DNA of 64,000 nt from an uncultured Acidobacteriota bacterium (GCA_963770895.1 CAVYRF010000001.1:2016001-2080000), one strand, 5' to 3'; shown: positions 1 to 64,000, numbered from the stretch's first letter. Numbers and translations are program-made. The notes: generated from the sequence alone by a model not told the origin.

Positions 1-1
1 C

Positions 2-3000
2 CTCCTGGCGAGCGTCCGCGAGGTCACGCTGGGGGCCTTCGCGCGCCAGGACCTGCCGTTCGAAAGGTTGGTCGAGGAGCTGCGGCCGGAGCGCGCGCGG
101 TCGCATTCGCCGCTGTTTCAGGTGATGTTCGCGCTGCAGGCCCCGACCGCGGCGCCGCCGCCCGCGGCGGGCGTCGCCTTGTCGCTCTTTGCCGAGCCGG
201 GGACGGGGTCCAAGTTCGACCTGACGCTGTCCCTGCGCGAGGTTGAAGCCGGCCTGACCGGCTGCCTGGAGCACCGCCGCGACCTGTTCGACCCGGCCAC
301 AGCCGAGCGCCTGCTGGCGGCGTTCGGCAGCCTGCTCACGGCGGTGGCGCACGACGCCGGGAAGCCGCTGTTCGACCTGCCGCTGCTGGCCGACGCGCAG
401 CGCCACCAGCTGGTCGCGGAGTGGGGCGCCGGCGCCGTCACGCCGCCGCCCGCCGCCGCCAGCCTGCACCACCGGTTCACCGACCAGGCGCGCCGCACGC
501 CGCAGGCGGTGGCGGTGGTCCACGGCGGCGAGCACCTCACCTTCGGCGAGCTCGATCGCAGCGCCGACCGCCTGGCCCGGGAGCTGCGCCGCCTGGGCGT
601 CGGCGCCGGCGCCATCGCCGGCATCTGCGCCCAACGGTCGCCGGCGATGATCGTCGCGCTGCTCGCGGTCCTCAAGGCCGGCGGCGCCTATCTGCCGCTC
701 GATCCGGGGTACCCGCCCGAGCGCCTGGCCTTCATGGCCGCCGACGCCGGCATCGCGGTGCTGCTGCACGACGCCGCCGCGGCGCCCGGCGGGCGCCTGG
801 GCGGCCTCGCCCCTGGGGCCGCGCGGTTCGATCTCGCGGGTCTCCCCGAGCTTCGGCAGCTCCAGGATCTCCGGGGCCTCCCGCAACCCGACGCGCCGGC
901 GCCGGCGGACGACGACGGCGGCGGCGCGGCGAGCGCCGCCTACGTCATCTACACCTCGGGCTCGACCGGCACGCCCAAGGGCGTGGTGGTGTCGCACGGC
1001 GCGATCTGCAACCACATGGCGTGGACCCTGCGCATCCTGGCGCCGGATGCGCGGGACGCCGTGCTGCAGCGCACCACCGCCAGCTTTGACGCCTCGGTGT
1101 GGGAGATCTTCCTGCCGCTGTGGAGCGGCGCGCGGCTGGTGCTCCTCGACGCTGCCGCGCAGGGCGACGCCGACCGCATGCTGCAAGCGATCGCCGTCCA
1201 CGGCGTCACCATCCTGCAGACCGTGCCGTCGCTGCTCGCCCTGCTCTGCGACCGGCCGCGCCTCCAGGAGCACTGCCGGTCGCTGCGCCGGGTGATCTGC
1301 GGCGGCGAAACGCTCACCACAGACATCGCCAGCCGCTTCGAGCGCCAGCTGGGCGCGCCGCACGGCCCCCGGCTGCTCAACTTCTACGGCCCGACCGAGG
1401 CGGCGGTCGACGCCTCCTGGTGGCCCTGCCAGCCCGGCGACGCGAGCGAGCGCGGCATGCCCATCGGACGGCCGATCGACAACCTCGACGTCGCGGTGCT
1501 CGACGCCACCGGGCGGATGGCGCCGATCGGCGCCATCGGCGAGCTGCACCTGGGCGGCGCCGGCCTGGCGCGCGGCTACCTGGCGCGCCCCGAGCTCACC
1601 GCGGCGCGCTTCGTCCCCGATCCGCGCCAGCGCCGCGCCGGCGGCCGCCTCTATCGTACCGGCGACCTGGCCCGCTTCCGCGCCGGCGGCCAGCTGGAGT
1701 ATTGCGGCCGCACCGATCACCAGGTGAAGGTGCGCGGCTTCCGCATCGAAACGGGTGAGATCGAGGCGGCCCTGCTGGCGCTGCCGGGCGTCGAGCAGGC
1801 GGCGGTGGCGGTCGTCGCGGCGGCGACGGGCGATCGCCGCCTGGTCGCCTACGTCGCGGCGCCGCCGGACGCCGCGCCGCCGGACCCCGCGGCGTTGCGC
1901 GCCGAGCTGCGCCGCCGGCTGCCCGAGTTCATGGTGCCGGCGGCCTGGGTCACCCTGCCGCGGCTGCCGCGCACCGCACAAGGCAAGCTCGACCGCCAGG
2001 CCCTGGCGCGGATCGCGCCGCGGCCGGGCGCGGTGCTGTCGGGATCGCCAGCGTCGGGAGAGCCGCTGGAGCCGTGGGCGCCGGGCGGCGCGCTGCCGCG
2101 CAGCCCCGGCGAGGAGCTGATCGCCGGCGTGTGGCAGGAGGTGCTGAGCCTGGGCGACGCGCGTCCCGGCCCCGGCGACAACTTCTTCGAGCTGGGCGGC
2201 CACTCGCTGCTCGCCACGCAGGTGGTGTCGCGGCTCGCCGCGATGCTGCACGTCGACCTGCCGGTGGCGACGGTGTTCGAGTCGCCGACCCTGGCGGCCT
2301 TCGCCGCGGCGGTCGAAACGGCGCGCGGCGCGCGGCCGCGGCCGGCGATCCCGCGCGCGCCGCGCCGGGCGCCGCTGCCGCTCTCCTACGCGCAGGAGCG
2401 GCTGTGGTTCCTCGACCGCTTGCAGCCGGGCCAGGCCACCTACAACATGCCGGTCGCCTTCGCCGCCCGCGGCCACCTGGCGCCCGCCATCCTGGATGCC
2501 GCGCTGGGAGAGGTGCTGCGGCGCCACGAAGCGCTGCGCACCCGCTTCGTCGAGTTGGGCGACCGGCCCATGCAGCACTTCGACCCACCGCGGCCGCCGC
2601 GCCTGCCGCTGGTCGACCTGGCCGCGCTGCCCGGCGGGCGGCGGGCCGCCGAGGGCTTGCGCATCGCCCGCGCCGAGGCCGGCCGCCCCTTCGACCTGGC
2701 CGCCGGACCGCTGCTTCGCGGCCTGCTGGTGCGCCGCGGCGGCCCGGCGGAGCCCGCCGCCGCGGAGCACGTGGTGCTGCTCAACGTGCACCACATCGTC
2801 TCCGACGGCTGGTCGATGGGGGTGCTGGTGGCGGAGATCGGCGCCCTCTACCGGGCGGCGATCGCCGGCGCGCCCAGCCCGCTGCCGGAGCTGCCGGTGC
2901 AGTACGCCGACTTCGCGGTCTGGCAACGCGGCTGGCTGGACGAGGCGGAGCTGGGCCGCCAGCTGGCCTGGTGGCGCCAGCGCCTGACCGGCGCGCCGGC

Positions 3001-6000
3001 GGCGGTCGAGCTGCCCACCGACCGCCCGCGGCCGATGGCGCAGAGCGGCCGCGGCGGCCTGGCGCGGCTGCACCTGGGAGCGGCGGCGACGGCGGCGCTG
3101 GCGGCGGCCGGGCGCCGGCGCGGCGTCACCCTCTTCATGGCGCTCTTCGCCGGCTGCGCCGCCCTGCTGGCCCGCCTGGGCCGGCAGGAAGACCTGGTGG
3201 TGGGGACGCCGATCGCCAACCGCCACCACCTCGAAACCGAGCGCATGATCGGCTTCTTCGTCAACAGCCTGGCGCTGCGCTGCAACCTGGGCGGCGACCC
3301 GACGACCGCAGAGCTGTTCGGGCGCGTGCGGGAGACGGCGCTGGCCGCCTACGCGCACCAGGACCTGCCGTTCGAACGCCTGGTGGCGGAGCTGCGGCCC
3401 GAGCGGCTGCTCAGCCAGAACCCGATCTTCCAGGTGATGTGCGCCCTGCAGAACGCCCCCCTGGGGGCGCTCGACCTGCCCGGTCTGGACCTGGCGCCGC
3501 TGGCGCTCTCGGCCCCCACCGCCAAGTTCGATCTGGCGCTGTCGTGGAGCGAGCAGCCGGACGCCGGCGGGGCGCTGGCGTGCGAGCTGCGCTATGCCGC
3601 CGACCTGTTCGACGCGCCGACCGCGGCCCGCCTGCTGGGTCACCTGCGCGAGCTGCTGGCCGGGCTCGCCGCGCAACCCGGCCGGCGCGTCGCGGAGCTG
3701 CCGCTGCTGGGCGCCGCCGAGCGCCATCAGGTGCTGTGCGAATGGAACGCCTCGACCTGGCAGACCGGCGGCGGCGACCCGACGCTGTTGCAGCTGGTGC
3801 ATGCGCCGTTCGAGCGTCAGGCGGCGCGGGAGCCGGCGGCCGAAGCGGTGGTGGACGGCGACAGGACGGTTTCCTACGGCGAGCTGGCGGCGCTGGCGCG
3901 GCGCGCGGCGGCGCGCCTGCGCGCCGCGGGAGTGGGGCCGGACCGGCCGGTGGCGCTGTGCGCCTGGCCCTCGATCGAGCTGGTGGCGGCGCTCTTCGGC
4001 ATCCTGCGGGCGGGCGGCGCCTACCTGCCGCTCGACCCGGCCCACCCGCGCGAGCGGCTGGCGCAGGTGCTCGCCGACTCGGGAGCGGCGGTGGTGGTGG
4101 CGGAACCGGCCACCATCGACCGCCTGCCGCCGGCGGTGCGGCCCATGCTGCTGGCGCAGCTCGTCGCCGATCCCGACCCGGCGGACGGCTCGGCACCGGC
4201 GCCGGCACCGGGCTCACCTCCGGCGCCGGCGTTGCCGGCGGCGCTGGAGGACGTCCAGCCGGACCATGCCGCCTACGTGCTCTACACCTCGGGCTCGACC
4301 GGCATGCCCAAGGGCGTCGTCGTGTCCCACCGCGCGGTGTGCAACCGCCTGCGCTTCCAGGTGGAGGCGGACCTGGCGCCGGGCGCCCGCGTGCTGCAGC
4401 GGACGCGCCTGGGCTTCGACGTGTCGGTGATCGAGCTGTTCGCGCCGCTGTGGGCCGGAGCGGTGCTGGTGGTGGCGCCGCCGGCGCAGGCGCAGGACGC
4501 CGCCAGCCTGGCGCGCCTGGTCGTGGCGCAGCGCATCACCAACCTGACGGCGCCGCCGGGGCTCTTTCCGGCGCTCCTGGCGGAACCGGCGTTCTGCCGC
4601 TCCGGCTCGTTGCGCCGCCTGGTGACGGGCGGCGACAGGGTGCCTGCCGACCTGGCGCGGCGCCTTGCCGACGCCTTCGACGCGGCGCCGGTGCCGCCGC
4701 AGCTGTGGTCGCGCTACGGCCCGACCGAAGCCACCGTCTCGGTGAGCGAATGGGACTGCCGCCTGCCGGCCTCCGGCCCCACGGTGCCGCTCGGCCGGCC
4801 GCTCGCCGGCGCCCGCCTGTACGTGGTGGACCGCGCCCTCCAGCCGGTGCCGCCGGGAGTGCCGGGCGAGCTGTGCATCGCCGGCGTCTGCCTGGCGCGC
4901 GGCTATCACGGCCGCCCGGACCTCACCGCGGCGGCGTTCGTGCCCGACCCGCACGGCGCCGGCCCGAGGGCAGGCGGCAGGCTCTATCGCACCGGCGACC
5001 TGGTGCGCCGGCGCTCCGACGGGGTGGTGGAGTTCCTGGGCCGCCTCGACTGGCAGGTCAAGGTGCGCGGCTTCCGCATCGAAACCGGAGAGATCGAAAG
5101 CGTGCTCGCCGGCCATCCGGCGGTGCGCCAGGTGGTCGTGGTCGCCGTGGCGGAGGGCGGCGCCGCCGCCGACGCGGACGGGGCGCAGCAGCAGCTGGTC
5201 GCCTACGTCGTGCCTCGCGCTCAGGATGCCGGCGCTGGGGGGGAGCGCACGTTGCCATCCGCCGTCGCCGCCGTCACCGCCGTCACCGCGGACGAGCACG
5301 TCGCCGCCTGGAACGCGCTCTACGAAGAGGTGCATCCGCACCAGGAGACGGGCGATCCCGCGCTCGACTTCGCGGGCTGGAACAGCAGCTACGACGGCGC
5401 CCCCATCCCGGTCGCGGAGATGCGGGAGTGGGCCGACGCCGCGGCCCGGCTGGTGCTGTCGCTGGCGCCGCGGCGGCCCAGGGTGGTGGAGGTGGGCTGC
5501 GGCGCCGGCCTGCTGCTGCTGCGCGTGGCGCCGCACTGCGCCAGCTACCAGGGGGTCGACTTCTCGCGCTCGACGCTCGCCGTCCTGGCGGGCCGCCTGG
5601 CGCGGCCGGGCCACGAGCTGCCGCAGGTGACCCTGACCCACGCGCCGGCCGACCGCTGGCAGCCGCACGCGGAGGCGGGCGGCGGCGCTCGCCATGCGGA
5701 CCTGGTGATCCTCAACTCGGTCGTGCAGTACTTCCCGAGCGTCGACTACCTGCTCCAGGTGCTCCGCCATGCCGCCGCCGTCGTCGTGCCGGGCGGCAGG
5801 ATCTTCCTGGGCGACGTGCGCAGCCTCGACCTGGCCGAAGCGCTCTACACCTCGATCGAGCTCGCCGCGGCGCCCGACGACCTGGCGGTGGAGGAGCTGC
5901 GCCGGCGCGTTCTGGCGCGGCGCGACGACGACGAGGAGCTGCTGCTGGCGCCGCGCTTCTGGCACGCCCTGCGCCGCCACCTGCCGGCCGTGTCGCACGT

Positions 6001-7954
6001 CGATCTGCGGGTCAAGCGGGGGCGCGCGATCAACGAGCTGAGCGGCTACCGCTACGATGTGGTGCTGACGCTGGGGGGCCAGGTCGCCGCTGCTGGGCTG
6101 CCCCCCGAGCTCCTGGTGTTCGATGCCACCGCCGCGGCGTTCAACCTGGAGGTGGTCGGCGAACGCCTGGCCGCCGCCGCAGGTGCGCCCGCGGCCGACG
6201 CCGCGACGGCCGTGGTCGAGATCCAGGGCCTCCTCGACCGGCGCCTGGCGGCCGAGGCCGCGGCCATCGCCCTGCTGGCCCAGCCCGAGTCGGAACCGTG
6301 GACCGTGGGCGAGCTGCGCCGGGCGCTCGCGGCGCGGCTGGCGCGCGAACCGGGCGTGTCCGGCGAAGACGTCTGGCAGCTGGGCGCCAGCCTGGGCTAC
6401 CAGGTCGAGCTGCTGGCGGGCGGCGCCGACAGCGCGGGAGGCTTCCGCTTCACGGCGCGGCTGCGGCGTCCGGGTCAGGCCGCTGCCGCGGCGGCGCCGC
6501 CCGCCATCGCGGCGAGCGCCGCCATCGCCGCGAGCGGCACCAGCGCCGCCAGCGGTGTGAGCGGCGCCACCGCCGCGGTGGAGCAGGAGCCGGGCGCCCT
6601 GGCCGCCCTGGCCAGCAATCCGCTGCGCGGCAGGCTCAACCGCGAGCTGGCGGCCGAGCTGCGGCGCCGCGTTGCGGCGCAGCTGCCGGACTACATGGTG
6701 CCCGCCGCCTTCGTGATGTTGGAGCGGCTGCCGATGACGGCGCACGGCAAGCTCGATCGCGCCGCCCTGCCGGCCCCCAAAGCGACGCGCCAGGCGGTGT
6801 CGCAGCGCTACAGCGAGCCGCGCACGCCGCTCGAAAAGAGCCTGGCGGAGCTGTGGGGGGAGCTGCTGGGACGCGAACGGATCGGTCGGGAGGACAGCTT
6901 CTTCGAGCTCGGCGGCCACTCGCTGCTGGCCGTCCGCCTGATGGCACGGCTGCGCCAGCGCTTCGGCCGCGAGCTGCCGGTCGCGGCCCTCTTCCGCGCC
7001 GATACGGTCGAGCGCCTGGCGGCGCTGCTGTCCAGCGGGCGCGGCGCCGCCGTCACCAGGGCGCTGGTCGAGCTGACGCCGCCGCCCGCGGCCGGCCCCG
7101 CCGGCCCCGGCAGCGCCGGCCGGGTGCCGCCGCGGCCCTTGTTTTGCGTCCACCCGGCCGGTGGCAACGTCCTGTGCTACACCGCGCTGGCGCGCGCGCT
7201 CGGATCGCGCCAGCCGCTCTACGGTTTGCAGCTGCCGGACGCCGAAACGCTCGGGCCCGACCCCACGATCGAGGCCCTGGCAGCGCGCTACGTGACGGAG
7301 CTGACCGCGGTCGCTCCCGCCGGCCCCTACGCCCTGGGCGGCTGGTCGCTCGGCGGGGTGATCGCCTACGAGATGGCGCGGCAGCTGCGCGCGGCCGGCG
7401 CCCAGGTGGATCTGCTCGCCCTCATCGACCCGTCGCCCGTGCGGCGCAACGGCGCCGCCCCCGCCCAGGCCGAGGATTCGCGCCTGCTGGCCGACTTCGG
7501 CTACGACCTGGTGGCGCTCGCCGGCAACGGCAGCGCGGTGCCGGCCGCAACCCTGCAGCGGCTCGACCGCGAGCTGACGCTGCCGCGGCTGGTGGCGGCC
7601 GCCCACGCCGCCGGTCTCCTGCCGCCCGAGCTGGAGGTGCCTGAAGTGGAGCGTCTGTTCGCTCTCTATCGCACCACCCGTCGGGCGCTGGACCGCTACC
7701 GGCCGCGGCCCACCGCCGGTCCGCTGACCCTGCTGCTGGCCGGCCACCCACTGCCGGCGCCGCCGCTGCCGGCCGGCCTGGCACGCCGCAACGGCAGCAC
7801 GTCGCCCCCCGTGCCGTTCTGGGCAGCCGTCGGCGGCGCCGGCACCGAGATCGAATCCCTGCCCGGCGACCACTATTCGATCGTGCGGCCGCCTGCCGTC
7901 GCCATCCTCGCCCGCAAGCTCCGGCGACGCCTTGCTGCCATATCGCTAACTTAG
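2..7954 (+). CDS. Non-ribosomal peptide synthetase, 5'-truncated by window edge: end of C, A-T, C-A(inserted N-methyltransferase)-T-TE
   Basis: A-domain motifs YVIYTSGSTGTPKG/YVLYTSGSTGMPKG, YGPTE, LYRTGDL twice; PCP FFELGGHSLLA twice; C-domain HHIVSDGWS; MT motifs VVEVGCGAG, LNSVVQYFPS, GGRIFLGDVR; TE GWSLGG and GDHYS. Frame open from base 2. Confidence 0.97.
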   Translation, partial: LLASVREVTLGAFARQDLPFERLVEELRPERARSHSPLFQVMFALQAPTAAPPPAAGVALSLFAEPGTGSKFDLTLSLREVEAGLTGCLEHRRDLFDPATAERLLAAFGSLLTAVAHDAGKPLFDLPLLADAQRHQLVAEWGAGAVTPPPAAASLHHRFTDQARRTPQAVAVVHGGEHLTFGELDRSADRLARELRRLGVGAGAIAGICAQRSPAMIVALLAVLKAGGAYLPLDPGYPPERLAFMAADAGIAVLLHDAAAAPGGRLGGLAPGAARFDLAGLPELRQLQDLRGLPQPDAPAPADDDGGGAASAAYVIYTSGSTGTPKGVVVSHGAICNHMAWTLRILAPDARDAVLQRTTASFDASVWEIFLPLWSGARLVLLDAAAQGDADRMLQAIAVHGVTILQTVPSLLALLCDRPRLQEHCRSLRRVICGGETLTTDIASRFERQLGAPHGPRLLNFYGPTEAAVDASWWPCQPGDASERGMPIGRPIDNLDVAVLDATGRMAPIGAIGELHLGGAGLARGYLARPELTAARFVPDPRQRRAGGRLYRTGDLARFRAGGQLEYCGRTDHQVKVRGFRIETGEIEAALLALPGVEQAAVAVVAAATGDRRLVAYVAAPPDAAPPDPAALRAELRRRLPEFMVPAAWVTLPRLPRTAQGKLDRQALARIAPRPGAVLSGSPASGEPLEPWAPGGALPRSPGEELIAGVWQEVLSLGDARPGPGDNFFELGGHSLLATQVVSRLAAMLHVDLPVATVFESPTLAAFAAAVETARGARPRPAIPRAPRRAPLPLSYAQERLWFLDRLQPGQATYNMPVAFAARGHLAPAILDAALGEVLRRHEALRTRFVELGDRPMQHFDPPRPPRLPLVDLAALPGGRRAAEGLRIARAEAGRPFDLAAGPLLRGLLVRRGGPAEPAAAEHVVLLNVHHIVSDGWSMGVLVAEIGALYRAAIAGAPSPLPELPVQYADFAVWQRGWLDEAELGRQLAWWRQRLTGAPAAVELPTDRPRPMAQSGRGGLARLHLGAAATAALAAAGRRRGVTLFMALFAGCAALLARLGRQEDLVVGTPIANRHHLETERMIGFFVNSLALRCNLGGDPTTAELFGRVRETALAAYAHQDLPFERLVAELRPERLLSQNPIFQVMCALQNAPLGALDLPGLDLAPLALSAPTAKFDLALSWSEQPDAGGALACELRYAADLFDAPTAARLLGHLRELLAGLAAQPGRRVAELPLLGAAERHQVLCEWNASTWQTGGGDPTLLQLVHAPFERQAAREPAAEAVVDGDRTVSYGELAALARRAAARLRAAGVGPDRPVALCAWPSIELVAALFGILRAGGAYLPLDPAHPRERLAQVLADSGAAVVVAEPATIDRLPPAVRPMLLAQLVADPDPADGSAPAPAPGSPPAPALPAALEDVQPDHAAYVLYTSGSTGMPKGVVVSHRAVCNRLRFQVEADLAPGARVLQRTRLGFDVSVIELFAPLWAGAVLVVAPPAQAQDAASLARLVVAQRITNLTAPPGLFPALLAEPAFCRSGSLRRLVTGGDRVPADLARRLADAFDAAPVPPQLWSRYGPTEATVSVSEWDCRLPASGPTVPLGRPLAGARLYVVDRALQPVPPGVPGELCIAGVCLARGYHGRPDLTAAAFVPDPHGAGPRAGGRLYRTGDLVRRRSDGVVEFLGRLDWQVKVRGFRIETGEIESVLAGHPAVRQVVVVAVAEGGAAADADGAQQQLVAYVVPRAQDAGAGGERTLPSAVAAVTAVTADEHVAAWNALYEEVHPHQETGDPALDFAGWNSSYDGAPIPVAEMREWADAAARLVLSLAPRRPRVVEVGCGAGLLLLRVAPHCASYQGVDFSRSTLAVLAGRLARPGHELPQVTLTHAPADRWQPHAEAGGGARHADLVILNSVVQYFPSVDYLLQVLRHAAAVVVPGGRIFLGDVRSLDLAEALYTSIELAAAPDDLAVEELRRRVLARRDDDEELLLAPRFWHALRRHLPAVSHVDLRVKRGRAINELSGYRYDVVLTLGGQVAAAGLPPELLVFDATAAAFNLEVVGERLAAAAGAPAADAATAVVEIQGLLDRRLAAEAAAIALLAQPESEPWTVGELRRALAARLAREPGVSGEDVWQLGASLGYQVELLAGGADSAGGFRFTARLRRPGQAAAAAAPPAIAASAAIAASGTSAASGVSGATAAVEQEPGALAALASNPLRGRLNRELAAELRRRVAAQLPDYMVPAAFVMLERLPMTAHGKLDRAALPAPKATRQAVSQRYSEPRTPLEKSLAELWGELLGRERIGREDSFFELGGHSLLAVRLMARLRQRFGRELPVAALFRADTVERLAALLSSGRGAAVTRALVELTPPPAAGPAGPGSAGRVPPRPLFCVHPAGGNVLCYTALARALGSRQPLYGLQLPDAETLGPDPTIEALAARYVTELTAVAPAGPYALGGWSLGGVIAYEMARQLRAAGAQVDLLALIDPSPVRRNGAAPAQAEDSRLLADFGYDLVALAGNGSAVPAATLQRLDRELTLPRLVAAAHAAGLLPPELEVPEVERLFALYRTTRRALDRYRPRPTAGPLTLLLAGHPLPAPPLPAGLARRNGSTSPPVPFWAAVGGAGTEIESLPGDHYSIVRPPAVAILARKLRRRLAAISLT

Positions 7955-7964
7955 TTATTTGCTA

Positions 7965-7993
7965 TTGACACGATTGTTCGCAATCTCTACGAT
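7965..7993 (+). promoter_or_regulatory. Sigma70-type promoter with a palindrome in the spacer
   Basis: TTGACA (7965-7970), 17-nt spacer, TACGAT (7988-7993); spacer contains inverted repeat GATTG-TTCG-CAATC (7972-7985); locally AT-rich. Confidence 0.75.
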
Positions 7994-8026
7994 ATCGGCG
8001 TGAGCGCTGATACCAGTGGAGGTGCT

Positions 8027-8779
8027 ATGAGCCCAAGCAGAGCACATGCAGGCATTCTTGCCGTACTCCTTGTCCTCACCCTGCCGGCCCTTCTGGCCGC
8101 GCAGACCATCCCCGCGGGAACCGATCTCTGGGCGACGCCGCGTGACGGCAATACCTCGTTCACGTTCCCCGCCGGCGACGTGGAGAGCTTGTGCGGCATG
8201 CCGCCCATCTCAAGCTGGAACCACACGGTCGCCCTGGGCGGCCCGGCCAACTCCGGCCCGGGGGGCGACACCGCGGTGGCGCGGCTCGACAACGCCACCT
8301 TCTCGGGCGGCAAGGCCACCACGCGTGTCCAGCTCGCCGCCCTGAACATGACCAACCTGGCGCCCCAGAACACGCCCTGCGGCCCCCTCAACTGGACGGT
8401 GGGGCTCTTCGGCAGTCAACCCATGACCATGATGACGATCACCCTGGGCAGCGGCTCCAGCGGCACCACGGGCAGCTCCACCGGCGGCACCTTCGCCGCC
8501 AACCTGCAGCTGAGCGCCAGGCTGGACGCCACCAACGCCGCTACCGGCTCGCCGGTCGGCAGCCTGTTCTACACGGTGACCCTGCCGGACCCGGGCGGCA
8601 CCGCCTGGTCGCTCAGCTCGACGGGCCAGTTCCGGGCCGGCATGGATTCCAGCAACAACTGCCTTGAAACGCTGCGCGGCGAACAGAACACGACCGGCGG
8701 ATCGGGTGAGCACGCCTACTGCATCGCCGATGCGATCTCGCAGGGCAACTGCAACCTGCCCTGCCTGACGCAGAATTGA
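8027..8779 (+). CDS. Secreted Ser/Thr/Gly-rich hypothetical protein with several Cys
   Basis: GGAGGT RBS before ATG 8027; signal peptide ending ...LPALLAA-Q; strong GC3 codon bias; Cys cluster at C-terminus. Confidence 0.85.
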   Translation: MSPSRAHAGILAVLLVLTLPALLAAQTIPAGTDLWATPRDGNTSFTFPAGDVESLCGMPPISSWNHTVALGGPANSGPGGDTAVARLDNATFSGGKATTRVQLAALNMTNLAPQNTPCGPLNWTVGLFGSQPMTMMTITLGSGSSGTTGSSTGGTFAANLQLSARLDATNAATGSPVGSLFYTVTLPDPGGTAWSLSSTGQFRAGMDSSNNCLETLRGEQNTTGGSGEHAYCIADAISQGNCNLPCLTQN

Positions 8780-11370
8780 AGCCCCAACGCGGCCGGGCGG
8801 CGGCATCGCCGCCCGCGCCACCGTCGCTCCCGTGGGCCCTGTGGCTGGCGCAGGCCTCCGCCGCCCATCCCCGTCTGGCCCTGGGCCTGATGCTGGCGCT
8901 GGTGTCGGCCATGGCGCCCGGCCTCTGGCGCATCCAGCTGCGCACCGACGGCCATTCGCTGGTGCCGCCGCACGATCCGGCGGTGACTGTCGACCGCCAG
9001 GCGCGGCAGGTTTTCGGCCTGCGTGACCCGCTGCTGGTGGCGATCGAAACCCCCACGCCCAACGGGATCTTCGACCCCCACACCCTGCAGCGCCTGCAGG
9101 CCCTGACCCACGACCTGGCGGCGCTCCCCGGCATCGGCCCGGACCACGTGGTGAGCCTCGCCACGGAAAAGAGCCGGCGCTTTGCCGCCGACGGCTTCAA
9201 CTTTCTGCCGCTGCTGGAGCCCTTGCCCTGGACGCCCGCCCGCCGCCGCCAGCTGCAGGAAGAGGTGCAGGCGGTCGACACCTTCCGCGGCACCCTGATT
9301 TCGTTCGACGGCCGAGCCGCGGCGGTGCTCGTCGGCGTGCCGGCGCCGGGACAGCTGGTAGACGGGCACGCCGTCGACCGCGTCCGCCTCTACCACCAGG
9401 TGGCCGCCATCGCACAACGGTACCAGCACGCGTCCGTGCGGCAAGCCGCAAACGATGCCGCGGCGCCACTTCCGGCCGCGGTCACCCCCGACCACCGTGC
9501 CCAGGGCTCCGCTCTGTCCGGCGGTGCCCAGGGCGGGACCACCGGCGATCGGCAACAGGGGGGCCAGGCGGCCAACCGCCCGGTGGGTGAGCGCATCTGG
9601 GTGGTGGGGGCGCCCGCCGCCGAAGCGCTGCTGGGTGAGCACGTGCTCGCCGACCTGGCCCTGCTGCTGCCGCTGGCCCTGATCACCATCGCCACCGTCC
9701 TGTGGGTGGCCTGCGGGCGCACCTGGGGCGCGGCGATCGGTCTGGCGAAGGTGGCCGGGGTGCAGGTCTTCACCCTGGGACTGATCGGCTGGAGCGGCCA
9801 GCCGGTCTACCTGACCACCGCCGTCATCCCGGTGTTGCTGACCACCGTCGGCCTGTCGGACGAGATCCACCTGCTGTGGCACTACCGCCACCGGCCGGCC
9901 GGGCAGCCGCCGGCGGTCGCCCTGGCGCGCGCGCTCCAGGACCGGGTGCCGCCGATCGTGCTGACCTCGCTCGCCACGGCGATCGGCTTCCTGTCGTTTC
10001 TGGCTTCGTCCATTCCGGCGGTGTGGAGCTTCGGCCTCTTTGCCGGGATCGGCGTGCTGTTCTGCATCCTGTGGGCGCTGGTGGCGACGCCGGCGCTGAT
10101 GGCACTACGGCCGGACGCCATTCCGGCGGCCGGTCCCGCCGCCGCCGACCTGCGGCGGGTCCACGCGGCCCTGGCCCGCCTGGCGCAGCCGCGCACGGCG
10201 CTGCCGGCGCTGGCGATCGCCACCATCCTGCTGGTGGCCGGCATCCCGCGCCTGGTCGTTCAGGACGGCTGGATCGACAACTTCGCGCCCGACAGCCCGC
10301 TGCGCCGCGCGTCGGCACGCATCGACCAGCTCTTCGCCGGCACCCACCAGCTGCTCGCCGTGCTCACCTTCGACCCGCCCGCCGCCCAGGTGCCGGCCGT
10401 CCCCGCCGCCCGCGGACCGCTCCTCGCCGGCTCGACGCTTGCCGCCGTCGGCCGCTTCGAACAGGCCCTGCGCGCCCAGCCCCAGGTCGGCGGCGTGCTG
10501 GGGCCGGCCGGCTACCTCACCACCACCGCCTACCTGTGGGCGGGGATGCGCCCGGAAAGCCGCGCGATCATCGACGATCCCGCCTGGATCTATCTCCATT
10601 TCTGCCGCATCGGCACGGTGCGCGGCATGGCGCGGCGGCGGGAGCTGATCGACGCCGGCTTCCGCCGCACCGTCGTCACCCTGCTGCTCAAGCGCGCCAA
10701 CTACCAGGAGACCGCGGCGCTCATCGCCACCATCCGCCAGCTTGAAAAAACCCAGCTCGCCCCGGTCTACGGACGCGTCGACCTGGCCGGCGACGTCGCC
10801 GTGTCGCAGGCGATGATCCCGGCGATCGTCCACACCCAGCTCGCCTCGCTAGCCCTGGCCCTGGCCGGCAGCCTGGCCGTCGTCATGCTGATCTTCCGCT
10901 CCGCCAGGATGGGTCTAGCGGCGGTCGCGCCCACCGCGCTGGCCGTCGCCTGGACCTTCGGCCTGATGGGCTGGCTGGCAATCCCGCTCGGCGTCGCCAC
11001 CTCGATCTTCTGCGCCGTGACCCTCGGCATCGGCGTCGACTTCGGCATCCACCTGTTCCACCAGCTGCGCCGCGCCCAAGCGGCGGGGGAGCCACAGCCA
11101 GGCGCGGCCGCCCTGGCCGCTGCAGGACCCGCCATCCTGATCGACGCCGCCGCGATCACCCTGGGCTTCGGCCTGCTGGCCTTTTCGCGCGTCCCCGCCA
11201 ACAGCCGCTTCGGCTTGCTGGTGGCGGCCGGCCTGTCCAGCGCCTGCCTGCTCACCCTGGCCGGCGCCGGCGCCGGCCTCCTGTTGCGCGACCGCCGTTA
11301 CCAGCCAGCACCGCTTCCGGCGCCTCACCCGCCGCCGCTGGCCGATCGGGCGATCCCCGCCAAACCGTGA
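8776..11370 (+). CDS. MMPL/RND-family exporter
   Basis: Two halves, each one TM + soluble domain + TM bundle; motifs TVGLSDEIH and LGIGVDFGIH; TTG start overlaps upstream stop (TTGA). Confidence 0.88.
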   Translation: MKPQRGRAAASPPAPPSLPWALWLAQASAAHPRLALGLMLALVSAMAPGLWRIQLRTDGHSLVPPHDPAVTVDRQARQVFGLRDPLLVAIETPTPNGIFDPHTLQRLQALTHDLAALPGIGPDHVVSLATEKSRRFAADGFNFLPLLEPLPWTPARRRQLQEEVQAVDTFRGTLISFDGRAAAVLVGVPAPGQLVDGHAVDRVRLYHQVAAIAQRYQHASVRQAANDAAAPLPAAVTPDHRAQGSALSGGAQGGTTGDRQQGGQAANRPVGERIWVVGAPAAEALLGEHVLADLALLLPLALITIATVLWVACGRTWGAAIGLAKVAGVQVFTLGLIGWSGQPVYLTTAVIPVLLTTVGLSDEIHLLWHYRHRPAGQPPAVALARALQDRVPPIVLTSLATAIGFLSFLASSIPAVWSFGLFAGIGVLFCILWALVATPALMALRPDAIPAAGPAAADLRRVHAALARLAQPRTALPALAIATILLVAGIPRLVVQDGWIDNFAPDSPLRRASARIDQLFAGTHQLLAVLTFDPPAAQVPAVPAARGPLLAGSTLAAVGRFEQALRAQPQVGGVLGPAGYLTTTAYLWAGMRPESRAIIDDPAWIYLHFCRIGTVRGMARRRELIDAGFRRTVVTLLLKRANYQETAALIATIRQLEKTQLAPVYGRVDLAGDVAVSQAMIPAIVHTQLASLALALAGSLAVVMLIFRSARMGLAAVAPTALAVAWTFGLMGWLAIPLGVATSIFCAVTLGIGVDFGIHLFHQLRRAQAAGEPQPGAAALAAAGPAILIDAAAITLGFGLLAFSRVPANSRFGLLVAAGLSSACLLTLAGAGAGLLLRDRRYQPAPLPAPHPPPLADRAIPAKP

Positions 11371-11410
11371 GCGGCCGGCAGGAGCCCCGCGCCTATGGGT
11401 GCTCCGGCCA

Positions 11411-11688
11411 GCCGCAGGCCGGATGCGCTGGGCCGCACGATAAGGCGTCCCTGCGCCCACCCGATCTCCTTCGAGTCTCCTGCCTCGCGCGCACTGCGGC
11501 CCCCGTGCGCTTCGCACCCCTGCCGATAGCGCCCACCCCATCCGCCTGCCCCACCCAGGGGAATTTGCCCACGCGACCGCGCACTCGCCAAACCCTGATC
11601 CCGCGGTGCGCGCTCCGGCAACAGCCAGCCCCGCGGACATGAATCGGACCGGTTTGCTCGTCCTCAACCCACCCCTGGCGCTGGCCTC
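11411..11688. repeat. Dispersed ~280-bp repeat, copy 1
   Basis: Core TAAGGCGTCCCTGCGCCCACCCGATCTCCTTCGAGTCTCCTGCCTCGCGCGCAC...GTGCGCTTCGCACCCCTGCCGATAGCG...GGGGAATTTGCCCAC recurs at ~13731, ~20798 and ~26757. Confidence 0.9.
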
Positions 11689-11700
11689 ATGGCCGGCGCG

Positions 11701-11814
11701 GCCGACGACGGATAGCTCGACGCGGGTGCCGGCCTGGTCGGTCTTGCTACGCCGCATGCGGAACCCACCCTCGACCGGCACCAGGTCCTCGACACGCGCC
11801 GCGGCGACCTCGGA
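11701..11814 (-). pseudogene. Tyrosine recombinase (Cre-like integrase) fragment
   Basis: Minus strand reads SEVAAARVEDLVPVEGGFRMRRSKTDQAG, matching the SE-x-x-A-L-x-V-x-D...RRSKTDQ-x-G motif of Cre-like integrases; no start and no catalytic C-terminus. Confidence 0.6.
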
Positions 11815-11887
11815 AGGCTCGCGGCCGAGCCACTACAAGACGGCAAGACGCAAATGGGGGCCGCGAAACCACGTCGCCGAAAACGAA

Positions 11888-11930
11888 CTGTCTCTAATTT
11901 GCGGTGTTGTGAAACTACCCTTATAGGAAC
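11888..11930 (+). promoter_or_regulatory. Conserved promoter-like motif CTGTCnnTAATTTGCG-N18-TATAGG, copy 1
   Basis: Same motif and spacing on the minus strand at 17034-17076 and 26664-26707; lies ~45 nt before ATG 11975. Confidence 0.65.
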
Positions 11931-11974
11931 CCCCAGCTATGCCTGCAACCTGGAGGGAGAAAGGGGTGAATGTG

Positions 11975-13108
11975 ATGAAGCGTCCGGTGGGCCTGGCCGC
12001 TCTGGCGGCCTTCACCTGTCTCGCGGTCTGTGCCGTCGCCTGGTGCGCCGAGGGCCAGCCGACCATGGCTGCTCTCCACATCGTGGCGGACCAGGAAATT
12101 CCGCTCGAGCCAAGCCAGGCGCTCAATGTGCGCTGGGCGAGCGACCAGACCGTCTACCTGAGCCGGCTCTATCACGGTGTCACGGAGGTATCCCTCGACG
12201 GCAAGCTGACGCAGCTGCGCCAGCCGGTTCCCGACCGGGCGACCCTTCATGTTCCAATGCATGGGTTCGAGCGCCTGGCCATGTCGCCGCAGTTCTTCCT
12301 CGTCGGCTCGCCGCTGACGGACTATGGCTTCCGGCCGCGGGCGGCCGATGCGGCAGGCACCTTCAAGTTCACCTGGCTGCGCGTCTCGTCGATCGGCGGC
12401 ATCGACCTCTTCGGGAATCGCCTGCTCTTCCTGGGAGACCCGACACCCCGGCGCCTGGAGAGCCTTGAGCCGAGCGCGGGCATCGCCTGGATCGGCCGGC
12501 TCAGCAGCCACCCCGAGCGGGACCTGAAGCCGTTCCTCTACGACATGGCAGGCGCACCGCCCAAGAGCCTCTTGAACTGCATGAACCTGGAGATGGGGGC
12601 GGTGCGCTTCCTGCCGAGCGGTTCCTACCTGGTGGTGCCCGGCTTTCAGGATGGGGTTTTCCTGTACAGCGCAGGCGGAGCGCTCCTCCATCGTTGGAAC
12701 AACGCGGCCGTGGGTCTCGATGCCCCCGATTGCGCCAGCATGGAGCTGGCGCAGGCGCAGCTCTTCGCCGGCTCCTATCTCGCACGGTTTGAGTTTCTCA
12801 ACCGGTACCGGGTGCTGGACGAGATCCTGCCGCTGGCCGAGGGCCCCGGCCTGCTGATCCGCAGCGTCGCGGACGGCGCGGTCCACTGGACGCTGAACGT
12901 CCTTCATGGCGATCAGGTCGACACCTATCCGGTGCCCATCACCGGGAGCGTTCCCTTCGATCGCCTGCGGGCGGATGTGCGCGGCAACCGCATCGTGTTG
13001 CTCCGCACCTGGCACGGCTTTGGAGCCAATCCCACATTCCGCCCGGGGCGCCTCTACGTGGCCGAGATCACCACGCCGGCCAGGTCGGCCATGGAGGCGG
13101 CGCAATGA
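11975..13108 (+). CDS. Secreted hypothetical protein (family A, copy 1; beta-rich, possibly beta-propeller)
   Basis: AAGGGG RBS, signal peptide MKRPVGLAALAAFTCLAVCAVAWC; colinear paralog of 13954-15081 (YLSRLxHGV, RDLKPFL, GAVRFLP, RVLDEILPL, DRLRAD). Confidence 0.85.
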   Translation: MKRPVGLAALAAFTCLAVCAVAWCAEGQPTMAALHIVADQEIPLEPSQALNVRWASDQTVYLSRLYHGVTEVSLDGKLTQLRQPVPDRATLHVPMHGFERLAMSPQFFLVGSPLTDYGFRPRAADAAGTFKFTWLRVSSIGGIDLFGNRLLFLGDPTPRRLESLEPSAGIAWIGRLSSHPERDLKPFLYDMAGAPPKSLLNCMNLEMGAVRFLPSGSYLVVPGFQDGVFLYSAGGALLHRWNNAAVGLDAPDCASMELAQAQLFAGSYLARFEFLNRYRVLDEILPLAEGPGLLIRSVADGAVHWTLNVLHGDQVDTYPVPITGSVPFDRLRADVRGNRIVLLRTWHGFGANPTFRPGRLYVAEITTPARSAMEAAQ

Positions 13109-13668
13109 GGCGCCGACGCCGGCTTTCCGCGCTCATCCGGTGGGCATTTCTGGCGCTGCTACTGCTGGTCCAGGCACAGGTCAGGTCGCGCCCGGCCCTG
13201 GCTTCGGCGAGCGGCTGTGTGCTCGGATCGTTGCGCTGGGGTCCTGGTTACCAAGGGTCGGAGCCGGACTGCTCCGGGGGGAACGGTGGCTGTTACCTAT
13301 GCAGCTACAGCAACACCGGCCAGGATGGTTACACCATCTGCTCCGAGCTTCCGGACGGCAGTGGTTCCTCCTACTGCTCCGACGTCAGTCAGATCCCGGA
13401 TGATTGGCCCCCACCCAACCCGGATGAGCCAGATCCGGACCCGGGCGCGCCGCCACCCGATGCCCCGCCGCCCGACAGTCCGGGGACGGGAGGTGATGGT
13501 GGCGGAGGGGGTGGGGGAGGAGACTGCCTGCCGCCCAAATGCCATGAGGCTGATTGGGTGCACGTGCACACGGCGGTCTCGGCACATCCGTCAAAGCCGG
13601 GTGTGAACCTCTGGCTGGCCGTGGAGACGCTCGGTTCCAGTGACTTGCACCGGCAGCCTGACCGGTGA
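13105..13668 (+). CDS. Secreted Cys-rich small protein with Pro/Asp and Gly-rich linker (family B)
   Basis: ATGA overlap with upstream stop; Arg-rich signal peptide; six-Cys segment GCVLG...YCSD, then PPPNPDEPDPDPGAPPPDAPPP, a Gly run and DCLPPKCHE; a decayed paralog follows the second family A gene. Confidence 0.75.
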   Translation: MRRRRRLSALIRWAFLALLLLVQAQVRSRPALASASGCVLGSLRWGPGYQGSEPDCSGGNGGCYLCSYSNTGQDGYTICSELPDGSGSSYCSDVSQIPDDWPPPNPDEPDPDPGAPPPDAPPPDSPGTGGDGGGGGGGGDCLPPKCHEADWVHVHTAVSAHPSKPGVNLWLAVETLGSSDLHRQPDR

Positions 13669-13730
13669 CGGCAGGGCGGCGAGCGCCAGCCCCGCCGCCT
13701 GGGTGCCGCCGGCCAGGTGTTCGGAGATGT

Positions 13731-13826
13731 AGGCCGCTATGGGCTGGGCTGCAGCTTAAGGCGTCCCTGCGCCCACCCGATCTCCTTCGAGTCTCCTGCC
13801 TCGCGCGCACCGCGGCCCCCGTGCGC
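13731..13826. repeat. Dispersed repeat, copy 2 (3'-truncated)
   Basis: GCTGGGCTGCAGCTTAAGGCGTCCCTGCGCCCACCCGATCTCCTTCGAGTCTCCTGCCTCGCGCGCACCGCGGCCCCCGTGCGC is near-identical to copy 1, then diverges. Confidence 0.88.
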
Positions 13827-13953
13827 GCGGATCGTAGCCGGCGAGGGCGGCGGCGGCAAAGGATGGCATTTCGGCCTGTGACGGACCGGTGACGCCTGTC
13901 CCCGACTACGTCCACACGGCAACATAGTAAGTAGTGGAAGAAAGGGGAAAGTG

Positions 13954-15081
13954 ATGAAGCGTCCAATGGGCCGAGCTGCTTTGGCTTTGACGGTCCTCAC
14001 CTGTCTTTCGATGTGCGCCATCGCCTGGTGCCTGGAGGGCCAATCTCCGATGGCCCTCCGCATCCTGTCCACGCAGGAAGTCTCCGCACAACCCAGCCCG
14101 CCGTTGACGGTGCGCTGGGCAACCGACGACACGATCTATCTAAGCCGCCTTCATCATGGGGTGGCGGAAGTGACGCTGGACGGCAAGCTGACGGTCCTTC
14201 GCCAGCCGATTCCGGATCGCGAGACACTTCACGCTCATTTCCCGATGATGGAACGATTGGCGGTGTCGCCCCAATATGTCGCCGTCTCCTCGCTCATGGC
14301 GGACTATGGCTTCCGCCCGCGCGTCGCCACCCAGGGCGCCTACGGCTTCACTCACCTTGAGCTCTGGTCCGTCTACGGGTTCGATCTAGCGGGCGACCGC
14401 CTGCTTTTCCTGGGCGATCCGGTGCGCAGAGAAGCGGCCAGTTGGGAAGATTCAAAGGGGGGTATTGCGTGGATCGGCCCCGTAAGCGCTTACCCCGCAA
14501 GGGACCTGAAGCCCTTTCTTTTTGACGTGCCGGGTGCGCCGTCGCACGGCCTCTTCCATTGCATGAGCCTGGAGTTAGGGGCCGTGCGCTTCCTGCCCGA
14601 CGGGTCCTATCTGGTCGTCCCCGGCTTCAAAGACGGCGTCTACCTGTACAGCCCCGGAGGCACGCTGCTCCGCACTTGGAAAAATGAAGCCGTCGGCTTT
14701 GACGCGCCCGATTGTGCGGGCATGGATGAGAAGCAAATGGGCGAGTTCAACGGCTCCTATCCGGCGCGCTTTGACTTCCTCAACCGCCATCGGGTCCTGG
14801 ACGAAATCCTGCCTCTCCAAGAGGGCCCCGGCCTGCTGATCCGATCCGTAGCGGATGGCAAGGTCGAATGGACCCTCAACGCCCTGCATGGGGATCAGAT
14901 GGTGAAATACGCTGTCCCAATTTCCGGAGACCTCCCCTACGATCGGCTGCGCGCCGATGCCCGGGGCGGGCGCTTGGTCTTTCTTCGCACCTGGCACGGC
15001 TACGGCCCCGCCGCGGCCCATCGTCCGGGCTATCTCTATACAGCGGAACTGGCACCTGCGCGCCCTGCGGTGGTGCAATGA
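13954..15081 (+). CDS. Secreted hypothetical protein (family A, copy 2)
   Basis: AAGGGG RBS, signal peptide, colinear similarity to 11975-13108 over the full length. Confidence 0.85.
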   Translation: MKRPMGRAALALTVLTCLSMCAIAWCLEGQSPMALRILSTQEVSAQPSPPLTVRWATDDTIYLSRLHHGVAEVTLDGKLTVLRQPIPDRETLHAHFPMMERLAVSPQYVAVSSLMADYGFRPRVATQGAYGFTHLELWSVYGFDLAGDRLLFLGDPVRREAASWEDSKGGIAWIGPVSAYPARDLKPFLFDVPGAPSHGLFHCMSLELGAVRFLPDGSYLVVPGFKDGVYLYSPGGTLLRTWKNEAVGFDAPDCAGMDEKQMGEFNGSYPARFDFLNRHRVLDEILPLQEGPGLLIRSVADGKVEWTLNALHGDQMVKYAVPISGDLPYDRLRADARGGRLVFLRTWHGYGPAAAHRPGYLYTAELAPARPAVVQ

Positions 15082-15418
15082 ATCGCGTCTGGTTGCGTCG
15101 CTTCGGCCAGGTGGGTGTCCTGGCCCTGACGCTCACTTTCCGTCTCGGCCTCTCCTCGGCCCCCGAGGCAGGCGCCACCGCGAGTGGTTGCGGGTTGTGG
15201 GGAAACAACCGGACGCCTGAGGCGCGCCGCCGCCAGACGCGCCGCCGCCGGATAGCCCTGGCGATGGTGGAGGAGGCGATGGAGGTGGGGGCGGGGATTG
15301 CCTGCCTCCGGAGTGCCACGAGGCCGACCTCGTGCCCAGGTTCGCCGTGACTTCGGCGCAGCGACAGCCGGCGACGAATCTTTGGTTGTCTTTGGTGCCT
15401 GTGCCCTTCCACCAATAG
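15078..15418 (+). pseudogene. Decayed family B gene (internal deletion, frameshift, premature stop)
   Basis: ATGA-coupled start MNRVWLRR...GATASGCGLWGNN, then a shifted frame reads PDA*GAPPPDAPPPDSPGDGGGGDGGGGGDCLPPECHEADLV...NLWLSL, matching the C-terminal half of 13105-13668. Confidence 0.75.
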
Positions 15419-15615
15419 GCGAAGAGGTAGAAGCCCCGGTCGGAGGTGGCGAGCCGCGGGCGAAAGAGCGGGCCTTCGGTCAGGCCTGGAGGGCGCTGCG
15501 GCCGGCGGCTCACCAACCGACCTCGACCCCCTACCCAGCCAGGGCGGGTGGGGGAACTCGGCAGGCCACGGGGGACTGTCGTAGGGCATTACAGCGCCCG
15601 CGGCAGCCGGTTAGT

Positions 15616-16857
15616 TTAGGACGTGCTGCGCTCTTCCGTGTCCTGGGCGGCGGCTTCAGTGCTCACCTGTGGCACCGGCTTCCATCGCTCGTCCAGCTGA
15701 TCCCAGGAGATCTCCCATACCGGCTCGCCCAGCCCACGACCAGCGATGTAAAGGCCGCTGTGGCCGGCGGCGACGGAAAGGCGGCGGTTGCCCGAGGAGA
15801 TTTCGCCCAGCAGCACGCGGTTCAGCTGTTGGGCGGTATGGTCCCAGCAGTCCACGGCCAGTCCCTGAGAGGTCTCCACCACGAGATAGACGCGGTTACC
15901 CTGTGCGGTCATGCCGCGTACCACCCGCACCGCCTGCGAGGCACCCAGCGCAGCGCGGTCGAGCTTGATCCCTTCGGCCTGCGCCCGCTTTTCCATTGCT
16001 TGCCACTCGTCCGCGGAGCGTTCAGCCCAGCGCACCTGGCCGCCGCCCACCGTCACCGACTCCTTGACAGCGCCGGCGGCTGAATACATCTTCAGCGCGT
16101 AGGCATTTTGCTGTGCTACCCAGATCGCACCGTCGCGGCCGGCTGTAAGCCGAGTGTCGCGTTCGGCCTTGGTTTTGAGGAACGAGCCGGGGGAAGGGAG
16201 ATCCGTGCTTTTGTTCTGGTCAAAGCGCAGCGATGGCTGCACTGCCAGGGTTCGCCAGCCCTGATCGTCGAACTGCAAAAGCAACGGTGGCGTGTCCCAG
16301 GTCGGGTCCTTGAAGTTCGAGGATGCGCCGGCGTTCCGGTTGCTGTCGCGCGCCGGTACCACCGCCACGACAGGACCGCTTCTGGTATACGTCAGCGCCG
16401 AAATCATCCAGCCCGCCGCCGGCACTGGCCGGCGTTCGTTACCCCGCAACAGCGATAGATGGCCGTCCGGCGCACTTTCCAGGAGCCAAGCATCGCCGTC
16501 CGGGCTCATCGCCGCATCAGCCACCCAATCCACCGCCACTGCACCCCCGGCAGGCACCGCAGCATGCGCAACCACGATCTTGCCAGAAGGCAGGATCTGG
16601 TCGATCTGCAGGCGATCGCCATGCAGCAGAAAGACCCGCCCTTCGGTGTCCGCCTGCATGAACTGCAACGCCTGGTTGTTTTCAAGCGCCGGATCGCCAC
16701 CGATCTTGACCGGCGCCACACGGTGAAACGAACCCGCGGCTCCCGAGTCCGTGGCTCCCACCGCGGGGAGGGCGATCAGCAGCAACCCGAACCCTATCCT
16801 TGTCCACCCAATGGTGCTGTTCTGGCAGCGCACAGGACGATCGCTCTGTTTATTCAT
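15616..16857 (-). CDS. Secreted hypothetical protein (family C paralog; beta-rich, possibly beta-propeller)
   Basis: Hydrophobic leader IGFGLLLIALPAVGA; shares blocks with 25375-26517 (PALE, QF..DxxGR..LL.GD, W.IS...Y..SGP, G.IW.AxQN.Y, VYLVV, L.RVLL). Start moved from 17013 because upstream DNA is a remnant of another gene. Confidence 0.8.
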   Translation of the reverse strand: MNKQSDRPVRCQNSTIGWTRIGFGLLLIALPAVGATDSGAAGSFHRVAPVKIGGDPALENNQALQFMQADTEGRVFLLHGDRLQIDQILPSGKIVVAHAAVPAGGAVAVDWVADAAMSPDGDAWLLESAPDGHLSLLRGNERRPVPAAGWMISALTYTRSGPVVAVVPARDSNRNAGASSNFKDPTWDTPPLLLQFDDQGWRTLAVQPSLRFDQNKSTDLPSPGSFLKTKAERDTRLTAGRDGAIWVAQQNAYALKMYSAAGAVKESVTVGGGQVRWAERSADEWQAMEKRAQAEGIKLDRAALGASQAVRVVRGMTAQGNRVYLVVETSQGLAVDCWDHTAQQLNRVLLGEISSGNRRLSVAAGHSGLYIAGRGLGEPVWEISWDQLDERWKPVPQVSTEAAAQDTEERSTS

Positions 16858-16867
16858 ATGGGGCCAG

Positions 16868-17012
16868 AGGCTAGGCCTAAAAGAGCGGCTTACCGTCCGC
16901 GGTTGCGTCCTGCACGGGCTTCCAATGCGCAACCGCCAGGGGTTTTCAACGGGAATCCGCCAAATCCCATCTGTTGCGAGCCGCCCACCAAGCCAGAGCT
17001 GATCCGGCGCCA
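16868..17012 (-). pseudogene. 3'-terminal remnant of a copy of gene 25375-26517
   Basis: Near-identical to ~25367-25508 (APDQLWLGGRLA.DGIWRIPVE...DGKPLF*), with a small indel. Confidence 0.85.
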
Positions 17013-17033
17013 CCGCGGCTCAGCCGCCCGGTT

Positions 17034-17076
17034 GTTCCCTATAGGTTGTGTTGCCGCAAGGCGCAAATTACGGACA
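17034..17076 (-). promoter_or_regulatory. Conserved promoter-like motif, copy 2
   Basis: Minus strand TGTCCGTAATTTGCG-N18-TATAGGGAAC, pointing toward 15616-16857. Confidence 0.6.
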
Positions 17077-17368
17077 TGGCCTCGGCGAGCGGCTGTGCGC
17101 TCAGATCGTTGCGCTGGGGTGGGCCGCAGGCCGCAATATGTGCTGGGTGAGAGCGGTCGCGGTAAACGATGGAAGGCGGGCGTTGGTTGATCAAGATAAG
17201 CGATGGTCGTGGGGTGGCGACCATCAAGTAGCGTGATCGGCAGGGTAGGTCAGCATCATCGGCGCCCGCAGGGCGCCATCCGCTCAAAACAAGGAAGCCC
17301 TCCAGGGGTTGACGCCACCCCCGGAGGGCTTGTCTGCTTTCGTTGTCGACGCGAAAGGAGACGATCCC

Positions 17369-17953
17369 TTGTACCAGACCTTGCTGCGAGATTCCAGCTT
17401 GTTCGAGCTACTGCTGCGCTTCGACGCCGATCTGGCGGCAATGGTTCGCGAGGGCGGATGCGCCGTCTGCGGAGGGGCGCTGCACAGCGCTCGCTACCGG
17501 CGCAAGCCACGGGGCGGTCCCCTGGGGCTCGGGGCCGAGTACGCCTTGCGGCAGAGCTTCTGCTGCGCCACCGAGGGCTGCCGGCGGCGAGCGACGCCAC
17601 CGTCGGTACGGTTCCTCGGCCGCAAGGTGTTCTTCGGTCTCTGGGTGCTGCTGCTGCCGGTGCTTCGGGAAGGGCCGACAGCCGAGCGCCTGCACCGTCT
17701 GGAGGAGGTTTTTAGAGTGAGCCGGCGGACCCTGTTGCGCTGGCGGCGGTGGTGGCGCGAGGTCGTGCCACGGAGCCGATTCTGGCAGTCGCGGCGCGGC
17801 GACTGGGCTTCGCCAGTGCCGCCGGCGGCGCTACCGAGCTCCCTGCTGGCCGGGTTCGAGCACCTTGCCGGGATCGCCGAGCAGGCGTTGTCGGCGCTGC
17901 GCTGGCTGGCGCCGCTCGGCGCCACCGGCAGCTTCTTGGATCACGCTCGGTGA
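17369..17953 (+). CDS. Transposon accessory protein (Cys-rich putative Zn-ribbon plus HTH-like segment)
   Basis: AAAGGAG RBS before TTG 17369; CAVCGG...FCCATEGCRRR; VSRRTLLRWRRWW. Confidence 0.75.
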   Translation: MYQTLLRDSSLFELLLRFDADLAAMVREGGCAVCGGALHSARYRRKPRGGPLGLGAEYALRQSFCCATEGCRRRATPPSVRFLGRKVFFGLWVLLLPVLREGPTAERLHRLEEVFRVSRRTLLRWRRWWREVVPRSRFWQSRRGDWASPVPPAALPSSLLAGFEHLAGIAEQALSALRWLAPLGATGSFLDHAR

Positions 17954-18061
17954 GGTCCGACGCCGACCCGCAGAAGATGCGTCTGGCGGTCGTCGGGCAA
18001 CCGCCGTAGCCTCGGCTTCGCCGGCGAGAAACCCCAGGACGCCGGTTCCGGGAGGCGCGCG

Positions 18062-19516
18062 ATGCCGCACGAGCACGAGGTGCGCTCTCACGAGCGCTGG
18101 GCGCATCTGCGCTTTGCTGTTGTCGGGCCGCTGCTGGCCTCGCCGCCGGCAGCCGGCGAGCTCCAGACGGAGCTGTCCCGTCTGGCGTCGAGACTCTGGC
18201 AGCATCCGGTCTCCGGTCAGCCGGTGCGCTTTGCCGTCTCGACGATCGAGCGCTGGTACTACCAGGCCCGACACGGCAACGACCCGGTGGCCGTCTTGCG
18301 CCGCAAGATCCGCAGCGACAGCGGCCAGCAGCAGGCCCTCAGCGCTGAGCTCGGAGAGGCGCTGCGACGCCAGCATGCAGCCCATCCGAGCTGGAGCTAC
18401 CAGCTGCACCTCGACAATCTGGCCGTCCTGGTCGCCGAGCAGTCGAACTGGGGTCCACTGCCGTCCTACGCCAGCCTGCGGCGCTACATGGTGGTGCATG
18501 GCTGGCTGCGACGCCGGCGAGTGCCGCGTGGCCAGCGCCCGGGAGAGCGCCTGGCCGAAGAGCGCCGAGAGGCGCGCGAGACGCGCAGCTACGAGGCTGA
18601 GTACGTCGGCGGCCTCTGGCATCTGGACTTCCATCACGGATCGCTGAAGATCCTCAATGCGCAGGGCGAGTGGGTGCAGCCGGTGCTGCTGGCGATCCTC
18701 GACGATCGATCGCGACTGCTCTGCCACGCCCAGTGGTATCTGAGCGAAACCGCCGCGAGTCTGGTGCACGGCCTGGTGCAGGCCTTTCAAAAGCGCGGTC
18801 TGCCGCGGGCGCTGCTGACCGACAACGGCGGCCCGATGCTTGCGGCCGAAACCACCCAAGGTCTACAACGCCTCGCCGTCGTCCACTCCACCACGCTCTC
18901 GTACTCCCCGCATCAGAACGGCAAGCAAGAGGTGTTCTGGGTGCAGGTCGAAGGCCGGCTGCTGGCCATGCTCGAAGATCAGCCTGACCTGACGCTGGGC
19001 CTGCTCAACGAGGCCACGCTCGCCTGGGTGGAGATGGAGTACCAGCGGACCCGGCACTCCGAGACCGGCCAGGCCCCGCTGACGCGCTGGCTCGATGGCC
19101 CCACGGTGATCCGTCCTTGTCCAGAGACCAACGACCTCCGCTTCGCCTTCACCGCTGCGGCCGAACGCACTCAGCGTCAGAGCGACGGCACCCTCAGCCT
19201 CGACGGCACCCGCTTCGAGGTCCCCGGCCGCTTTCGCCACCTGCGGCGGCTGGCGCTACGGTATGCGAGCTGGGATCTGCGCTCGGTCTGGCTCGTCGAC
19301 CCACGCACCGGCGTCGCTCTCGAGCGGCTCTATCCTCTCGACCGCACCCGAAACTCCGAGGGCGTAAGACGCCCGCTCGCACCGCCGTCGCTACCGACCG
19401 CGGAGATCACTGCCCAGCCCGGCGGCATCGCGCCGCTGCTGCGCCAGCTCATGGCCGACTACGCCGCCACCGGCCTGCCTCCCGCTTACATCGCCTACGA
19501 CGAGGAGCACACATGA
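18062..19516 (+). CDS. DDE transposase (rve core with Mu-like C-terminal domain)
   Basis: LWHLDFHH, ILDDRSRL, LLTDNGG, PHQNGKQEVFW (D-D-E); N-terminal HTH STIERWYY; C-terminal DGTLSLDGTRFEVP; GGAGG RBS. Confidence 0.92.
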   Translation: MPHEHEVRSHERWAHLRFAVVGPLLASPPAAGELQTELSRLASRLWQHPVSGQPVRFAVSTIERWYYQARHGNDPVAVLRRKIRSDSGQQQALSAELGEALRRQHAAHPSWSYQLHLDNLAVLVAEQSNWGPLPSYASLRRYMVVHGWLRRRRVPRGQRPGERLAEERREARETRSYEAEYVGGLWHLDFHHGSLKILNAQGEWVQPVLLAILDDRSRLLCHAQWYLSETAASLVHGLVQAFQKRGLPRALLTDNGGPMLAAETTQGLQRLAVVHSTTLSYSPHQNGKQEVFWVQVEGRLLAMLEDQPDLTLGLLNEATLAWVEMEYQRTRHSETGQAPLTRWLDGPTVIRPCPETNDLRFAFTAAAERTQRQSDGTLSLDGTRFEVPGRFRHLRRLALRYASWDLRSVWLVDPRTGVALERLYPLDRTRNSEGVRRPLAPPSLPTAEITAQPGGIAPLLRQLMADYAATGLPPAYIAYDEEHT

Positions 19517-20373
19517 TGACCCGCAACCTGCTGGCCCTATTCGGCGTCAAGTGGAATCCGTTCTCACCCGACATTCCGATCGAGGCGCTTTGGCGCACCC
19601 CCAAGATCGAGCACTTCTGCTGGCGGCTCGAAAACCTGGCGCGCGAGGGCGGCTTCGCCCTGATCACCGGCGATCCCGGAACGGGCAAGTCCGTCGCCCT
19701 CCGCGCTCTCGCCCACCATCTCGCCGCGCTGCCCGACGTCACCATCGGTGTCCTCAGCCGGCCGCAGAGCGCTCTCGGTGACTTCTACCGCGAGATGGGA
19801 CAGCTCTTCGGCCTCGCGCTCTCTCCCCACAACCGCTGGGGCGGCTTCAAGATCCTCCGGGAAAGCTGGCTTGCCCACGTCGAAGCCACCCGCTGCCGCC
19901 CCGTGCTGCTCGTCGACGAAGCTCAGGAGATGCCCGCTGCCGTCCTCGCCGAAATCCGCATCCTTGCCGCCACCGAGTTTGATTCGCGCTCGATCCTCAC
20001 CGTCGTGCTCTGCGGCGACAGCCGCCTAACGCAACAATTCCGCAGTGATGAGCTGCTGCCCATCGCCAGCCGCATCCGCGCTCGCTTGACGCTCGACTAT
20101 CTCACTCCCAAGGAGCTGCTCGATTGGCTCCAGCACGCCCTCGCCCAGGCCGGCAATCCCCAGCTGCTCACCTCCGAGGTCAAGACCACCTTGGCCGAAC
20201 ACGCGGCCGGCAACCTGCGCGTCCTCACCACCCTGGGCAATGAGCTGCTCGCACTCGCCGCTCACCGACAGCTCGCCCAGATCGATCAAAAACTCTATCT
20301 CGAAGTCTTCGCCTCGCAACCCCGACCCAAACTCAAAGCCCAAACCCCAGGCAGCAAGCACCCTCGCGCCTGA
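19513..20373 (+). CDS. ExeA/TnsC-like AAA+ ATPase of the transposon
   Basis: ATGA overlap with transposase; Walker A GDPGTGKS, Walker B LLVDEAQ; WNPF N-terminus. Confidence 0.92.
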   Translation: MMTRNLLALFGVKWNPFSPDIPIEALWRTPKIEHFCWRLENLAREGGFALITGDPGTGKSVALRALAHHLAALPDVTIGVLSRPQSALGDFYREMGQLFGLALSPHNRWGGFKILRESWLAHVEATRCRPVLLVDEAQEMPAAVLAEIRILAATEFDSRSILTVVLCGDSRLTQQFRSDELLPIASRIRARLTLDYLTPKELLDWLQHALAQAGNPQLLTSEVKTTLAEHAAGNLRVLTTLGNELLALAAHRQLAQIDQKLYLEVFASQPRPKLKAQTPGSKHPRA

Positions 20374-20416
20374 ACCTTGGCCGGCTCTCGGCTCTCCCGC
20401 CTTCCCGAGAACCACC

Positions 20417-20764
20417 ATGCTCGCTGACGCCTATATCCGCTGCATACTCGACCTCTACCGCAGCACTCCCGATACCCCGGGGCGTGCCCGCCCCGCCGAC
20501 CGCCAACTCGCCGCCTCACTCCACCAACTCGAAATCCCTCTCGATCTTGTCGCCGCCGCGCTCGTCCTTGCCACCGCCCGGCGCAGACACCGCCATCCCC
20601 AAACTCCGCCTCTTCGCCCAATACGCTCGCTTCACTACTTTCTGCCCGTCATCGACGAGCTGATCAACGATCCGCCTCCACGCGCATATTGCGACTACCT
20701 CCGCCGAAGGCTCGAAACCTCTGCCCCCAAACTCATCGCCACGATCGACCATCAAATACCATGA
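20417..20764 (+). CDS. Small transposon-associated hypothetical protein
   Basis: 115-aa ORF MLADAYIRCILDLYRSTPDTPGR...IRSLHYFLPVIDEL inside the element, ending in the right subterminal repeats. Confidence 0.65.
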   Translation: MLADAYIRCILDLYRSTPDTPGRARPADRQLAASLHQLEIPLDLVAAALVLATARRRHRHPQTPPLRPIRSLHYFLPVIDELINDPPPRAYCDYLRRRLETSAPKLIATIDHQIP

Positions 20765-20797
20765 CCGAACCGCCATCAAATACCGCGACCGCTCTCA

Positions 20798-21085
20798 CTG
20801 GGCCGCAGCTTAAGGCGTCCCTGCGCCCGCCCGATCTCCTTCGAGTTTCTTGCCTCGCGCGCACCGCGGCCCCCGTGCGCTTCGCACCCCTGCCGATAGC
20901 GGCCACTCCATCCATCTGCCCTACCAGGGGAATTTGCCCACTCGACCGCGCACTCGCCAAACCCTGAGCCCGCGGTGCGCGCTCGCGCAACAGCCACCCC
21001 TTCGGACACGAACCGGACCGGTTTGCTCCTCCTCACCCTACCCCTGGCGCTGGCCTCCCCGCCAGAACGTCACCGGCGTCGCCGA
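20798..21085. repeat. Dispersed repeat, copy 3 (3' part; 5' part at 17123-17147, split by the transposon)
   Basis: Joining 17147 to 20803 restores a sequence colinear with 26757-27065. Confidence 0.9.
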
Positions 21086-21228
21086 CCAGACAGGAACCAG
21101 TTGCCACGCGGCAGGCTGCGCCCCCGCTACCTGCCTGCCGTAGCCCCCGCTAGCCCGGATCAGATATCCGCAAAATGGAAACTTCTTGGCAAAACCGGGG
21201 CACTGCTGGGCATTCCAGGTAACCGACA

Positions 21229-21256
21229 TTGCGCAAGCAAAGTGTTGGCGTAAAAT
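21229..21256 (+). promoter_or_regulatory. Putative sigma70 promoter of first HTH-TPR gene
   Basis: TTGCGC-N16-TAAAAT in an AT-rich stretch ~110 nt upstream of ATG 21367. Confidence 0.4.
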
Positions 21257-21366
21257 CACCGGCGCTGACAGCGACAACGAATGTTTCCTCGAACGGCGAC
21301 AGCCCCGCATGGGCGACCCAAAAATCTTCTGATGGTGACCACAAACCCGATTGCCGAGGTGCCCTG

Positions 21367-23040
21367 ATGCCCAGGCCCGTTCCGTCGCCGCTCGCGATCG
21401 CCCTCACCTGGTTGCGCGAGCGCTCGGCCTGGACCCAGCGGGATCTCGCGTTGGCAGTCGGCGGGAGCTCGGTCAGTATCAGCAAGTACGAGAACGGTCA
21501 GCAGACGCTGAAACGTGAGCGGCTCGACCAGCTGGCAGCCGCCCTGGGCTACGGCCTTGCCGACGTCGATCTAGCGCTTCTCACCGTCACCGCGCTCGAC
21601 CCCGCCGCCGCAGCTACGCCCCAGGCCACTCACCCCCAACTGACCAGCCGCCAACACGGGGTCAGGGTTCGGCTCACCAAGTACGAGAGGGGCCAACGGC
21701 CGCTGAAGCGTGAGCGGCTCGATCAGCTGGCAGCCACCCTGGGCCACGACCCTGCCGACGTCGATCTGGCGCTCCTCACCATAGCCGCGCTCGACCCTAC
21801 CGCCGCGGCCGCGCCGCAGGCTCCACTGGAACATCCGGGCGCCATTCCCCCCCTGCTGGCCCGCCTCAGCCGCCGGGCCGGGGTCCGCTTTGCCATCGAA
21901 GCCGCCACTCTGGCCCAGTCATGCTGGCAGCCTCAGCTGGCCGCCCGTCGCATCGCCCAGGACCGAGCCCAGGCCGGCGACCTGTGGCAGCAGCTGGCGC
22001 GCGTCACCCCCGCGCAGCGCCGCCTCCTGGTCGAGCGCACCCTGGAGTTCCAAGGCTGGGCGCTCGCCGAGCGCCTGGCCGAGGAGAGCCGGCGTGCTGC
22101 GCCCAAGAACGCCGCTACCGCGCTGGAGCTGGCGCAGCTCGCCGTGGCGGCGGCCCGTCGCGCCGGCGGGTCCGACGCCTGGCTCAGCCGTCTGGAGGGC
22201 TACATCCGGGCGTTCCTGGCCAACGCCCTGCGTGTCCAGGGGAGCCTGTCCAGCGCCGGCGCCGAGTGGCAGACCGTCTGGCGCCTCTGGCACGCCGGCA
22301 CCGCGGGCGACCCCGCCGCCGTGCTACCGGAGTGGCGCCTGCTCGACCTGGAGGCTTCCCTGCGTCGCGATGCGCGCCAGTTTGCCGCCGCCCTGGACCT
22401 ACTCGATCGCGCCGCCGCGGCGGCTCCCAGCTCCGCAGCGGGGCGTATCTTGGTGAATCGCGCTTCGACCCTGGAACAGGCGGGCGACCTTCGGGGCGCC
22501 GTGGCCACGTTGCGGCAAGCTGAACCTATCGTTAATGAGACGCGCGAGCCGCGTCTGCAATGGCTGCTTGCGTTCAATTTCAGCGTCAACCTCTGTCATC
22601 TCGGTGGCTTCGCCGAGGCGGCATTGCAGCTGCCCAAGCTGCGGCAGCTCACGCTCAACCTCGGCAATGACTTGGACCTGGTGCGCGTCGTTTGGTTGAG
22701 CGGTCGTGTTGCGGCCGGCATGGGCAGCAGGCAGGATGCATGCGTCGCCTTTGAGGAAGTGCGGGACCAGCTGGCGGCGCGCCGCGATGGCTTCGGCACC
22801 GCCATGGTATCGCTTGAGCTGGCAGTTCTCTACTTGGAAGACGGGCGTCTTGGCGAGGTGCGCCGCCTCGCCATGCAGATGAGCTGGATCCTCGCCGCCG
22901 AGGGATTGGAGCGCGAGGTCCTCGCCGGCCTGCAGCTCTTCTGCGAGGCGGCCCGCCGCGAGGCCGCCACGATCGAGCAAGCGCGCACGGTGCTGTGCCA
23001 GCTTGGCCCCGCACCCCATTTTGGCGCCGGTGCGCTGTGA
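21367..23040 (+). CDS. XRE-family HTH + TPR-like helical regulator (copy 1, with internal duplication of the HTH second half)
   Basis: LRERSAWTQRDLALAVGGSSVSISKYENG is an HTH_3 signature; Ala/Leu-rich helical repeats; GAGGT RBS; strongly similar to 23722-25239 (EWRLLDLEASLRRDARQF, LGNDLDLVRVVWLSGR). Confidence 0.88.
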   Translation: MPRPVPSPLAIALTWLRERSAWTQRDLALAVGGSSVSISKYENGQQTLKRERLDQLAAALGYGLADVDLALLTVTALDPAAAATPQATHPQLTSRQHGVRVRLTKYERGQRPLKRERLDQLAATLGHDPADVDLALLTIAALDPTAAAAPQAPLEHPGAIPPLLARLSRRAGVRFAIEAATLAQSCWQPQLAARRIAQDRAQAGDLWQQLARVTPAQRRLLVERTLEFQGWALAERLAEESRRAAPKNAATALELAQLAVAAARRAGGSDAWLSRLEGYIRAFLANALRVQGSLSSAGAEWQTVWRLWHAGTAGDPAAVLPEWRLLDLEASLRRDARQFAAALDLLDRAAAAAPSSAAGRILVNRASTLEQAGDLRGAVATLRQAEPIVNETREPRLQWLLAFNFSVNLCHLGGFAEAALQLPKLRQLTLNLGNDLDLVRVVWLSGRVAAGMGSRQDACVAFEEVRDQLAARRDGFGTAMVSLELAVLYLEDGRLGEVRRLAMQMSWILAAEGLEREVLAGLQLFCEAARREAATIEQARTVLCQLGPAPHFGAGAL

Positions 23041-23113
23041 AGCACCCAGCCCGAGCGGCGGAGTTCACGTCTACTCTCACTGCTGACCCGCTGCAACAGG
23101 CGATACCGCCCGT

Positions 23114-23330
23114 TCAGTGCGGCGTAACTACGTTCGTGCAACGCCCATCAGGTGGCGGGCGGCGTGACCGCGTTGATGCAGCGCCCATCTGGATCCGCCG
23201 TGCAGGTTGCTTGCGGCTTAACCACGTTCGTGCAGAGGCCGTTCGGGTCTCCCGTGCAAGTTGCCTGCGGCTTAACCGCGCTCGTGCAGAGGCTGCTCGG
23301 GTCCATTCCGCAGGTGGCCTGCGGCCTCAC
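23114..23330 (-). repeat. 54-bp tandem repeat (three full units plus a fourth with a 14-nt deletion)
   Basis: Units begin at 23330, 23276, 23222 and 23168 on the minus strand. Confidence 0.85.
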
Positions 23331-23573
23331 CCGCGAGGGCGAGCGCCGCAGTGGCAGTTGGGCGCTGCTGGAGGGCCGCCCCGCCCACGGCCAAATTGCG
23401 CTCAGCCACCGGCCCAACTGGGCCACGACATCGACACCAGGGCCACCTGGGGAGCCAGGAAAGCTGAGGCCGGCAGCCGAAGTGGCTGCTACGGAGCTGG
23501 ATACGTTCGTCCAACCTGCCACAGCAAGGACGGCGGCCGCGACGGCAATGCGACGGGGGATTCTTGGACGCAT
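23148..23573 (-). CDS. Secreted peptide precursor with tandem 18-aa Cys-x-x-DPx(G/S)-x-Cys cores
   Basis: Signal peptide MRPRIPRRIAVAAAVLAVAG..., W-rich spacer LGRWLSAIWPW, cores VRPQATCGMDPSSLCTSA / VKPQATCTGDPNGLCTNV / VKPQATCTADPDGRCINA; AAAGGA RBS. Confidence 0.8.
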   Translation of the reverse strand: MRPRIPRRIAVAAAVLAVAGWTNVSSSVAATSAAGLSFPGSPGGPGVDVVAQLGRWLSAIWPWAGRPSSSAQLPLRRSPSRVRPQATCGMDPSSLCTSAVKPQATCTGDPNGLCTNVVKPQATCTADPDGRCINAVTPPAT

Positions 23574-23639
23574 AGGGAAGTCCTTTCGTGGGGCGCTGCC
23601 GCTCGCGGCCGGAATTGGCCGGGGGCGGCCCGCGTCCCT

Positions 23640-23686
23640 GACAATCCGCTGCCGGTACGATTGTCGAGGTTAAAAATATACTTTTT
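23640..23686. promoter_or_regulatory. Divergent control region between peptide gene and HTH-TPR gene
   Basis: Inverted repeat GACAATC-N12-GATTGTC (23640-23665) and quasi-palindrome AAAAATATACTTTTT (23672-23686). Confidence 0.5.
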
Positions 23687-23721
23687 CCGAGTACGGTATT
23701 CACGCGGGGAGGATTGCACGC

Positions 23722-25239
23722 ATGGCATCGCCAGGGCTTGACGACCAAGGGTTGCTTCTCCAGTGGCTGCGCGCAGTCCGGGGCTGGGACCAAAGCCAGC
23801 TTGGAGCGGCGGTCGGCATCTCGCAAGCCTCGATCTCTCGCTACGAGAAAGGAGAGGTGCCAGTACGGCCAGAAGCGCTGGAGCGCATCACCGCCGCCGT
23901 AGGACTGCCGGTCTGGTTCGTGAAGCGCTACTTGGTGCCCGTTTTTCGTGCCACCCGCAGTCTTTCGGCGACCGTGGCGACCAGCCCCTCATCGGGTGCC
24001 CACCCCCCGCTTGCCCAAGACCATAAACCCCTCGACGGGGGCGTCCTGGAGGCGGCTCTACGCGCGATGCTTGACGGGGCGCTGGCCGAGGTCGAGGCGG
24101 CGGCCATAGCTGCGGCAAACCAGAGAAGCACCCCCCGGCCCTTGCCGTCGCCGCGCGACCGCGAGGACGCCGCGCGCGCCTGGGACCGTCTGGCGCCCTG
24201 CGCCGCGGCTGACCGCCAATGGCTGGTTGAGCGGTGCGCCGAGTTCCACCTGTGGGCGCTGGCCGAGCGGCTCTGTGACGAGAGCGCGCGAGCGGCGCCC
24301 CAAGAGGCGGCAGCAGCCCTCGACCTGGCCCGCCTCGCCCTTACCGTGGCGCAGCGCACCGGCGGTGCTGAGCCCTGGCGCCGGCGCTTGCAAGGTTACG
24401 CGCGGGCCTTCCTGGCCAACGTATTGCGCGTCACCGGTGAGCTGGTGGCGGCCGGAGCTGAATTCGCAAAGGCTTGGGAGCTGTGGCGCTCCAGCGGCGA
24501 GGGCGACCCCGCCGGCCTGCTGGAAGAGTGGCGCCTGCTCGACCTGGAAGCCTCCCTGCGGCGCGACGCCCGGCAATTCCACGACGCGCTCGATCTGTTG
24601 GAGCGCGCCGCGGCCGTAGCGCCGCCGCGCGCCCTTGGCGGCATCCTGCTCAACAAGGCGTCCACCCTGGAGCAGGCAGGCGACCCGGCGGGCGCTCTCG
24701 CCGTCCTGCGGCAGGCCGCGCCGCTGGTCGCGAGCAGCGACGCACCCCGCCTGCACTGGATATTGGACTTCAACCTGTGCGTCAACCTCTGCCATCTCCG
24801 CCAATTCGCCGAGGCCGAGGCACAGCTGCCGCGCCTCCGCCAGCTCGCCCTGGACCTGGGCAACGACCTGGACCTGGTGCGTGTCGTCTGGCTGAGCGGC
24901 CGCACGGCCGCGGGCTCCGGCCGCCGCGCCGAGGCGTGCGCCGCCTTCGAGCAGGTGCGCGGGGAGCTCACGATCAGGAAGGACGCCTTCGGCACCGCCA
25001 TGGTCTCGCTGGAGCTGGCGCAGCTCTACCTGGACGAGGGCCGCACCGCCGAAGTGCGCGAGCTCGCCGCGGAAATGGCGTGGGTCCTTGCCGCCAAAGG
25101 CCTGGAGCGCGAAGCGTTGGCCGCCCTGCGCCTGTTCTGCGATGCCGCCCAGCGTGAGGCGGCGACCCTCGATCAGGTGCGGCGGGTGCTGGGCCAGCTG
25201 GAGCGCACCGCCGTCCTGCCGCGTCCCGCCGCTCTCTGA
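23722..25239 (+). CDS. XRE-family HTH + TPR-like helical regulator (copy 2)
   Basis: LRAVRGWDQSQLGAAVGISQASISRYEKG HTH_3 signature; GGAGG RBS; paralog of 21367-23040. Confidence 0.9.
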   Translation: MASPGLDDQGLLLQWLRAVRGWDQSQLGAAVGISQASISRYEKGEVPVRPEALERITAAVGLPVWFVKRYLVPVFRATRSLSATVATSPSSGAHPPLAQDHKPLDGGVLEAALRAMLDGALAEVEAAAIAAANQRSTPRPLPSPRDREDAARAWDRLAPCAAADRQWLVERCAEFHLWALAERLCDESARAAPQEAAAALDLARLALTVAQRTGGAEPWRRRLQGYARAFLANVLRVTGELVAAGAEFAKAWELWRSSGEGDPAGLLEEWRLLDLEASLRRDARQFHDALDLLERAAAVAPPRALGGILLNKASTLEQAGDPAGALAVLRQAAPLVASSDAPRLHWILDFNLCVNLCHLRQFAEAEAQLPRLRQLALDLGNDLDLVRVVWLSGRTAAGSGRRAEACAAFEQVRGELTIRKDAFGTAMVSLELAQLYLDEGRTAEVRELAAEMAWVLAAKGLEREALAALRLFCDAAQREAATLDQVRRVLGQLERTAVLPRPAAL

Positions 25240-25374
25240 CGGCCGCCGCCGGCCCGTTCTCTCCAGTTACAGGGGAGAGCACGACGGCCGTGGTGCGTGC
25301 GAAATCGGCCGCCCCCGTTCCGCCGGCGGCCCGCTCGCGGGCGATCGCCGGCGGGACGGGGGCAAAGGCTAGGC

Positions 25375-26517
25375 CTAGAAGAGCGGCTTACCGTCCGCGG
25401 TTGCGTCCTGCACGGGCTTCCAATGCGCAACCGCCAGGGTTTCAACGGGAATCCGCCAAATCCCGTCTGCTGCGAGCCGTCCACCAAGCCAGAGCTGATC
25501 CGGCGCCAGCGCGGCCGACATGGGGCCGGATGAAACCGTCACTCCTTCGAGCAACACCCGCTCCAAAGTGTTCTGCGAAGGGTTGAAGCGGTCCAGGGCC
25601 ATCCCTTCGGGGCTGGAAACCACCAGGTAGACATAACCATCCCGGCCGCAGACCAGAGCCCGTACGACCCCACGGGCAATCCCAGCAGGGGATTCGGGTG
25701 AGGCGGCGCGGTTCGCACCTTGCGCTGCGCGGTTCCGCCATTCCCGTTCCTGATCCTGCTTTCCAAGCTTCTGCCACTGCAGGTCACCGCTGCCAACCAC
25801 GATTTCATGCTCGGGGGTCTCGGACGAAGAGGAGAGCTTCTGCAAGCGATAGCTGTTCTGCGAAGCGCTCCAGAGCGCCCCACCTTGGCCTGCGCACAGG
25901 AGCGTCTCCGTCTGCGCCCTACCTGCAGCCATCATCTCGAAGGCGCTTGCAGGCTTCTCTTTGAACTGGACAATTGGAGCCGAGACGACGGGCTGCCAGC
26001 GTCCATTCGTGAGAGCGAAAACCCGCGGGACCGTTTTCTTGAAACGATCTGCAGCGTCAGGGGGAGGCCCCAGCGATGTGACGCTGACCAGGGGACCAGA
26101 GGCTGAATAGGCCGCGGAAGAGATGACCCATCGAAGATCGGGAAAGCTCTCTTGCCTGCTGAAATCGCACACCGCCACTTCGCGGGGCGAACTCACGACC
26201 CAGGTCTGTCCTGCCGGATCCTTGGCGGCGGCATAGGCGGGAGCCAGCTGGTGGTCGCAAGCCAGCACACCCAGGCGATGGTCGAAACCTTCATCGGCTC
26301 CCAGGCCGAAAACTTCAAAGGAATCTCCGCGCAGGAGCCAGGGCCGCCCTTGGACATCCGTGGCAAGAAACTGCGTCGTCTCGGCCTTTTCGAGGGCAGG
26401 CGCCGCGACCCGGAGCACTCGCACCCTGGCATACCCAGAAGCATCCTTTGGGGACTGTGGGAGGGCTGCCGCAGGGAGCACCAAGAATATGAAAAAACTA
26501 GCGCTTACGATTCGCAT
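25375..26517 (-). CDS. Secreted hypothetical protein (family C; beta-rich, possibly beta-propeller)
   Basis: Signal peptide MRIVSASFFIFLVLPAAALP; paralog of 15616-16857. Confidence 0.82.
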   Translation of the reverse strand: MRIVSASFFIFLVLPAAALPQSPKDASGYARVRVLRVAAPALEKAETTQFLATDVQGRPWLLRGDSFEVFGLGADEGFDHRLGVLACDHQLAPAYAAAKDPAGQTWVVSSPREVAVCDFSRQESFPDLRWVISSAAYSASGPLVSVTSLGPPPDAADRFKKTVPRVFALTNGRWQPVVSAPIVQFKEKPASAFEMMAAGRAQTETLLCAGQGGALWSASQNSYRLQKLSSSSETPEHEIVVGSGDLQWQKLGKQDQEREWRNRAAQGANRAASPESPAGIARGVVRALVCGRDGYVYLVVSSPEGMALDRFNPSQNTLERVLLEGVTVSSGPMSAALAPDQLWLGGRLAADGIWRIPVETLAVAHWKPVQDATADGKPLF

Positions 26518-26663
26518 ACGTGTCACCTTGCCTCATGCCTATTTTTGGATCTCCTATCGAAAGAGGTGCGGGTAGTCCCTGGGGCCAATGCTGCCGGCGC
26601 TATCAGTCACGAAGCCGTGAAGTCATGGCTTCGCGCCGCACACCGCGACCCGGCCGCCCGGTT

Positions 26664-26707
26664 GTTCCCTATATGCAGTGTTGCCGCAAGGCGCAAATTA
26701 CGGACAG
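26664..26707 (-). promoter_or_regulatory. Conserved promoter-like motif, copy 3
   Basis: Minus strand CTGTCCGTAATTTGCG-N18-TATAGGGAAC upstream of 25375-26517. Confidence 0.6.
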
Positions 26708-26756
26708 GGGCGGCTCGCGGCGAGTGGCTGTGTGCTCAGATCGTTGCGCTGGGTGG

Positions 26757-27065
26757 GCCGCAGGCCGCAATATGTGCTGGGCTGCAGGTTAAGGCGTTCC
26801 AGGCGCCCACCCGATCTCCTTCGAATCTCTTGCCTCGCGCGCACCGCGGCCCCCGTGCGCTTCGCACCCCTGCCGATAGCGCCCGCTCCAGCCATCTGCC
26901 GCACCAGGGGAATTTGCCCACTCGACCGCGCACTCGCCAAACCCTGAGCCCGCGGTGCGCGCTCGGGCGACAGCCAGCCCTGCGGACATGAACCAGACCG
27001 GCTTGCTCCTCCTCGCGCTACCCCTGCCGCTGGCCCCCCGGCCAGAACTTGACCGCCGGCGCCGA
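26757..27065. repeat. Dispersed repeat, copy 4 (uninterrupted)
   Basis: Colinear with copies 1 and 3; contains the hairpin GTGCG-CTT-CGCAC. Confidence 0.9.
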
Positions 27066-27140
27066 TCCGATTGCCGCCCGTCGCCGCGTGCGCGCGACGA
27101 CGGGCGGAATCACTCGGCCAACGGCGGCGGCGCCGGCGGC

Positions 27141-28961
27141 TTACTTTTTGGCGTCGGCCAGGATCACGTCGGTGGCTTTTTCCGAGATCATGTAGGTCGG
27201 CGTGACGATGAAGAAGCCGGGGATGCGGGGGAAGACCGAGGCGTCGACGATGCGCAGGTTTTGCGTGCCGATGACGCGGAAGTTGCTGTCGACGACGGCG
27301 TTGGGGTCGGTGGCGGCGCCCATGGGGTTGGTGCACGAGGCGTGGTGGCCCCAGGCGTTGTCCTTGACGAACTGCACGATCTGGTCGTGGGTCGCGACGG
27401 CCGGTCCGGGGACCGTCTCCTGCTGGATCGCGCCGTTGTGCCGCGAGATCTGGCGCACGAATTCGACGCCGTTGGCGACCGACTCGGCGTCGGTGCCCTG
27501 GGTGTCGTTGCCGTCGTCGAAGTAGCGGAAGTTGATGTCCGGCGGGTCCAGCGGGCTGGCCGAGCGCAGGCGGACGGAGCCGGCGGTGTTGTTGGTGTGG
27601 GCCTTGAGGATCGCCCAGGTGAGGAAGTTCTTGGTGCGCTCGACTTCCTGCGAATAGCCGGGGAAGTAGCCGTAGAACTTGCCGGGCAGGGCGAAGATGA
27701 ACAGGTCGGGATCGGGGCGCTCCGGCGCCGATTTCTTGATCACCCCCAGGACCGCGCCGCCGGTCGTGTAGACCCCCTTGCCGTTCTGCCAGTCCGTGTA
27801 GCAAGGGTCGCCCGGCTGGTTGGGGAGCGGCGGAGCGAAGGTCGCGCCGGCCAGCACCTTCCAGTCCTGCTTCATCTCGGTGACGACGCCGATTTCGTAG
27901 CGGTCCTGCAGGTTGCTGCCGACTCCCGGCCGGTCCAGCAGGCAGGCGATGCCGAACTGTTCGAGGTGCGCCCGCGGCCCGATGCCGGACAGCATCAGCA
28001 GCTGCGGCGAATTGAAGGCGCCGCCGGCGAGGATCACTTCCCGCGCGCAGTAGTACTGCACCACGTCGTAGTCGTTGCCGGCCTGCGGGTTGTCGACGGC
28101 CTGCGGGTCGGCTTTGTACAGGTGCTGGCCTTCCCAGCATTCGACGCCGATGGCACGCTTGTCGGCGTCGAAGAGGACCTTGGTCGCCAAGGTGCTCATC
28201 TTGATCACCAGGTTCTGCGGCAGGGCGGCACGCGTGCCGTCGATCAGCTCGCGCGTGCTTTCGCGGCGGCCGCTCAAGGTGGCGGACGGGGCGAAGCAGA
28301 TGCCCTCGAACTGCGGCGTGCGCCAGTCGTTGGGGTCCTGCGGCAGGAGCTGCGGCAGCGGCCCGCTCAGCCCCTCTTTCCACGCCCCCAGGATGGCGCC
28401 CAGGATGGTCTGGATCAGCGCCGGATCGCCGAACACCAGCGACAGCTCGGGGCCGGTGGTGTTCAGCCAGCCGTCCCAACCGTGGCGCGTCGGGTTGGGC
28501 TGGCCGGCGCCGGGATTGGCGACGTAGCCGCACCGTTCCAGGCGCTCGAAGTAGCCGCGCATCTTGTCGGACGACCACGACGCATCGCCGGTCAGCTGGG
28601 CGATGTGGTCCCAATCGCTGTTGTGACCATAGACGGTGATCATCGCGTTGTGCGACGTGCAGCCGCCCAGGGTGCCGGCGCGGGGATAGAAGATGCCGCC
28701 CTTGTCGGCGGCGTACTTGGAGTCGCGTTGCGGATTTTCGCCGTAATGTTTGACGAAGAACTCCCACGACATTTCCGGATCTTCGCTGGCGTAGGAGTTG
28801 AACACCGGCACCGGGTAGGAGGTGGTGTCGGGCTCCTGGCCGGCCTCGATCAGGCCGACCTTGTAGCCGGCCTTGGCCAGGTTGCAGGCCAGCGGCCCGC
28901 CCCCGGCGCCGGAGCCGACGATGATGTAGTCGAAATCTGGGTGTTGCGGATCGTTCGGCAT
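27141..28961 (-). CDS. GMC-family FAD oxidoreductase (choline dehydrogenase-like)
   Basis: DYIIVGSGAGGG FAD motif, YPRAGTLGGCTSHNAMI, GGAFNSPQLLMLSGIGP, GHHASCT, NLRIVDASVFP. Confidence 0.93.
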   Translation of the reverse strand: MPNDPQHPDFDYIIVGSGAGGGPLACNLAKAGYKVGLIEAGQEPDTTSYPVPVFNSYASEDPEMSWEFFVKHYGENPQRDSKYAADKGGIFYPRAGTLGGCTSHNAMITVYGHNSDWDHIAQLTGDASWSSDKMRGYFERLERCGYVANPGAGQPNPTRHGWDGWLNTTGPELSLVFGDPALIQTILGAILGAWKEGLSGPLPQLLPQDPNDWRTPQFEGICFAPSATLSGRRESTRELIDGTRAALPQNLVIKMSTLATKVLFDADKRAIGVECWEGQHLYKADPQAVDNPQAGNDYDVVQYYCAREVILAGGAFNSPQLLMLSGIGPRAHLEQFGIACLLDRPGVGSNLQDRYEIGVVTEMKQDWKVLAGATFAPPLPNQPGDPCYTDWQNGKGVYTTGGAVLGVIKKSAPERPDPDLFIFALPGKFYGYFPGYSQEVERTKNFLTWAILKAHTNNTAGSVRLRSASPLDPPDINFRYFDDGNDTQGTDAESVANGVEFVRQISRHNGAIQQETVPGPAVATHDQIVQFVKDNAWGHHASCTNPMGAATDPNAVVDSNFRVIGTQNLRIVDASVFPRIPGFFIVTPTYMISEKATDVILADAKK

Positions 28962-28973
28962 GCCCACGTCCCC

Positions 28974-31139
28974 TTAAAAGGTTTTGATGAACTCGATGAG
29001 CGCGCGCTTGTCGCGGTCGGGCAGGGAGGTGGCGAAGTAGTGGCCTTCGTCCTCGATGAAGTCAGGGCATGAGTTGAGCGCATAGAAGTCGGGAACCAGC
29101 GACAGCAGCCGCTGCGTCGCCGCGTCGCCGGTCAGCCCCTGGTCCTTGACGTCCTTGAGCGCCTTGATCGTGCGGATCAGCAGGCGCGCCAGGCGTACCT
29201 TCTTGCCCAGGCCCTTGAGCTCCAGATTGGTGTTGGCGATCAGGTTGATCGGCGTCCCCTTGGGGATGGGGCCGATGTGGATGAACCCGTCGGCGCTGGC
29301 CGCACTGCTCAGCCACGGCGCGTACGACACCGGGATCTGCAGGCTGCTTTCCACCGTGGTGCGCCAGATCGATTCCTTGCCCAGGCGTTTTTCGGACCAG
29401 AACATCTTTTCGATCGCGTCGTTGAACGCCTCCATCCGCGAATCGACGTCCACCGCGTGCACGTGCTTGCCGAGCGCGTTGTTATGCAGGAACGGCGCGC
29501 TATACCAAACGTTGACCAGCGATGGCGGCCGGTAGTAACCGCGGCCGTCGCCCGGTACCTCCCACGGCCGATCCTGGCCGGTGAACGGGTCCCACACCCG
29601 GATCGAGCCGACCTTCGGCAGCGTCTTGTAGGTTTCCGAAGAGAAGTTGTCCCACACGTGATCGCGCAGGGCGTTGGCGGCGACGGCGCGGGTGGCGTTG
29701 GTCTTGACCTCGGTGACCGGTACGCGGATCTCGGCGCTCAAGAAGTTGCCGTCCAGGAAGTCGGGCTTCATCACCTCCTGCTCGAACCACTTCTGTCCTT
29801 CCGGCGAGTTGGGCTGCATCGGCGGCGGCGGCTGCTTGCTCGAATGGCAGCGCGCGCAGTTCTGCGCGAACATGACCTTGCCGCGGTTGAGCACCTGCGT
29901 GTCGGTGGTCAGGTACTTCTGGCCGCCGGGCGCGTCGGCAAGCTTGAGCGGCCGGGCGATGTCGACGAAGTACTGGGCCAGCGCCGGCGAGTGCTGCTCG
30001 CTCCAATTCCAGTGCGGCGACAGCTTTTGCGCGTCCTTGACCCGGATCGGCGACTGCTGCTTGATACCGACCAACGGATTGAAATGACGCAGCCACTCTT
30101 CCCAATATTCGCCGATGTTGAGGTAGACGCGGGAGAGCGCCGCGTCGAAGCCCACCGAGTCCGCGCCCTCCTTGAGCACGCGCGGCGTGAGCTGCGGATC
30201 GTGGACGCCGCGCAGGTCGAGCGCGCCGCCGGTGACATGCTCGTTGGCCGCCACCTGCAAGCGGCCGGCGACGTTGAAGATGCCGTTCATCGTGCCGGGA
30301 TTGTTCAAGTAGTCGGTGGCGATGAACGAGGTGTCGAGCGTCCCCGCCGGATTGCTGTGCAGCAGCTGCCAGACGAAGTTGTCTTCGGGCAGATTGTTGC
30401 CGAACACCTCCCACACCTTGAAGAAGTGCTGTCCCACGTAGTCGTTGAGGTTGGCGTATTCGGCCTCGTTGGGATCGGCGGGAGGGTTGACCGGGTCGGC
30501 GCCCAGGTGGCAGAAGGAGCAGGCCATGCCGACGACGTACGGGCGCACCAGCTTCTGGTCCGTGTAGTAGCGGGGATCGTTGTAGTACCGCGCCGGGTCC
30601 CAGCGGGCCTTGGCGGCGGCGTCGAAGTTGGGGTTGGGGAACAGGCGCAGCCCCATGATGCCGCTCGACTTGCCATAGGTGTAGGTGTCGATCTTGCTGT
30701 CCAGGTCGTACTTGGCTTCGCGCGGCACGTCGATGTAAAGACCGTAGGCATCGGGCTGCGCAGGCCGCACAAAGCCGGGCTGATTGAAGATGCCGTACTT
30801 TTGGAAGCGCTGGTCGCGCGGCGAATTGACGATCTTGAGCAGGTCGGCGGTGCCGAAACCGTGATTGGCCAGCCAGTCCCAGAACGAGCCGTTGTCGCCC
30901 GACCAGAGGTTCCAGATCACGCGGCCCTTGAGATCGTCGTCGCTCAGCTTGAGCGCGTGGCCCTGGGAGTCCATGCCGGGGAACGGATCGAAGCTGACCT
31001 CCTTGAAGTCGCTGTACTTCCAGCTTGGCGCCACCGGCTGCTGCGAGCAGCCCGCCAGCAACGCCAGCAGCGCGGCGAGCAGCAGCAGGATCACCAGCAG
31101 GTGGGGGAGGCGGGCACTGCGGCCTGTCTTCATCGTCAT
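28974..31139 (-). CDS. Di-heme cytochrome c lipoprotein, RoxA/MauG/bCCP superfamily
   Basis: Lipobox LLAGC; two heme motifs CSFCH and CARCH; YRPPSLVNVWYSAPFLHNN; C-terminal GHYF...DKRALIEFIKTF. Confidence 0.8.
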   Translation of the reverse strand: MTMKTGRSARLPHLLVILLLLAALLALLAGCSQQPVAPSWKYSDFKEVSFDPFPGMDSQGHALKLSDDDLKGRVIWNLWSGDNGSFWDWLANHGFGTADLLKIVNSPRDQRFQKYGIFNQPGFVRPAQPDAYGLYIDVPREAKYDLDSKIDTYTYGKSSGIMGLRLFPNPNFDAAAKARWDPARYYNDPRYYTDQKLVRPYVVGMACSFCHLGADPVNPPADPNEAEYANLNDYVGQHFFKVWEVFGNNLPEDNFVWQLLHSNPAGTLDTSFIATDYLNNPGTMNGIFNVAGRLQVAANEHVTGGALDLRGVHDPQLTPRVLKEGADSVGFDAALSRVYLNIGEYWEEWLRHFNPLVGIKQQSPIRVKDAQKLSPHWNWSEQHSPALAQYFVDIARPLKLADAPGGQKYLTTDTQVLNRGKVMFAQNCARCHSSKQPPPPMQPNSPEGQKWFEQEVMKPDFLDGNFLSAEIRVPVTEVKTNATRAVAANALRDHVWDNFSSETYKTLPKVGSIRVWDPFTGQDRPWEVPGDGRGYYRPPSLVNVWYSAPFLHNNALGKHVHAVDVDSRMEAFNDAIEKMFWSEKRLGKESIWRTTVESSLQIPVSYAPWLSSAASADGFIHIGPIPKGTPINLIANTNLELKGLGKKVRLARLLIRTIKALKDVKDQGLTGDAATQRLLSLVPDFYALNSCPDFIEDEGHYFATSLPDRDKRALIEFIKTF

Positions 31140-31490
31140 CCCTTTCGCAATCGCCGGCAGGGTCTGCCCGCCGGCCCCTGGACCGCAGGGTTGCGCCGCC
31201 CGCGACGGGCAGCCCAGGCCATCGCCACCCACACGGCGGCAGGCCTTCGCCAGCGGCGGCAAACGCCTCTGGCGGCCCCTGGGGACCTTGCTCTTAATCG
31301 CTCAATCGAATGTTAACTTGCGGCCTCGGCGACCGTCAAGACCCAACGTGAGCGCGCTCGCCAAACGTCACCGGCATGTTGCGCATACGTTGATATGTGT
31401 ATTCGTGTTGACGGTGCGGTGATGGATTCTCGCGGCCGCGCGGCAGGGCGGTGCGGCCACCTGGGCGGGGGCCGCACCGCGGAACGGAGG

Positions 31491-31967
31491 TCACCGCGCG
31501 ACGGCGGCGGCGGGCTGGTAGGTGCCGGGCACGATGCGGGCGGCGATCGAAAGCCGATTCCAGGCATTGATCGCGGCCACGGCCAGCGTCAGGTCGGCCA
31601 GCTCCTTGTCGGTGAACGCCGGCTTCACCTGCTGGTACACCTCGTCGGCGGCGTGCCCCTGGGCGATCTGCGTCACCGCCTCGGTCCACGCCAGGGCGGC
31701 GCGTTCGCGCTCGCTGTAGTACGGGCATTCGCGCCAGGCGTCCAGCGAGTACAGCCGCTGCTCGCTTTCGCCGCGCGCCCGCAGGTCCTTCCAGTGCATG
31801 TCCAGGCAGTAGGCGCAGCCGTTGAGCTGCGAGGCGCGCAGCTGCGCCAGCATCACCAGCGACGGCTCCAGACCGCTGCTCTGCACGTAGCGGTCGAGGC
31901 TGTCCATGGCGTCGAAGACGCCGGGGGCGGCTTTGGCATAGTCGATACGAGCTTTCTGGGCGGGCAT
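31491..31967 (-). CDS. AhpD/carboxymuconolactone decarboxylase family protein
   Basis: LRASQLNGCAYCLDMH, AINAWNR; AAGGAG RBS. Confidence 0.92.
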   Translation of the reverse strand: MPAQKARIDYAKAAPGVFDAMDSLDRYVQSSGLEPSLVMLAQLRASQLNGCAYCLDMHWKDLRARGESEQRLYSLDAWRECPYYSERERAALAWTEAVTQIAQGHAADEVYQQVKPAFTDKELADLTLAVAAINAWNRLSIAARIVPGTYQPAAAVAR

Positions 31968-32122
31968 GCGATCTCCTTCCGAAGGTGCGACGTTGGGCGC
32001 TTTCAAAGCGGCTTGCTGGAGGGTTCCGCCAGCACCGCGCGGTTCTCGAGCACGGGACCAGCCTACGTCCGATTGGACTTGTCGCCCAGATCCATTTACG
32101 ATATTTGCGCTAGACCACTTTC

Positions 32123-33616
32123 ATGCCCAGGCAGACCACCCAGCTGGCGCTCCTGCTGCCGCCCCGTCCGCCCGGCGCCGCGGCCGGACGCTGGCTCTAC
32201 GACGCGCTGCGGGCGGCGATCCTGGAAGGGCGCCTGCGCCCGGGCGCGCGGCTGCCGGCAAGCCGCGACCTGGCGGCGCACCACGCCCTGTCGCGCGGCA
32301 CGATCGTCACGGCGTTCGACCAGCTGAAGGCGGAGGGCTACCTGGAAGGGAAAACCGGGTCGGGCACCTACGTGACGCGCGTGCTGCCCGATGCCCTGCT
32401 GGCGGTGGCAGGCCCCCAGCCGCGGCGCTTCGCGGCGGAACGACGCCTGCCGCGGCAGCTTTCGGACTACGGCCGCCGGGTGCAGGACTTCGGCAACCAC
32501 CAGCCCGGCCCGGTGCGGGCCTTTCGCGCCAATCAACCCGCGCTCGACCTGTTTCCCACCACGCTGTGGGCGCAGGTGGCGGCGCGCCGCCTGCGGCGGG
32601 CCTCGGCCAGCCTGCTGCTGAGCTGCGATTCGCTCGGCCATCGCCCGCTGCAGGAGCAGGTGGCGGACTACCTGACGACCTCCCGCGGCGTCCGCTGCGC
32701 CGCCGAGCAGGTGGCGATCGTCTCCGGCACCCAGGAAGCCCTGGACCTGACGGCGCGCCTGCTGCTCAACCCCGGCGATCGCGTGGCGATCGAAAATCCC
32801 GGCTACGTCGGCGCCACGCTGGTCTTCGAAGCCCTGGGCGCCACCATCGTGCCGCTGCCCCTGGACGACCAGGGCATGACCCTCCCCGGCCGCGAGCTGG
32901 CCGGTGTGCGGCTGGTCTACGTCACCCCGGCGCACCAGTTCCCGGTCGGCGTCGGCATGAGCCTGGCCCGGCGCCTGGCCCTGCTCGACTGGGCGCGCCA
33001 GACCGGCGCGCTGATCTTCGAAGACGACTACGACAGCGAATACCGCTACGCCGGCCGCCCCCTGCCGGCCCTCCAGGGCCTGGACCGCCACGGCCAGGTG
33101 CTCTACGCCGGCAGCTTCAGCAAGGTGCTGTTCCCCTCCCTGCGCCTGGGCTACCTGGTCATCCCCGCCGATCTTCTCGACCGCTTCGCCGCCGCGCAGT
33201 CGGTCACCAACCGCCACGCCCCGCTGCTCGAGCAGGCCGTCCTGGCCGACTTCCTGGCCGCCGGCCACTTCGGCCGCCACGTCCGCCGCATGCGGGAGAT
33301 CTACGCCCAGCGCCTCGCCGTGCTGCTGGCCGGCGCCCGCCAGCACCTCGCCGGCCTGCTCGACATCTCGCCGGTCGAAGCGGGCCTGCAAACCGCCGGC
33401 TGGCTGTGCAACGGCCTGGACGGCGAAACCGCCGCCGCCGCCGCCGCCCGCCGCAACGTCCAGGTTCTGCCCCTGGGCCGCTACGGCTGGCACGGCGCCG
33501 CCGCCGCCGGCCTCCAGCTGGGCTTCGCCGCCGTCGACACCCAGGAGATCCGCCGCGGCGTCCGCGACCTGGCCGCCGCCCTGGAATCGGCAACCCCCGC
33601 CGCTCCCGATCGCTGA
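32123..33616 (+). CDS. MocR/GabR-family regulator (GntR wHTH + PLP aminotransferase-like domain)
   Basis: RLPASRDLA...SRGTIVTAFDQLKAEGYL; YVTPAHQFP, EDDYDSEY, GSFSKVLFPSLRLGY; divergent from the AhpD-family gene. Confidence 0.93.
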   Translation: MPRQTTQLALLLPPRPPGAAAGRWLYDALRAAILEGRLRPGARLPASRDLAAHHALSRGTIVTAFDQLKAEGYLEGKTGSGTYVTRVLPDALLAVAGPQPRRFAAERRLPRQLSDYGRRVQDFGNHQPGPVRAFRANQPALDLFPTTLWAQVAARRLRRASASLLLSCDSLGHRPLQEQVADYLTTSRGVRCAAEQVAIVSGTQEALDLTARLLLNPGDRVAIENPGYVGATLVFEALGATIVPLPLDDQGMTLPGRELAGVRLVYVTPAHQFPVGVGMSLARRLALLDWARQTGALIFEDDYDSEYRYAGRPLPALQGLDRHGQVLYAGSFSKVLFPSLRLGYLVIPADLLDRFAAAQSVTNRHAPLLEQAVLADFLAAGHFGRHVRRMREIYAQRLAVLLAGARQHLAGLLDISPVEAGLQTAGWLCNGLDGETAAAAAARRNVQVLPLGRYGWHGAAAAGLQLGFAAVDTQEIRRGVRDLAAALESATPAAPDR

Positions 33617-33623
33617 GGCGGCT

Positions 33624-34205
33624 TCAAGGATGGATCTTGCCGCCCTCGGCCAGCATGGCGACGAACTTGGCGATGCGCTGCGCGCGGGTCGCGGGCCGCT
33701 TGGCTTCGTGGACGCGATAGAGGATCGCGTAGCGGTTGGCGCGGTCGAGCGTGGCAAAGAACTGCCGCGCGCGGTCGTTGGCGTCGAGCGCCTGCCGCAG
33801 GTCGTCGGGAACGTCCGCCGACGCCTGCCCCGCGTACGCCGCCTCCCAGCGGCCGTCCGCCTTGGCGCGCTCGATCTCGCGCATCCCCCCCGGCTGCATC
33901 TGGCCGTCGGCGATCAGCTCTTCCGCCCGCCGGCAGTTGCGCTGCGACCACTTGCCGCGCGGCAGCCGCGGCGTGAACCGCTGCAGCCAGAACTGCTCGT
34001 CCAGCTTGTCCTTCTGGCCGTCGATCCAGCCGAAGCACAGCGCCGCGTCCAGCGCCTCGGGATAGGTGACGCTCGCCACCCCCGACTCCTTCTTGGCGAT
34101 CTTGAGCCAGATCCCCCGCGCCTCCGCCCCCTGCGCCGCAAGCCACGTCTCCATCGCCCGCCGCGACGCGAACGCAACCACCGGCAGATCGCTCTTCTTG
34201 TCCAT
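33624..34205 (-). CDS. YdeI/OmpD-associated family protein
   Basis: ALCFGWIDG, FTPR...WS..N, NRYAILYR, KRPATR. Confidence 0.9.
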   Translation of the reverse strand: MDKKSDLPVVAFASRRAMETWLAAQGAEARGIWLKIAKKESGVASVTYPEALDAALCFGWIDGQKDKLDEQFWLQRFTPRLPRGKWSQRNCRRAEELIADGQMQPGGMREIERAKADGRWEAAYAGQASADVPDDLRQALDANDRARQFFATLDRANRYAILYRVHEAKRPATRAQRIAKFVAMLAEGGKIHP

Positions 34206-34256
34206 GGTCCGGGAGGGGTGGGGGGGCAGATTCTTGGCGCCGGCGGGATCGATCCA

Positions 34257-34883
34257 TCAATCCTTGAGGAAGAAGGCCAGCTCTTCGAGGTTGATGCGCA
34301 GGTCGACGTTTTTGAGCGGCACGCCGCGCCGGGGCTTGACGCGCAGGGCGGCGAAGTTGAGGACGCCGCGCACGCCGGCGTCGGCCAGGGCGTCGTAGTA
34401 GTCCTGGGCGACCTGGTTGGGGACGGTGAGGACGCCGATCATTGCGCCGGTGTCGCGCACCACCTGGGCCAGCTCGCTGGCGGGGCGGACGGTGAAGTCG
34501 GCGACCCGGCTACCGATCTTGGCCGGATCGTTGTCGACGCCGGCGACGACGTGGAAGGCGCCGTGGTTGAAGCCCAGGTAGCGGGCCAGGGCGCTGCCCA
34601 GGTTGCCCATGCCGACGATCACCATCGGGTGTCTGCGGTCCAGTCCCAGCAGGGCGTCCAGGTGCTCGGCCAGCTCGTCGATGCGGTAGCCGACGCCGCG
34701 GATGCCGAACTCGCCGAACTGCGCCAGGTCCTTGCGGATCTGGGTGGCGGACAGGTGGTAGCGCTGCGCCATCTCCTGCGACGAGATGCGCGAAAAACCC
34801 AGCTCTTGCAGCTGGCGCAGACAGCGTAGATAGAACGACAGGCGATTGAGGGTGAGCGGGGAGATTTCCTCCTGCTGGCTCAC
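34257..34883 (-). CDS. rex: Redox-sensing transcriptional repressor Rex
   Basis: RLSFYLR, ISSQEMA, QIRKDLAQFGEFGIRGVGY, VGMGNLG, GVLNFA; GTG start overlaps the nuoN stop. Confidence 0.93.
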   Translation of the reverse strand: MSQQEEISPLTLNRLSFYLRCLRQLQELGFSRISSQEMAQRYHLSATQIRKDLAQFGEFGIRGVGYRIDELAEHLDALLGLDRRHPMVIVGMGNLGSALARYLGFNHGAFHVVAGVDNDPAKIGSRVADFTVRPASELAQVVRDTGAMIGVLTVPNQVAQDYYDALADAGVRGVLNFAALRVKPRRGVPLKNVDLRINLEELAFFLKD

Positions 34884-36343
34884 CTCACGCCGGTTGCCGC
34901 GATCAGCCATTGCAAGAGGTCCGAGGGCCACAGGCCAAGAACCAGGGTGGCCAATGCTGCGATCAGCACCGCGGCGCGGCCCCAGCCGTCGATCAGCAAG
35001 CCCTCGGGCTGACGCCGCTCGGCGCGCATGTAGAGCACGTAGACCACCCGCAGGTAGTAGAACACGCCCACCAGGCTGGCCAGCACGCCCAGCACGGCCA
35101 GGTGGACGTGGCCGGCGGCGACCGCCTGCTGGAACACCAGGTATTTGCCCAGGAAGCCCAGAGTCGGCGGAATGCCGCCGAGCGACAGCATGCAGATCGC
35201 CAGGCACCCGGCGATCAGCGGGTAGCGATAGCCCCAGCCGGCCAGCTCGTCGATCTCGTGGCGCGACCCCGGCCGGCTGTACAGCACGCTCACCGCGGCA
35301 AAGGCGCCGGCGTTCATCAGCACGTAGGCGAGCAGGTAGACCGCGACCGGCGCCAGGCTGGCGCGATCGAAGGTGACCAGGGCCAGCAGCAGGTACCCCA
35401 TGTGGGCGACGCCCGAATACGCCAGCATGCGCTTCAGGTCGGTCTGCGCCAGGGCCAGGAAGTTGCCCACCAGCATCGACAGCGCCGCCAGCACGCCGAC
35501 GACGTTTTCCCACCGCGACGCGGTGGCGCCCTGGGCGGCCAGCTGCAGCAGCCGGAAGAGCACCAGGGCGCTGGCCACCTTGGGTGCCACCGACAGGAAG
35601 GCGACAAAGGGCGACGGCGCCCCCTGGTAGGTGTCGGGGGACCAGGCGTGGAAGGGCGCCAGGCTCATCTTGAACCCGAAGCCGCACACCAGCAGCAGCA
35701 GCCCCAAGGTGGCGCCGACGGTGCCCTGGCCGGCGGTGAAGGCGCGCTCGATGACGTCCAGCCGCGTGCTGCCGGTGGCGCCGTAGAGGAGAGCGATGCC
35801 CAGCAGCACGAAGGCGCTGACGAAGGCGCCCATCAGGAAGTACTTGATCGCCGCTTCGACGGCGACGCTCACCCGCCGGTGATAGGCGGCCAGGGCGTAG
35901 AGGCTGAGCGACAGCAGCTCCAGCGACAGGAACAGGGTGAGCAGCTCGGTCGAGCGCAGCATGAGCAGCATGCCGGTGGCGCACCACAGCAGCAGCGCGT
36001 AGTACTCACCGCCCTGGATGCGCTCGCGCCGCAGGTAGTTGTCCGAGGCCAGCACGCACAGGCCGGTCGCCAGCAGCACCAGCAGCGAGAAGGCGAAGGT
36101 GATGCGGCTGGTCTCCAGCATGCCGTTGCAGCTCTTGAAGCTGGCGTTGGGATCGCCGGGGCCGCCCGCCAGCGTCAACCAGGCGCTGCACGCTCCCCAG
36201 CCGGCCAGCGCGGTCACCACCAGCGCCACCGCCGTCCAGGCCCGCCGCAGCCCCGGCGCCACCGCGTCGGCCAGCAGGATCAGCACGCCGCCGCCGCACA
36301 GGATCAGCTCGGGCAGCAGGCTTATCAGGTCGTTGCGGGTCAT
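34880..36343 (-). CDS. nuoN: NADH-quinone oxidoreductase subunit N
   Basis: EAAIKYF, FKMSLAPFHAWSPDTYQGAP, KRMLAYSGVAHMGY. Confidence 0.95.
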   Translation of the reverse strand: MTRNDLISLLPELILCGGGVLILLADAVAPGLRRAWTAVALVVTALAGWGACSAWLTLAGGPGDPNASFKSCNGMLETSRITFAFSLLVLLATGLCVLASDNYLRRERIQGGEYYALLLWCATGMLLMLRSTELLTLFLSLELLSLSLYALAAYHRRVSVAVEAAIKYFLMGAFVSAFVLLGIALLYGATGSTRLDVIERAFTAGQGTVGATLGLLLLVCGFGFKMSLAPFHAWSPDTYQGAPSPFVAFLSVAPKVASALVLFRLLQLAAQGATASRWENVVGVLAALSMLVGNFLALAQTDLKRMLAYSGVAHMGYLLLALVTFDRASLAPVAVYLLAYVLMNAGAFAAVSVLYSRPGSRHEIDELAGWGYRYPLIAGCLAICMLSLGGIPPTLGFLGKYLVFQQAVAAGHVHLAVLGVLASLVGVFYYLRVVYVLYMRAERRQPEGLLIDGWGRAAVLIAALATLVLGLWPSDLLQWLIAATGVR

Positions 36344-38163
36344 CGCACCTCTCCCACGGCAAGAGTCTGCGCCGGTCTGCCGCCGCCGGCGCCGCCGCCG
36401 CCCCTGGCGCTCCCAGCCCCTCCGACCACCCCGGCGACCCCGGTAACCCCGGTGCTCATCGCGCCGTCAAGGCGCAGTGCAGCCAGGCGCGCGCCCGCGG
36501 CAGCCCGCGGCGAGCCGGCCGGCGGGAGCGCCATTGCGGCGGCCGCAGCCACCGCGGGCGTCGTCGGCAGGGGGGCATGCAGGCTGGGCAGCGTGCGCAG
36601 GCTGGCGGCGCGCACTTCTGGCCCGCTCAGCCGGTTCCGGTAGTCGGTCAGCGTCGCCGCCAGCGCCTGCTCGCTCGGCTTGAGGAAGGTGGCGGGGGCG
36701 ACGCCGATCCACAGCATCAGGATGCACAGCGGCAGCAGCGCCACGATCTCGCGCCCGGACAGGTCGGAGAGCGTGCGATTTTCGTCCTTGGTGAGCGGCC
36801 CCCAGACCAGGCTGCCGATGAGCTTGAGCAGGTAGATCGCCGCCAGCACGACGCCGAAGGTGGCGACCGCCGCCGGCCAGCCCAGCGCGCGGTAGCTGCC
36901 GGCCAGGATGAGGAATTCGCCGACGAAGCCGTTGAGCGCCGGCAGGCCCACCGACGCCAGCGACGAAAAGATCAGGAAGAAGGCAAACAGCGGCATCACC
37001 TTGGCCAGGCCGCCGAACTGGTCGAACGCCTTGGTGTGACGGCGGTCGTAGATCATGCCCACCAGCAGGAAGAGCGCGCCGGTCGACAGCCCATGGTTGA
37101 CCATCTGCAACAGCGCCCCCTGCCAGGCGATCATGTCGGCGGCCAGCAGCCCCAGCATGACGAAGCCCAGGTGGGCGATGGAGGAGTAGGCGACCAGCTT
37201 CTTGGCGTCGGCCTGCACCCACGACACCATCGCGCCGTACAGGATGCCCACCAGGGCGAACCCCAGCAGCAGCGGCGTCGCGGTGTGGCTGGCGCGCGGA
37301 AACAGCGGCATGGCGAAGCGCAGGTAGCCGTAGGTGCCCAGCTTGAGCAGGATGCCGGCGAGCAGCACCGAGCCGCCGGTCGGCGCCTCCACGTGGGCGT
37401 CCGGCAGCCAGGTATGGAACGGGAACATCGGCACCTTGATCAGGAACGCCAGGGCGAACGCCCCGAACAGCCACAGCTGGGCGTGCGCCGGCAGATCCAG
37501 GCGCAGCATGTCGGTGTAGGCGAAGCTCCAGACGCCGCCGCTCGCCGTCTTGTAGGTCCAGGCCAGCCACAGGATGGCGACCAGCATCAGCAGGCTGCCC
37601 GCCATGGTGAACAGGAAGAACTTGATCGCCGCGTAGATGCGCCGCTCGCCGCCCCAGATGCCGATGAGCAGGTACATCGGCACCAGCATCACTTCCCAGA
37701 AGACGTAGAACAGGAACAGGTCGAACGCCAGGAGCGTCCCCAGCACCCCCGTCGTCATCAGCAGGAGCGATGCGGCATAGGCGCCCCAGTGGCGATCGAT
37801 GCCGCGCCACGAACCGAGCACCACGATCGGCACCAGCAGCACCGCCAGCAGCACCAGCGGCATCGAGATGCCGTCCATGCGCAGGTCGTAGCGGATGCCG
37901 TAGCCGGCGATCCAGCTGCAGCGCGGATCGGCGAGGACCGCGAAGCTTCCTCCCGCCGCCAGCCGCCCGCCCACCAGCGCCACGGCCAGGGCCACCTCGA
38001 TCAGCGAGACGACCAGGGTATAGATCTTGACCACGCGCCAGGAGTCCGTCCCCGGCGCCGCGCTGCCGCGGCCCAGGAACAGCAGCGGGATGCAGGCGAC
38101 GGCGGGGAAGAACACCAGCCGGGTCAGCGTGTTGCCGAGCAGGAGATCGAGCATCGTTTGCAT
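36340..38163 (-). CDS. nuoM: NADH-quinone oxidoreductase subunit M (low-complexity C-terminal extension)
   Basis: FYVFWEVMLVPMY, KVPMFPFHTWLPDAHVEAPT, KKLVAYSS. Confidence 0.95.
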   Translation of the reverse strand: MQTMLDLLLGNTLTRLVFFPAVACIPLLFLGRGSAAPGTDSWRVVKIYTLVVSLIEVALAVALVGGRLAAGGSFAVLADPRCSWIAGYGIRYDLRMDGISMPLVLLAVLLVPIVVLGSWRGIDRHWGAYAASLLLMTTGVLGTLLAFDLFLFYVFWEVMLVPMYLLIGIWGGERRIYAAIKFFLFTMAGSLLMLVAILWLAWTYKTASGGVWSFAYTDMLRLDLPAHAQLWLFGAFALAFLIKVPMFPFHTWLPDAHVEAPTGGSVLLAGILLKLGTYGYLRFAMPLFPRASHTATPLLLGFALVGILYGAMVSWVQADAKKLVAYSSIAHLGFVMLGLLAADMIAWQGALLQMVNHGLSTGALFLLVGMIYDRRHTKAFDQFGGLAKVMPLFAFFLIFSSLASVGLPALNGFVGEFLILAGSYRALGWPAAVATFGVVLAAIYLLKLIGSLVWGPLTKDENRTLSDLSGREIVALLPLCILMLWIGVAPATFLKPSEQALAATLTDYRNRLSGPEVRAASLRTLPSLHAPLPTTPAVAAAAAMALPPAGSPRAAAGARLAALRLDGAMSTGVTGVAGVVGGAGSARGGGGAGGGRPAQTLAVGEVR

Positions 38164-38209
38164 GGCGCGTGGGTGGTCCTTGCGGAAAGTGGCGCTGGCG
38201 TGCCGAAAG

Positions 38210-40195
38210 CTAGCGCACGATCCACCAGAAGAGCACGATCACTCCGACGAAGAAGTAGAGCGCGTAGTTGCGGACGTTGCCGGTGGTCGACAGGCTGCCC
38301 AGGTCGCCGCTGGCGCGCGTCACCGCGGCGCCGGCGCGCACCGAGCCGTCGATGACCAGGGCGTCGACGACGCGATAGAACACCCACGACAGGCCGTACA
38401 GCGGCTTGACCACCAGGGCGTCGTAGATCTCGTCGACGTACCACTTGTTGGCGAGCAGCCGGTGGAGCGTCGGGAACCGCGCTTCGAAGCGGGCTCCCCG
38501 CTCGAAACCATTGGCGCCGCCGTCGCCGCCGTAGATCGACCGGGCCAGCAGGATGCCGCCGACGGCCAGGCCGACCGACAGCAGGATCAGCACCAGGTCG
38601 GTCGCCATGCCCATCTCGGGCTCGGCGGCGGTCACCGCCTCGCCGACGCGCGCCACGATCGGCGCCAGGAACTGGTGGAACCAGTCGGTGCCGCGCAGCA
38701 GCGGCAGCTCCACCCAGCCCGACACCACGGCGCCGACCGCCAGGATGACCAAAGGCACGGTCATCACCGGCGGCGATTCGTGCAGGTGGTGCTCCTGCTC
38801 GTGGGTGCCGCGGAAGGTGCCGTTGAAGGTCAGGTTGACGGCGCGGAACATGTAGAACGCCGTCAGGCCGGCGGTGATCCAGCCCACCCCCCAGAACAGC
38901 CAGTGCAGCGGCATGCCCGAGGCCGCCGCCGACGCCAGGATCTCGTCCTTGCTGAAGAAGCCGGCGAACACCGGGATGCCGGCCAGCGCCAGCGAACCGA
39001 TCACGAACGTGCGATAGGTGATCGGCATGTGTTTCTTGAGGCCGCCCATCTTCTGCATGTCCTGCTCGCCGCCCATGGCATGGATCACCGACCCGGACCC
39101 CAGGAAGAGCAGCGCCTTGAAGAAGGCGTGGGTCATGACGTGGAAGAGCGCCGCCGAAAAGGCGCCGACGCCCACCGCCAGGAACATGTAGCCCAGCTGC
39201 GACACCGTCGAGTAGGCGAGCACCTTCTTGATGTCGTTCTGCGCCATGCCGATGGTGGCGGCGAGCAGCGCCGTGGCGGTGCCGATGATCGCCACGAACA
39301 GCGACACGCCGGGCGCCAGCTGGAAGATGACGTTGGCGCGCACCGCCATGTAGACGCCGGCGGTGACCATCGTCGCGGCATGGATCAGCGCCGACACCGG
39401 CGTCGGGCCGGCCATCGCGTCAGGCAGCCAGACGTAGAGCGGGATCTGGGCGCTCTTGCCCATCGCCCCGACGAAGAAGCAGATGGCGACGAAGGCGGCG
39501 AACGACAGGCCGCCGGCGTAGGCCGCCGTGCCGATCGCGGGATCCGCCGCCAGGCGCGGGAAGATGCCGCTGAAGTCGAGCGTGCCGAAGCGCGAGATCA
39601 GCGCGAACATGCCGATGAGAAAGGCGAAGTCGCCCACCCGGTTGACGATGAACGCCTTCTTGCCGGCGTAGGGCGGGAACTCCTGGTCGTAATAGAAACC
39701 GATCAGCAGGTAGGAGCACAGCCCCACCCCTTCCCAGCCGACGAACATGACCAGGAAGTTGTTGCCCAGAACCAGCGTCAGCATCGCCGACATGAACAGG
39801 TTGAGGTAGCAGAAAAAGCGCGCGTAGCCTTCGTCGTGGCTCATGTAGCCGACGGAGTAGACGTGGATCAGGAAGCCGACGAAGGTGACGATTCCCAGCA
39901 TGACAGCCGACAGCGGATCGAGCAGGAACGCGACGTTGATCGCCAGGCCGCCGCCCCCCTGCGCCGCCGCGGTCGTCCACGCGTAGGCGATCTTTTCGAC
40001 CGCGTGCGGATACAGACCGCCGCCCAGGTACTGCCACAGGCAGGCCGCGGTGACCAGGAGCGATCCCAGCGGCGCGCCCAGCGCGATCGCCGTGATCAGC
40101 GTCCTGGGCTGCCCGCGCCGCGCCAGCAGGCCGTTGATCGCGGCGCCGGCGAAGGGCAGGAAGGGGATGAGCCAGAGATAGTCGAGTGCTTGCAT
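38210..40195 (-). CDS. nuoL: NADH-quinone oxidoreductase subunit L
   Basis: GWEGVGLCSYLLIGF, GKSAQIPLYVWLPDAMAGPTPVSALIHAATMV. Confidence 0.96.
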   Translation of the reverse strand: MQALDYLWLIPFLPFAGAAINGLLARRGQPRTLITAIALGAPLGSLLVTAACLWQYLGGGLYPHAVEKIAYAWTTAAAQGGGGLAINVAFLLDPLSAVMLGIVTFVGFLIHVYSVGYMSHDEGYARFFCYLNLFMSAMLTLVLGNNFLVMFVGWEGVGLCSYLLIGFYYDQEFPPYAGKKAFIVNRVGDFAFLIGMFALISRFGTLDFSGIFPRLAADPAIGTAAYAGGLSFAAFVAICFFVGAMGKSAQIPLYVWLPDAMAGPTPVSALIHAATMVTAGVYMAVRANVIFQLAPGVSLFVAIIGTATALLAATIGMAQNDIKKVLAYSTVSQLGYMFLAVGVGAFSAALFHVMTHAFFKALLFLGSGSVIHAMGGEQDMQKMGGLKKHMPITYRTFVIGSLALAGIPVFAGFFSKDEILASAAASGMPLHWLFWGVGWITAGLTAFYMFRAVNLTFNGTFRGTHEQEHHLHESPPVMTVPLVILAVGAVVSGWVELPLLRGTDWFHQFLAPIVARVGEAVTAAEPEMGMATDLVLILLSVGLAVGGILLARSIYGGDGGANGFERGARFEARFPTLHRLLANKWYVDEIYDALVVKPLYGLSWVFYRVVDALVIDGSVRAGAAVTRASGDLGSLSTTGNVRNYALYFFVGVIVLFWWIVR

Positions 40196-40214
40196 GGTGG
40201 TCGGCGTCCAGGCG

Positions 40215-40544
40215 TCAGTGGCGCATCAAGTTGATGCGGTTGATGTCGATGGTGCGCCGCTGGCGGTAGACGGCGATGAAGAGCGCCAGGCCCACCGCGG
40301 CTTCGGCGGCGGCGACGGCCATGACGAAGAACACCAGGATCTGGCCGGTGCGCTGGTCGAGCTGCCGCGAGTAGGCGACGAGCGTCAGGTTGGCGGCGTT
40401 CAACATCAGCTCGATCGACAAAAAGATGCTGATGCCGTTGCGCCGGGTGAGCGCTCCGACGGTGCCGATGCCGAACAGGATCACGGCCAGCAGCAGGTAC
40501 CAGCTGACCGGCACCGGCATGAACAGCGGGCTGATCGGGCTCAT
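40215..40544 (-). CDS. nuoK: NADH-quinone oxidoreductase subunit K
   Basis: IELMLNAANL, VAAAEAAVGLA. Confidence 0.95.
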   Translation of the reverse strand: MSPISPLFMPVPVSWYLLLAVILFGIGTVGALTRRNGISIFLSIELMLNAANLTLVAYSRQLDQRTGQILVFFVMAVAAAEAAVGLALFIAVYRQRRTIDINRINLMRH

Positions 40545-41236
40545 CGCGCGTCTCCCCTGGTGGCGCCGGTGGCGCCGGTTGCGCCCGTGGCGCCGCCGGC
40601 GACAAGGCCGCCGCGGACCATCGCCGGCGTCGCTCCACCCGCCGCCCGCTCGTCGTCTTCAGCCCAGGCGGCATGCGTCGCCGCGGCCTCTTCGGAGCTG
40701 GTCGCGTGCGGCGGGCCGGCGGCGGCGACCTCTTCGGTGGTGGCGCGGCGCGCCACCACGGTGGCGCCAATGACCGCGACCAGCAGCAGCAGGCCGACGA
40801 TCTCGAACGGCAGCAGGTAGGAAGCGAACATCTCCTGCGCCAGGCCGGCCAGCGACACCAGCTCTTCGGTGAGCGGCGGCGGCTTCACGCCGGCGCCCAG
40901 CCCCTGCCGCAGCAGCAGCACCAGCATGCCGGAAAACACCAGGGCGCCGACGATCGCCGTCACCAGCTGCATGCGATGGCCGCCCGGCAGCCCTTCCTCG
41001 CGGCCGACGTTGAGCAGCATGATGACGAACAGGAAGAGCACCAGGATCGCGCCGGCATAGATCAGCAGCTGCAGGGTGGCGATGAACGGCGCGCCCAGCA
41101 GGACGAACAGCACCGCCACCGAAAACAGCGTCAGCACCAGGCTGAGCGTCGAATAGATCGGGCTGTGGTGAGCGATCACCACCAGCGACGAGCCGATCGC
41201 CAGCAGCGCGAACAGGCCGAAGATCGCCATTTCCAT
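40541..41236 (-). CDS. nuoJ: NADH-quinone oxidoreductase subunit J
   Basis: QLLIYAGAILVLFLFVIMLL, YLLPFEIVGLLLLVAVIGA; start set at ATG 41236 after GGGAG. Confidence 0.93.
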   Translation of the reverse strand: MEMAIFGLFALLAIGSSLVVIAHHSPIYSTLSLVLTLFSVAVLFVLLGAPFIATLQLLIYAGAILVLFLFVIMLLNVGREEGLPGGHRMQLVTAIVGALVFSGMLVLLLRQGLGAGVKPPPLTEELVSLAGLAQEMFASYLLPFEIVGLLLLVAVIGATVVARRATTEEVAAAGPPHATSSEEAAATHAAWAEDDERAAGGATPAMVRGGLVAGGATGATGATGATRGDAR

Positions 41237-41285
41237 AGCTAGTGCATTCTCCCGTGTCCCCCGCGTGGTGCGCACCGCGGCACGC

Positions 41286-42305
41286 CTAAAGGACGCCCGC
41301 CAGCGTCAGCACGGCCATCAGCAGCAGGTTGAAGATCGCGAGCGGCAACAGCACTTTCCATCCCAGCCGCATGAGCTGGTCGTAGCGGAAGCGCGGGAAC
41401 GTCCAGCGCACCCAGACGAAGAAGGCGAGGAAGGCGCCGACCTTGGCGAACAGCACGGCGATGCCGACGGCGGCGCCGACGAAACCGTTCAGATCCAGCC
41501 ACGGCAGCCGCCAGCCGCCGAAGTAGAGCGTCACGCCGAGCGCCGACAGCGACGTCATGGCGATGTATTCCGACATGAAAAACGTCGCGAAGCGCATGGC
41601 GCTGTATTCGGTGTGGAACCCCGCCACCAGTTCCGACTCCGCTTCCGGCAGGTCGAACGGCAGGCGGTTGGTTTCGGCGAAGGCGGCGATCAGGAACACC
41701 AGGAAGCCCAGGATCTGCGGCACGAAGTTCCACACGTGGTGGCGCTGGTATTCGACGATGTCCGACAGCTGAAACGAGCCGACCGGCAGGATCACGGCGA
41801 GCACCGCCAGCGTCAGCGCCAGCTCGTAGCTGATCAGCTGCGACGAGGCGCGGATCGAACCGAGCAGCGAATATTTGTTGTTGGAGGCGTAGCCCGCCAT
41901 CACCAGCGAGTAGACGCCCAGGCTGGCCAGGGCCAGGAACAGCAGCACGCCGGTCTGCGCCGGCGCGATCACCATCTGGAACAGGCGCCCGCGGTACACC
42001 ACGTCGGGGCCGAAGGGGACGACGCAGAAGGTGGCGAGCGCCGGCAGCAGGCCCAGCACCGGCGCCATCAGGTAGAGCGGGCGATCCACCGAGGACGGCG
42101 TGACGTCCTCTTTGAACATGAACTTGACGGCGTCCGCCAGCGCCTGAAACAGGCCCAGCGGCCCCAGGCGATTGGGTCCTGGGCGGTCCTGCATCAGCGC
42201 GCTGCCGCGCCGTTCGACCCACACCATGACCGGCACGACGTTGAGCAGGATGCCCAGCGCCACCGCCAGCTTGACCGCCGTCCCGATCAGATCGGCCACC
42301 ATCAC
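41286..42305 (-). CDS. nuoH: NADH-quinone oxidoreductase subunit H
   Basis: QDRPGPNR, AETNRLPFDLPEAESELVAG, RFRYDQLM. Confidence 0.96.
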   Translation of the reverse strand: MMVADLIGTAVKLAVALGILLNVVPVMVWVERRGSALMQDRPGPNRLGPLGLFQALADAVKFMFKEDVTPSSVDRPLYLMAPVLGLLPALATFCVVPFGPDVVYRGRLFQMVIAPAQTGVLLFLALASLGVYSLVMAGYASNNKYSLLGSIRASSQLISYELALTLAVLAVILPVGSFQLSDIVEYQRHHVWNFVPQILGFLVFLIAAFAETNRLPFDLPEAESELVAGFHTEYSAMRFATFFMSEYIAMTSLSALGVTLYFGGWRLPWLDLNGFVGAAVGIAVLFAKVGAFLAFFVWVRWTFPRFRYDQLMRLGWKVLLPLAIFNLLLMAVLTLAGVL

Positions 42306-42357
42306 GCGAGTCCCCCGTTGCCCTTTCCGTCGATCCCGGCCGCGAACGCGAAGCCGC

Positions 42358-44052
42358 TCAGATGCCCGCCGCCGTGTCTTCCGGCCCGCTCACCTGCGGC
42401 TCCTTCCAGGCGCGCGCCGCGTCCAGGTCCAGCTGCGCGCCGGTCGCCGCCAGGTGCTGCCAGGTGAGGCCGCGGAACGCCGGGATTTCCCCCGCCAGCA
42501 GATCGAAGACCGCCGGCTCGGAGAGGTTGGCCCAGCTGGTGTCGTAGCGCGCCAGCAGCTCGCACAGCACGTCGGCCGCCGGGCGCGCCTGGCCGGTCGG
42601 CGGGAAGGCGCGCTCGAAGCGCTGCACGCGCCATTCGACGTTGACGAAGGTGCCCGCCTTTTCGGCGTGGGTCGCGGTCGGTATCGCCACGTCGGCCGCC
42701 TGCGCCAGCGGCGAGTCGGCCCAACCGAAGACGATCAGCACGCGCGCCCGGCGCAGCCGCTCGACCGTCGCCGGATCCCAGGCGCCGCGGCCGAAGTCGC
42801 TGTCGCAGACGACCAGCACCGAACAGAGCGCCGCGGCGTCGCCGTCGAGCAGCGCCGCCGCGTCCAGGCTGGCGCCGCCGGTGCCCGAGGCGCCGTCCAC
42901 CTTGCCGGCGGCCAGGCCGGCGAGTTCCGCGCCGCGCCGGTTGGGCGCCGCCTCGCGGCCGTCGATGCCGCCCTGCAGGTTGGGGATGTGCCGCTCGCGG
43001 CCGATGTCCACGGCCACCGACCGGTGCGGCGTGCCGGCCACGTCGGCCAGCTGCGCAAAGAGATACGCCTCTTCGGTGGTGAGGAATCCCGAGCCCAGCA
43101 TCGCCACGGCGCCGTCCGAGCTCTTGCTGCGCAGGTGGCGCGCCACGACGTCCAGCGCTTCCTTCCACGACACCGCCTCCGCGGTCGCGGCGCCGTCGCG
43201 GCGCAGGCGCGGCGAGGCAAGGCGCGGCACCGTGCGGTAGCGCTCGTGCGAGGCGCGCCCGTCGTCGCACATCCAGTAGTCGTTGACGTCGGGGTTGAAG
43301 CGCGGCTTGTAGCGCTTGATCGCGCCGTGACGGTGCTCGATCGTGATGTTGCAGCCGACCTCGCAGCCGGTGCACAGCGACGGCGCCTTGGCCAGGTAGA
43401 AGACGCGCTCGGCGAAGCGGAAGCGGGTGGAGGTCAGGGCGCCCACCGGGCAGATGTCGACGACGCAGGTCGCCAGCTGGTTGTCCAGCTGCTTGCCCGG
43501 AAAGGTGCCGATCTCGGTGCGCGCGCCGCGGTTGAAGAAGCCCAGCTCGGCGGTGCCGGCGACCTCTTCGGTGAAGCGGATGCAGCGCGTGCACTGGATG
43601 CAGCGGTTCATGTTGAGCATGACGTTGCCGCCCAGCGGGATGCGCTCGCGCCCCGGATAGGTGCGCTTGTCTTCGAACTGGAAGCGCGAAAACGACACGC
43701 CGTGCTTGAAGGCGTAGTCCTGCAGGCCGCATTCGCCCGCCTGGTCGCAGATCGGGCAGTCGAGCGGGTGGTTGATCAGCAGGAACTCCATCATCCCCTT
43801 TTGCGCTTCGCGCACTTCGGGGATGTTGGTGTGCACCACCATGCCGTCCTTGGTGACCGGCGTCGAGCAGCCGGCCTGGAGCTTGCCCATGCCGTCGATC
43901 TTGACCAGACACATGCGGCACTGGCCGACGATCGACAGCCGCGGGTGGTAGCAGTAGTGCGGAATCTGCACGCCGACCTTGAAGGCGGCTTCGATGAGAT
44001 TGGTGCCGGCCGCGACTTCCACGGTGCGGTCGTCGATGGTGACTTTGGGCAC
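42358..44052 (-). CDS. nuoG: NADH-quinone oxidoreductase subunit G (short form)
   Basis: CYHP..GQCRMC, HPLDCPICDQAGEC, RCIQCTRC, CTGCEVGC...C Fe-S motifs. Confidence 0.93.
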   Translation of the reverse strand: MPKVTIDDRTVEVAAGTNLIEAAFKVGVQIPHYCYHPRLSIVGQCRMCLVKIDGMGKLQAGCSTPVTKDGMVVHTNIPEVREAQKGMMEFLLINHPLDCPICDQAGECGLQDYAFKHGVSFSRFQFEDKRTYPGRERIPLGGNVMLNMNRCIQCTRCIRFTEEVAGTAELGFFNRGARTEIGTFPGKQLDNQLATCVVDICPVGALTSTRFRFAERVFYLAKAPSLCTGCEVGCNITIEHRHGAIKRYKPRFNPDVNDYWMCDDGRASHERYRTVPRLASPRLRRDGAATAEAVSWKEALDVVARHLRSKSSDGAVAMLGSGFLTTEEAYLFAQLADVAGTPHRSVAVDIGRERHIPNLQGGIDGREAAPNRRGAELAGLAAGKVDGASGTGGASLDAAALLDGDAAALCSVLVVCDSDFGRGAWDPATVERLRRARVLIVFGWADSPLAQAADVAIPTATHAEKAGTFVNVEWRVQRFERAFPPTGQARPAADVLCELLARYDTSWANLSEPAVFDLLAGEIPAFRGLTWQHLAATGAQLDLDAARAWKEPQVSGPEDTAAGI

Positions 44053-44057
44053 GGTGA

Positions 44058-45349
<1,292 letters not shown>

Positions 45350-45350
<1 letters not shown>

Positions 45351-45970
45351 CAGGGCAGCTCCTCGACGATGCGGCGCACCGCGTCGGGGGTCAGGTTCTC
45401 GTGGTAGGTGTCGTCGATCATCATCATCGGCGCGGTGTCGCACGAGCCGAGGCATTCGAAATGGACGTAGGAGCAGCGGCCGTCCGGGGTGACTTCGTTC
45501 TCGCCGACGGCGAGCTGCCGGCGCAGCGTCTCCATGATCTCGTCGGAGCCGCGCAGCATGCACGGCAGGTTGGTGCACACGCGGATGCGGTGGCGCCCGA
45601 CCTGGTGCTGGTGCAGCAGGTCGTAAAACGTCACCACGCCGTAGACCTTGGCCGGCGGCAGCTCCAGCTCGCGCGCCACGGCGGCGATCGCGGCGTCGGG
45701 CAGCCAGCCGCCCCATTCGCGCTGGGCGATGTGCAGCGCCGGGATGAGCGCCGCTTCGCGGGTCGGGTAGCGCTTCAGCAGCTGCTGCACCTGGTCGCGC
45801 GCCGCCGGGCTCCAGTCTGCGGGCGCTGCGGGATCGGTGGCGCTGGCGGCGGGGGCGGTGGCGACCTGGGTGGGTGCCGCGGCGGGCGGACCGCCGGCCG
45901 GCGGCGAGCCTGCCTTTTCAGCCGGCGTCGTGGCGCGGGCCGTCGGGTCGACGGGAGTCGGATCGCTCAT
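45350..45970 (-). CDS. nuoE: NADH-quinone oxidoreductase subunit E
   Basis: VCTNLPC, ECLGSCDTAP 2Fe-2S ligands; Pro/Ala-rich N-terminal extension. Confidence 0.94.
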
Positions 45971-46419
45971 GCATGCCCCTTGAGCGGGCGGGCCGGCGTC
46001 GGTCGCCCGGCGAAGGTCAGCGAAGAGGGCCGGCGGCGCTGCTCGCGCAGCGGTCCCAGGTCCAGGCCGCCCTTGATCCAGATGTAGGCGTAGCCGACCA
46101 GGATCAGGAACACGAACACCATCACCGCGGCGAACAGCTCCCAGCCGCCCTGCTTGAGCACCAGCGCCCAGGGATACAGGAATGCGGCTTCCAGGTCGAA
46201 GACGATGAAGTCGATCGCCACCAGGAAGAAGACGATCGAGATGCGCTTGTGGGAGCGGTCGAGCAGCGGCATTCCGGACTCGTACGGGGTGCCCTTGATG
46301 CGGCCGCCGATCTGGTTGCCGCCGAGCTTCCCGACGAGATAGGAGAGCAGGAGGATCACGGTGCCGATGACGATCGCGATCCCGAGAGTCAGCAGGACAG
46401 GGTAGTATTGCTGAGGCAA
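45967..46419 (-). CDS. nuoA: NADH-quinone oxidoreductase subunit A
   Basis: KGTPYESG, FIVFDLEAAFLYPWA, YIWIKGGLD. Confidence 0.93.
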   Translation of the reverse strand: MPQQYYPVLLTLGIAIVIGTVILLLSYLVGKLGGNQIGGRIKGTPYESGMPLLDRSHKRISIVFFLVAIDFIVFDLEAAFLYPWALVLKQGGWELFAAVMVFVFLILVGYAYIWIKGGLDLGPLREQRRRPSSLTFAGRPTPARPLKGHA

Positions 46420-46585
46420 CGGGGCCTTTCCTCCGCTCGGCAGATCATTGGAATCCGCACTTGCCCTGGGCTAGTGCGGGCCGCCCGCGCAGTCGATCCG
46501 CGGCACCTTCGGGTGTCCCCCGGGTGCCCCGGAACCCCCGGCTGACAAACGGTCCGGGGCTGCTTCGGGGGCGCTTCTCTCGGGC

Positions 46586-46603
46586 TCGTGAAGAATGTCA
46601 CAA
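46586..46603. promoter_or_regulatory. Rex operator upstream of the nuo-rex operon
   Basis: TCGTGAAGAATGTCACAA versus consensus TTGTGAA-N4-TTCACAA (2 mismatches), ~170 nt upstream of nuoA. Confidence 0.8.
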
Positions 46604-46830
46604 GCTCCGTCGCGATGACAAGGCGGAAGGGTATCCTCTCCGCGGCCGGCCGCTCGCACAGAGGGAGCGGCCGGGGCGAGCGCCTGCGCGGGCAGGCAGG
46701 ATCGCAGCAGCGCGCCGGGTGACGGAGGATCACGGAGGAGCGGGCCAGGCATGCCGCCGCCCGCAGCCGGTTGGCTGACGGGACGACAGACTGGGAAGGG
46801 AAGGGGAAAAACTGGATCAGCAGGAAGCGT

Positions 46831-46917
46831 TGGTGCGAAAGGGGGGACTCGAACCCCCACGACCTTGCGGCCACAAGATCCTGAATCTTGCGCGTCTACC
46901 AATTCCGCCACTTTCGC
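46831..46917 (-). tRNA. tRNA-Leu (CAG)
   Basis: GCGAAAGTGGCGGAATTGGTAGACGCG CAAGA-TTCAGGA-TCTTG, long variable arm, GGTTCGAGTCC, encoded CCA. Confidence 0.97.
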
Positions 46918-46949
46918 GCGGCGGTGATTCTAGGGAGAGTTGAGCCAAG

Positions 46950-49013
46950 GTGTCAAATTCAGCGTTGGAAGAGGAACCGTCCGGGGACAAACCGGGCGAA
47001 ACGATGGTCGGCACGATCGAGGCCGGCCCTGAGGCAGTGCGCGGGCGCAGCCGGAGGCGATGGGTGGTACCGTTCGACCCCAAGCTGACGGTCGACCTGC
47101 TGGTGGACGGGGCGGCGGACGTGCCGGCCGGGCAGTTCGTGGTGGTCGCGGTGGAACGGCCGCGGCGGCGAGCCGGCAGCAAGGCGGCGGCGGCTCCGTC
47201 GGCGTCGGCAGGGGGAGCGGGGGCGGCGGCGGGGGAGCTGCGCGGGCGCCTGGTCGAAGTGCTGGGCGATCTGGAGACGCCAGGGGTCGATGCCACGGTG
47301 GTGCTGCGCCACTACGGCATTCCCGAAGCCTTCCCCGAAGAAGTGCTGGCGGCGGCGGCGGCCCTGCCCCAGGACCCGCCGGAAGCCGACTGGCGCGGGC
47401 GCCTGGACCTGCGCGACCGGGTGGTGGTGACGATCGACGGCGACAACGCGCGCGACTTCGACGACGCGGTGTCGGTCGAGCGCCGTCCGGACGGGTTGTA
47501 CCGCCTGGGGGTCCACATCGCCGACGTCTCCCACTACGTGACCGACGGCAGCCCGCTGGACCGCGAAGCCTACCGGCGCGGCACCAGCGTCTACTACCCC
47601 GAGCGCGTCATCCCGATGCTCCCCGAAGGCCTGTCCAACGGCCTCTGCTCGCTGCGGCCGGGGGTGCCGCGCCTGACGCTGTCGGCTTTTCTGGACGTCG
47701 ACAGCGACGGCCAGGTGCGGGGGCGGCACTTTGCCGAGACGGTGATCCGCAGCGCCCGGCGCCTGACCTACGACGAGGTGCGGCGGGTGCTCCAGGAGCC
47801 GCGTCCCGGCGACGACGCCGCATACGGGCCGGTCCTGGGCGCGCTGCGTGACCTGGGCGAGCTGGCGGCGGTGCTGCGCGGCGCGCGGGAGCGCCTCGGC
47901 TCGCTCGATTTCGACCTGCCCGAAGGCAACGTCGAGCTGGACACCGACGGCACCGTCGTGGGCATCCTGCCCCACGAGCGCAACGTCGCCCACCGCCTGA
48001 TCGAAGAGCTGATGGTCGCCGCCAACGAAGCCGTCGCCTACGAGCTGGCGCGGCGAGAGACCCCGGCGCTCTTTCGGGTGCACGACCCGCCCGCGCGCGA
48101 GCGACTGGAAGAGCTGGCCGAGCTGCTGCGGCCGTTGGGCATCGCCATCCAAGGCGACTTCGACGAGCTGCCGCCGGCGGCGCTGCAGGCGGTGCTGCAC
48201 CAGGCCGACCAGCGCCCCGACGGCGCGCTGCTGTCGGCGCTCGTGCTGCGCACCCAGCAGCGCGCCGTGTACAGCCCCGAGTGCCGCGGCCACTACGCGC
48301 TCGCGGCGCCGTTCTACACCCACTTCACCTCGCCCATCAGGCGCTATCCCGACCTGCTGGTACACCGGCGCCTGAAGCTGCTGCTGGCCGGGCGGCACGA
48401 TGCGGAGGCCGACCGCGAGCTGGCGGCGCGCCTGCCCGAGATCGCCGACCACTGCAGCGCCACGGAGCGCCGGGCCGAGCAGTCCGAGCGCGACCTGCTG
48501 CAGTGGAAGAAGGTGCGCTTCCTGGCCGGTCGCACCGGCGAAACCTTCGCCGGACACATCACCGGCGTACAGCCGTTCGGCCTCTTCGTGCAGCTCGACC
48601 AGTTCCACGTCGACGGCCTGGTGCCGATCCGCACCCTGGCCGACGACTTCTACGTCTACGAGCCGGAATCGCACCGCCTGGTGGGGGAGCGGCGGCGGCG
48701 CGTCTTCCAGCTCGCGGACCAGGTGGACATCGTCCTCACCGGGGCCGACCTGCGCCATCGCGGCCTGGACCTGGCGATCGCCGGCATGCCGGCGCCGCCG
48801 GAACGCGCGGGCGGCGGCGCGCGCCGTGGCAGCGGCGCAGCGGGCCGGAGTGGCGGGGGCGGGGGCGGGGGCGCAAAGCGCGGCGGTGGAGGAGCCAGCC
48901 GCGGCGGTGGAGGAGCCAGCCGCGGCGGTGGAGGAGCGAGCCGCGCCGGCGGCGGAGCGAGCAGCGCCGGCGGGGGTGCCGCCCCGCGCGGGCGGTCCAG
49001 GCGGCAGCCATGA
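46950..49013 (+). CDS. rnr: Ribonuclease R / RNB-domain exoribonuclease (start uncertain, alternative ATG 47003)
   Basis: VTIDGDNARDFDDA, HIADVSHYV, YTHFTSPIRRYPDL, C-terminal S1 domain, Gly/Arg tail. Confidence 0.9.
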   Translation: MSNSALEEEPSGDKPGETMVGTIEAGPEAVRGRSRRRWVVPFDPKLTVDLLVDGAADVPAGQFVVVAVERPRRRAGSKAAAAPSASAGGAGAAAGELRGRLVEVLGDLETPGVDATVVLRHYGIPEAFPEEVLAAAAALPQDPPEADWRGRLDLRDRVVVTIDGDNARDFDDAVSVERRPDGLYRLGVHIADVSHYVTDGSPLDREAYRRGTSVYYPERVIPMLPEGLSNGLCSLRPGVPRLTLSAFLDVDSDGQVRGRHFAETVIRSARRLTYDEVRRVLQEPRPGDDAAYGPVLGALRDLGELAAVLRGARERLGSLDFDLPEGNVELDTDGTVVGILPHERNVAHRLIEELMVAANEAVAYELARRETPALFRVHDPPARERLEELAELLRPLGIAIQGDFDELPPAALQAVLHQADQRPDGALLSALVLRTQQRAVYSPECRGHYALAAPFYTHFTSPIRRYPDLLVHRRLKLLLAGRHDAEADRELAARLPEIADHCSATERRAEQSERDLLQWKKVRFLAGRTGETFAGHITGVQPFGLFVQLDQFHVDGLVPIRTLADDFYVYEPESHRLVGERRRRVFQLADQVDIVLTGADLRHRGLDLAIAGMPAPPERAGGGARRGSGAAGRSGGGGGGGAKRGGGGASRGGGGASRGGGGASRAGGGASSAGGGAAPRGRSRRQP
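48879..48962 (+). repeat. 21-bp tandem repeat (4 units) encoding RGGGGAS
   Basis: CGCGGCGGTGGAGGAGCCAGC twice, then two variants. Confidence 0.85.
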
Positions 49014-50341
49014 GCCTGACTCCCACCGTGGCCATCGTCGGCAGGCCCAACGTCGGCAAGTCGACCCTGTTCAACCGGCTCCTGGGGCGCCGCCAGGCGA
49101 TCGTGCACGACCTGCCGGGGGTGACGCGCGACCGCATCACCGGCCTGGCCGAGATCGCCGACGAGCGCCACATCCAGATCATCGACACCGGCGGCCTGGT
49201 GGTGGGCGACGACCCGCTCGGTCTGTCGAAGCAGGTCTTCCTGGCGGTCGACGAAAGCGACCTGCTGATCTTCCTGGTCGACGGCCGCGACGGCCTGGTG
49301 GCCGCCGACCAGTCCGTATGGCAACGCCTGCGGCCCACCGGCAAGCCCGCCATCCTGGTGGTCAACAAGGGTGACACCCGCGAAGGGCGCAGCCGCTTCC
49401 CCGAGTTCTACAGCCTGGGCATCGACCCGCAGCTGCTCATCTCCGCCGAACACGGCTCGGGCATCGGCGAGCTGCGCGAAGCGCTCGCCCTGGCGCTGCC
49501 GCAGGTCGCCGCCGAACCGCGCCCCGACGCCCCTGCCATCGCCATCGTCGGCCGCCCCAACGTCGGCAAGTCGTCCCTGCTCAACTGCATCGCCGGCCAG
49601 CCGCGGGCGCTGGTCTCGCCGGTCGCCGGCACCACCCGCGACCCCCTGGACACCCTCATCCAGCGCGGCGACCGCTCCTACCTGCTCATCGACACCGCCG
49701 GCATCCGCCGCCGCAGCCAGATCTCGGGCGCCCCTGAAGAGCTGGCGGTGATGATGGCGCGCCGCCAGATCGAGCGCGCCGAGCTCGCCGTGCTGGTCAT
49801 CGACGCCACCCAGGGCGTCACCAGCGGCGACCTCGCCATCGCCGGCAGCATCTGGGAGCTGGGCCGCGCCGCCGTCCTGGCCATCAACAAGTGGGACCTC
49901 CTGGACGAAGAGTCGCGAGTGCGCCTGGAAAGCTCCCTGGAACGGCTCGAAGAGCACCTGGCGGCGCCCCTGCGCGTCAACGAATCGGCGCTCACCGGCC
50001 GCAACGTCGACAAGCTCTTTCCCGCCATCGACCGCGCCCTGGCCGGCTACCGCACCAAGCTCACCACCGGCGAAGTCAACCGCTTCTTCGCCGCGGCGCT
50101 GGAGCAGGTCGCCCCGCCCAACCTCGGCGGCCACCCCTGGAAGCTCTACTACGCCACCCAGGTCGCCAGCGAGCCCCCCACCTTCATGCTCTTCTGCAAT
50201 CGCCCCCTGCCCCGCAACCACCACTACCGCCGCTACCTGGAAAACCGCCTGCGCGAACACCTCGACGTCCCCGGCGTCCCCCTGCGCCTGGTCGTCCGCC
50301 GCCGCGCCACCGACGAAGCCAAGCGCCGGGGAGCCCGATGA
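49010..50341 (+). CDS. der: Ribosome biogenesis GTPase Der (EngA)
   Basis: Two GRPNVGKS P-loops, GVTRD/GTTRD, DTGG/DTAG, NKGD/NKWD, Y.RYLEN.LR; ATGA overlap with rnr. Confidence 0.96.
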   Translation: MSLTPTVAIVGRPNVGKSTLFNRLLGRRQAIVHDLPGVTRDRITGLAEIADERHIQIIDTGGLVVGDDPLGLSKQVFLAVDESDLLIFLVDGRDGLVAADQSVWQRLRPTGKPAILVVNKGDTREGRSRFPEFYSLGIDPQLLISAEHGSGIGELREALALALPQVAAEPRPDAPAIAIVGRPNVGKSSLLNCIAGQPRALVSPVAGTTRDPLDTLIQRGDRSYLLIDTAGIRRRSQISGAPEELAVMMARRQIERAELAVLVIDATQGVTSGDLAIAGSIWELGRAAVLAINKWDLLDEESRVRLESSLERLEEHLAAPLRVNESALTGRNVDKLFPAIDRALAGYRTKLTTGEVNRFFAAALEQVAPPNLGGHPWKLYYATQVASEPPTFMLFCNRPLPRNHHYRRYLENRLREHLDVPGVPLRLVVRRRATDEAKRRGAR

Positions 50342-50695
50342 ACCCACCCCGCCGCCCCGTCGGAGCCCCACCGGTCCCGGCTCCAGTAAGGCCAGCACGC
50401 AGCGGCGCCAGCGCCGGCGTGGAGGCGGCATGGCACCGATAGCCGGTCCGCGGCGCCGGCGCAGCCGCGTCGCCGCAGGCGATCAGAGCGGCATGCGGCG
50501 CATCGCCGACCGCCTGGCTCGCCGAATCGCGGGCGCCACCGGGAGGCCCGACAGGCCGTCGATCCACTCGCGCCCCGAACCGCGGTCGCACGCGAGAGCC
50601 CTGACCGCCACGGGGAAGGCAGTCCAATCGCGCGCGGAAGCCCTGACCTGCATGGGAGGCGGCCGAGAGGTGAGCCCAGGCGTCGCTTGCCGCAG

Positions 50696-50920
50696 GTCTC
50701 GCCGCATGGGGATGGCGGCCTGGGACAGCCTGGGCGCCGTTGCCCGCGAGTCTCGCCGCATGGGGATGGTGGCCGGGGACAGCCTGGGCGCCGTTGCCCG
50801 CGGGTGTCGCCGCATGGGGATGGTGGCCGGGGACAGCCTATGTGCTGTTCCCGGCAGGTCACACCGCACCGGCATGGCGGCCTGGGACAGCCTGGGCGCC
50901 GTTGCCCGCGGGTGTCGCCG
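50696..50920 (+). repeat. 54-bp tandem repeat (~4 units)
   Basis: CGCCGCATGGGGATGG...GACAGCCTGGGCGCCGTTGCCCGC units at 50700, 50754, 50808, 50862. Confidence 0.88.
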
Positions 50921-51737
50921 GCAGTGGATATGGCGCTTCGGCCTGCTCGCGATAGCCGGCATGCTGGCCTTTGGCGCGGGATGTCGGCGCGCCGACGATC
51001 GCGCTGCGATCCAGGATCGCCTGCGCACCAAGGGCAGCGCCGAAGTGGTGCGCGAGGCCGCCGCCGCGCAGCGCTACACGCCGCCCGCCAACGGCCGCCT
51101 GACCGAGGCCCAGGTCCGCATGTACCTCAAAGTGCGGGAGCGCGAAGACCGCATCCGCGAGGCCGCGGCACAGGAATCCCTGCGCCGGGACACACACGCC
51201 GACGCCGCCGGGCAACCGCCGGCAGGGGAGCGCACGCCGGAGTCGCCGGCAGACCGCGCGGCAGACCGTGCCGCGCCGGCGTCCGGCAGCGCCCCAAGCG
51301 GCGCCGACACCCCGCCCGCGGACTCGGGCCTGGCCGCGGCCGACCTGCGAGCCGCCCAGGAGCTGCACGTCAACCCGCGCGAATACTCCTGGGTGCGAGA
51401 ACGCGTGCTGGAAGCTCAGACCGCCGCCACCACCCTAGCCCTCTTCCAAAAGATGGCCGCCGGCCGCGAACAGCTCCTCACCCACATGCGGCGCGACCTG
51501 GAAGCCCAGACCGACCCCGCCAAGCGCGCCGCCGCCGCCCGCGACATCGAAGACTGGAAGCGAGGCCTGCAGTCCACCGAACCCACCGTCCCGCCCGCCG
51601 TCCGCGCCAACGTCGCCCTCCTGGCCCGCTTCCGCGAACCCCTGGCCCGCCTCGCCGTCCTGGAAGACCAAACCCTGGCCACCAGCGCCGGCCTGGAAAC
51701 CCCGCCCCCCGCCCCCACCCCCAAGCCAGCCCACTAA
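50874..51737 (+). CDS. Putative lipoprotein, unknown function (start uncertain within upstream repeats)
   Basis: RRQWIWRFGLLAIAGMLAFGAGC lipobox; helical body; codon bias is gene-like only from ~50930. Confidence 0.7.
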   Translation: MAAWDSLGAVARGCRRQWIWRFGLLAIAGMLAFGAGCRRADDRAAIQDRLRTKGSAEVVREAAAAQRYTPPANGRLTEAQVRMYLKVREREDRIREAAAQESLRRDTHADAAGQPPAGERTPESPADRAADRAAPASGSAPSGADTPPADSGLAAADLRAAQELHVNPREYSWVRERVLEAQTAATTLALFQKMAAGREQLLTHMRRDLEAQTDPAKRAAAARDIEDWKRGLQSTEPTVPPAVRANVALLARFREPLARLAVLEDQTLATSAGLETPPPAPTPKPAH

Positions 51738-52036
51738 AACTCGCCGCCCCGCAGCGGCTGAGAAGCCGCCCCTGCCTCCAAGTCAGCCCACAAACCCCGC
51801 TGGCCGCACCGGCCGGGAAACCGCTCCCCGCCGGGACCTCAAGCCAACCCACGAAACCCGTTGCCCGGCGCCGGCCTGGACACCGCCGCCCCCACCCCCA
51901 TCGCCAAGACAACCCATTGAAACCGCTGCCCGCATCGGCCGGGAAACCGCTCCCCCTCCCAATCCAAGGCGGCCCGTCAACACCCGCTGGTTCGCGCCGA
52001 TGGGGAAGCCGCACCTCGCCCCACAAGACTGCGCTA
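51690..52036 (+). repeat. Degenerate ~55-65-bp tandem array (5-6 units) derived from the lipoprotein 3' end
   Basis: Recurring GGCCnGGAAACCGC...CAAGnCAnCCCAC..AAAC.CGC; unit 4 reads GLDTAAPTPIAKTTH* versus the true end GLETPPPAPTPKPAH*. Confidence 0.65.
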
Positions 52037-52606
52037 GTGTTCTTCGAACACTTCGCGGACGGAGATCTCCAATCCGGGCAGGAGCGGCGTGGTCAGCGTG
52101 TCGTCGCTGGCCGCGAAAAGCTCGCCTGCCTCGCTGAAGCCCGGCCCCTCCAGCCGGCGGAGGATGCGGATCGCCTTGCGGCGCGGATCGACCAGCCAGT
52201 ACTCCGCGACGCCGCCCTCCTCATAGCGGCGACGCTTGAGCGTCTCGTCCCGGCGCCGGGTCGAGGGGGAGAGGATCTCGATCACCAGGTCGGGAGCACC
52301 CTGGATGTTGGGTTCCGTCAGGATCTGGCGGCGCTGGTTCGAGACGAACAGAATGTCGGGTTGGACGATGTCGTGCGCCGACAGCACCACGCCGATCGGC
52401 GGATACAGGACGCTCCCCAGCTTGTGCTCCCGCACGAACGTTGCTAGCAGAAGGAACAAGTTGGCGGAAATTTCTTGATGGAACACGACCGATGGAGGAG
52501 TCACGTAATGTACCCCGTCCAGGATCTCGTGGCGATCCCGATCGTCGGGGATCTGCACGAAATCCTGGTAGGTGAGCTTGCGGCGGCCGGTGCTGTGGAC
52601 TGCCAT
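52034..52606 (-). CDS. Uma2/DUF820 family PD-(D/E)XK-fold endonuclease
   Basis: RHEILDG, VQPDILFVS, APDLVIEILSPST, GVAEYWLVDP, LLPGL. Confidence 0.93.
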   Translation of the reverse strand: MAVHSTGRRKLTYQDFVQIPDDRDRHEILDGVHYVTPPSVVFHQEISANLFLLLATFVREHKLGSVLYPPIGVVLSAHDIVQPDILFVSNQRRQILTEPNIQGAPDLVIEILSPSTRRRDETLKRRRYEEGGVAEYWLVDPRRKAIRILRRLEGPGFSEAGELFAASDDTLTTPLLPGLEISVREVFEEH

Positions 52607-52789
52607 GGTTGCGTCTCCTCAAGGCTGTTCTGAAATCGTAGCACTGCGATTTTCCCCCGTCCGGCCCTCTCATAGAGATAGACGCAAACGAAGTCCGTTC
52701 CTGTGCATCGGCAGCGATCTTTTTCACGTGCGATCCGTAAAGCCTGCCGGAGAGATACGATCTCGGCTGGTGACCAGAGAGGTGCCGCG

Positions 52790-54109
52790 ATGGAAAGTCC
52801 CAAATCCGCAGACGCCCGGCTGCCCGCGCAGGCAGACCAGGGGGTAGACGACGGCCCGCTTCAAGCGGCGACGCGGGCAGGCGCAAAGGCCGACGCAGAC
52901 CGCGGCCTCCTTGAGGCGGCCACGCGGGCAGCCGGCGGGGAAGGCGACGCCCTCCTGGGTCGACGCTGGGCCACCGGCCTGGTCTGCTCGCGCACCGGTG
53001 CCGCGGCACCGCTCGACCAGCCCGCCTTCCTGTCACCCGCGGGGGCGCCGTGGCTGGTCCAGTACGACCTCGATCGCGAGCGCGGCCAGCAGCTGCGCCA
53101 GGCGCTTCCAGCCCGCCCCTGGTCGCTGTGGCGCTATCGCGAGCTGCTCCCCGTGGCGGATTTTGAGCGGCGCATCGACCTCGGCGAGGGCGCCACGCCC
53201 CTGCGCCGCCTGCATCGCACGCCCCTGGCCGGAGCCGACCTCTGGATCAAGGACGAAGCCCTCAATCCCACCGGCTCCTTCAAGGCGCGCGGCATGTCGC
53301 TGGCGGTCAACCGAGCCCGCGAGCTGGGCGCCCCCGGCGTGCAGCTGGCAAGCGCCGGCAACGCCGCCCTGGCCCTGACCGCCTACGCCGCCGCCGCCGG
53401 CCTGCCGGCGCGCGTCGCGCTGCCCGAAGACACCCCGCCGGGCATCGCCGCCCGCTGCCGCGACCACGGCGCCCAGGTCTACACCGCCCCCGGCACCCTG
53501 CTCGACGCCGCCCGCCAGCTCGAGGCCGCCGGCGGCGGGTACTGGAACCTGTCCACCCTGCGCGAGCCCTACCGCGCCGAAGGCAAGAAGACCATGGGCT
53601 TCGAGCTGGCCGAGCAGTTCCACTGGCGCCTCCCGGATTGGATCATCTACCCCCTGGGCGGCGGCACCGGCATCGTCGGCATGCACAAAGCCTTCGCCGA
53701 GCTGCGCCAGCTGGGGCTGGTGGGCGACGCCAGGCCCCACTTCGTCGCCGTCCAGATGGCCGGCTGCGCGCCCATCGTCCGCGCCTTCGAACAGGGCCAG
53801 ACCGTCGCCGCCCCCTGGGAAAACCCCCACACCAACGTCTGGGGCCTCCGCGTCCCCAAAGCCCTGGGCGACTTCCTGGTCCTGGCAGCCCTGCGTGAAT
53901 CCGACGGCCGCGCCGTCGCCGTCGAAGAATCCCGCCTCCCCGGCATCACCGCCACCGCCGCCCGCCAGGAGGGCCTCCGCCTGGGCCCCGAAGGCGCCGC
54001 CGCCCTGGCCGCCGCCCACGACCTCGCCGCCGCCGGCGCCTTCGCCGAAGGCGACCAGGTCGTGGTCTTCCAAACCGGCGACCCCGCCAACTACCTCTCT
54101 CCGCGGTAG
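52790..54109 (+). CDS. thrC: Threonine synthase-like PLP enzyme
   Basis: SLWRYRELLP, LGEGATPL, KDEALNPTGSFKARG, ASAGNA, EGKKTMGFE, YPLGGGTG; GAGGT RBS. Confidence 0.85.
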   Translation: MESPKSADARLPAQADQGVDDGPLQAATRAGAKADADRGLLEAATRAAGGEGDALLGRRWATGLVCSRTGAAAPLDQPAFLSPAGAPWLVQYDLDRERGQQLRQALPARPWSLWRYRELLPVADFERRIDLGEGATPLRRLHRTPLAGADLWIKDEALNPTGSFKARGMSLAVNRARELGAPGVQLASAGNAALALTAYAAAAGLPARVALPEDTPPGIAARCRDHGAQVYTAPGTLLDAARQLEAAGGGYWNLSTLREPYRAEGKKTMGFELAEQFHWRLPDWIIYPLGGGTGIVGMHKAFAELRQLGLVGDARPHFVAVQMAGCAPIVRAFEQGQTVAAPWENPHTNVWGLRVPKALGDFLVLAALRESDGRAVAVEESRLPGITATAARQEGLRLGPEGAAALAAAHDLAAAGAFAEGDQVVVFQTGDPANYLSPR

Positions 54110-54146
54110 GTCAAGTCAACCTGACGGTGACGAAGGGAGGTAAACG

Positions 54147-56585
54147 ATGCTGCGCGATCTGATCCAGGCCTGGCGCTCGTTGCGCCGCAGCAAGGAATAC
54201 GCCCTGGCGGCGATCCTGACGCTGGCGCTCGGGCTGGGGGCCAATGCGGCGATCTTCACCGCGGTGCTGGGGGCGGTGCTGCGGCCGCTGCCGCTGCCGG
54301 ATTCCGAGCGCCTGATGTGGGTGGGGCACGCGCACCGCGAAAGCGGCGTCGTCGCGGCCTTCTCGCCGCAGGATTTCGACGATCTGGCGCGCGCCACGAA
54401 CGGTCGCGTCTTCAGCGATATCGCGGACTACGCGTTCTTTCCGCGCCTGAGCGGCATGAACCTGACCGGCACCGGCGCGCCGCTGCGAGTGCCGGTGGCG
54501 AACGTCTCCGGTGCCTGGTTCCGCACCCTGGGAGCGGCGGCGGAGCTGGGGCGGGCGCTGCAGCCGGACGACGACCGCCTGGGCGGCGACCACGTGGTGG
54601 TGTTGAGCCACGCCCTGTGGCGCAGCCGCTTCGCCCACGATCGGGCGATCGTCGGGCGCAAGGTGGTGCTCGACGGCGAACCGTTCGTGATCGCCGGCGT
54701 CATGCCGGCGGGGTTCACCCTGCCGGACCGCCAGGTGGGCCTGTGGGCGCCGCTGTCGCTGGTGGGCGACGCCAAGGTGCCCCATCGCCGCGAAGTGCGC
54801 TGGCTTTCGGTCGTCGGCCGCCTGGCGCCAGGGGTGACGCAGCAGGCTGCCGCGGCGCACGTCGGGACGGTGCTGGCCAGCCTGGAGCGGCAGTTCCCGG
54901 ACAGCAACAAGGGCTGGGGCAGGGCGGCGCTGCGCCCGCTGCACGACGTGATCGTCGGCGACGTGCGCCCGCTGTTCACCGTGCTGGCCGCGGCGGCCGG
55001 CGCGGTGCTGCTGATCGTCTGCGTCAACCTGGCCAACCTGACTCTGGCGCGAGCGACGGGGCGCAGCCGCGAGATGGCGATCCGGGCGGCGGTCGGCGCC
55101 ACGCCGATGCGCCTGACGCGCCAGCTGATGGCCGAGAGCCTGGCCCTGGCACTGGCCGGCGGCGCGCTGGGGCTGCTGCTGGCGCACTGGGGGGTGGCGG
55201 CGCTGCGTGAGTCCGCCGCCGATTTCGTGCCGCGCGCGGGCGAAATGCGTCTGGACGGCATCGTGGCGGTGTTCACCCTGGCGCTGGCGCTCGCCGCCGG
55301 CATCGGCTTCGGCCTGGCGCCGGCGCTGTCGGCCGCCGCCTCCAGCCTGCGGGAGGCCCTGCAGCAGTTCGGCAGCGCTGCCGGCGCCGGCGGAACCCGG
55401 CGCCGGCGATCGGCCCGCAGCCTTGGGGGGAGCAGCCTGGTGGTGCTCGAAACCGCCCTGGCCACGGTGCTGCTGCTGGGCGCCAGCCTGCTGCTGCGCA
55501 GCTTCTGGCAGCTGCTGCACGTCGAACCCGGCTTCGACAGCGCCAGCGTGCTCAGCCTGAGCATCAGCGTTCCCGAGCGGGCGCTCAATCCCACCGACAA
55601 CGGCATGCGCTATGTCGACGCCATCCTGGACCGCCTGCGCGCCCTGCCCGGAGTGGTGGCGGCGGGCGCCAGCCACACCTTGCCCCTGGCCGGCGGCGCC
55701 GATACCTACAAGTTCACCACCGAAGGCGACGCGTCCCCCCGCGAGGTGATGCCGGCCGGAGGGGTGCTGACCGCCACGTCCGGCTACTTCCGCGCGCTCG
55801 GCATTCCGCTCGTCGTCGGGCGCGACTTCGACCGCCGCGACGACGACGGCAAGGCGCCGCCGGCGATCGTCGTCAACCAGGCGCTGGCGCGCCAGCTGTG
55901 GCCCGGCCAGAGCCCGCTCGGCAGGCGGCTGCGCAGCGGCGAGCTGAGCATGCAGATCGTCGGCGTGGTCGCCGACGTGCACAACGACGGTCTGGCCAAG
56001 CCGGTCGCGCCGGCGGTCTACGGGCCGCCCTTCCTGTTCACGCGCTCGACCCTGAAGCTGTTCGTGCGCACCGTCGGAGCCCCGCTGGCCACCCTGGGGG
56101 CGGCGCGGCGCGCGATCTGGGACGTCGACCACGATCTGCCGATCGCCGAGGAGGTCACCATGCAGGACGTGGTGGATTCCAGCGTCGCCCTGCCGCGGCT
56201 GCTGAGCTGGCTGGTGGGCGCCTTCGGCGGCCTGGCGGCGCTGCTCGCCGCCCTGGGCACCTACGGCGTGATCGCCTACGGCGTGCGCCGCCGCACGCGC
56301 GAGATCGGCGTGCGCATGGCGCTCGGCGCCGACCGTACCGGCGTCATCGGCCTGGTGGTGCGCCAGGGGCTGGGGCTGTGTCTGTGCGGCCTCGCCTGCG
56401 GCCTGCTGGCCGGCCTTGCCGGCGCGCCGCTCCTGGGCAGCCTGCTTTTCCAGGTGAAGCCGTTCGATCCGGTCGCCTGTGCCGCCGCGGCGCTGGTCGT
56501 CGTCGCCTCCGCGCTGGCCGCCAGCTATTTCCCGGCGCGCGAGGCGGCGAGCGTCGACCCGCTGCTGGCGATCCGCAGCGAGTGA
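54147..56585 (+). CDS. ABC transporter permease, ADOP/MacB-like duplicated type
   Basis: LTLALGLGANAAIF, LLIVCVNLANL, REMAIRAAVGA, RTREIGVRMALGA, VDPLLAIRSE. Confidence 0.93.
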   Translation: MLRDLIQAWRSLRRSKEYALAAILTLALGLGANAAIFTAVLGAVLRPLPLPDSERLMWVGHAHRESGVVAAFSPQDFDDLARATNGRVFSDIADYAFFPRLSGMNLTGTGAPLRVPVANVSGAWFRTLGAAAELGRALQPDDDRLGGDHVVVLSHALWRSRFAHDRAIVGRKVVLDGEPFVIAGVMPAGFTLPDRQVGLWAPLSLVGDAKVPHRREVRWLSVVGRLAPGVTQQAAAAHVGTVLASLERQFPDSNKGWGRAALRPLHDVIVGDVRPLFTVLAAAAGAVLLIVCVNLANLTLARATGRSREMAIRAAVGATPMRLTRQLMAESLALALAGGALGLLLAHWGVAALRESAADFVPRAGEMRLDGIVAVFTLALALAAGIGFGLAPALSAAASSLREALQQFGSAAGAGGTRRRRSARSLGGSSLVVLETALATVLLLGASLLLRSFWQLLHVEPGFDSASVLSLSISVPERALNPTDNGMRYVDAILDRLRALPGVVAAGASHTLPLAGGADTYKFTTEGDASPREVMPAGGVLTATSGYFRALGIPLVVGRDFDRRDDDGKAPPAIVVNQALARQLWPGQSPLGRRLRSGELSMQIVGVVADVHNDGLAKPVAPAVYGPPFLFTRSTLKLFVRTVGAPLATLGAARRAIWDVDHDLPIAEEVTMQDVVDSSVALPRLLSWLVGAFGGLAALLAALGTYGVIAYGVRRRTREIGVRMALGADRTGVIGLVVRQGLGLCLCGLACGLLAGLAGAPLLGSLLFQVKPFDPVACAAAALVVVASALAASYFPAREAASVDPLLAIRSE

Positions 56586-56600
56586 AAGCCACCCCTCCTC

Positions 56601-57140
56601 ATGGCCCTCACCGCGACCGTCTACAACTTCGACGTCGAGCTCGCCGACAGCGACCGCGCCGTCTACGAAAGCCTGGCGCTGCGTCTGGCGCTCCACCCTT
56701 CCGAGTCGATCGACTACCTGTGGACGCGCACCCTCGCGTACTGCCTGGAATACGAGCCGGGGCTTGAGTTCTCGCGCGGCATCTCGGCCGGCGACGAGCC
56801 CGCCATCTGGTCGCACGACGCGGCAGGCGCCATCAAGAGCTGGATCGAAGTCGGCACGCCGGACGCCCCGCGCCTGCACAAGGCGGCCAAGGCGGCGCAG
56901 CGCGTCGCCGTCTACACCCACCGCGAAGCGGCGGCGCTGCGCCAGCTCGCCGGCAAGCCGATCCACCGCGCCGCCGAGATCCCCCTCTACGCCTTCAGCC
57001 GCCAGGCGCTCAGCGAGCTCGAAGCGCTCCTGGACCGCCGCCTGCGCATCCAGCTCGTCGTCTCCGGCGGCCAGCTCTACATCGACGTCGCCGGCCGCCA
57101 GATCATCGCCGGCGTCACCGAGCACCGCCTGGACGGCTGA
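56601..57140 (+). CDS. yaeQ: YaeQ family protein
   Basis: MALTATVY, LALHPSE, DEPAIW, WIEVGTPD...LHKA. Confidence 0.9.
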   Translation: MALTATVYNFDVELADSDRAVYESLALRLALHPSESIDYLWTRTLAYCLEYEPGLEFSRGISAGDEPAIWSHDAAGAIKSWIEVGTPDAPRLHKAAKAAQRVAVYTHREAAALRQLAGKPIHRAAEIPLYAFSRQALSELEALLDRRLRIQLVVSGGQLYIDVAGRQIIAGVTEHRLDG

Positions 57141-57235
57141 CCTGCCGCCGTCGCAGCCGTGACACCATGCAATCGGCCGGGGCCACCCAGGGCCGGCCGG
57201 CCGCGTCCACGCAGGCACCTGATCGGAGCCGAGCC

Positions 57236-58753
57236 ATGACCCACCGTCTGTTCGCCCGCAAGCCGTTGCAAGATCCGAACGCGGCACCGCAGGAACCTGG
57301 CGATGGGGAAGGGCTGCGGCGCGCGCTCGGCCCGGTGCAGCTCACCGCGATCGGCATCGGCGCCATCCTGGGCGCCGGGATCTTCGTCACCACCGGCGTC
57401 ATCGCCCGCCAGACCGCCGGTCCGGCCCTGCTGCTCTCCTACGTCGTGGCGGCCGTCGCCTGCACCTTCGCCGCCCTCTGCTACGCCGAGCTGGCGGCGC
57501 TGGTGCCCGCCGCCGGCTCCGCCTACGCCTATGCCTACGCAACCCTGGGCGAGCTGCCCGCCTGGCTGATCGGCTGGACCCTGATCCTGGAATACGGAGG
57601 GGGCGCCGCCCTGGTCGCCAACGGCTGGTCCGGCTATCTGCAAAGCGCCCTGGCCTCCTTCGGCCTGCACCTGCCGCACGCCATCGCCGGCCCCGTCGTG
57701 CACTACGACCCCCACCTCGGGGCCCTGGTCGCCACCGGATCCCTGGTCAACCTGCCGGCGGTCGCGATCGTCGCCCTCCTGATGATCATCCTGGTCGCCG
57801 GCATCCGCGAAAGCGCCCGCCTCAACGCCGCCATGGTCGCCGTGAAGCTCCTCGCGGTCCTCTTCGTCGTCGGCGCCGGCGCCTTCTACGTCAACCGCCA
57901 CAACTGGCACCCCTTCGCGCCCTACGGCCTGGGCGGCCTCGGCCTCTTCGGCAAAACCCTCCTGGGAAGCACCGACGCCGGAGGCCGCCCCGTCGGCATG
58001 CTCGCCGGCGCCGCCCTGGCTTTTCTGTCCTACTTCGGCTTCGATGCCGTCTCCACCCAAGCCGAGGAAGCGCGGCGCCCCCAGCGCGACGTCCCCATCG
58101 CCATCCTGGCCTCCCTCGCCATCTGCACCACCCTCTACATGGCCGTCGTCACCGTGCTCACCGGCATGGTCCCCTACGACCGCCTCGACCTCAACGCCCC
58201 CCTGGCCAACGCCTTCGCCCAGGTCGGCCTGGGCTGGGCGAATCTCCTCATCTCCCTGGCCGGAGTCGCCGCCATCACCACCGTCGAGTTGGTGCTGCTG
58301 CTCTCCCTGCCGCGCATCCTCCTGGCCATGGCGCGCGACGGCCTCCTGCCCACCCGCTTTTTTGCCGCCGTCCACCCACGCTTCCGCACCCCCTGGAAAG
58401 CAACCCTGGCCACCGGCCTCCTGGTCGCCGTCCTTGCCGCCTTCCTCCCCATGGACCTCATGCTCAACCTGGCCATCATGGGCACGCTCTTCATCTTCAT
58501 CGTCGTGTGCCTGGCCATCCCCATCATGCGCCGCTCCCACCCCCACCTCGACCGCCCCTTCCGCGTCCCCTGGGTCCCCCTCACCCCCCTCCTCGGTGCC
58601 ATCAGCTGCCTGGTCCTCATGTGCGGCCTGCCCGCCGAAAACTGGCTCCGCCTCCTCCTCTGGTGCCTGGCCGGCCTGGTCCTCTACCTCCTCTACGGCC
58701 GTCACCACAGCCTCCTCTCCGCACGCGGCGCCGGGCAACAGCGGCAACCATGA
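57236..58753 (+). CDS. APC-family amino acid permease
   Basis: LFARKP, GIGAILGAGIFV, LCYAELA, GSAYAY, GFDAVST, RPFRVP. Confidence 0.93.
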   Translation: MTHRLFARKPLQDPNAAPQEPGDGEGLRRALGPVQLTAIGIGAILGAGIFVTTGVIARQTAGPALLLSYVVAAVACTFAALCYAELAALVPAAGSAYAYAYATLGELPAWLIGWTLILEYGGGAALVANGWSGYLQSALASFGLHLPHAIAGPVVHYDPHLGALVATGSLVNLPAVAIVALLMIILVAGIRESARLNAAMVAVKLLAVLFVVGAGAFYVNRHNWHPFAPYGLGGLGLFGKTLLGSTDAGGRPVGMLAGAALAFLSYFGFDAVSTQAEEARRPQRDVPIAILASLAICTTLYMAVVTVLTGMVPYDRLDLNAPLANAFAQVGLGWANLLISLAGVAAITTVELVLLLSLPRILLAMARDGLLPTRFFAAVHPRFRTPWKATLATGLLVAVLAAFLPMDLMLNLAIMGTLFIFIVVCLAIPIMRRSHPHLDRPFRVPWVPLTPLLGAISCLVLMCGLPAENWLRLLLWCLAGLVLYLLYGRHHSLLSARGAGQQRQP

Positions 58754-58915
58754 CCGAAAATCACAATGTGACCTGGGCCATCACCAACGGTCAATTCGAA
58801 CGTGTCCGGGGGCGGCGCTGCTGCCTTAGGATGTGATCAAAAGTGCTAACAGGGCGACCAGCGAGTGAGCAAGGCGACGACCTGCGCCGTGAAGCCGGCA
58901 GGGCCGTGCGGCGCC

Positions 58916-59010
58916 TCACTCCTCCCCCAGGTAGGCCGCGCGCACGTGGTCGCTCTCGCTCAGGGCGGTGGCGGTCCCGGCGAGGACGACGCGCCCCGAC
59001 TCCATCACCG
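58916..59010 (-). pseudogene. C-terminal fragment of a LivF-like branched-chain ABC ATPase
   Basis: VMESGRVVLAGTATALSESDHVRAAYLGEE* without any upstream ATPase domain. Confidence 0.65.
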
Positions 59011-59300
59011 CGGCGCGGGAGTGAGCTCGACACCCAGCCGCTTGGGACGCCACACCCCTGAGCGGCCGGTGCCTCCCCAGTCTGCTGCATACCATATGCA
59101 GGAAAGTGGATTTTTTGGCCGCCACGGCCCCCCAGCTCAGGATCAAGCCTCACCGCCCGCAGGAGAAGCTGCGTGAGCCGCCAGGCTCACGCAGCCACTG
59201 AGGTCGAGAGCAGGGTTCAGCCCATCATGGGCGAGGGTCGGCTGGCGTTGGTGCTCGCGGCGCGGCGAAGGGCCAGGGGCGGCACCGATCCAGACTTCGG

Positions 59301-59393
59301 GTGGGCCATCAAGCAAGTCACAGTTTGGTGGCTGAGCTGCTGCAGGAAGGCCGCTACAGCCTGCAAGCGAATCGGAAGAACCGCGAAGGGACC
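59301..59393 (+). pseudogene. ISAzo13-family transposase fragment
   Basis: HQASHSLVAELLQEGRYSLQANRKNREG resembles the YSLQANRKTxEG motif of this family. Confidence 0.65.
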
Positions 59394-59406
59394 GGCCTCC
59401 CATTCT

Positions 59407-59928
59407 TCAATCGAATAGCCGCCGGATATCGGCCATTGGCCGAAACAACTTCATGGGCTGGTCCAGAAACGGAAGGAAGCTTTCCCGCTCGTAGAAACGG
59501 CGAGCGCTCTCATCTTTCGCATCGACGATCACCGCGAACGAGGCGATCTCGCTCCGCGCGGCGCGGTAGAGCGCGTCGGCAAGCAGAAACCGCCCGTAGC
59601 CCTTACCCTGTTGGCGGCGATCGACGGCAAGCCGGCCCAGCAGCGTCGCCGGGACCAATGGATATCGCGGGAGCTTGCGCACAGTCTGTGCCGGCAGCTC
59701 GGCGAGCTGCACCGATGTCGAGGAGAGGGTGTAGTACCCCCCGATCGCCCCGTCCGGTAGCAGCAGGACAAAGGGTGCGGCCATGTTCTTCCGCGCGTCC
59801 TGGCCTGCCTGCGTCCGGAAATATCGATCGAGCGGTTCTACACCACTCTCGAATTCCGACCGGTCATGGCTGGACGTCAGCGGTTCGACGCGAAGTTTCT
59901 CTTCTTTTTCTTCGGACACGCGCGTCAA
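59407..59928 (-). CDS. GNAT acetyltransferase toxin (AtaT/TacT-like)
   Basis: HDRSEFESG..LD.Y, GYYTLS, PATLLGRLAVD...GKGYG, VDAKDE...FYE. Confidence 0.9.
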   Translation of the reverse strand: MTRVSEEKEEKLRVEPLTSSHDRSEFESGVEPLDRYFRTQAGQDARKNMAAPFVLLLPDGAIGGYYTLSSTSVQLAELPAQTVRKLPRYPLVPATLLGRLAVDRRQQGKGYGRFLLADALYRAARSEIASFAVIVDAKDESARRFYERESFLPFLDQPMKLFRPMADIRRLFD

Positions 59929-60227
59929 ACGCCGGCTCGCTCGCGATAGCGGCGCACCGTGTCGCGCAGACGGTCATTGACCGGCTGCGGTTTCAGCAGC
60001 GCGTTGACGAAAGCCTCGCTGTCGCGGACAGAGAGGGCGAGCTGGCTGTGTTCCTCGATCGCACGCCGCGCGGCGTCTTGCACGCTCGTCAGCACAAAGT
60101 CGGTCACGCTCCGTCCCTGCAGGGTGGCTGCCCGCTCGATCAGGCTCTTCTGCTCTGCGGTGACGCGCGCCTCCAAGCGCTCCGCCCGTGTGCGCTTGGT
60201 CATGGATCTGGATGCTGCATTGGCCAT
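59925..60227 (-). CDS. DUF1778 RHH antitoxin (TacA/AtaR-like)
   Basis: ERLEARVTAEQKSLIERAA..GRSVTDFV, LS..D...F..AL..P..N..L; AGGAGG RBS; overlaps toxin start. Confidence 0.92.
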   Translation of the reverse strand: MANAASRSMTKRTRAERLEARVTAEQKSLIERAATLQGRSVTDFVLTSVQDAARRAIEEHSQLALSVRDSEAFVNALLKPQPVNDRLRDTVRRYRERAGV

Positions 60228-60243
60228 GGCCGTCCTCCTGACA

Positions 60244-60264
60244 CCATTGTACGGCCAATGGCCG
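60244..60264 (-). promoter_or_regulatory. TA promoter/operator
   Basis: Minus-strand -10 TACAAT next to the palindrome CGGCCA-A-TGGCCG (60252-60264). Confidence 0.55.
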
Positions 60265-60509
60265 GGCATTTCAAGCTAGCCTCCCATAGGAGGCCCCCTC
60301 GGCTCTGCCGGTCCGCGCGCGGTTCGCTCTTCGGCCACGCGGGATAGTCGCCGCCTCGGCTTCCGAGGCGGCGACGGCACCGTCAGGGTTCTCGGCTTGG
60401 GATGGGCTCGCCGCCGCGGCGGAGCGGGATTCCCCGCGGCGCCGCTTGTAGGGAATGGGGCGGCACGATACCGCCCCGCTTGCTTCAGGACTTCTTGAAC
60501 GGGATCACT

Positions 60510-60643
60510 TCCCCGGCCGGCTGGCCGCCATCCGCCACTGCCGGATGGTGGCGCGGATCGCCGTGGCGGCCTTGGTGCTGATCGCCGGCAGGAAGCTGAC
60601 GAAGAACTCTCCCTGTCGGTTCTTAGCCCGTCGAGGTTGGAAG
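60510..60643 (-). pseudogene. Group II intron RT/maturase fragment
   Basis: FQPRRAKNRQGEFFVSFLPAISTKAATAIRATIRQWR resembles the segment following RT motif 7 in LtrA-like proteins; no YADD present. Confidence 0.6.
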
Positions 60644-60802
60644 CGCGGCGCCTCCAGCAGGACCTTGTCGAGGAGCCGTGCGTCTTCGCGGGCGATGGCC
60701 AGGAAAAGGGCGGCAAGCCGAAGATAGTATCTAGCTGGCAGAGGGCATGGCCCGACCGTACCGCCTACAATGGCGCCAGCCCCCACGCCACGAGGAGAGG
60801 CC

Positions 60803-61837
60803 ATGCACCGAGCCGCGCCAGTCACGTTCGTAGCCGCTCTCGCCGTCGCGAGCGCTCTCACCGCCATCACCCCGCTTCATGCCGAGGGCTCCAAGGTCGT
60901 CAAGCACACTAGCGTGCCGATTTTCGGCAGCGTTTCCGAATCCGATAGCACCGAATGGGTCTCGCCCCAGGCGAAGCGCACCGAAGGTGCCAGCAGCGTC
61001 AAGGGCGGATTCATTGGAGCGCTGGCGAAACTGCACCGGGACAAGCAACGTGTCGTCATCATACGGCTCGACAAGGGCGTCGTCTGGACGCTCGATCCTG
61101 CGAACCAGACCTACACCGAGGCTCCGATCGCCCGCTATCAGGAACCCTCTGCCGAGGGCGGCAACGGCCGGCCGGCACCGCCGCCGCAGGAGAAAAGCAG
61201 CATCCGCGTCGTCGGCGCCGATTTTAGCGTGAAGGCAACCGGCCAGGAAAACACCATCGCCGGCTTCGCCTGCAAGCAGTCGGTCATGGACGGCTACATC
61301 GAGTTCGAAGATTCCGAGAGCAAGGACCGCTCGCGCTGGGAATTCCATGACGAAAGATGGTCGACCGCGGTGACGCCGGCGATTCGCCACTATCAGGAGG
61401 CCGAACGCGAATTCGGCCGCAACTACATTGCCAAGCTCGGCATTGCGACCCCCGACGCGCGTACCGCCGATGCCATGCTGCAGGGCCTGATGCGCAGCAC
61501 CGGTATCTCCGGCGCGCAGCTCGCAAAGGCTACCGCCAAGCTGGCCAGCGAATCCGCGAAGATCTCGGGCTTCGCGATCGTCAACCATTTCCGCTGGAGT
61601 CTCTCCTCGCAGAACGGCAAGCCGGCGCCGGCGGGAAGCGGCGCGAACTCCGGCGAGCCTGCGGGCGCTCCGCAGCAGGGTGGGCTTGCCTCCATCTTCC
61701 GCCGCAATCGCGATAGCTCGGACTCAAGCGGCAATGGCGGCCTCACCATCGAAGGAACGACCGAGATCCGTTCGCTGAGCGACGAAAGCGGCGACTTCAC
61801 CATCCCCGCCGGCTATCGCAAGGTCGACAGCAACTGA
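60803..61837 (+). CDS. Secreted hypothetical protein (DUF4412-like)
   Basis: GAGGAGAGG RBS, signal peptide, IIRLDKGVVWTLDP...TYTE, TGQENTIAGFACK, FTIPAGYRKV. Confidence 0.75.
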   Translation: MHRAAPVTFVAALAVASALTAITPLHAEGSKVVKHTSVPIFGSVSESDSTEWVSPQAKRTEGASSVKGGFIGALAKLHRDKQRVVIIRLDKGVVWTLDPANQTYTEAPIARYQEPSAEGGNGRPAPPPQEKSSIRVVGADFSVKATGQENTIAGFACKQSVMDGYIEFEDSESKDRSRWEFHDERWSTAVTPAIRHYQEAEREFGRNYIAKLGIATPDARTADAMLQGLMRSTGISGAQLAKATAKLASESAKISGFAIVNHFRWSLSSQNGKPAPAGSGANSGEPAGAPQQGGLASIFRRNRDSSDSSGNGGLTIEGTTEIRSLSDESGDFTIPAGYRKVDSN

Positions 61838-62032
61838 AGCGCTTCGCGGTCTGCCCGGCGCGCCGGTCGGCCAGCTGGCCTTTGGGGCGCCCCGCCTGCC
61901 AGGGCTACACTTGCTAGCCTTCCGAAGGGATTAATACCCGGCCGCCCCCGTGCTGATCGCTTCTGTACCGACCGCCCGCGACCATCGTCAACGGCCAGAT
62001 TTGCCGCCGGCACTCGGTTCAGCGAGCGGCGC

Positions 62033-64000
62033 TCACGGCGCCGGGGCGGCCGGCTCGCTCGCGATCGGGGCGAGCCCCGCGGCAGCCAGCTCGCGGTTGG
62101 TCGCGGCGAGCTCTCCCTCGGTGAAGGCCCGCCACGCGGCGACGGCGTGCGCGGCCAGGGAGCTCAGGGCGTCGAGACCGGCGCGCGCGTCGGCGCTCGG
62201 CGCGGCATCGGCTCCTTCGATCGCGTCGAACAGCGTGCGCGCGCGCTCGGTTGCGAAACGCAGGCTGTCGGTCCGCGGCGGCGAGCCCGGCCGGCCGCTC
62301 GCCCGCTCCTGGTCGCCGGCGACTCCCGCGATCTGCGCGCCGTCGCGCTCGAGCCGATCGAGGCGCTCCCGCAGCGCCGCCGGCGCGCGCTCGCGACGGG
62401 CACCGGCAGCGTGGAGTACGGCGTCGGCGGCCGCCTGCGCGCTGGCCAGCGACACCTGTATCGCCTGCACCTGGCGTGCCGCCGCCAGCTGCTCCTCGTA
62501 GGCGCTCGCCGGGAGCGCCAGGCGCGGGTCGGCAAGCACCTCGAGACTCTGCTCCAGCCGGCTGCCGTCAACGGTGAGCACCAGGCGGTAGCGCCCCGGC
62601 GCCGCCCACAGGCCGTCCGCCCATGAATCGCCGTGGCTGGTCTCCTTGGGCGCCGCCCATCGCAGCGGCCAGACGAACCGGTGCATGCCCGGCTCGGCCG
62701 TCAGGGTGACCCGCGGCGCGGACCACTGCGGGGCCACCCGAAGCTCGGCGGGCGCGACCGGCTTGGGCAGGTCGGCGCTGCTGTAGCGGCGCACCAGCTG
62801 GCCCGCGGCGTCGAAGATTTCGAGCGTCACCGGCCGGCGGGCCGGCTCCCGCAGCACGTAGTCGACGTAGGCGCCATCCGGCGGATTGGCGGCTGTCGGC
62901 TCGTCCTTCTGGAGCGGCGTGCCGGTGAAGGAGGCGACGCGCAGGCGGACCGCCGGCGCGGGCCGGTAGAGCCAGGCGGCGGCCGCCACCTCGCCCGCCT
63001 GGCGCAGCGGCTCGACATCGTCAAGGATCCAGAAGCCGCGGCCGTGCGTGGCGATGACGAGATCGGCGTCGTGGACTTCGAGGTCGCGCACCGAGGTGAC
63101 CGGCAGCCCGAGCTGCAGCGACTGCCAGTGGTCGCCGTCGTCGAAGGAGACGTAGACGCCCTTCTCGGTGCCGGCATAGAGCAGGCCGCGCCGCACCGGA
63201 TCGGCGCGCACGGCGTTGACGACGCTGCCGTCCGGGATGCCCACGACGGCAAGCTCCCAATGCGCACCGCCGTCGCGGGTGCGGTACAGGTAGGGGTGGA
63301 AGTCGTCGACGCGGTGGCGGTCGACGGCGGCATAGGCGCTCTCGGCGGCGAACGGCGACGGCTCCAGGATGCCGATCTTCGACCACGGCGCCAGACCCGC
63401 CGGGGTCACGTCCTGCCAATGGCCGCCCTCGTCGCGGGTGCGCCAGACGCGGCCGTCGTCGGTTCCCACCCAGAGGTCGCGATCGGCGAGGCGCGAGGGG
63501 GCGATCGTGTAGACGACGCCGCGGCGGGGACCGCCATGGAGGTCGTCGGCAGCGGTCGCGGCATCGAGGTTTGCCGGCACGCCAGGGTCCTCCCGCGTCA
63601 GGTCGGGGGAGATGACCGACCAGTGGTCGCCCCCGTCCGCGGTGCGGAACACCTTCTGGTTGCCGTAGTAGAGAACCCTTGGGTCGCGCCGCGAAAAGGC
63701 CAGCGGCAGCGTCCATTCGTCGCGGTAGACCTCGCCGGGATAGGCGAGGGTGGGATCGACGTTGCGAGTCTGCTGGGTGCGGCGGTCGAGACGCGTCACC
63801 CGCCCGCCGTAGATCGTCTGCGGATCGTCGGGATCGGGAGCGATCATGTCGCTCTCGCCACCGGCGGTGATCTCGGTGAACTGCATCATGGTGATGCCGT
63901 CGTGAGAGCTGCCGCGGACCGGCAGCGCCACCGCCCCGGAGTCCTGCTGGGCGCCGTAGACCCAGTAGGGGAAACGGCCATCGGTCGCCACGTGGTAGAT
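62033..64000 (-). CDS. VPS10/BNR-repeat glycosyl hydrolase-like protein (5' part outside window)
   Basis: Repeated Asp-box motifs RTADGGDHW, RTRDEGGHW, RTRDGGAHW, SFDDGDHW; YGAQQDSG; ATHGRGFWILDD. Confidence 0.9.
   Translation of the reverse strand: MYHVATDGRFPYWVYGAQQDSGAVALPVRGSSHDGITMMQFTEITAGGESDMIAPDPDDPQTIYGGRVTRLDRRTQQTRNVDPTLAYPGEVYRDEWTLPLAFSRRDPRVLYYGNQKVFRTADGGDHWSVISPDLTREDPGVPANLDAATAADDLHGGPRRGVVYTIAPSRLADRDLWVGTDDGRVWRTRDEGGHWQDVTPAGLAPWSKIGILEPSPFAAESAYAAVDRHRVDDFHPYLYRTRDGGAHWELAVVGIPDGSVVNAVRADPVRRGLLYAGTEKGVYVSFDDGDHWQSLQLGLPVTSVRDLEVHDADLVIATHGRGFWILDDVEPLRQAGEVAAAAWLYRPAPAVRLRVASFTGTPLQKDEPTAANPPDGAYVDYVLREPARRPVTLEIFDAAGQLVRRYSSADLPKPVAPAELRVAPQWSAPRVTLTAEPGMHRFVWPLRWAAPKETSHGDSWADGLWAAPGRYRLVLTVDGSRLEQSLEVLADPRLALPASAYEEQLAAARQVQAIQVSLASAQAAADAVLHAAGARRERAPAALRERLDRLERDGAQIAGVAGDQERASGRPGSPPRTDSLRFATERARTLFDAIEGADAAPSADARAGLDALSSLAAHAVAAWRAFTEGELAATNRELAAAGLAPIASEPAAPAP

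Follow-up and report, generated by a model that had tools for sequence, protein, structure and literature searches.

A recurring peptide gene between two HTH-TPR regulators in Thermoanaerobaculia, a possible signalling cassette

Described peptide-receptor systems and the three-gene locus

Systems in which an intracellular TPR receptor senses a peptide pheromone are grouped as RRNPPA, and the excerpted parts of two accounts (PMC10075063, PMC12700828) describe them from Bacillota and from the mobile elements of these hosts only. The locus analyzed here resembles NprR-NprX and PlcR-PapR of the Bacillus cereus group in two respects: the cytoplasmic regulators combine an XRE-type HTH at the N-terminus with a TPR superhelix at the C-terminus, and next to them lies a small gene for a predicted exported propeptide with a conserved short motif towards its C-terminus. 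It differs from both systems in that there is no sequence or profile similarity beyond generic HTH and TPR, the host belongs to the Acidobacteriota (Thermoanaerobaculia, as the homologues carry the NCBI source name Thermoanaerobaculia bacterium), each peptide has two putative receptors, encoded by a convergent and a divergent gene, HTH and TPR are separated by a 90-residue linker, and the peptide cores are repeated and, here, presumably closed by Cys pairs.

Divergent regulator and peptide genes with a shared control region are found in Rgg-SHP and PrgX-PrgQ, as for reg2 and the peptide gene here, which share 148 nt containing an AT-rich near-palindrome. Unlike the peptide of this locus, those of Rgg-SHP and PrgX-PrgQ are small and hydrophobic without a classical multi-core pro-region, and their receptors are shorter than the two regulators here, reg1 and reg2. 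In the Rap-Phr systems of phages phi3T and phi105, as excerpted from PMC11343458, the pheromones are tandemly duplicated, so that one propeptide holds several copies released by proteolysis. The locus shares with this description the several peptide copies per propeptide; it is also like Rap-Phr in its TPR receptor, with peptide-bound Rap structures 8rte, 8rst and 8rsv among the best matches, and in its many paralogous pairs per genome. Rap proteins, however, lack an HTH and work through protein-protein contacts; their Phr peptides are linear and five to seven residues long, and rap precedes phr in the same direction.

In the window, a 64,000-nucleotide stretch of DNA from an uncultured Acidobacteriota bacterium, ORF calls at 21367-25239 gave a three-gene unit consisting of an XRE-HTH/TPR regulator, a 141-aa precursor and a paralogous regulator (Table 1). 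The ATG of reg1 lies within the 21229-23040 frame, and the same start is used in the metagenomic orthologue P0017. The stops of the peptide gene and reg1 are 107 nt apart, and the starts of the peptide gene and reg2 are 148 nt apart. These ORFs and their orientations agree with an earlier note on this DNA, which had placed the 141-aa gene divergent from one HTH-TPR gene and convergent with its paralogue. The GC3 of the cassette is below that of the neighbour gene, and the cassette sits between dispersed-repeat copies and adjoins a transposon.

The three-gene unit is a single member of a large gene family that carries no name. The peptide family comprises 1997 cluster representatives in public data, and up to 37 matches were found per genome. 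The peptide matched no Pfam and no NCBIfam family, and no published description of it was found, which bears out the earlier statement that no characterised family fits. The peptide model matched 90 of the 92 genomes of one Thermoanaerobaculia family, including all 56 of high quality, and none of 250 other Acidobacteriota genomes; the regulator matched two of these 250, in the TPR part only. Whereas RRNPP(A) systems are characterised by occurrence in Bacillota, plasmids and phages, this family was confined to one Thermoanaerobaculia family among the genomes searched.

Table 1. Features of the three-gene unit, with positions counted from the first nucleotide of the window.
Feature	Position	Strand	Basis and remarks
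reg1, 'B-type' regulator, 557 aa	21367..23040	+	ORF; Pfam; convergent with peptide gene
reg1 XRE HTH, followed by partial second HTH and linker	~21391-21570	+	Pfam, ORF
reg1 internal tandem duplication (span 21462..21821)	21462-21626 and 21657-21821	+	repeat search family D4; 81% identical
reg1 TPR domain	~21961-23004	+	ORF; Pfam TPR_12 below cut-off
Peptide gene, 141-aa multi-core precursor, predicted exported	23148..23573	-	ORF; paralogues; family model A3
Three tandem 18-aa cores, residues 83-136	23166..23327	-	Tandem Repeats Finder, period 54; alignments A1, A3
W-rich amphipathic segment, residues 46-64 (...VVAQLGRWLSAIWPWA)	23382..23438	-	alignments A1, A3
Signal-peptide-like N-terminus, residues 1 to ~31	23481..23573	-	read from translation; conserved in alignment A3
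Shine-Dalgarno-like GAAAGGAC	23580..23587	-	conserved in four paralogous intergenic regions
AT-rich near-palindrome TTAAAAATATACTTTTT	23670..23686	.	conserved block in four paralogous triads
reg2, 'A-type' regulator, 505 aa	23722..25239	+	ORF; Pfam; AlphaFold2; divergent from peptide gene
reg2 XRE HTH, residues 4-60	23731-23901	+	Pfam, AlphaFold2
reg2 linker helices, residues 64-134		+	AlphaFold2
reg2 TPR superhelix, residues 146-497	24157-25212	+	AlphaFold2

The peptide precursor and its control region

The N-terminus of the precursor carries four Arg residues, a hydrophobic stretch of 13 residues and a VAA site, where cleavage is predicted by eye. The W-rich stretch LGRWLSAIWPW comes after this site. 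In the alignments the segment follows the pattern LLxxLWxxLxxLW with W61 nearly invariant, and in all family members it forms a pro-region ahead of the first core. Tandem Repeats Finder detected a 54-nt period with 2.0-2.3 copies and 81-88% matches at 23198-23325, corresponding to three 18-aa units, RPQATCGMDPSSLCTSAV, KPQATCTGDPNGLCTNVV and KPQATCTADPDGRCINAV, and confirming the tandem PQATC..DP...C cores that had been read from the sequence. Each unit has the form PQATC-xx-DP-x-G/S-x-C, with the C, D, P, G and C columns invariant in both alignments; DPSS replaces DPxG in the first unit.

Within the precursor, variation specific to the locus lies in the cores, and the W-rich helix is the most conserved part outside them. 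The two variable residues before DP were identical in 31.6% of core pairs within a precursor versus 3.6% between precursors. In the top 150 representatives, 479 of 500 cores were flanked by Cys. Relatives next to the same regulators have neither Cys, and in many the sequence stops exactly at ...DPNG or ...DPYGG, so the disulfide loop could not be kept as the defining feature that it had been taken for. Since the relatives without Cys keep the motif, the conserved unit is [DEK]-x-G-x-x-x-D-P-x-G. For comparison, RRNPP(A) systems use a short, linear, unmodified mature signal from the C-terminal part of the propeptide, and the cores of this locus are repeated and Cys-flanked.

The GC3 of the peptide frame, 0.74, is barely above that of the other frames, a weak coding signal in the window. 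The genome contains four close paralogues of the peptide (E 1e-24 or better), and pN was lower than pS in six of six pairs of the four closest paralogues, indicating purifying selection on the frame. It is on such conservation that the predicted coding status of the frame rests. Across the whole genome in six frames, 22 of 48 matches to C.{2,4}DP.G.{0,3}C fell within 1 kb of a regulator paralogue, while the 1-kb flanks of these paralogues make up 0.9% of the genome.

Upstream of the peptide ATG, a GAAAGGA Shine-Dalgarno sequence is placed at 7 nt. With up to three mismatches, the near-palindrome was found in the 8.16-Mb genome only in the four triads of Table 1, and it is a candidate promoter or operator of the 148-nt divergent region.

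Regulators, linkage and neighbouring genes

Pfam assigned HTH_3 (E 6.7e-13) and HTH_31, the latter in two stretches, to reg1, and HTH_31 (E 9.4e-12) to reg2. A DNA-binding HTH at the N-terminus is also a trait of RRNPP(A) receptors of the PlcR, NprR, Rgg, PrgX and AimR types. TPR_12 stayed below its cut-off of 30.1 bits in both proteins (22.2 and 27.6 bits). The two regulators are 56% identical across reg2 residues 36-493, and the stretch duplicated in reg1 is the second half of the HTH with the segment after it. By Pfam and NCBIfam, the generic HTH and sub-threshold TPR_12 were the only matches, with no homology to a described RRNPPA subfamily detected, and phmmer of a regulator against all PDB sequences returned HTH proteins only, at E 0.076 or worse.

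The AlphaFold2 model of reg2 (mean pLDDT 90.8) has helical repeats at 146-497, and together with the fold matches it gives a confident TPR superhelix for the C-terminal domain, the point on which the earlier note had called for a check. Peptide-bound Rap, NprR and PlcR were among the best structural matches (8rte, 4gpk and 2qfc, with Z 20.6, 19.4 and 16.7), Foldseek matched 4gyo at E 8.5e-5, and AimR was also found. The PlcR match covers both HTH and TPR (model residues 6-435). However, generic TPR proteins match as well or better (LGN at Z 22.1, APC subunits at Z 19-20). Judged from the model, the structural likeness to RRNPP receptors is not specific, the fold being common to many unrelated TPR proteins.

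The fold matches also include TPR domains that bind W-containing peptides (3zfw, Z 13.8), which would suit control coupled to secretion without re-import. The TPR domain would then bind unexported precursor, for example at its W-rich helix, like the TPR chaperones of secretion substrates, and the regulator would report export flux instead of cell density. The strong conservation of that helix is in line with this, as is the lack of a membrane segment in the regulators, judged from sequence and the reg2 model. However, precursors with ordinary signal peptides are normally exported efficiently, and it is the core, not the helix, that is locus-specific. We consider this explanation quite improbable.

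The linkage of peptide and regulator was consistent, as the earlier note had proposed to check with homologs of the regulators and secreted CxxDPxG ORFs. In the own genome, where family-model matches were counted at E up to 0.01, all 14 peptide matches were no more than 1.9 kb from a regulator paralogue, and for 13 the distance was at most 500 bp. In G091, a complete genome from a different genus, a regulator was found no more than 1.5 kb from 23 of 26 peptide matches, and a peptide equally close to 31 of 42 regulator matches; for the other 11 regulators no peptide was detected within 1.5 kb, so linkage there is incomplete. At the best-match loci of other genomes, the 1.5-kb flanks contained a regulator homologue in 19 of 19 and 30 of 30 cases (49/49 together). 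Every triad had the convergent regulator as partner, even where there was one regulator only, a layout that is unusual for RRNPP systems. At 13 of the 30 best-match loci, a co-directional TPR protein without XRE HTH was present. In these comparisons, the TPR domain keeps its peptide partner when the N-terminal domain differs.

Other neighbours were not conserved. At 10 own loci and 20 loci of five other genomes, no maturase, protease or transporter was conserved beside the peptides, and no conserved enzyme was found within 9 kb and 7 kb, respectively, so the absence of an adjacent RiPP maturase pointed out from the single locus holds more widely. The commonest other neighbour family beside the regulators occurred at three of 20 loci.

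These neighbourhoods bear on a RiPP precursor, in which the W-rich helix would be the leader for a remote maturase, one enzyme would serve many scattered precursors as in prochlorosins, and Cys, Asp or Pro would be modified. The conserved leader-like helix followed by a variable multi-core region suits such a precursor, and RiPPs with a Sec signal do exist: bufferins, in the part of PMC11626156 excerpted, are small Cys-containing precursors with an N-terminal Sec-type signal in diderm bacteria, as is predicted here. Their genes adjoin the MNIO maturase in that account, whereas no enzyme is linked to the peptides here, and the two MNIO-family genes of the genome (C1:645 kb and C2:4.74 Mb) are separated from all peptide loci by hundreds of kilobases. 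Moreover, many members without any Cys retain DPxG, which excludes Cys chemistry as the shared function. The chance that the peptide is a RiPP seems slim.

We also considered an extracellular effector role for the peptide (bacteriocin-like, metal- or calcium-binding, or of the surface or matrix), with the HTH-TPR pair as pathway-specific regulators sensing something else. Several copies of a compact Cys-closed loop per precursor, with nearly all cores of the top representatives Cys-flanked, are a common design of stable extracellular effectors, and an expanded and diversified family is typical of competition factors too. The GC3 and the repeat- and transposon-bordered position of the cassette can be read in the same direction. 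Against this, no immunity, transporter or processing gene was conserved at the 30 loci above, and members without Cys carry just one core, at the very C-terminus, which leaves only some ten conserved residues behind the pro-region. An effector would also leave unexplained the TPR domain that keeps its peptide partner under a different N-terminal domain. We regard an effector as unlikely, although it deserves some weight.

Mosaic regulators and the proposed signalling cassette

The flanking regulators are mosaics, a pattern new here: by position, their HTH domains divide into two old lineages, and their TPR domains are most alike within a locus. Of 30 HTH domains, 26 had as nearest neighbour a regulator of the same type from another locus and one had its own partner, and the HTH of reg1 groups with the B-type HTHs of other loci. 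The A/B labels need two changes on the HTH tree, and none of 500 shuffles was as low. For the TPR domain, the nearest neighbour was the own partner in 20 of 30 cases, identity was 62% within a locus versus 45% between loci, and the A/B labels were unclustered on the tree (13-14 changes). The switch point is at reg2 residue ~150, where the TPR domain starts. This pattern fits two receptors reading one locus-specific peptide, while an effector leaves unexplained why the TPR domains of a locus stay alike and the HTH domains differ. Under a neutral reading, the TPR parts could have become alike by gene conversion between tandem direct paralogues, with no selection from a shared ligand.

We propose, with about an even chance of being right, that the three genes are a peptide-and-receptor signalling cassette working like the RRNPP(A) systems of Bacillota. 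By analogy, the precursor with its predicted signal peptide, pro-region and short motif at or near the C-terminus matches pheromone propeptides. The signal peptide would export the 141-aa precursor, and removal of the pro-region and spacers would give several copies of a short x-x-x-D-P-x-G peptide, here presumably closed by two Cys into a 9-residue loop. The peptide would build up outside the cell and then be re-imported, which would be feasible by an oligopeptide permease; the genome encodes two Opp/Dpp-type binding proteins (PF00496). Inside, it would bind to the TPR domain of each of the two flanking regulators in the cytoplasm and alter DNA binding through their two different XRE HTH domains. 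One target would probably be the shared 148-nt promoter region, leading to autoregulation, and the ~14 cassettes of the genome would act as separate channels, each with a peptide variant of its own. An RRNPP-like system had been suggested for this locus before. Linkage, the TPR fold, the absence of an adjacent maturase and the lack of a known family speak for that suggestion; the disulfide loop proved not to be defining, and no sequence homology of the regulators to RRNPPA receptors was found.

More tentatively, and with somewhat less than even confidence, we suggest that the genomes of one Thermoanaerobaculia family of soil Acidobacteria each run dozens of private peptide channels, and that these evolved independently as a diderm counterpart of Gram-positive pheromone signalling. 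In each channel, a multi-copy, often disulfide-looped peptide would be read by two cytoplasmic TPR receptors, whose sensors co-evolve with the peptide and whose DNA-binding domains come from two old lineages. Since the two receptors carry DNA-binding domains of different lineages, one signal would give two distinct transcriptional outputs.

If the cassettes signal, they would be a case of TPR-read peptide signalling in a diderm phylum whose members abound in soil and are difficult to culture, with a new form of peptide (DPxG cores in repeats, often closed by a disulfide) and a new arrangement, two receptors per peptide. The size of the family in public data and within single genomes makes it a large natural collection of peptide-receptor pairs that may be orthogonal. 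The mosaic of domains, in which the sensor is alike by locus and the output domain by position, is a mark usable for other candidate ligand-receptor gene pairs.

The peptide gene and its two regulators

A 141-aa open reading frame lies between two XRE-HTH/TPR regulators that are 56% identical, namely reg1 (B-type, convergent with the peptide gene, 107 nt between) and reg2 (A-type, divergent from it, 148 nt between). An N-terminal XRE-type HTH was assigned by Pfam in both (HTH_3, E 6.7e-13, in reg1; HTH_31, E 9.4e-12, in reg2), and TPR_12 fell slightly below the Pfam cut-off in both. The peptide had no Pfam match, and beyond Pfam the NCBIfam search of the cassette proteins gave only sub-threshold HTH models. 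The start residue of reg1 is that of its metagenomic orthologue P0017. An internal tandem duplication of 65 aa repeats the distal half of the HTH in reg1, and the B-type regulators of paralogous triads (regulator-peptide-regulator units) carry additional HTH or partial TPR copies in N-terminal extensions that are longer.

The peptide begins with an Arg-rich, hydrophobic, signal-peptide-like N-terminus (assigned by eye), followed by the W-rich stretch LGRWLSAIWPW and three 18-aa units, RPQATCGMDPSSLCTSAV, KPQATCTGDPNGLCTNVV and KPQATCTADPDGRCINAV, which Tandem Repeats Finder detected as a 54-nt period. The gene order, signal-like start, W-rich stretch and tandem units described in the earlier note were all found, but the first unit reads DPSS and not the DPxG that had been claimed for the cores.

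Features of the window, of the same genome (G000) and of sampled loci
Feature	Position	Strand	Remarks
Transposon	17148-20817		rve-integrase transposase, AAA_22 ATPase, third ORF
Transposase (rve integrase)	18062-19516		
AAA_22 ATPase	about 19516-20373		
Repeat, about 450 nt	17011-17147 + 20818-21108; 26641-27088		
reg1	21367-23040	+	557 aa; ATG inside frame opening at 21229
Tandem duplication in reg1	21462-21821		
Peptide precursor	23148-23573	-	141 aa
reg2	23722-25239	+	505 aa
383-aa protein	25375-26526	-	
GMC oxidoreductase	27141-28967		
tRNA-like gene (ARAGORN)	55295-55388	+	
Second module type	G000:C1:1914759-1916808 (L100)		also L074, L078, L079, L087, L090, L091, L093, L095, L098, L099
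Dense cluster	G000:C2:490000-508000 (L102)		
Small ORF of genome G037	L058 277-606 (= L063 1780-2109)		

The 141-aa ORF is a real gene and a member of a family. Four close paralogues were found in the organism's genome (8.16 Mb, 3 contigs, 70.8% GC), each with the same regulator-peptide-regulator layout. In all six pairs of the four closest peptide paralogues pN was lower than pS (0.19-0.36 vs 0.46-0.65), and all four have a GAAAGGA ribosome-binding site upstream of the ATG. GC3 was 0.74 in the peptide frame vs 0.63-0.73 in the overlapping frames, so this measure alone did not distinguish the peptide frame. A family model (A3), based on 20 members, identified 14 ORFs in this genome with E-values of 0.01 or lower; all of them are within 1.9 kb of a regulator paralogue, and 13 are within 500 bp. 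The bare motif, searched genome-wide in six frames, gave 48 matches, of which 22 fell no more than 1 kb from one of the 37 regulator intervals, whose 1-kb flanks make up 0.9% of the genome. Seven public runs (DNA or unknown type) contain part of the stretch, and no RNA run that contains it is listed. A dense cluster on contig C2 combines three or more precursor genes with four or five regulator genes and with a family of HTH-less helical-repeat proteins (about 470 aa), which recurs near two other loci of this genome, D (C2:3.84 Mb) and E (C2:4.27 Mb).

The 148 nt that separate the peptide gene from reg2 (23574-23721) can be aligned with the corresponding regions of the three closest triads. 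A conserved block in them, GGTTAAAAATA(C/T)ACTTTTTCCG, forms an A5-N5-T5 near-palindrome in a genome of 70% GC, and the four triads are the only genome matches to this AT-rich block at up to 3 mismatches. The block may be a promoter or operator. No comparable AT-rich block was seen in 8 loci of other genera, where the scanned stretches also included coding sequence, and Rfam gave no match on 16500-27500 at E 0.01.

The cassette and the neighboring gene for a 383-aa protein are bracketed by a dispersed repeat of about 450 nt, whose central part (180-290 nt) has 18 or more genomic copies of 80-92% identity and which has no Rfam match. The 383-aa protein has a signal-peptide-like start and belongs to no Pfam or NCBIfam family, and its gene is not conserved beside other cassettes. 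One copy of the repeat is interrupted by a transposon; contig C2 carries another copy of it (99.9% identical), which in turn is split by about 3.3 kb. The GC3 of the cassette genes (21367-26526) is 0.74-0.84, and that of the 383-aa gene 0.67, vs 0.92 in the neighboring GMC oxidoreductase gene; the lower values could reflect faster evolution or foreign origin. The tRNA-like gene elsewhere in the window has an anticodon of four bases (gtcg), to which no amino acid was assigned.

Distribution and variants of the family

Of 92 genomes in the taxonomic family to which the window belongs, 90 were matched by the A3 model, among them all 56 of high quality, and one genome could give up to 37 matches; these counts are not independent, given the kinship of genomes within a family. 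The model matched none of 250 genomes sampled elsewhere in the phylum (only 18 candidates scored per genome), and a narrower peptide model matched 24/36 genomes in the family and 0/24 in other families of the order. A whole-protein search with the regulator hit two of the 250 phylum genomes, both of the same order and in the TPR part only (32-34% identity), and the homologues of reg2 named at NCBI are 'Thermoanaerobaculia bacterium' MAGs. The peptide model retrieved 1997 proteins at E 0.001 or lower from 1.84 billion cluster representatives, and 756 at E 1e-10 or lower. The best 150 of the 1997 are skewed to the Cys type, the source of the model; 139 of these 150 have 3 or 4 cores, Cys flanks occur on 479 of their 500 cores, and their unit consensus is [DKE]-[NEA]-G-C-x-[ILV]-D-P-[NDSH]-G-x-C. 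Word-based searching with the peptide of the window retrieved a single metagenomic relative, the protein Atlas returned nothing beyond unnamed Acidobacteriota clusters (scores 0.88 or less), and none of 596 pattern matches was confirmed when named genome contigs were scanned with the peptide alignment A1.

A small ORF of a genome from another family of the order (G037) encodes a signal peptide and a LFDLLVGWLGSLV helix, ends in ...YIDPIGNS and lies upstream of a TPR protein. It was not accepted as a family member, since its family-model score was only E 0.14 and homology was unsupported; it may be a distant, Cys-less relative.

The earlier note had proposed testing whether homologous regulators consistently adjoin such secreted ORFs, and the association held beyond the 14/14 loci of the organism itself. 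A regulator homologue was present within the 1.5-kb flanks of 19/19 loci from 15 other genomes, 17 of which hold a motif-bearing ORF by pattern, and at 30/30 further loci (five genomes, three genera), these loci being best matches and not a random sample. In the complete genome of another genus (G091), a regulator lies within 1.5 kb of 23 of the 26 peptide matches, the three unlinked ones being weak (E 9e-7 to 6e-4), and a peptide match lies within 1.5 kb of 31 of the 42 regulator matches. When all plausible ORFs around the loci were clustered (10 own loci, +/-9 kb; 20 loci of five genomes, +/-7 kb), the regulators were the only shared genes. The next most frequent neighbor family occurred at 3 of the 20 loci, and no protease, transporter or modifying enzyme was kept beside the peptides in either set.

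Among the 30 loci of five genomes, 17 are triads like that of the window, with Cys-flanked cores and an HTH-TPR gene on each side. The cores of the other 13 are mostly Cys-less (e.g., EGMTIDPNG, EGLAGDPNG, NHGTIDPNG) and often form the exact protein end; here the precursor is followed by a co-directional TPR protein with an invariant H-x4-C-x2-C at its N-terminus instead of the XRE HTH. The precursors of this second module type have a single core or few cores, mostly without Cys, and its TPR protein was modelled at pLDDT 84.9. The H-x4-C-x2-C motif may be ZAS-like. An anti-sigma identity was nevertheless dropped, because the N-terminal domain had no Pfam match even at E 10 and no sigma-factor-like neighbor was evident by eye among the ORF starts of four second-type loci. 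Single-core, Cys-less members ending in ...DPYGG or ...DPNGGG are also found beside HTH-TPR genes in the window's genome. The Asn and Arg of the motif (A/G)N(A/V)xRV show no variation in the second module type (N175, R178) and almost none in the family of reg2 (N233, R236). Since the Cys-less, single-core and non-XRE variants keep the remainder, the constant features are the signal peptide, the W-rich helix, the [DE]-x-G-x-x-x-D-P-x-G core and a neighboring TPR domain, and the variable ones the Cys pair, the core number and the regulator's N-terminal domain.

These observations bear on whether the peptide is a RiPP precursor served by a maturase encoded elsewhere, a reading we consider improbable. 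Cys is dispensable, the two MNIO genes of the genome are far from the peptide loci, and no enzyme is linked to them; as the earlier note had stated for the window's cassette, no RiPP maturase is adjacent, and none is conserved at the 10 own and 20 foreign loci.

Predicted fold and domain mosaic of the regulators

The AlphaFold2 model of reg2, calculated on a 96-sequence alignment, had a mean pLDDT of 90.8. It places an HTH at residues 4-60 and a TPR superhelix at 146-497, joined by two linker helices and a disordered stretch (64-134), in agreement with the C-terminal fold expected in the earlier note. Foldseek against the PDB ranked LGN first (E 3e-5) and peptide-bound RapJ next (4gyo, E 8.5e-5), with RapF, phage phi3T Rap and PlcR with PapR and DNA (3u3w) further down. 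An independent structure search returned LGN (Z 22.1), phi105 Rap with peptide (8rte, Z 20.6), RapI (Z 19.7), NprR-NprX (4gpk, Z 19.4), PlcR-PapR (2qfc, Z 16.7, spanning model residues 6-435), MalT domain III (Z 16.0) and AimR (Z 14). The predicted fold agrees with a peptide receptor and is not specific to one, because Rap, NprR and PlcR rank among generic TPR matches such as LGN. Beyond the HTH, no sequence-level relative with a solved structure was found.

Both regulators are probably cytoplasmic, since no membrane segment was seen by eye in sequence or model. Sensing of the precursor in the cytoplasm, while still unexported, is a further reading, to which we give little credence. Complex prediction of the reg2 TPR domain (140-505, regulator alignment A2) with precursor residues 46-141 (A3) gave an ipSAE of 0.00 in two runs without controls and provides no verdict.

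In 15/15 triads, identity between the two partners was far higher across the TPR domain (48-78%) than across the HTH (25-47%). For the HTH, the nearest neighbor was the own partner in 1 of 30 cases and a same-type regulator of another locus in 26 (identity 36.5% within a locus; 41.0-42.5% for the same type at other loci). For the TPR, it was the own partner in 20 of 30 and a same-type regulator of another locus in 9, 8 of them from four recently duplicated own triads (identity 62% within a locus, 45% between loci). The A and B labels took just 2 changes on the HTH tree, and 0/500 shuffles were as low, although the alignment has 64 columns and branch supports are weak. On a quick tree of 46 TPR domains, the A and B regulators of one locus were usually sisters and the labels were unclustered (13-14 changes vs a shuffled mean of 13-16). 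In a sliding identity profile of 12 triads, from which three own triads were excluded as near-duplicates of the window's, same-locus identity equalled other-locus identity up to reg2 residue 150 and exceeded it by 12-35 points from residue 151 to the end, with the maximum at 301-350. This pattern indicates that the DNA-binding domains form two old lineages fixed by position, and that, inside each locus, the sensor domains have repeatedly been homogenized or else kept similar.

Such likeness would be expected if the peptide encoded between the two genes has to fit both sensors; alternatively, it may stem from neutral gene conversion between the two direct repeats. An extracellular effector peptide under two pathway-specific regulators would account for the stable loops and for the diversification, but leaves the locus-specific similarity of the sensors and the Cys-less minimal forms unexplained, and we regard it as rather unlikely.

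Relation to known peptide signaling systems

The RRNPPA systems are described as a family of Bacillota and their mobile elements (PMC10075063 and PMC12700828, in excerpt), whereas the present cassettes belong to Thermoanaerobaculia. Homology of the regulators to RRNPPA was sought by profile and by sequence and was not found. In the open-access literature, we found nothing relevant on such peptide systems in Acidobacteria or Thermoanaerobaculia, and no quorum system combining anti-sigma, tetratricopeptide and secreted-peptide elements. Among described systems, NprR-NprX and PlcR-PapR come closest, with an HTH plus TPR receptor and an exported propeptide; Rap-Phr with tandemly duplicated pheromones is also close (PMC11343458, in excerpt).

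Some explanation outside those discussed takes the small weight that remains. The reading we prefer, with about an even chance of being right, is that the triad is a peptide-signal and receptor cassette that would work like the RRNPP systems. The domain mosaic of its flanking regulators is new here.
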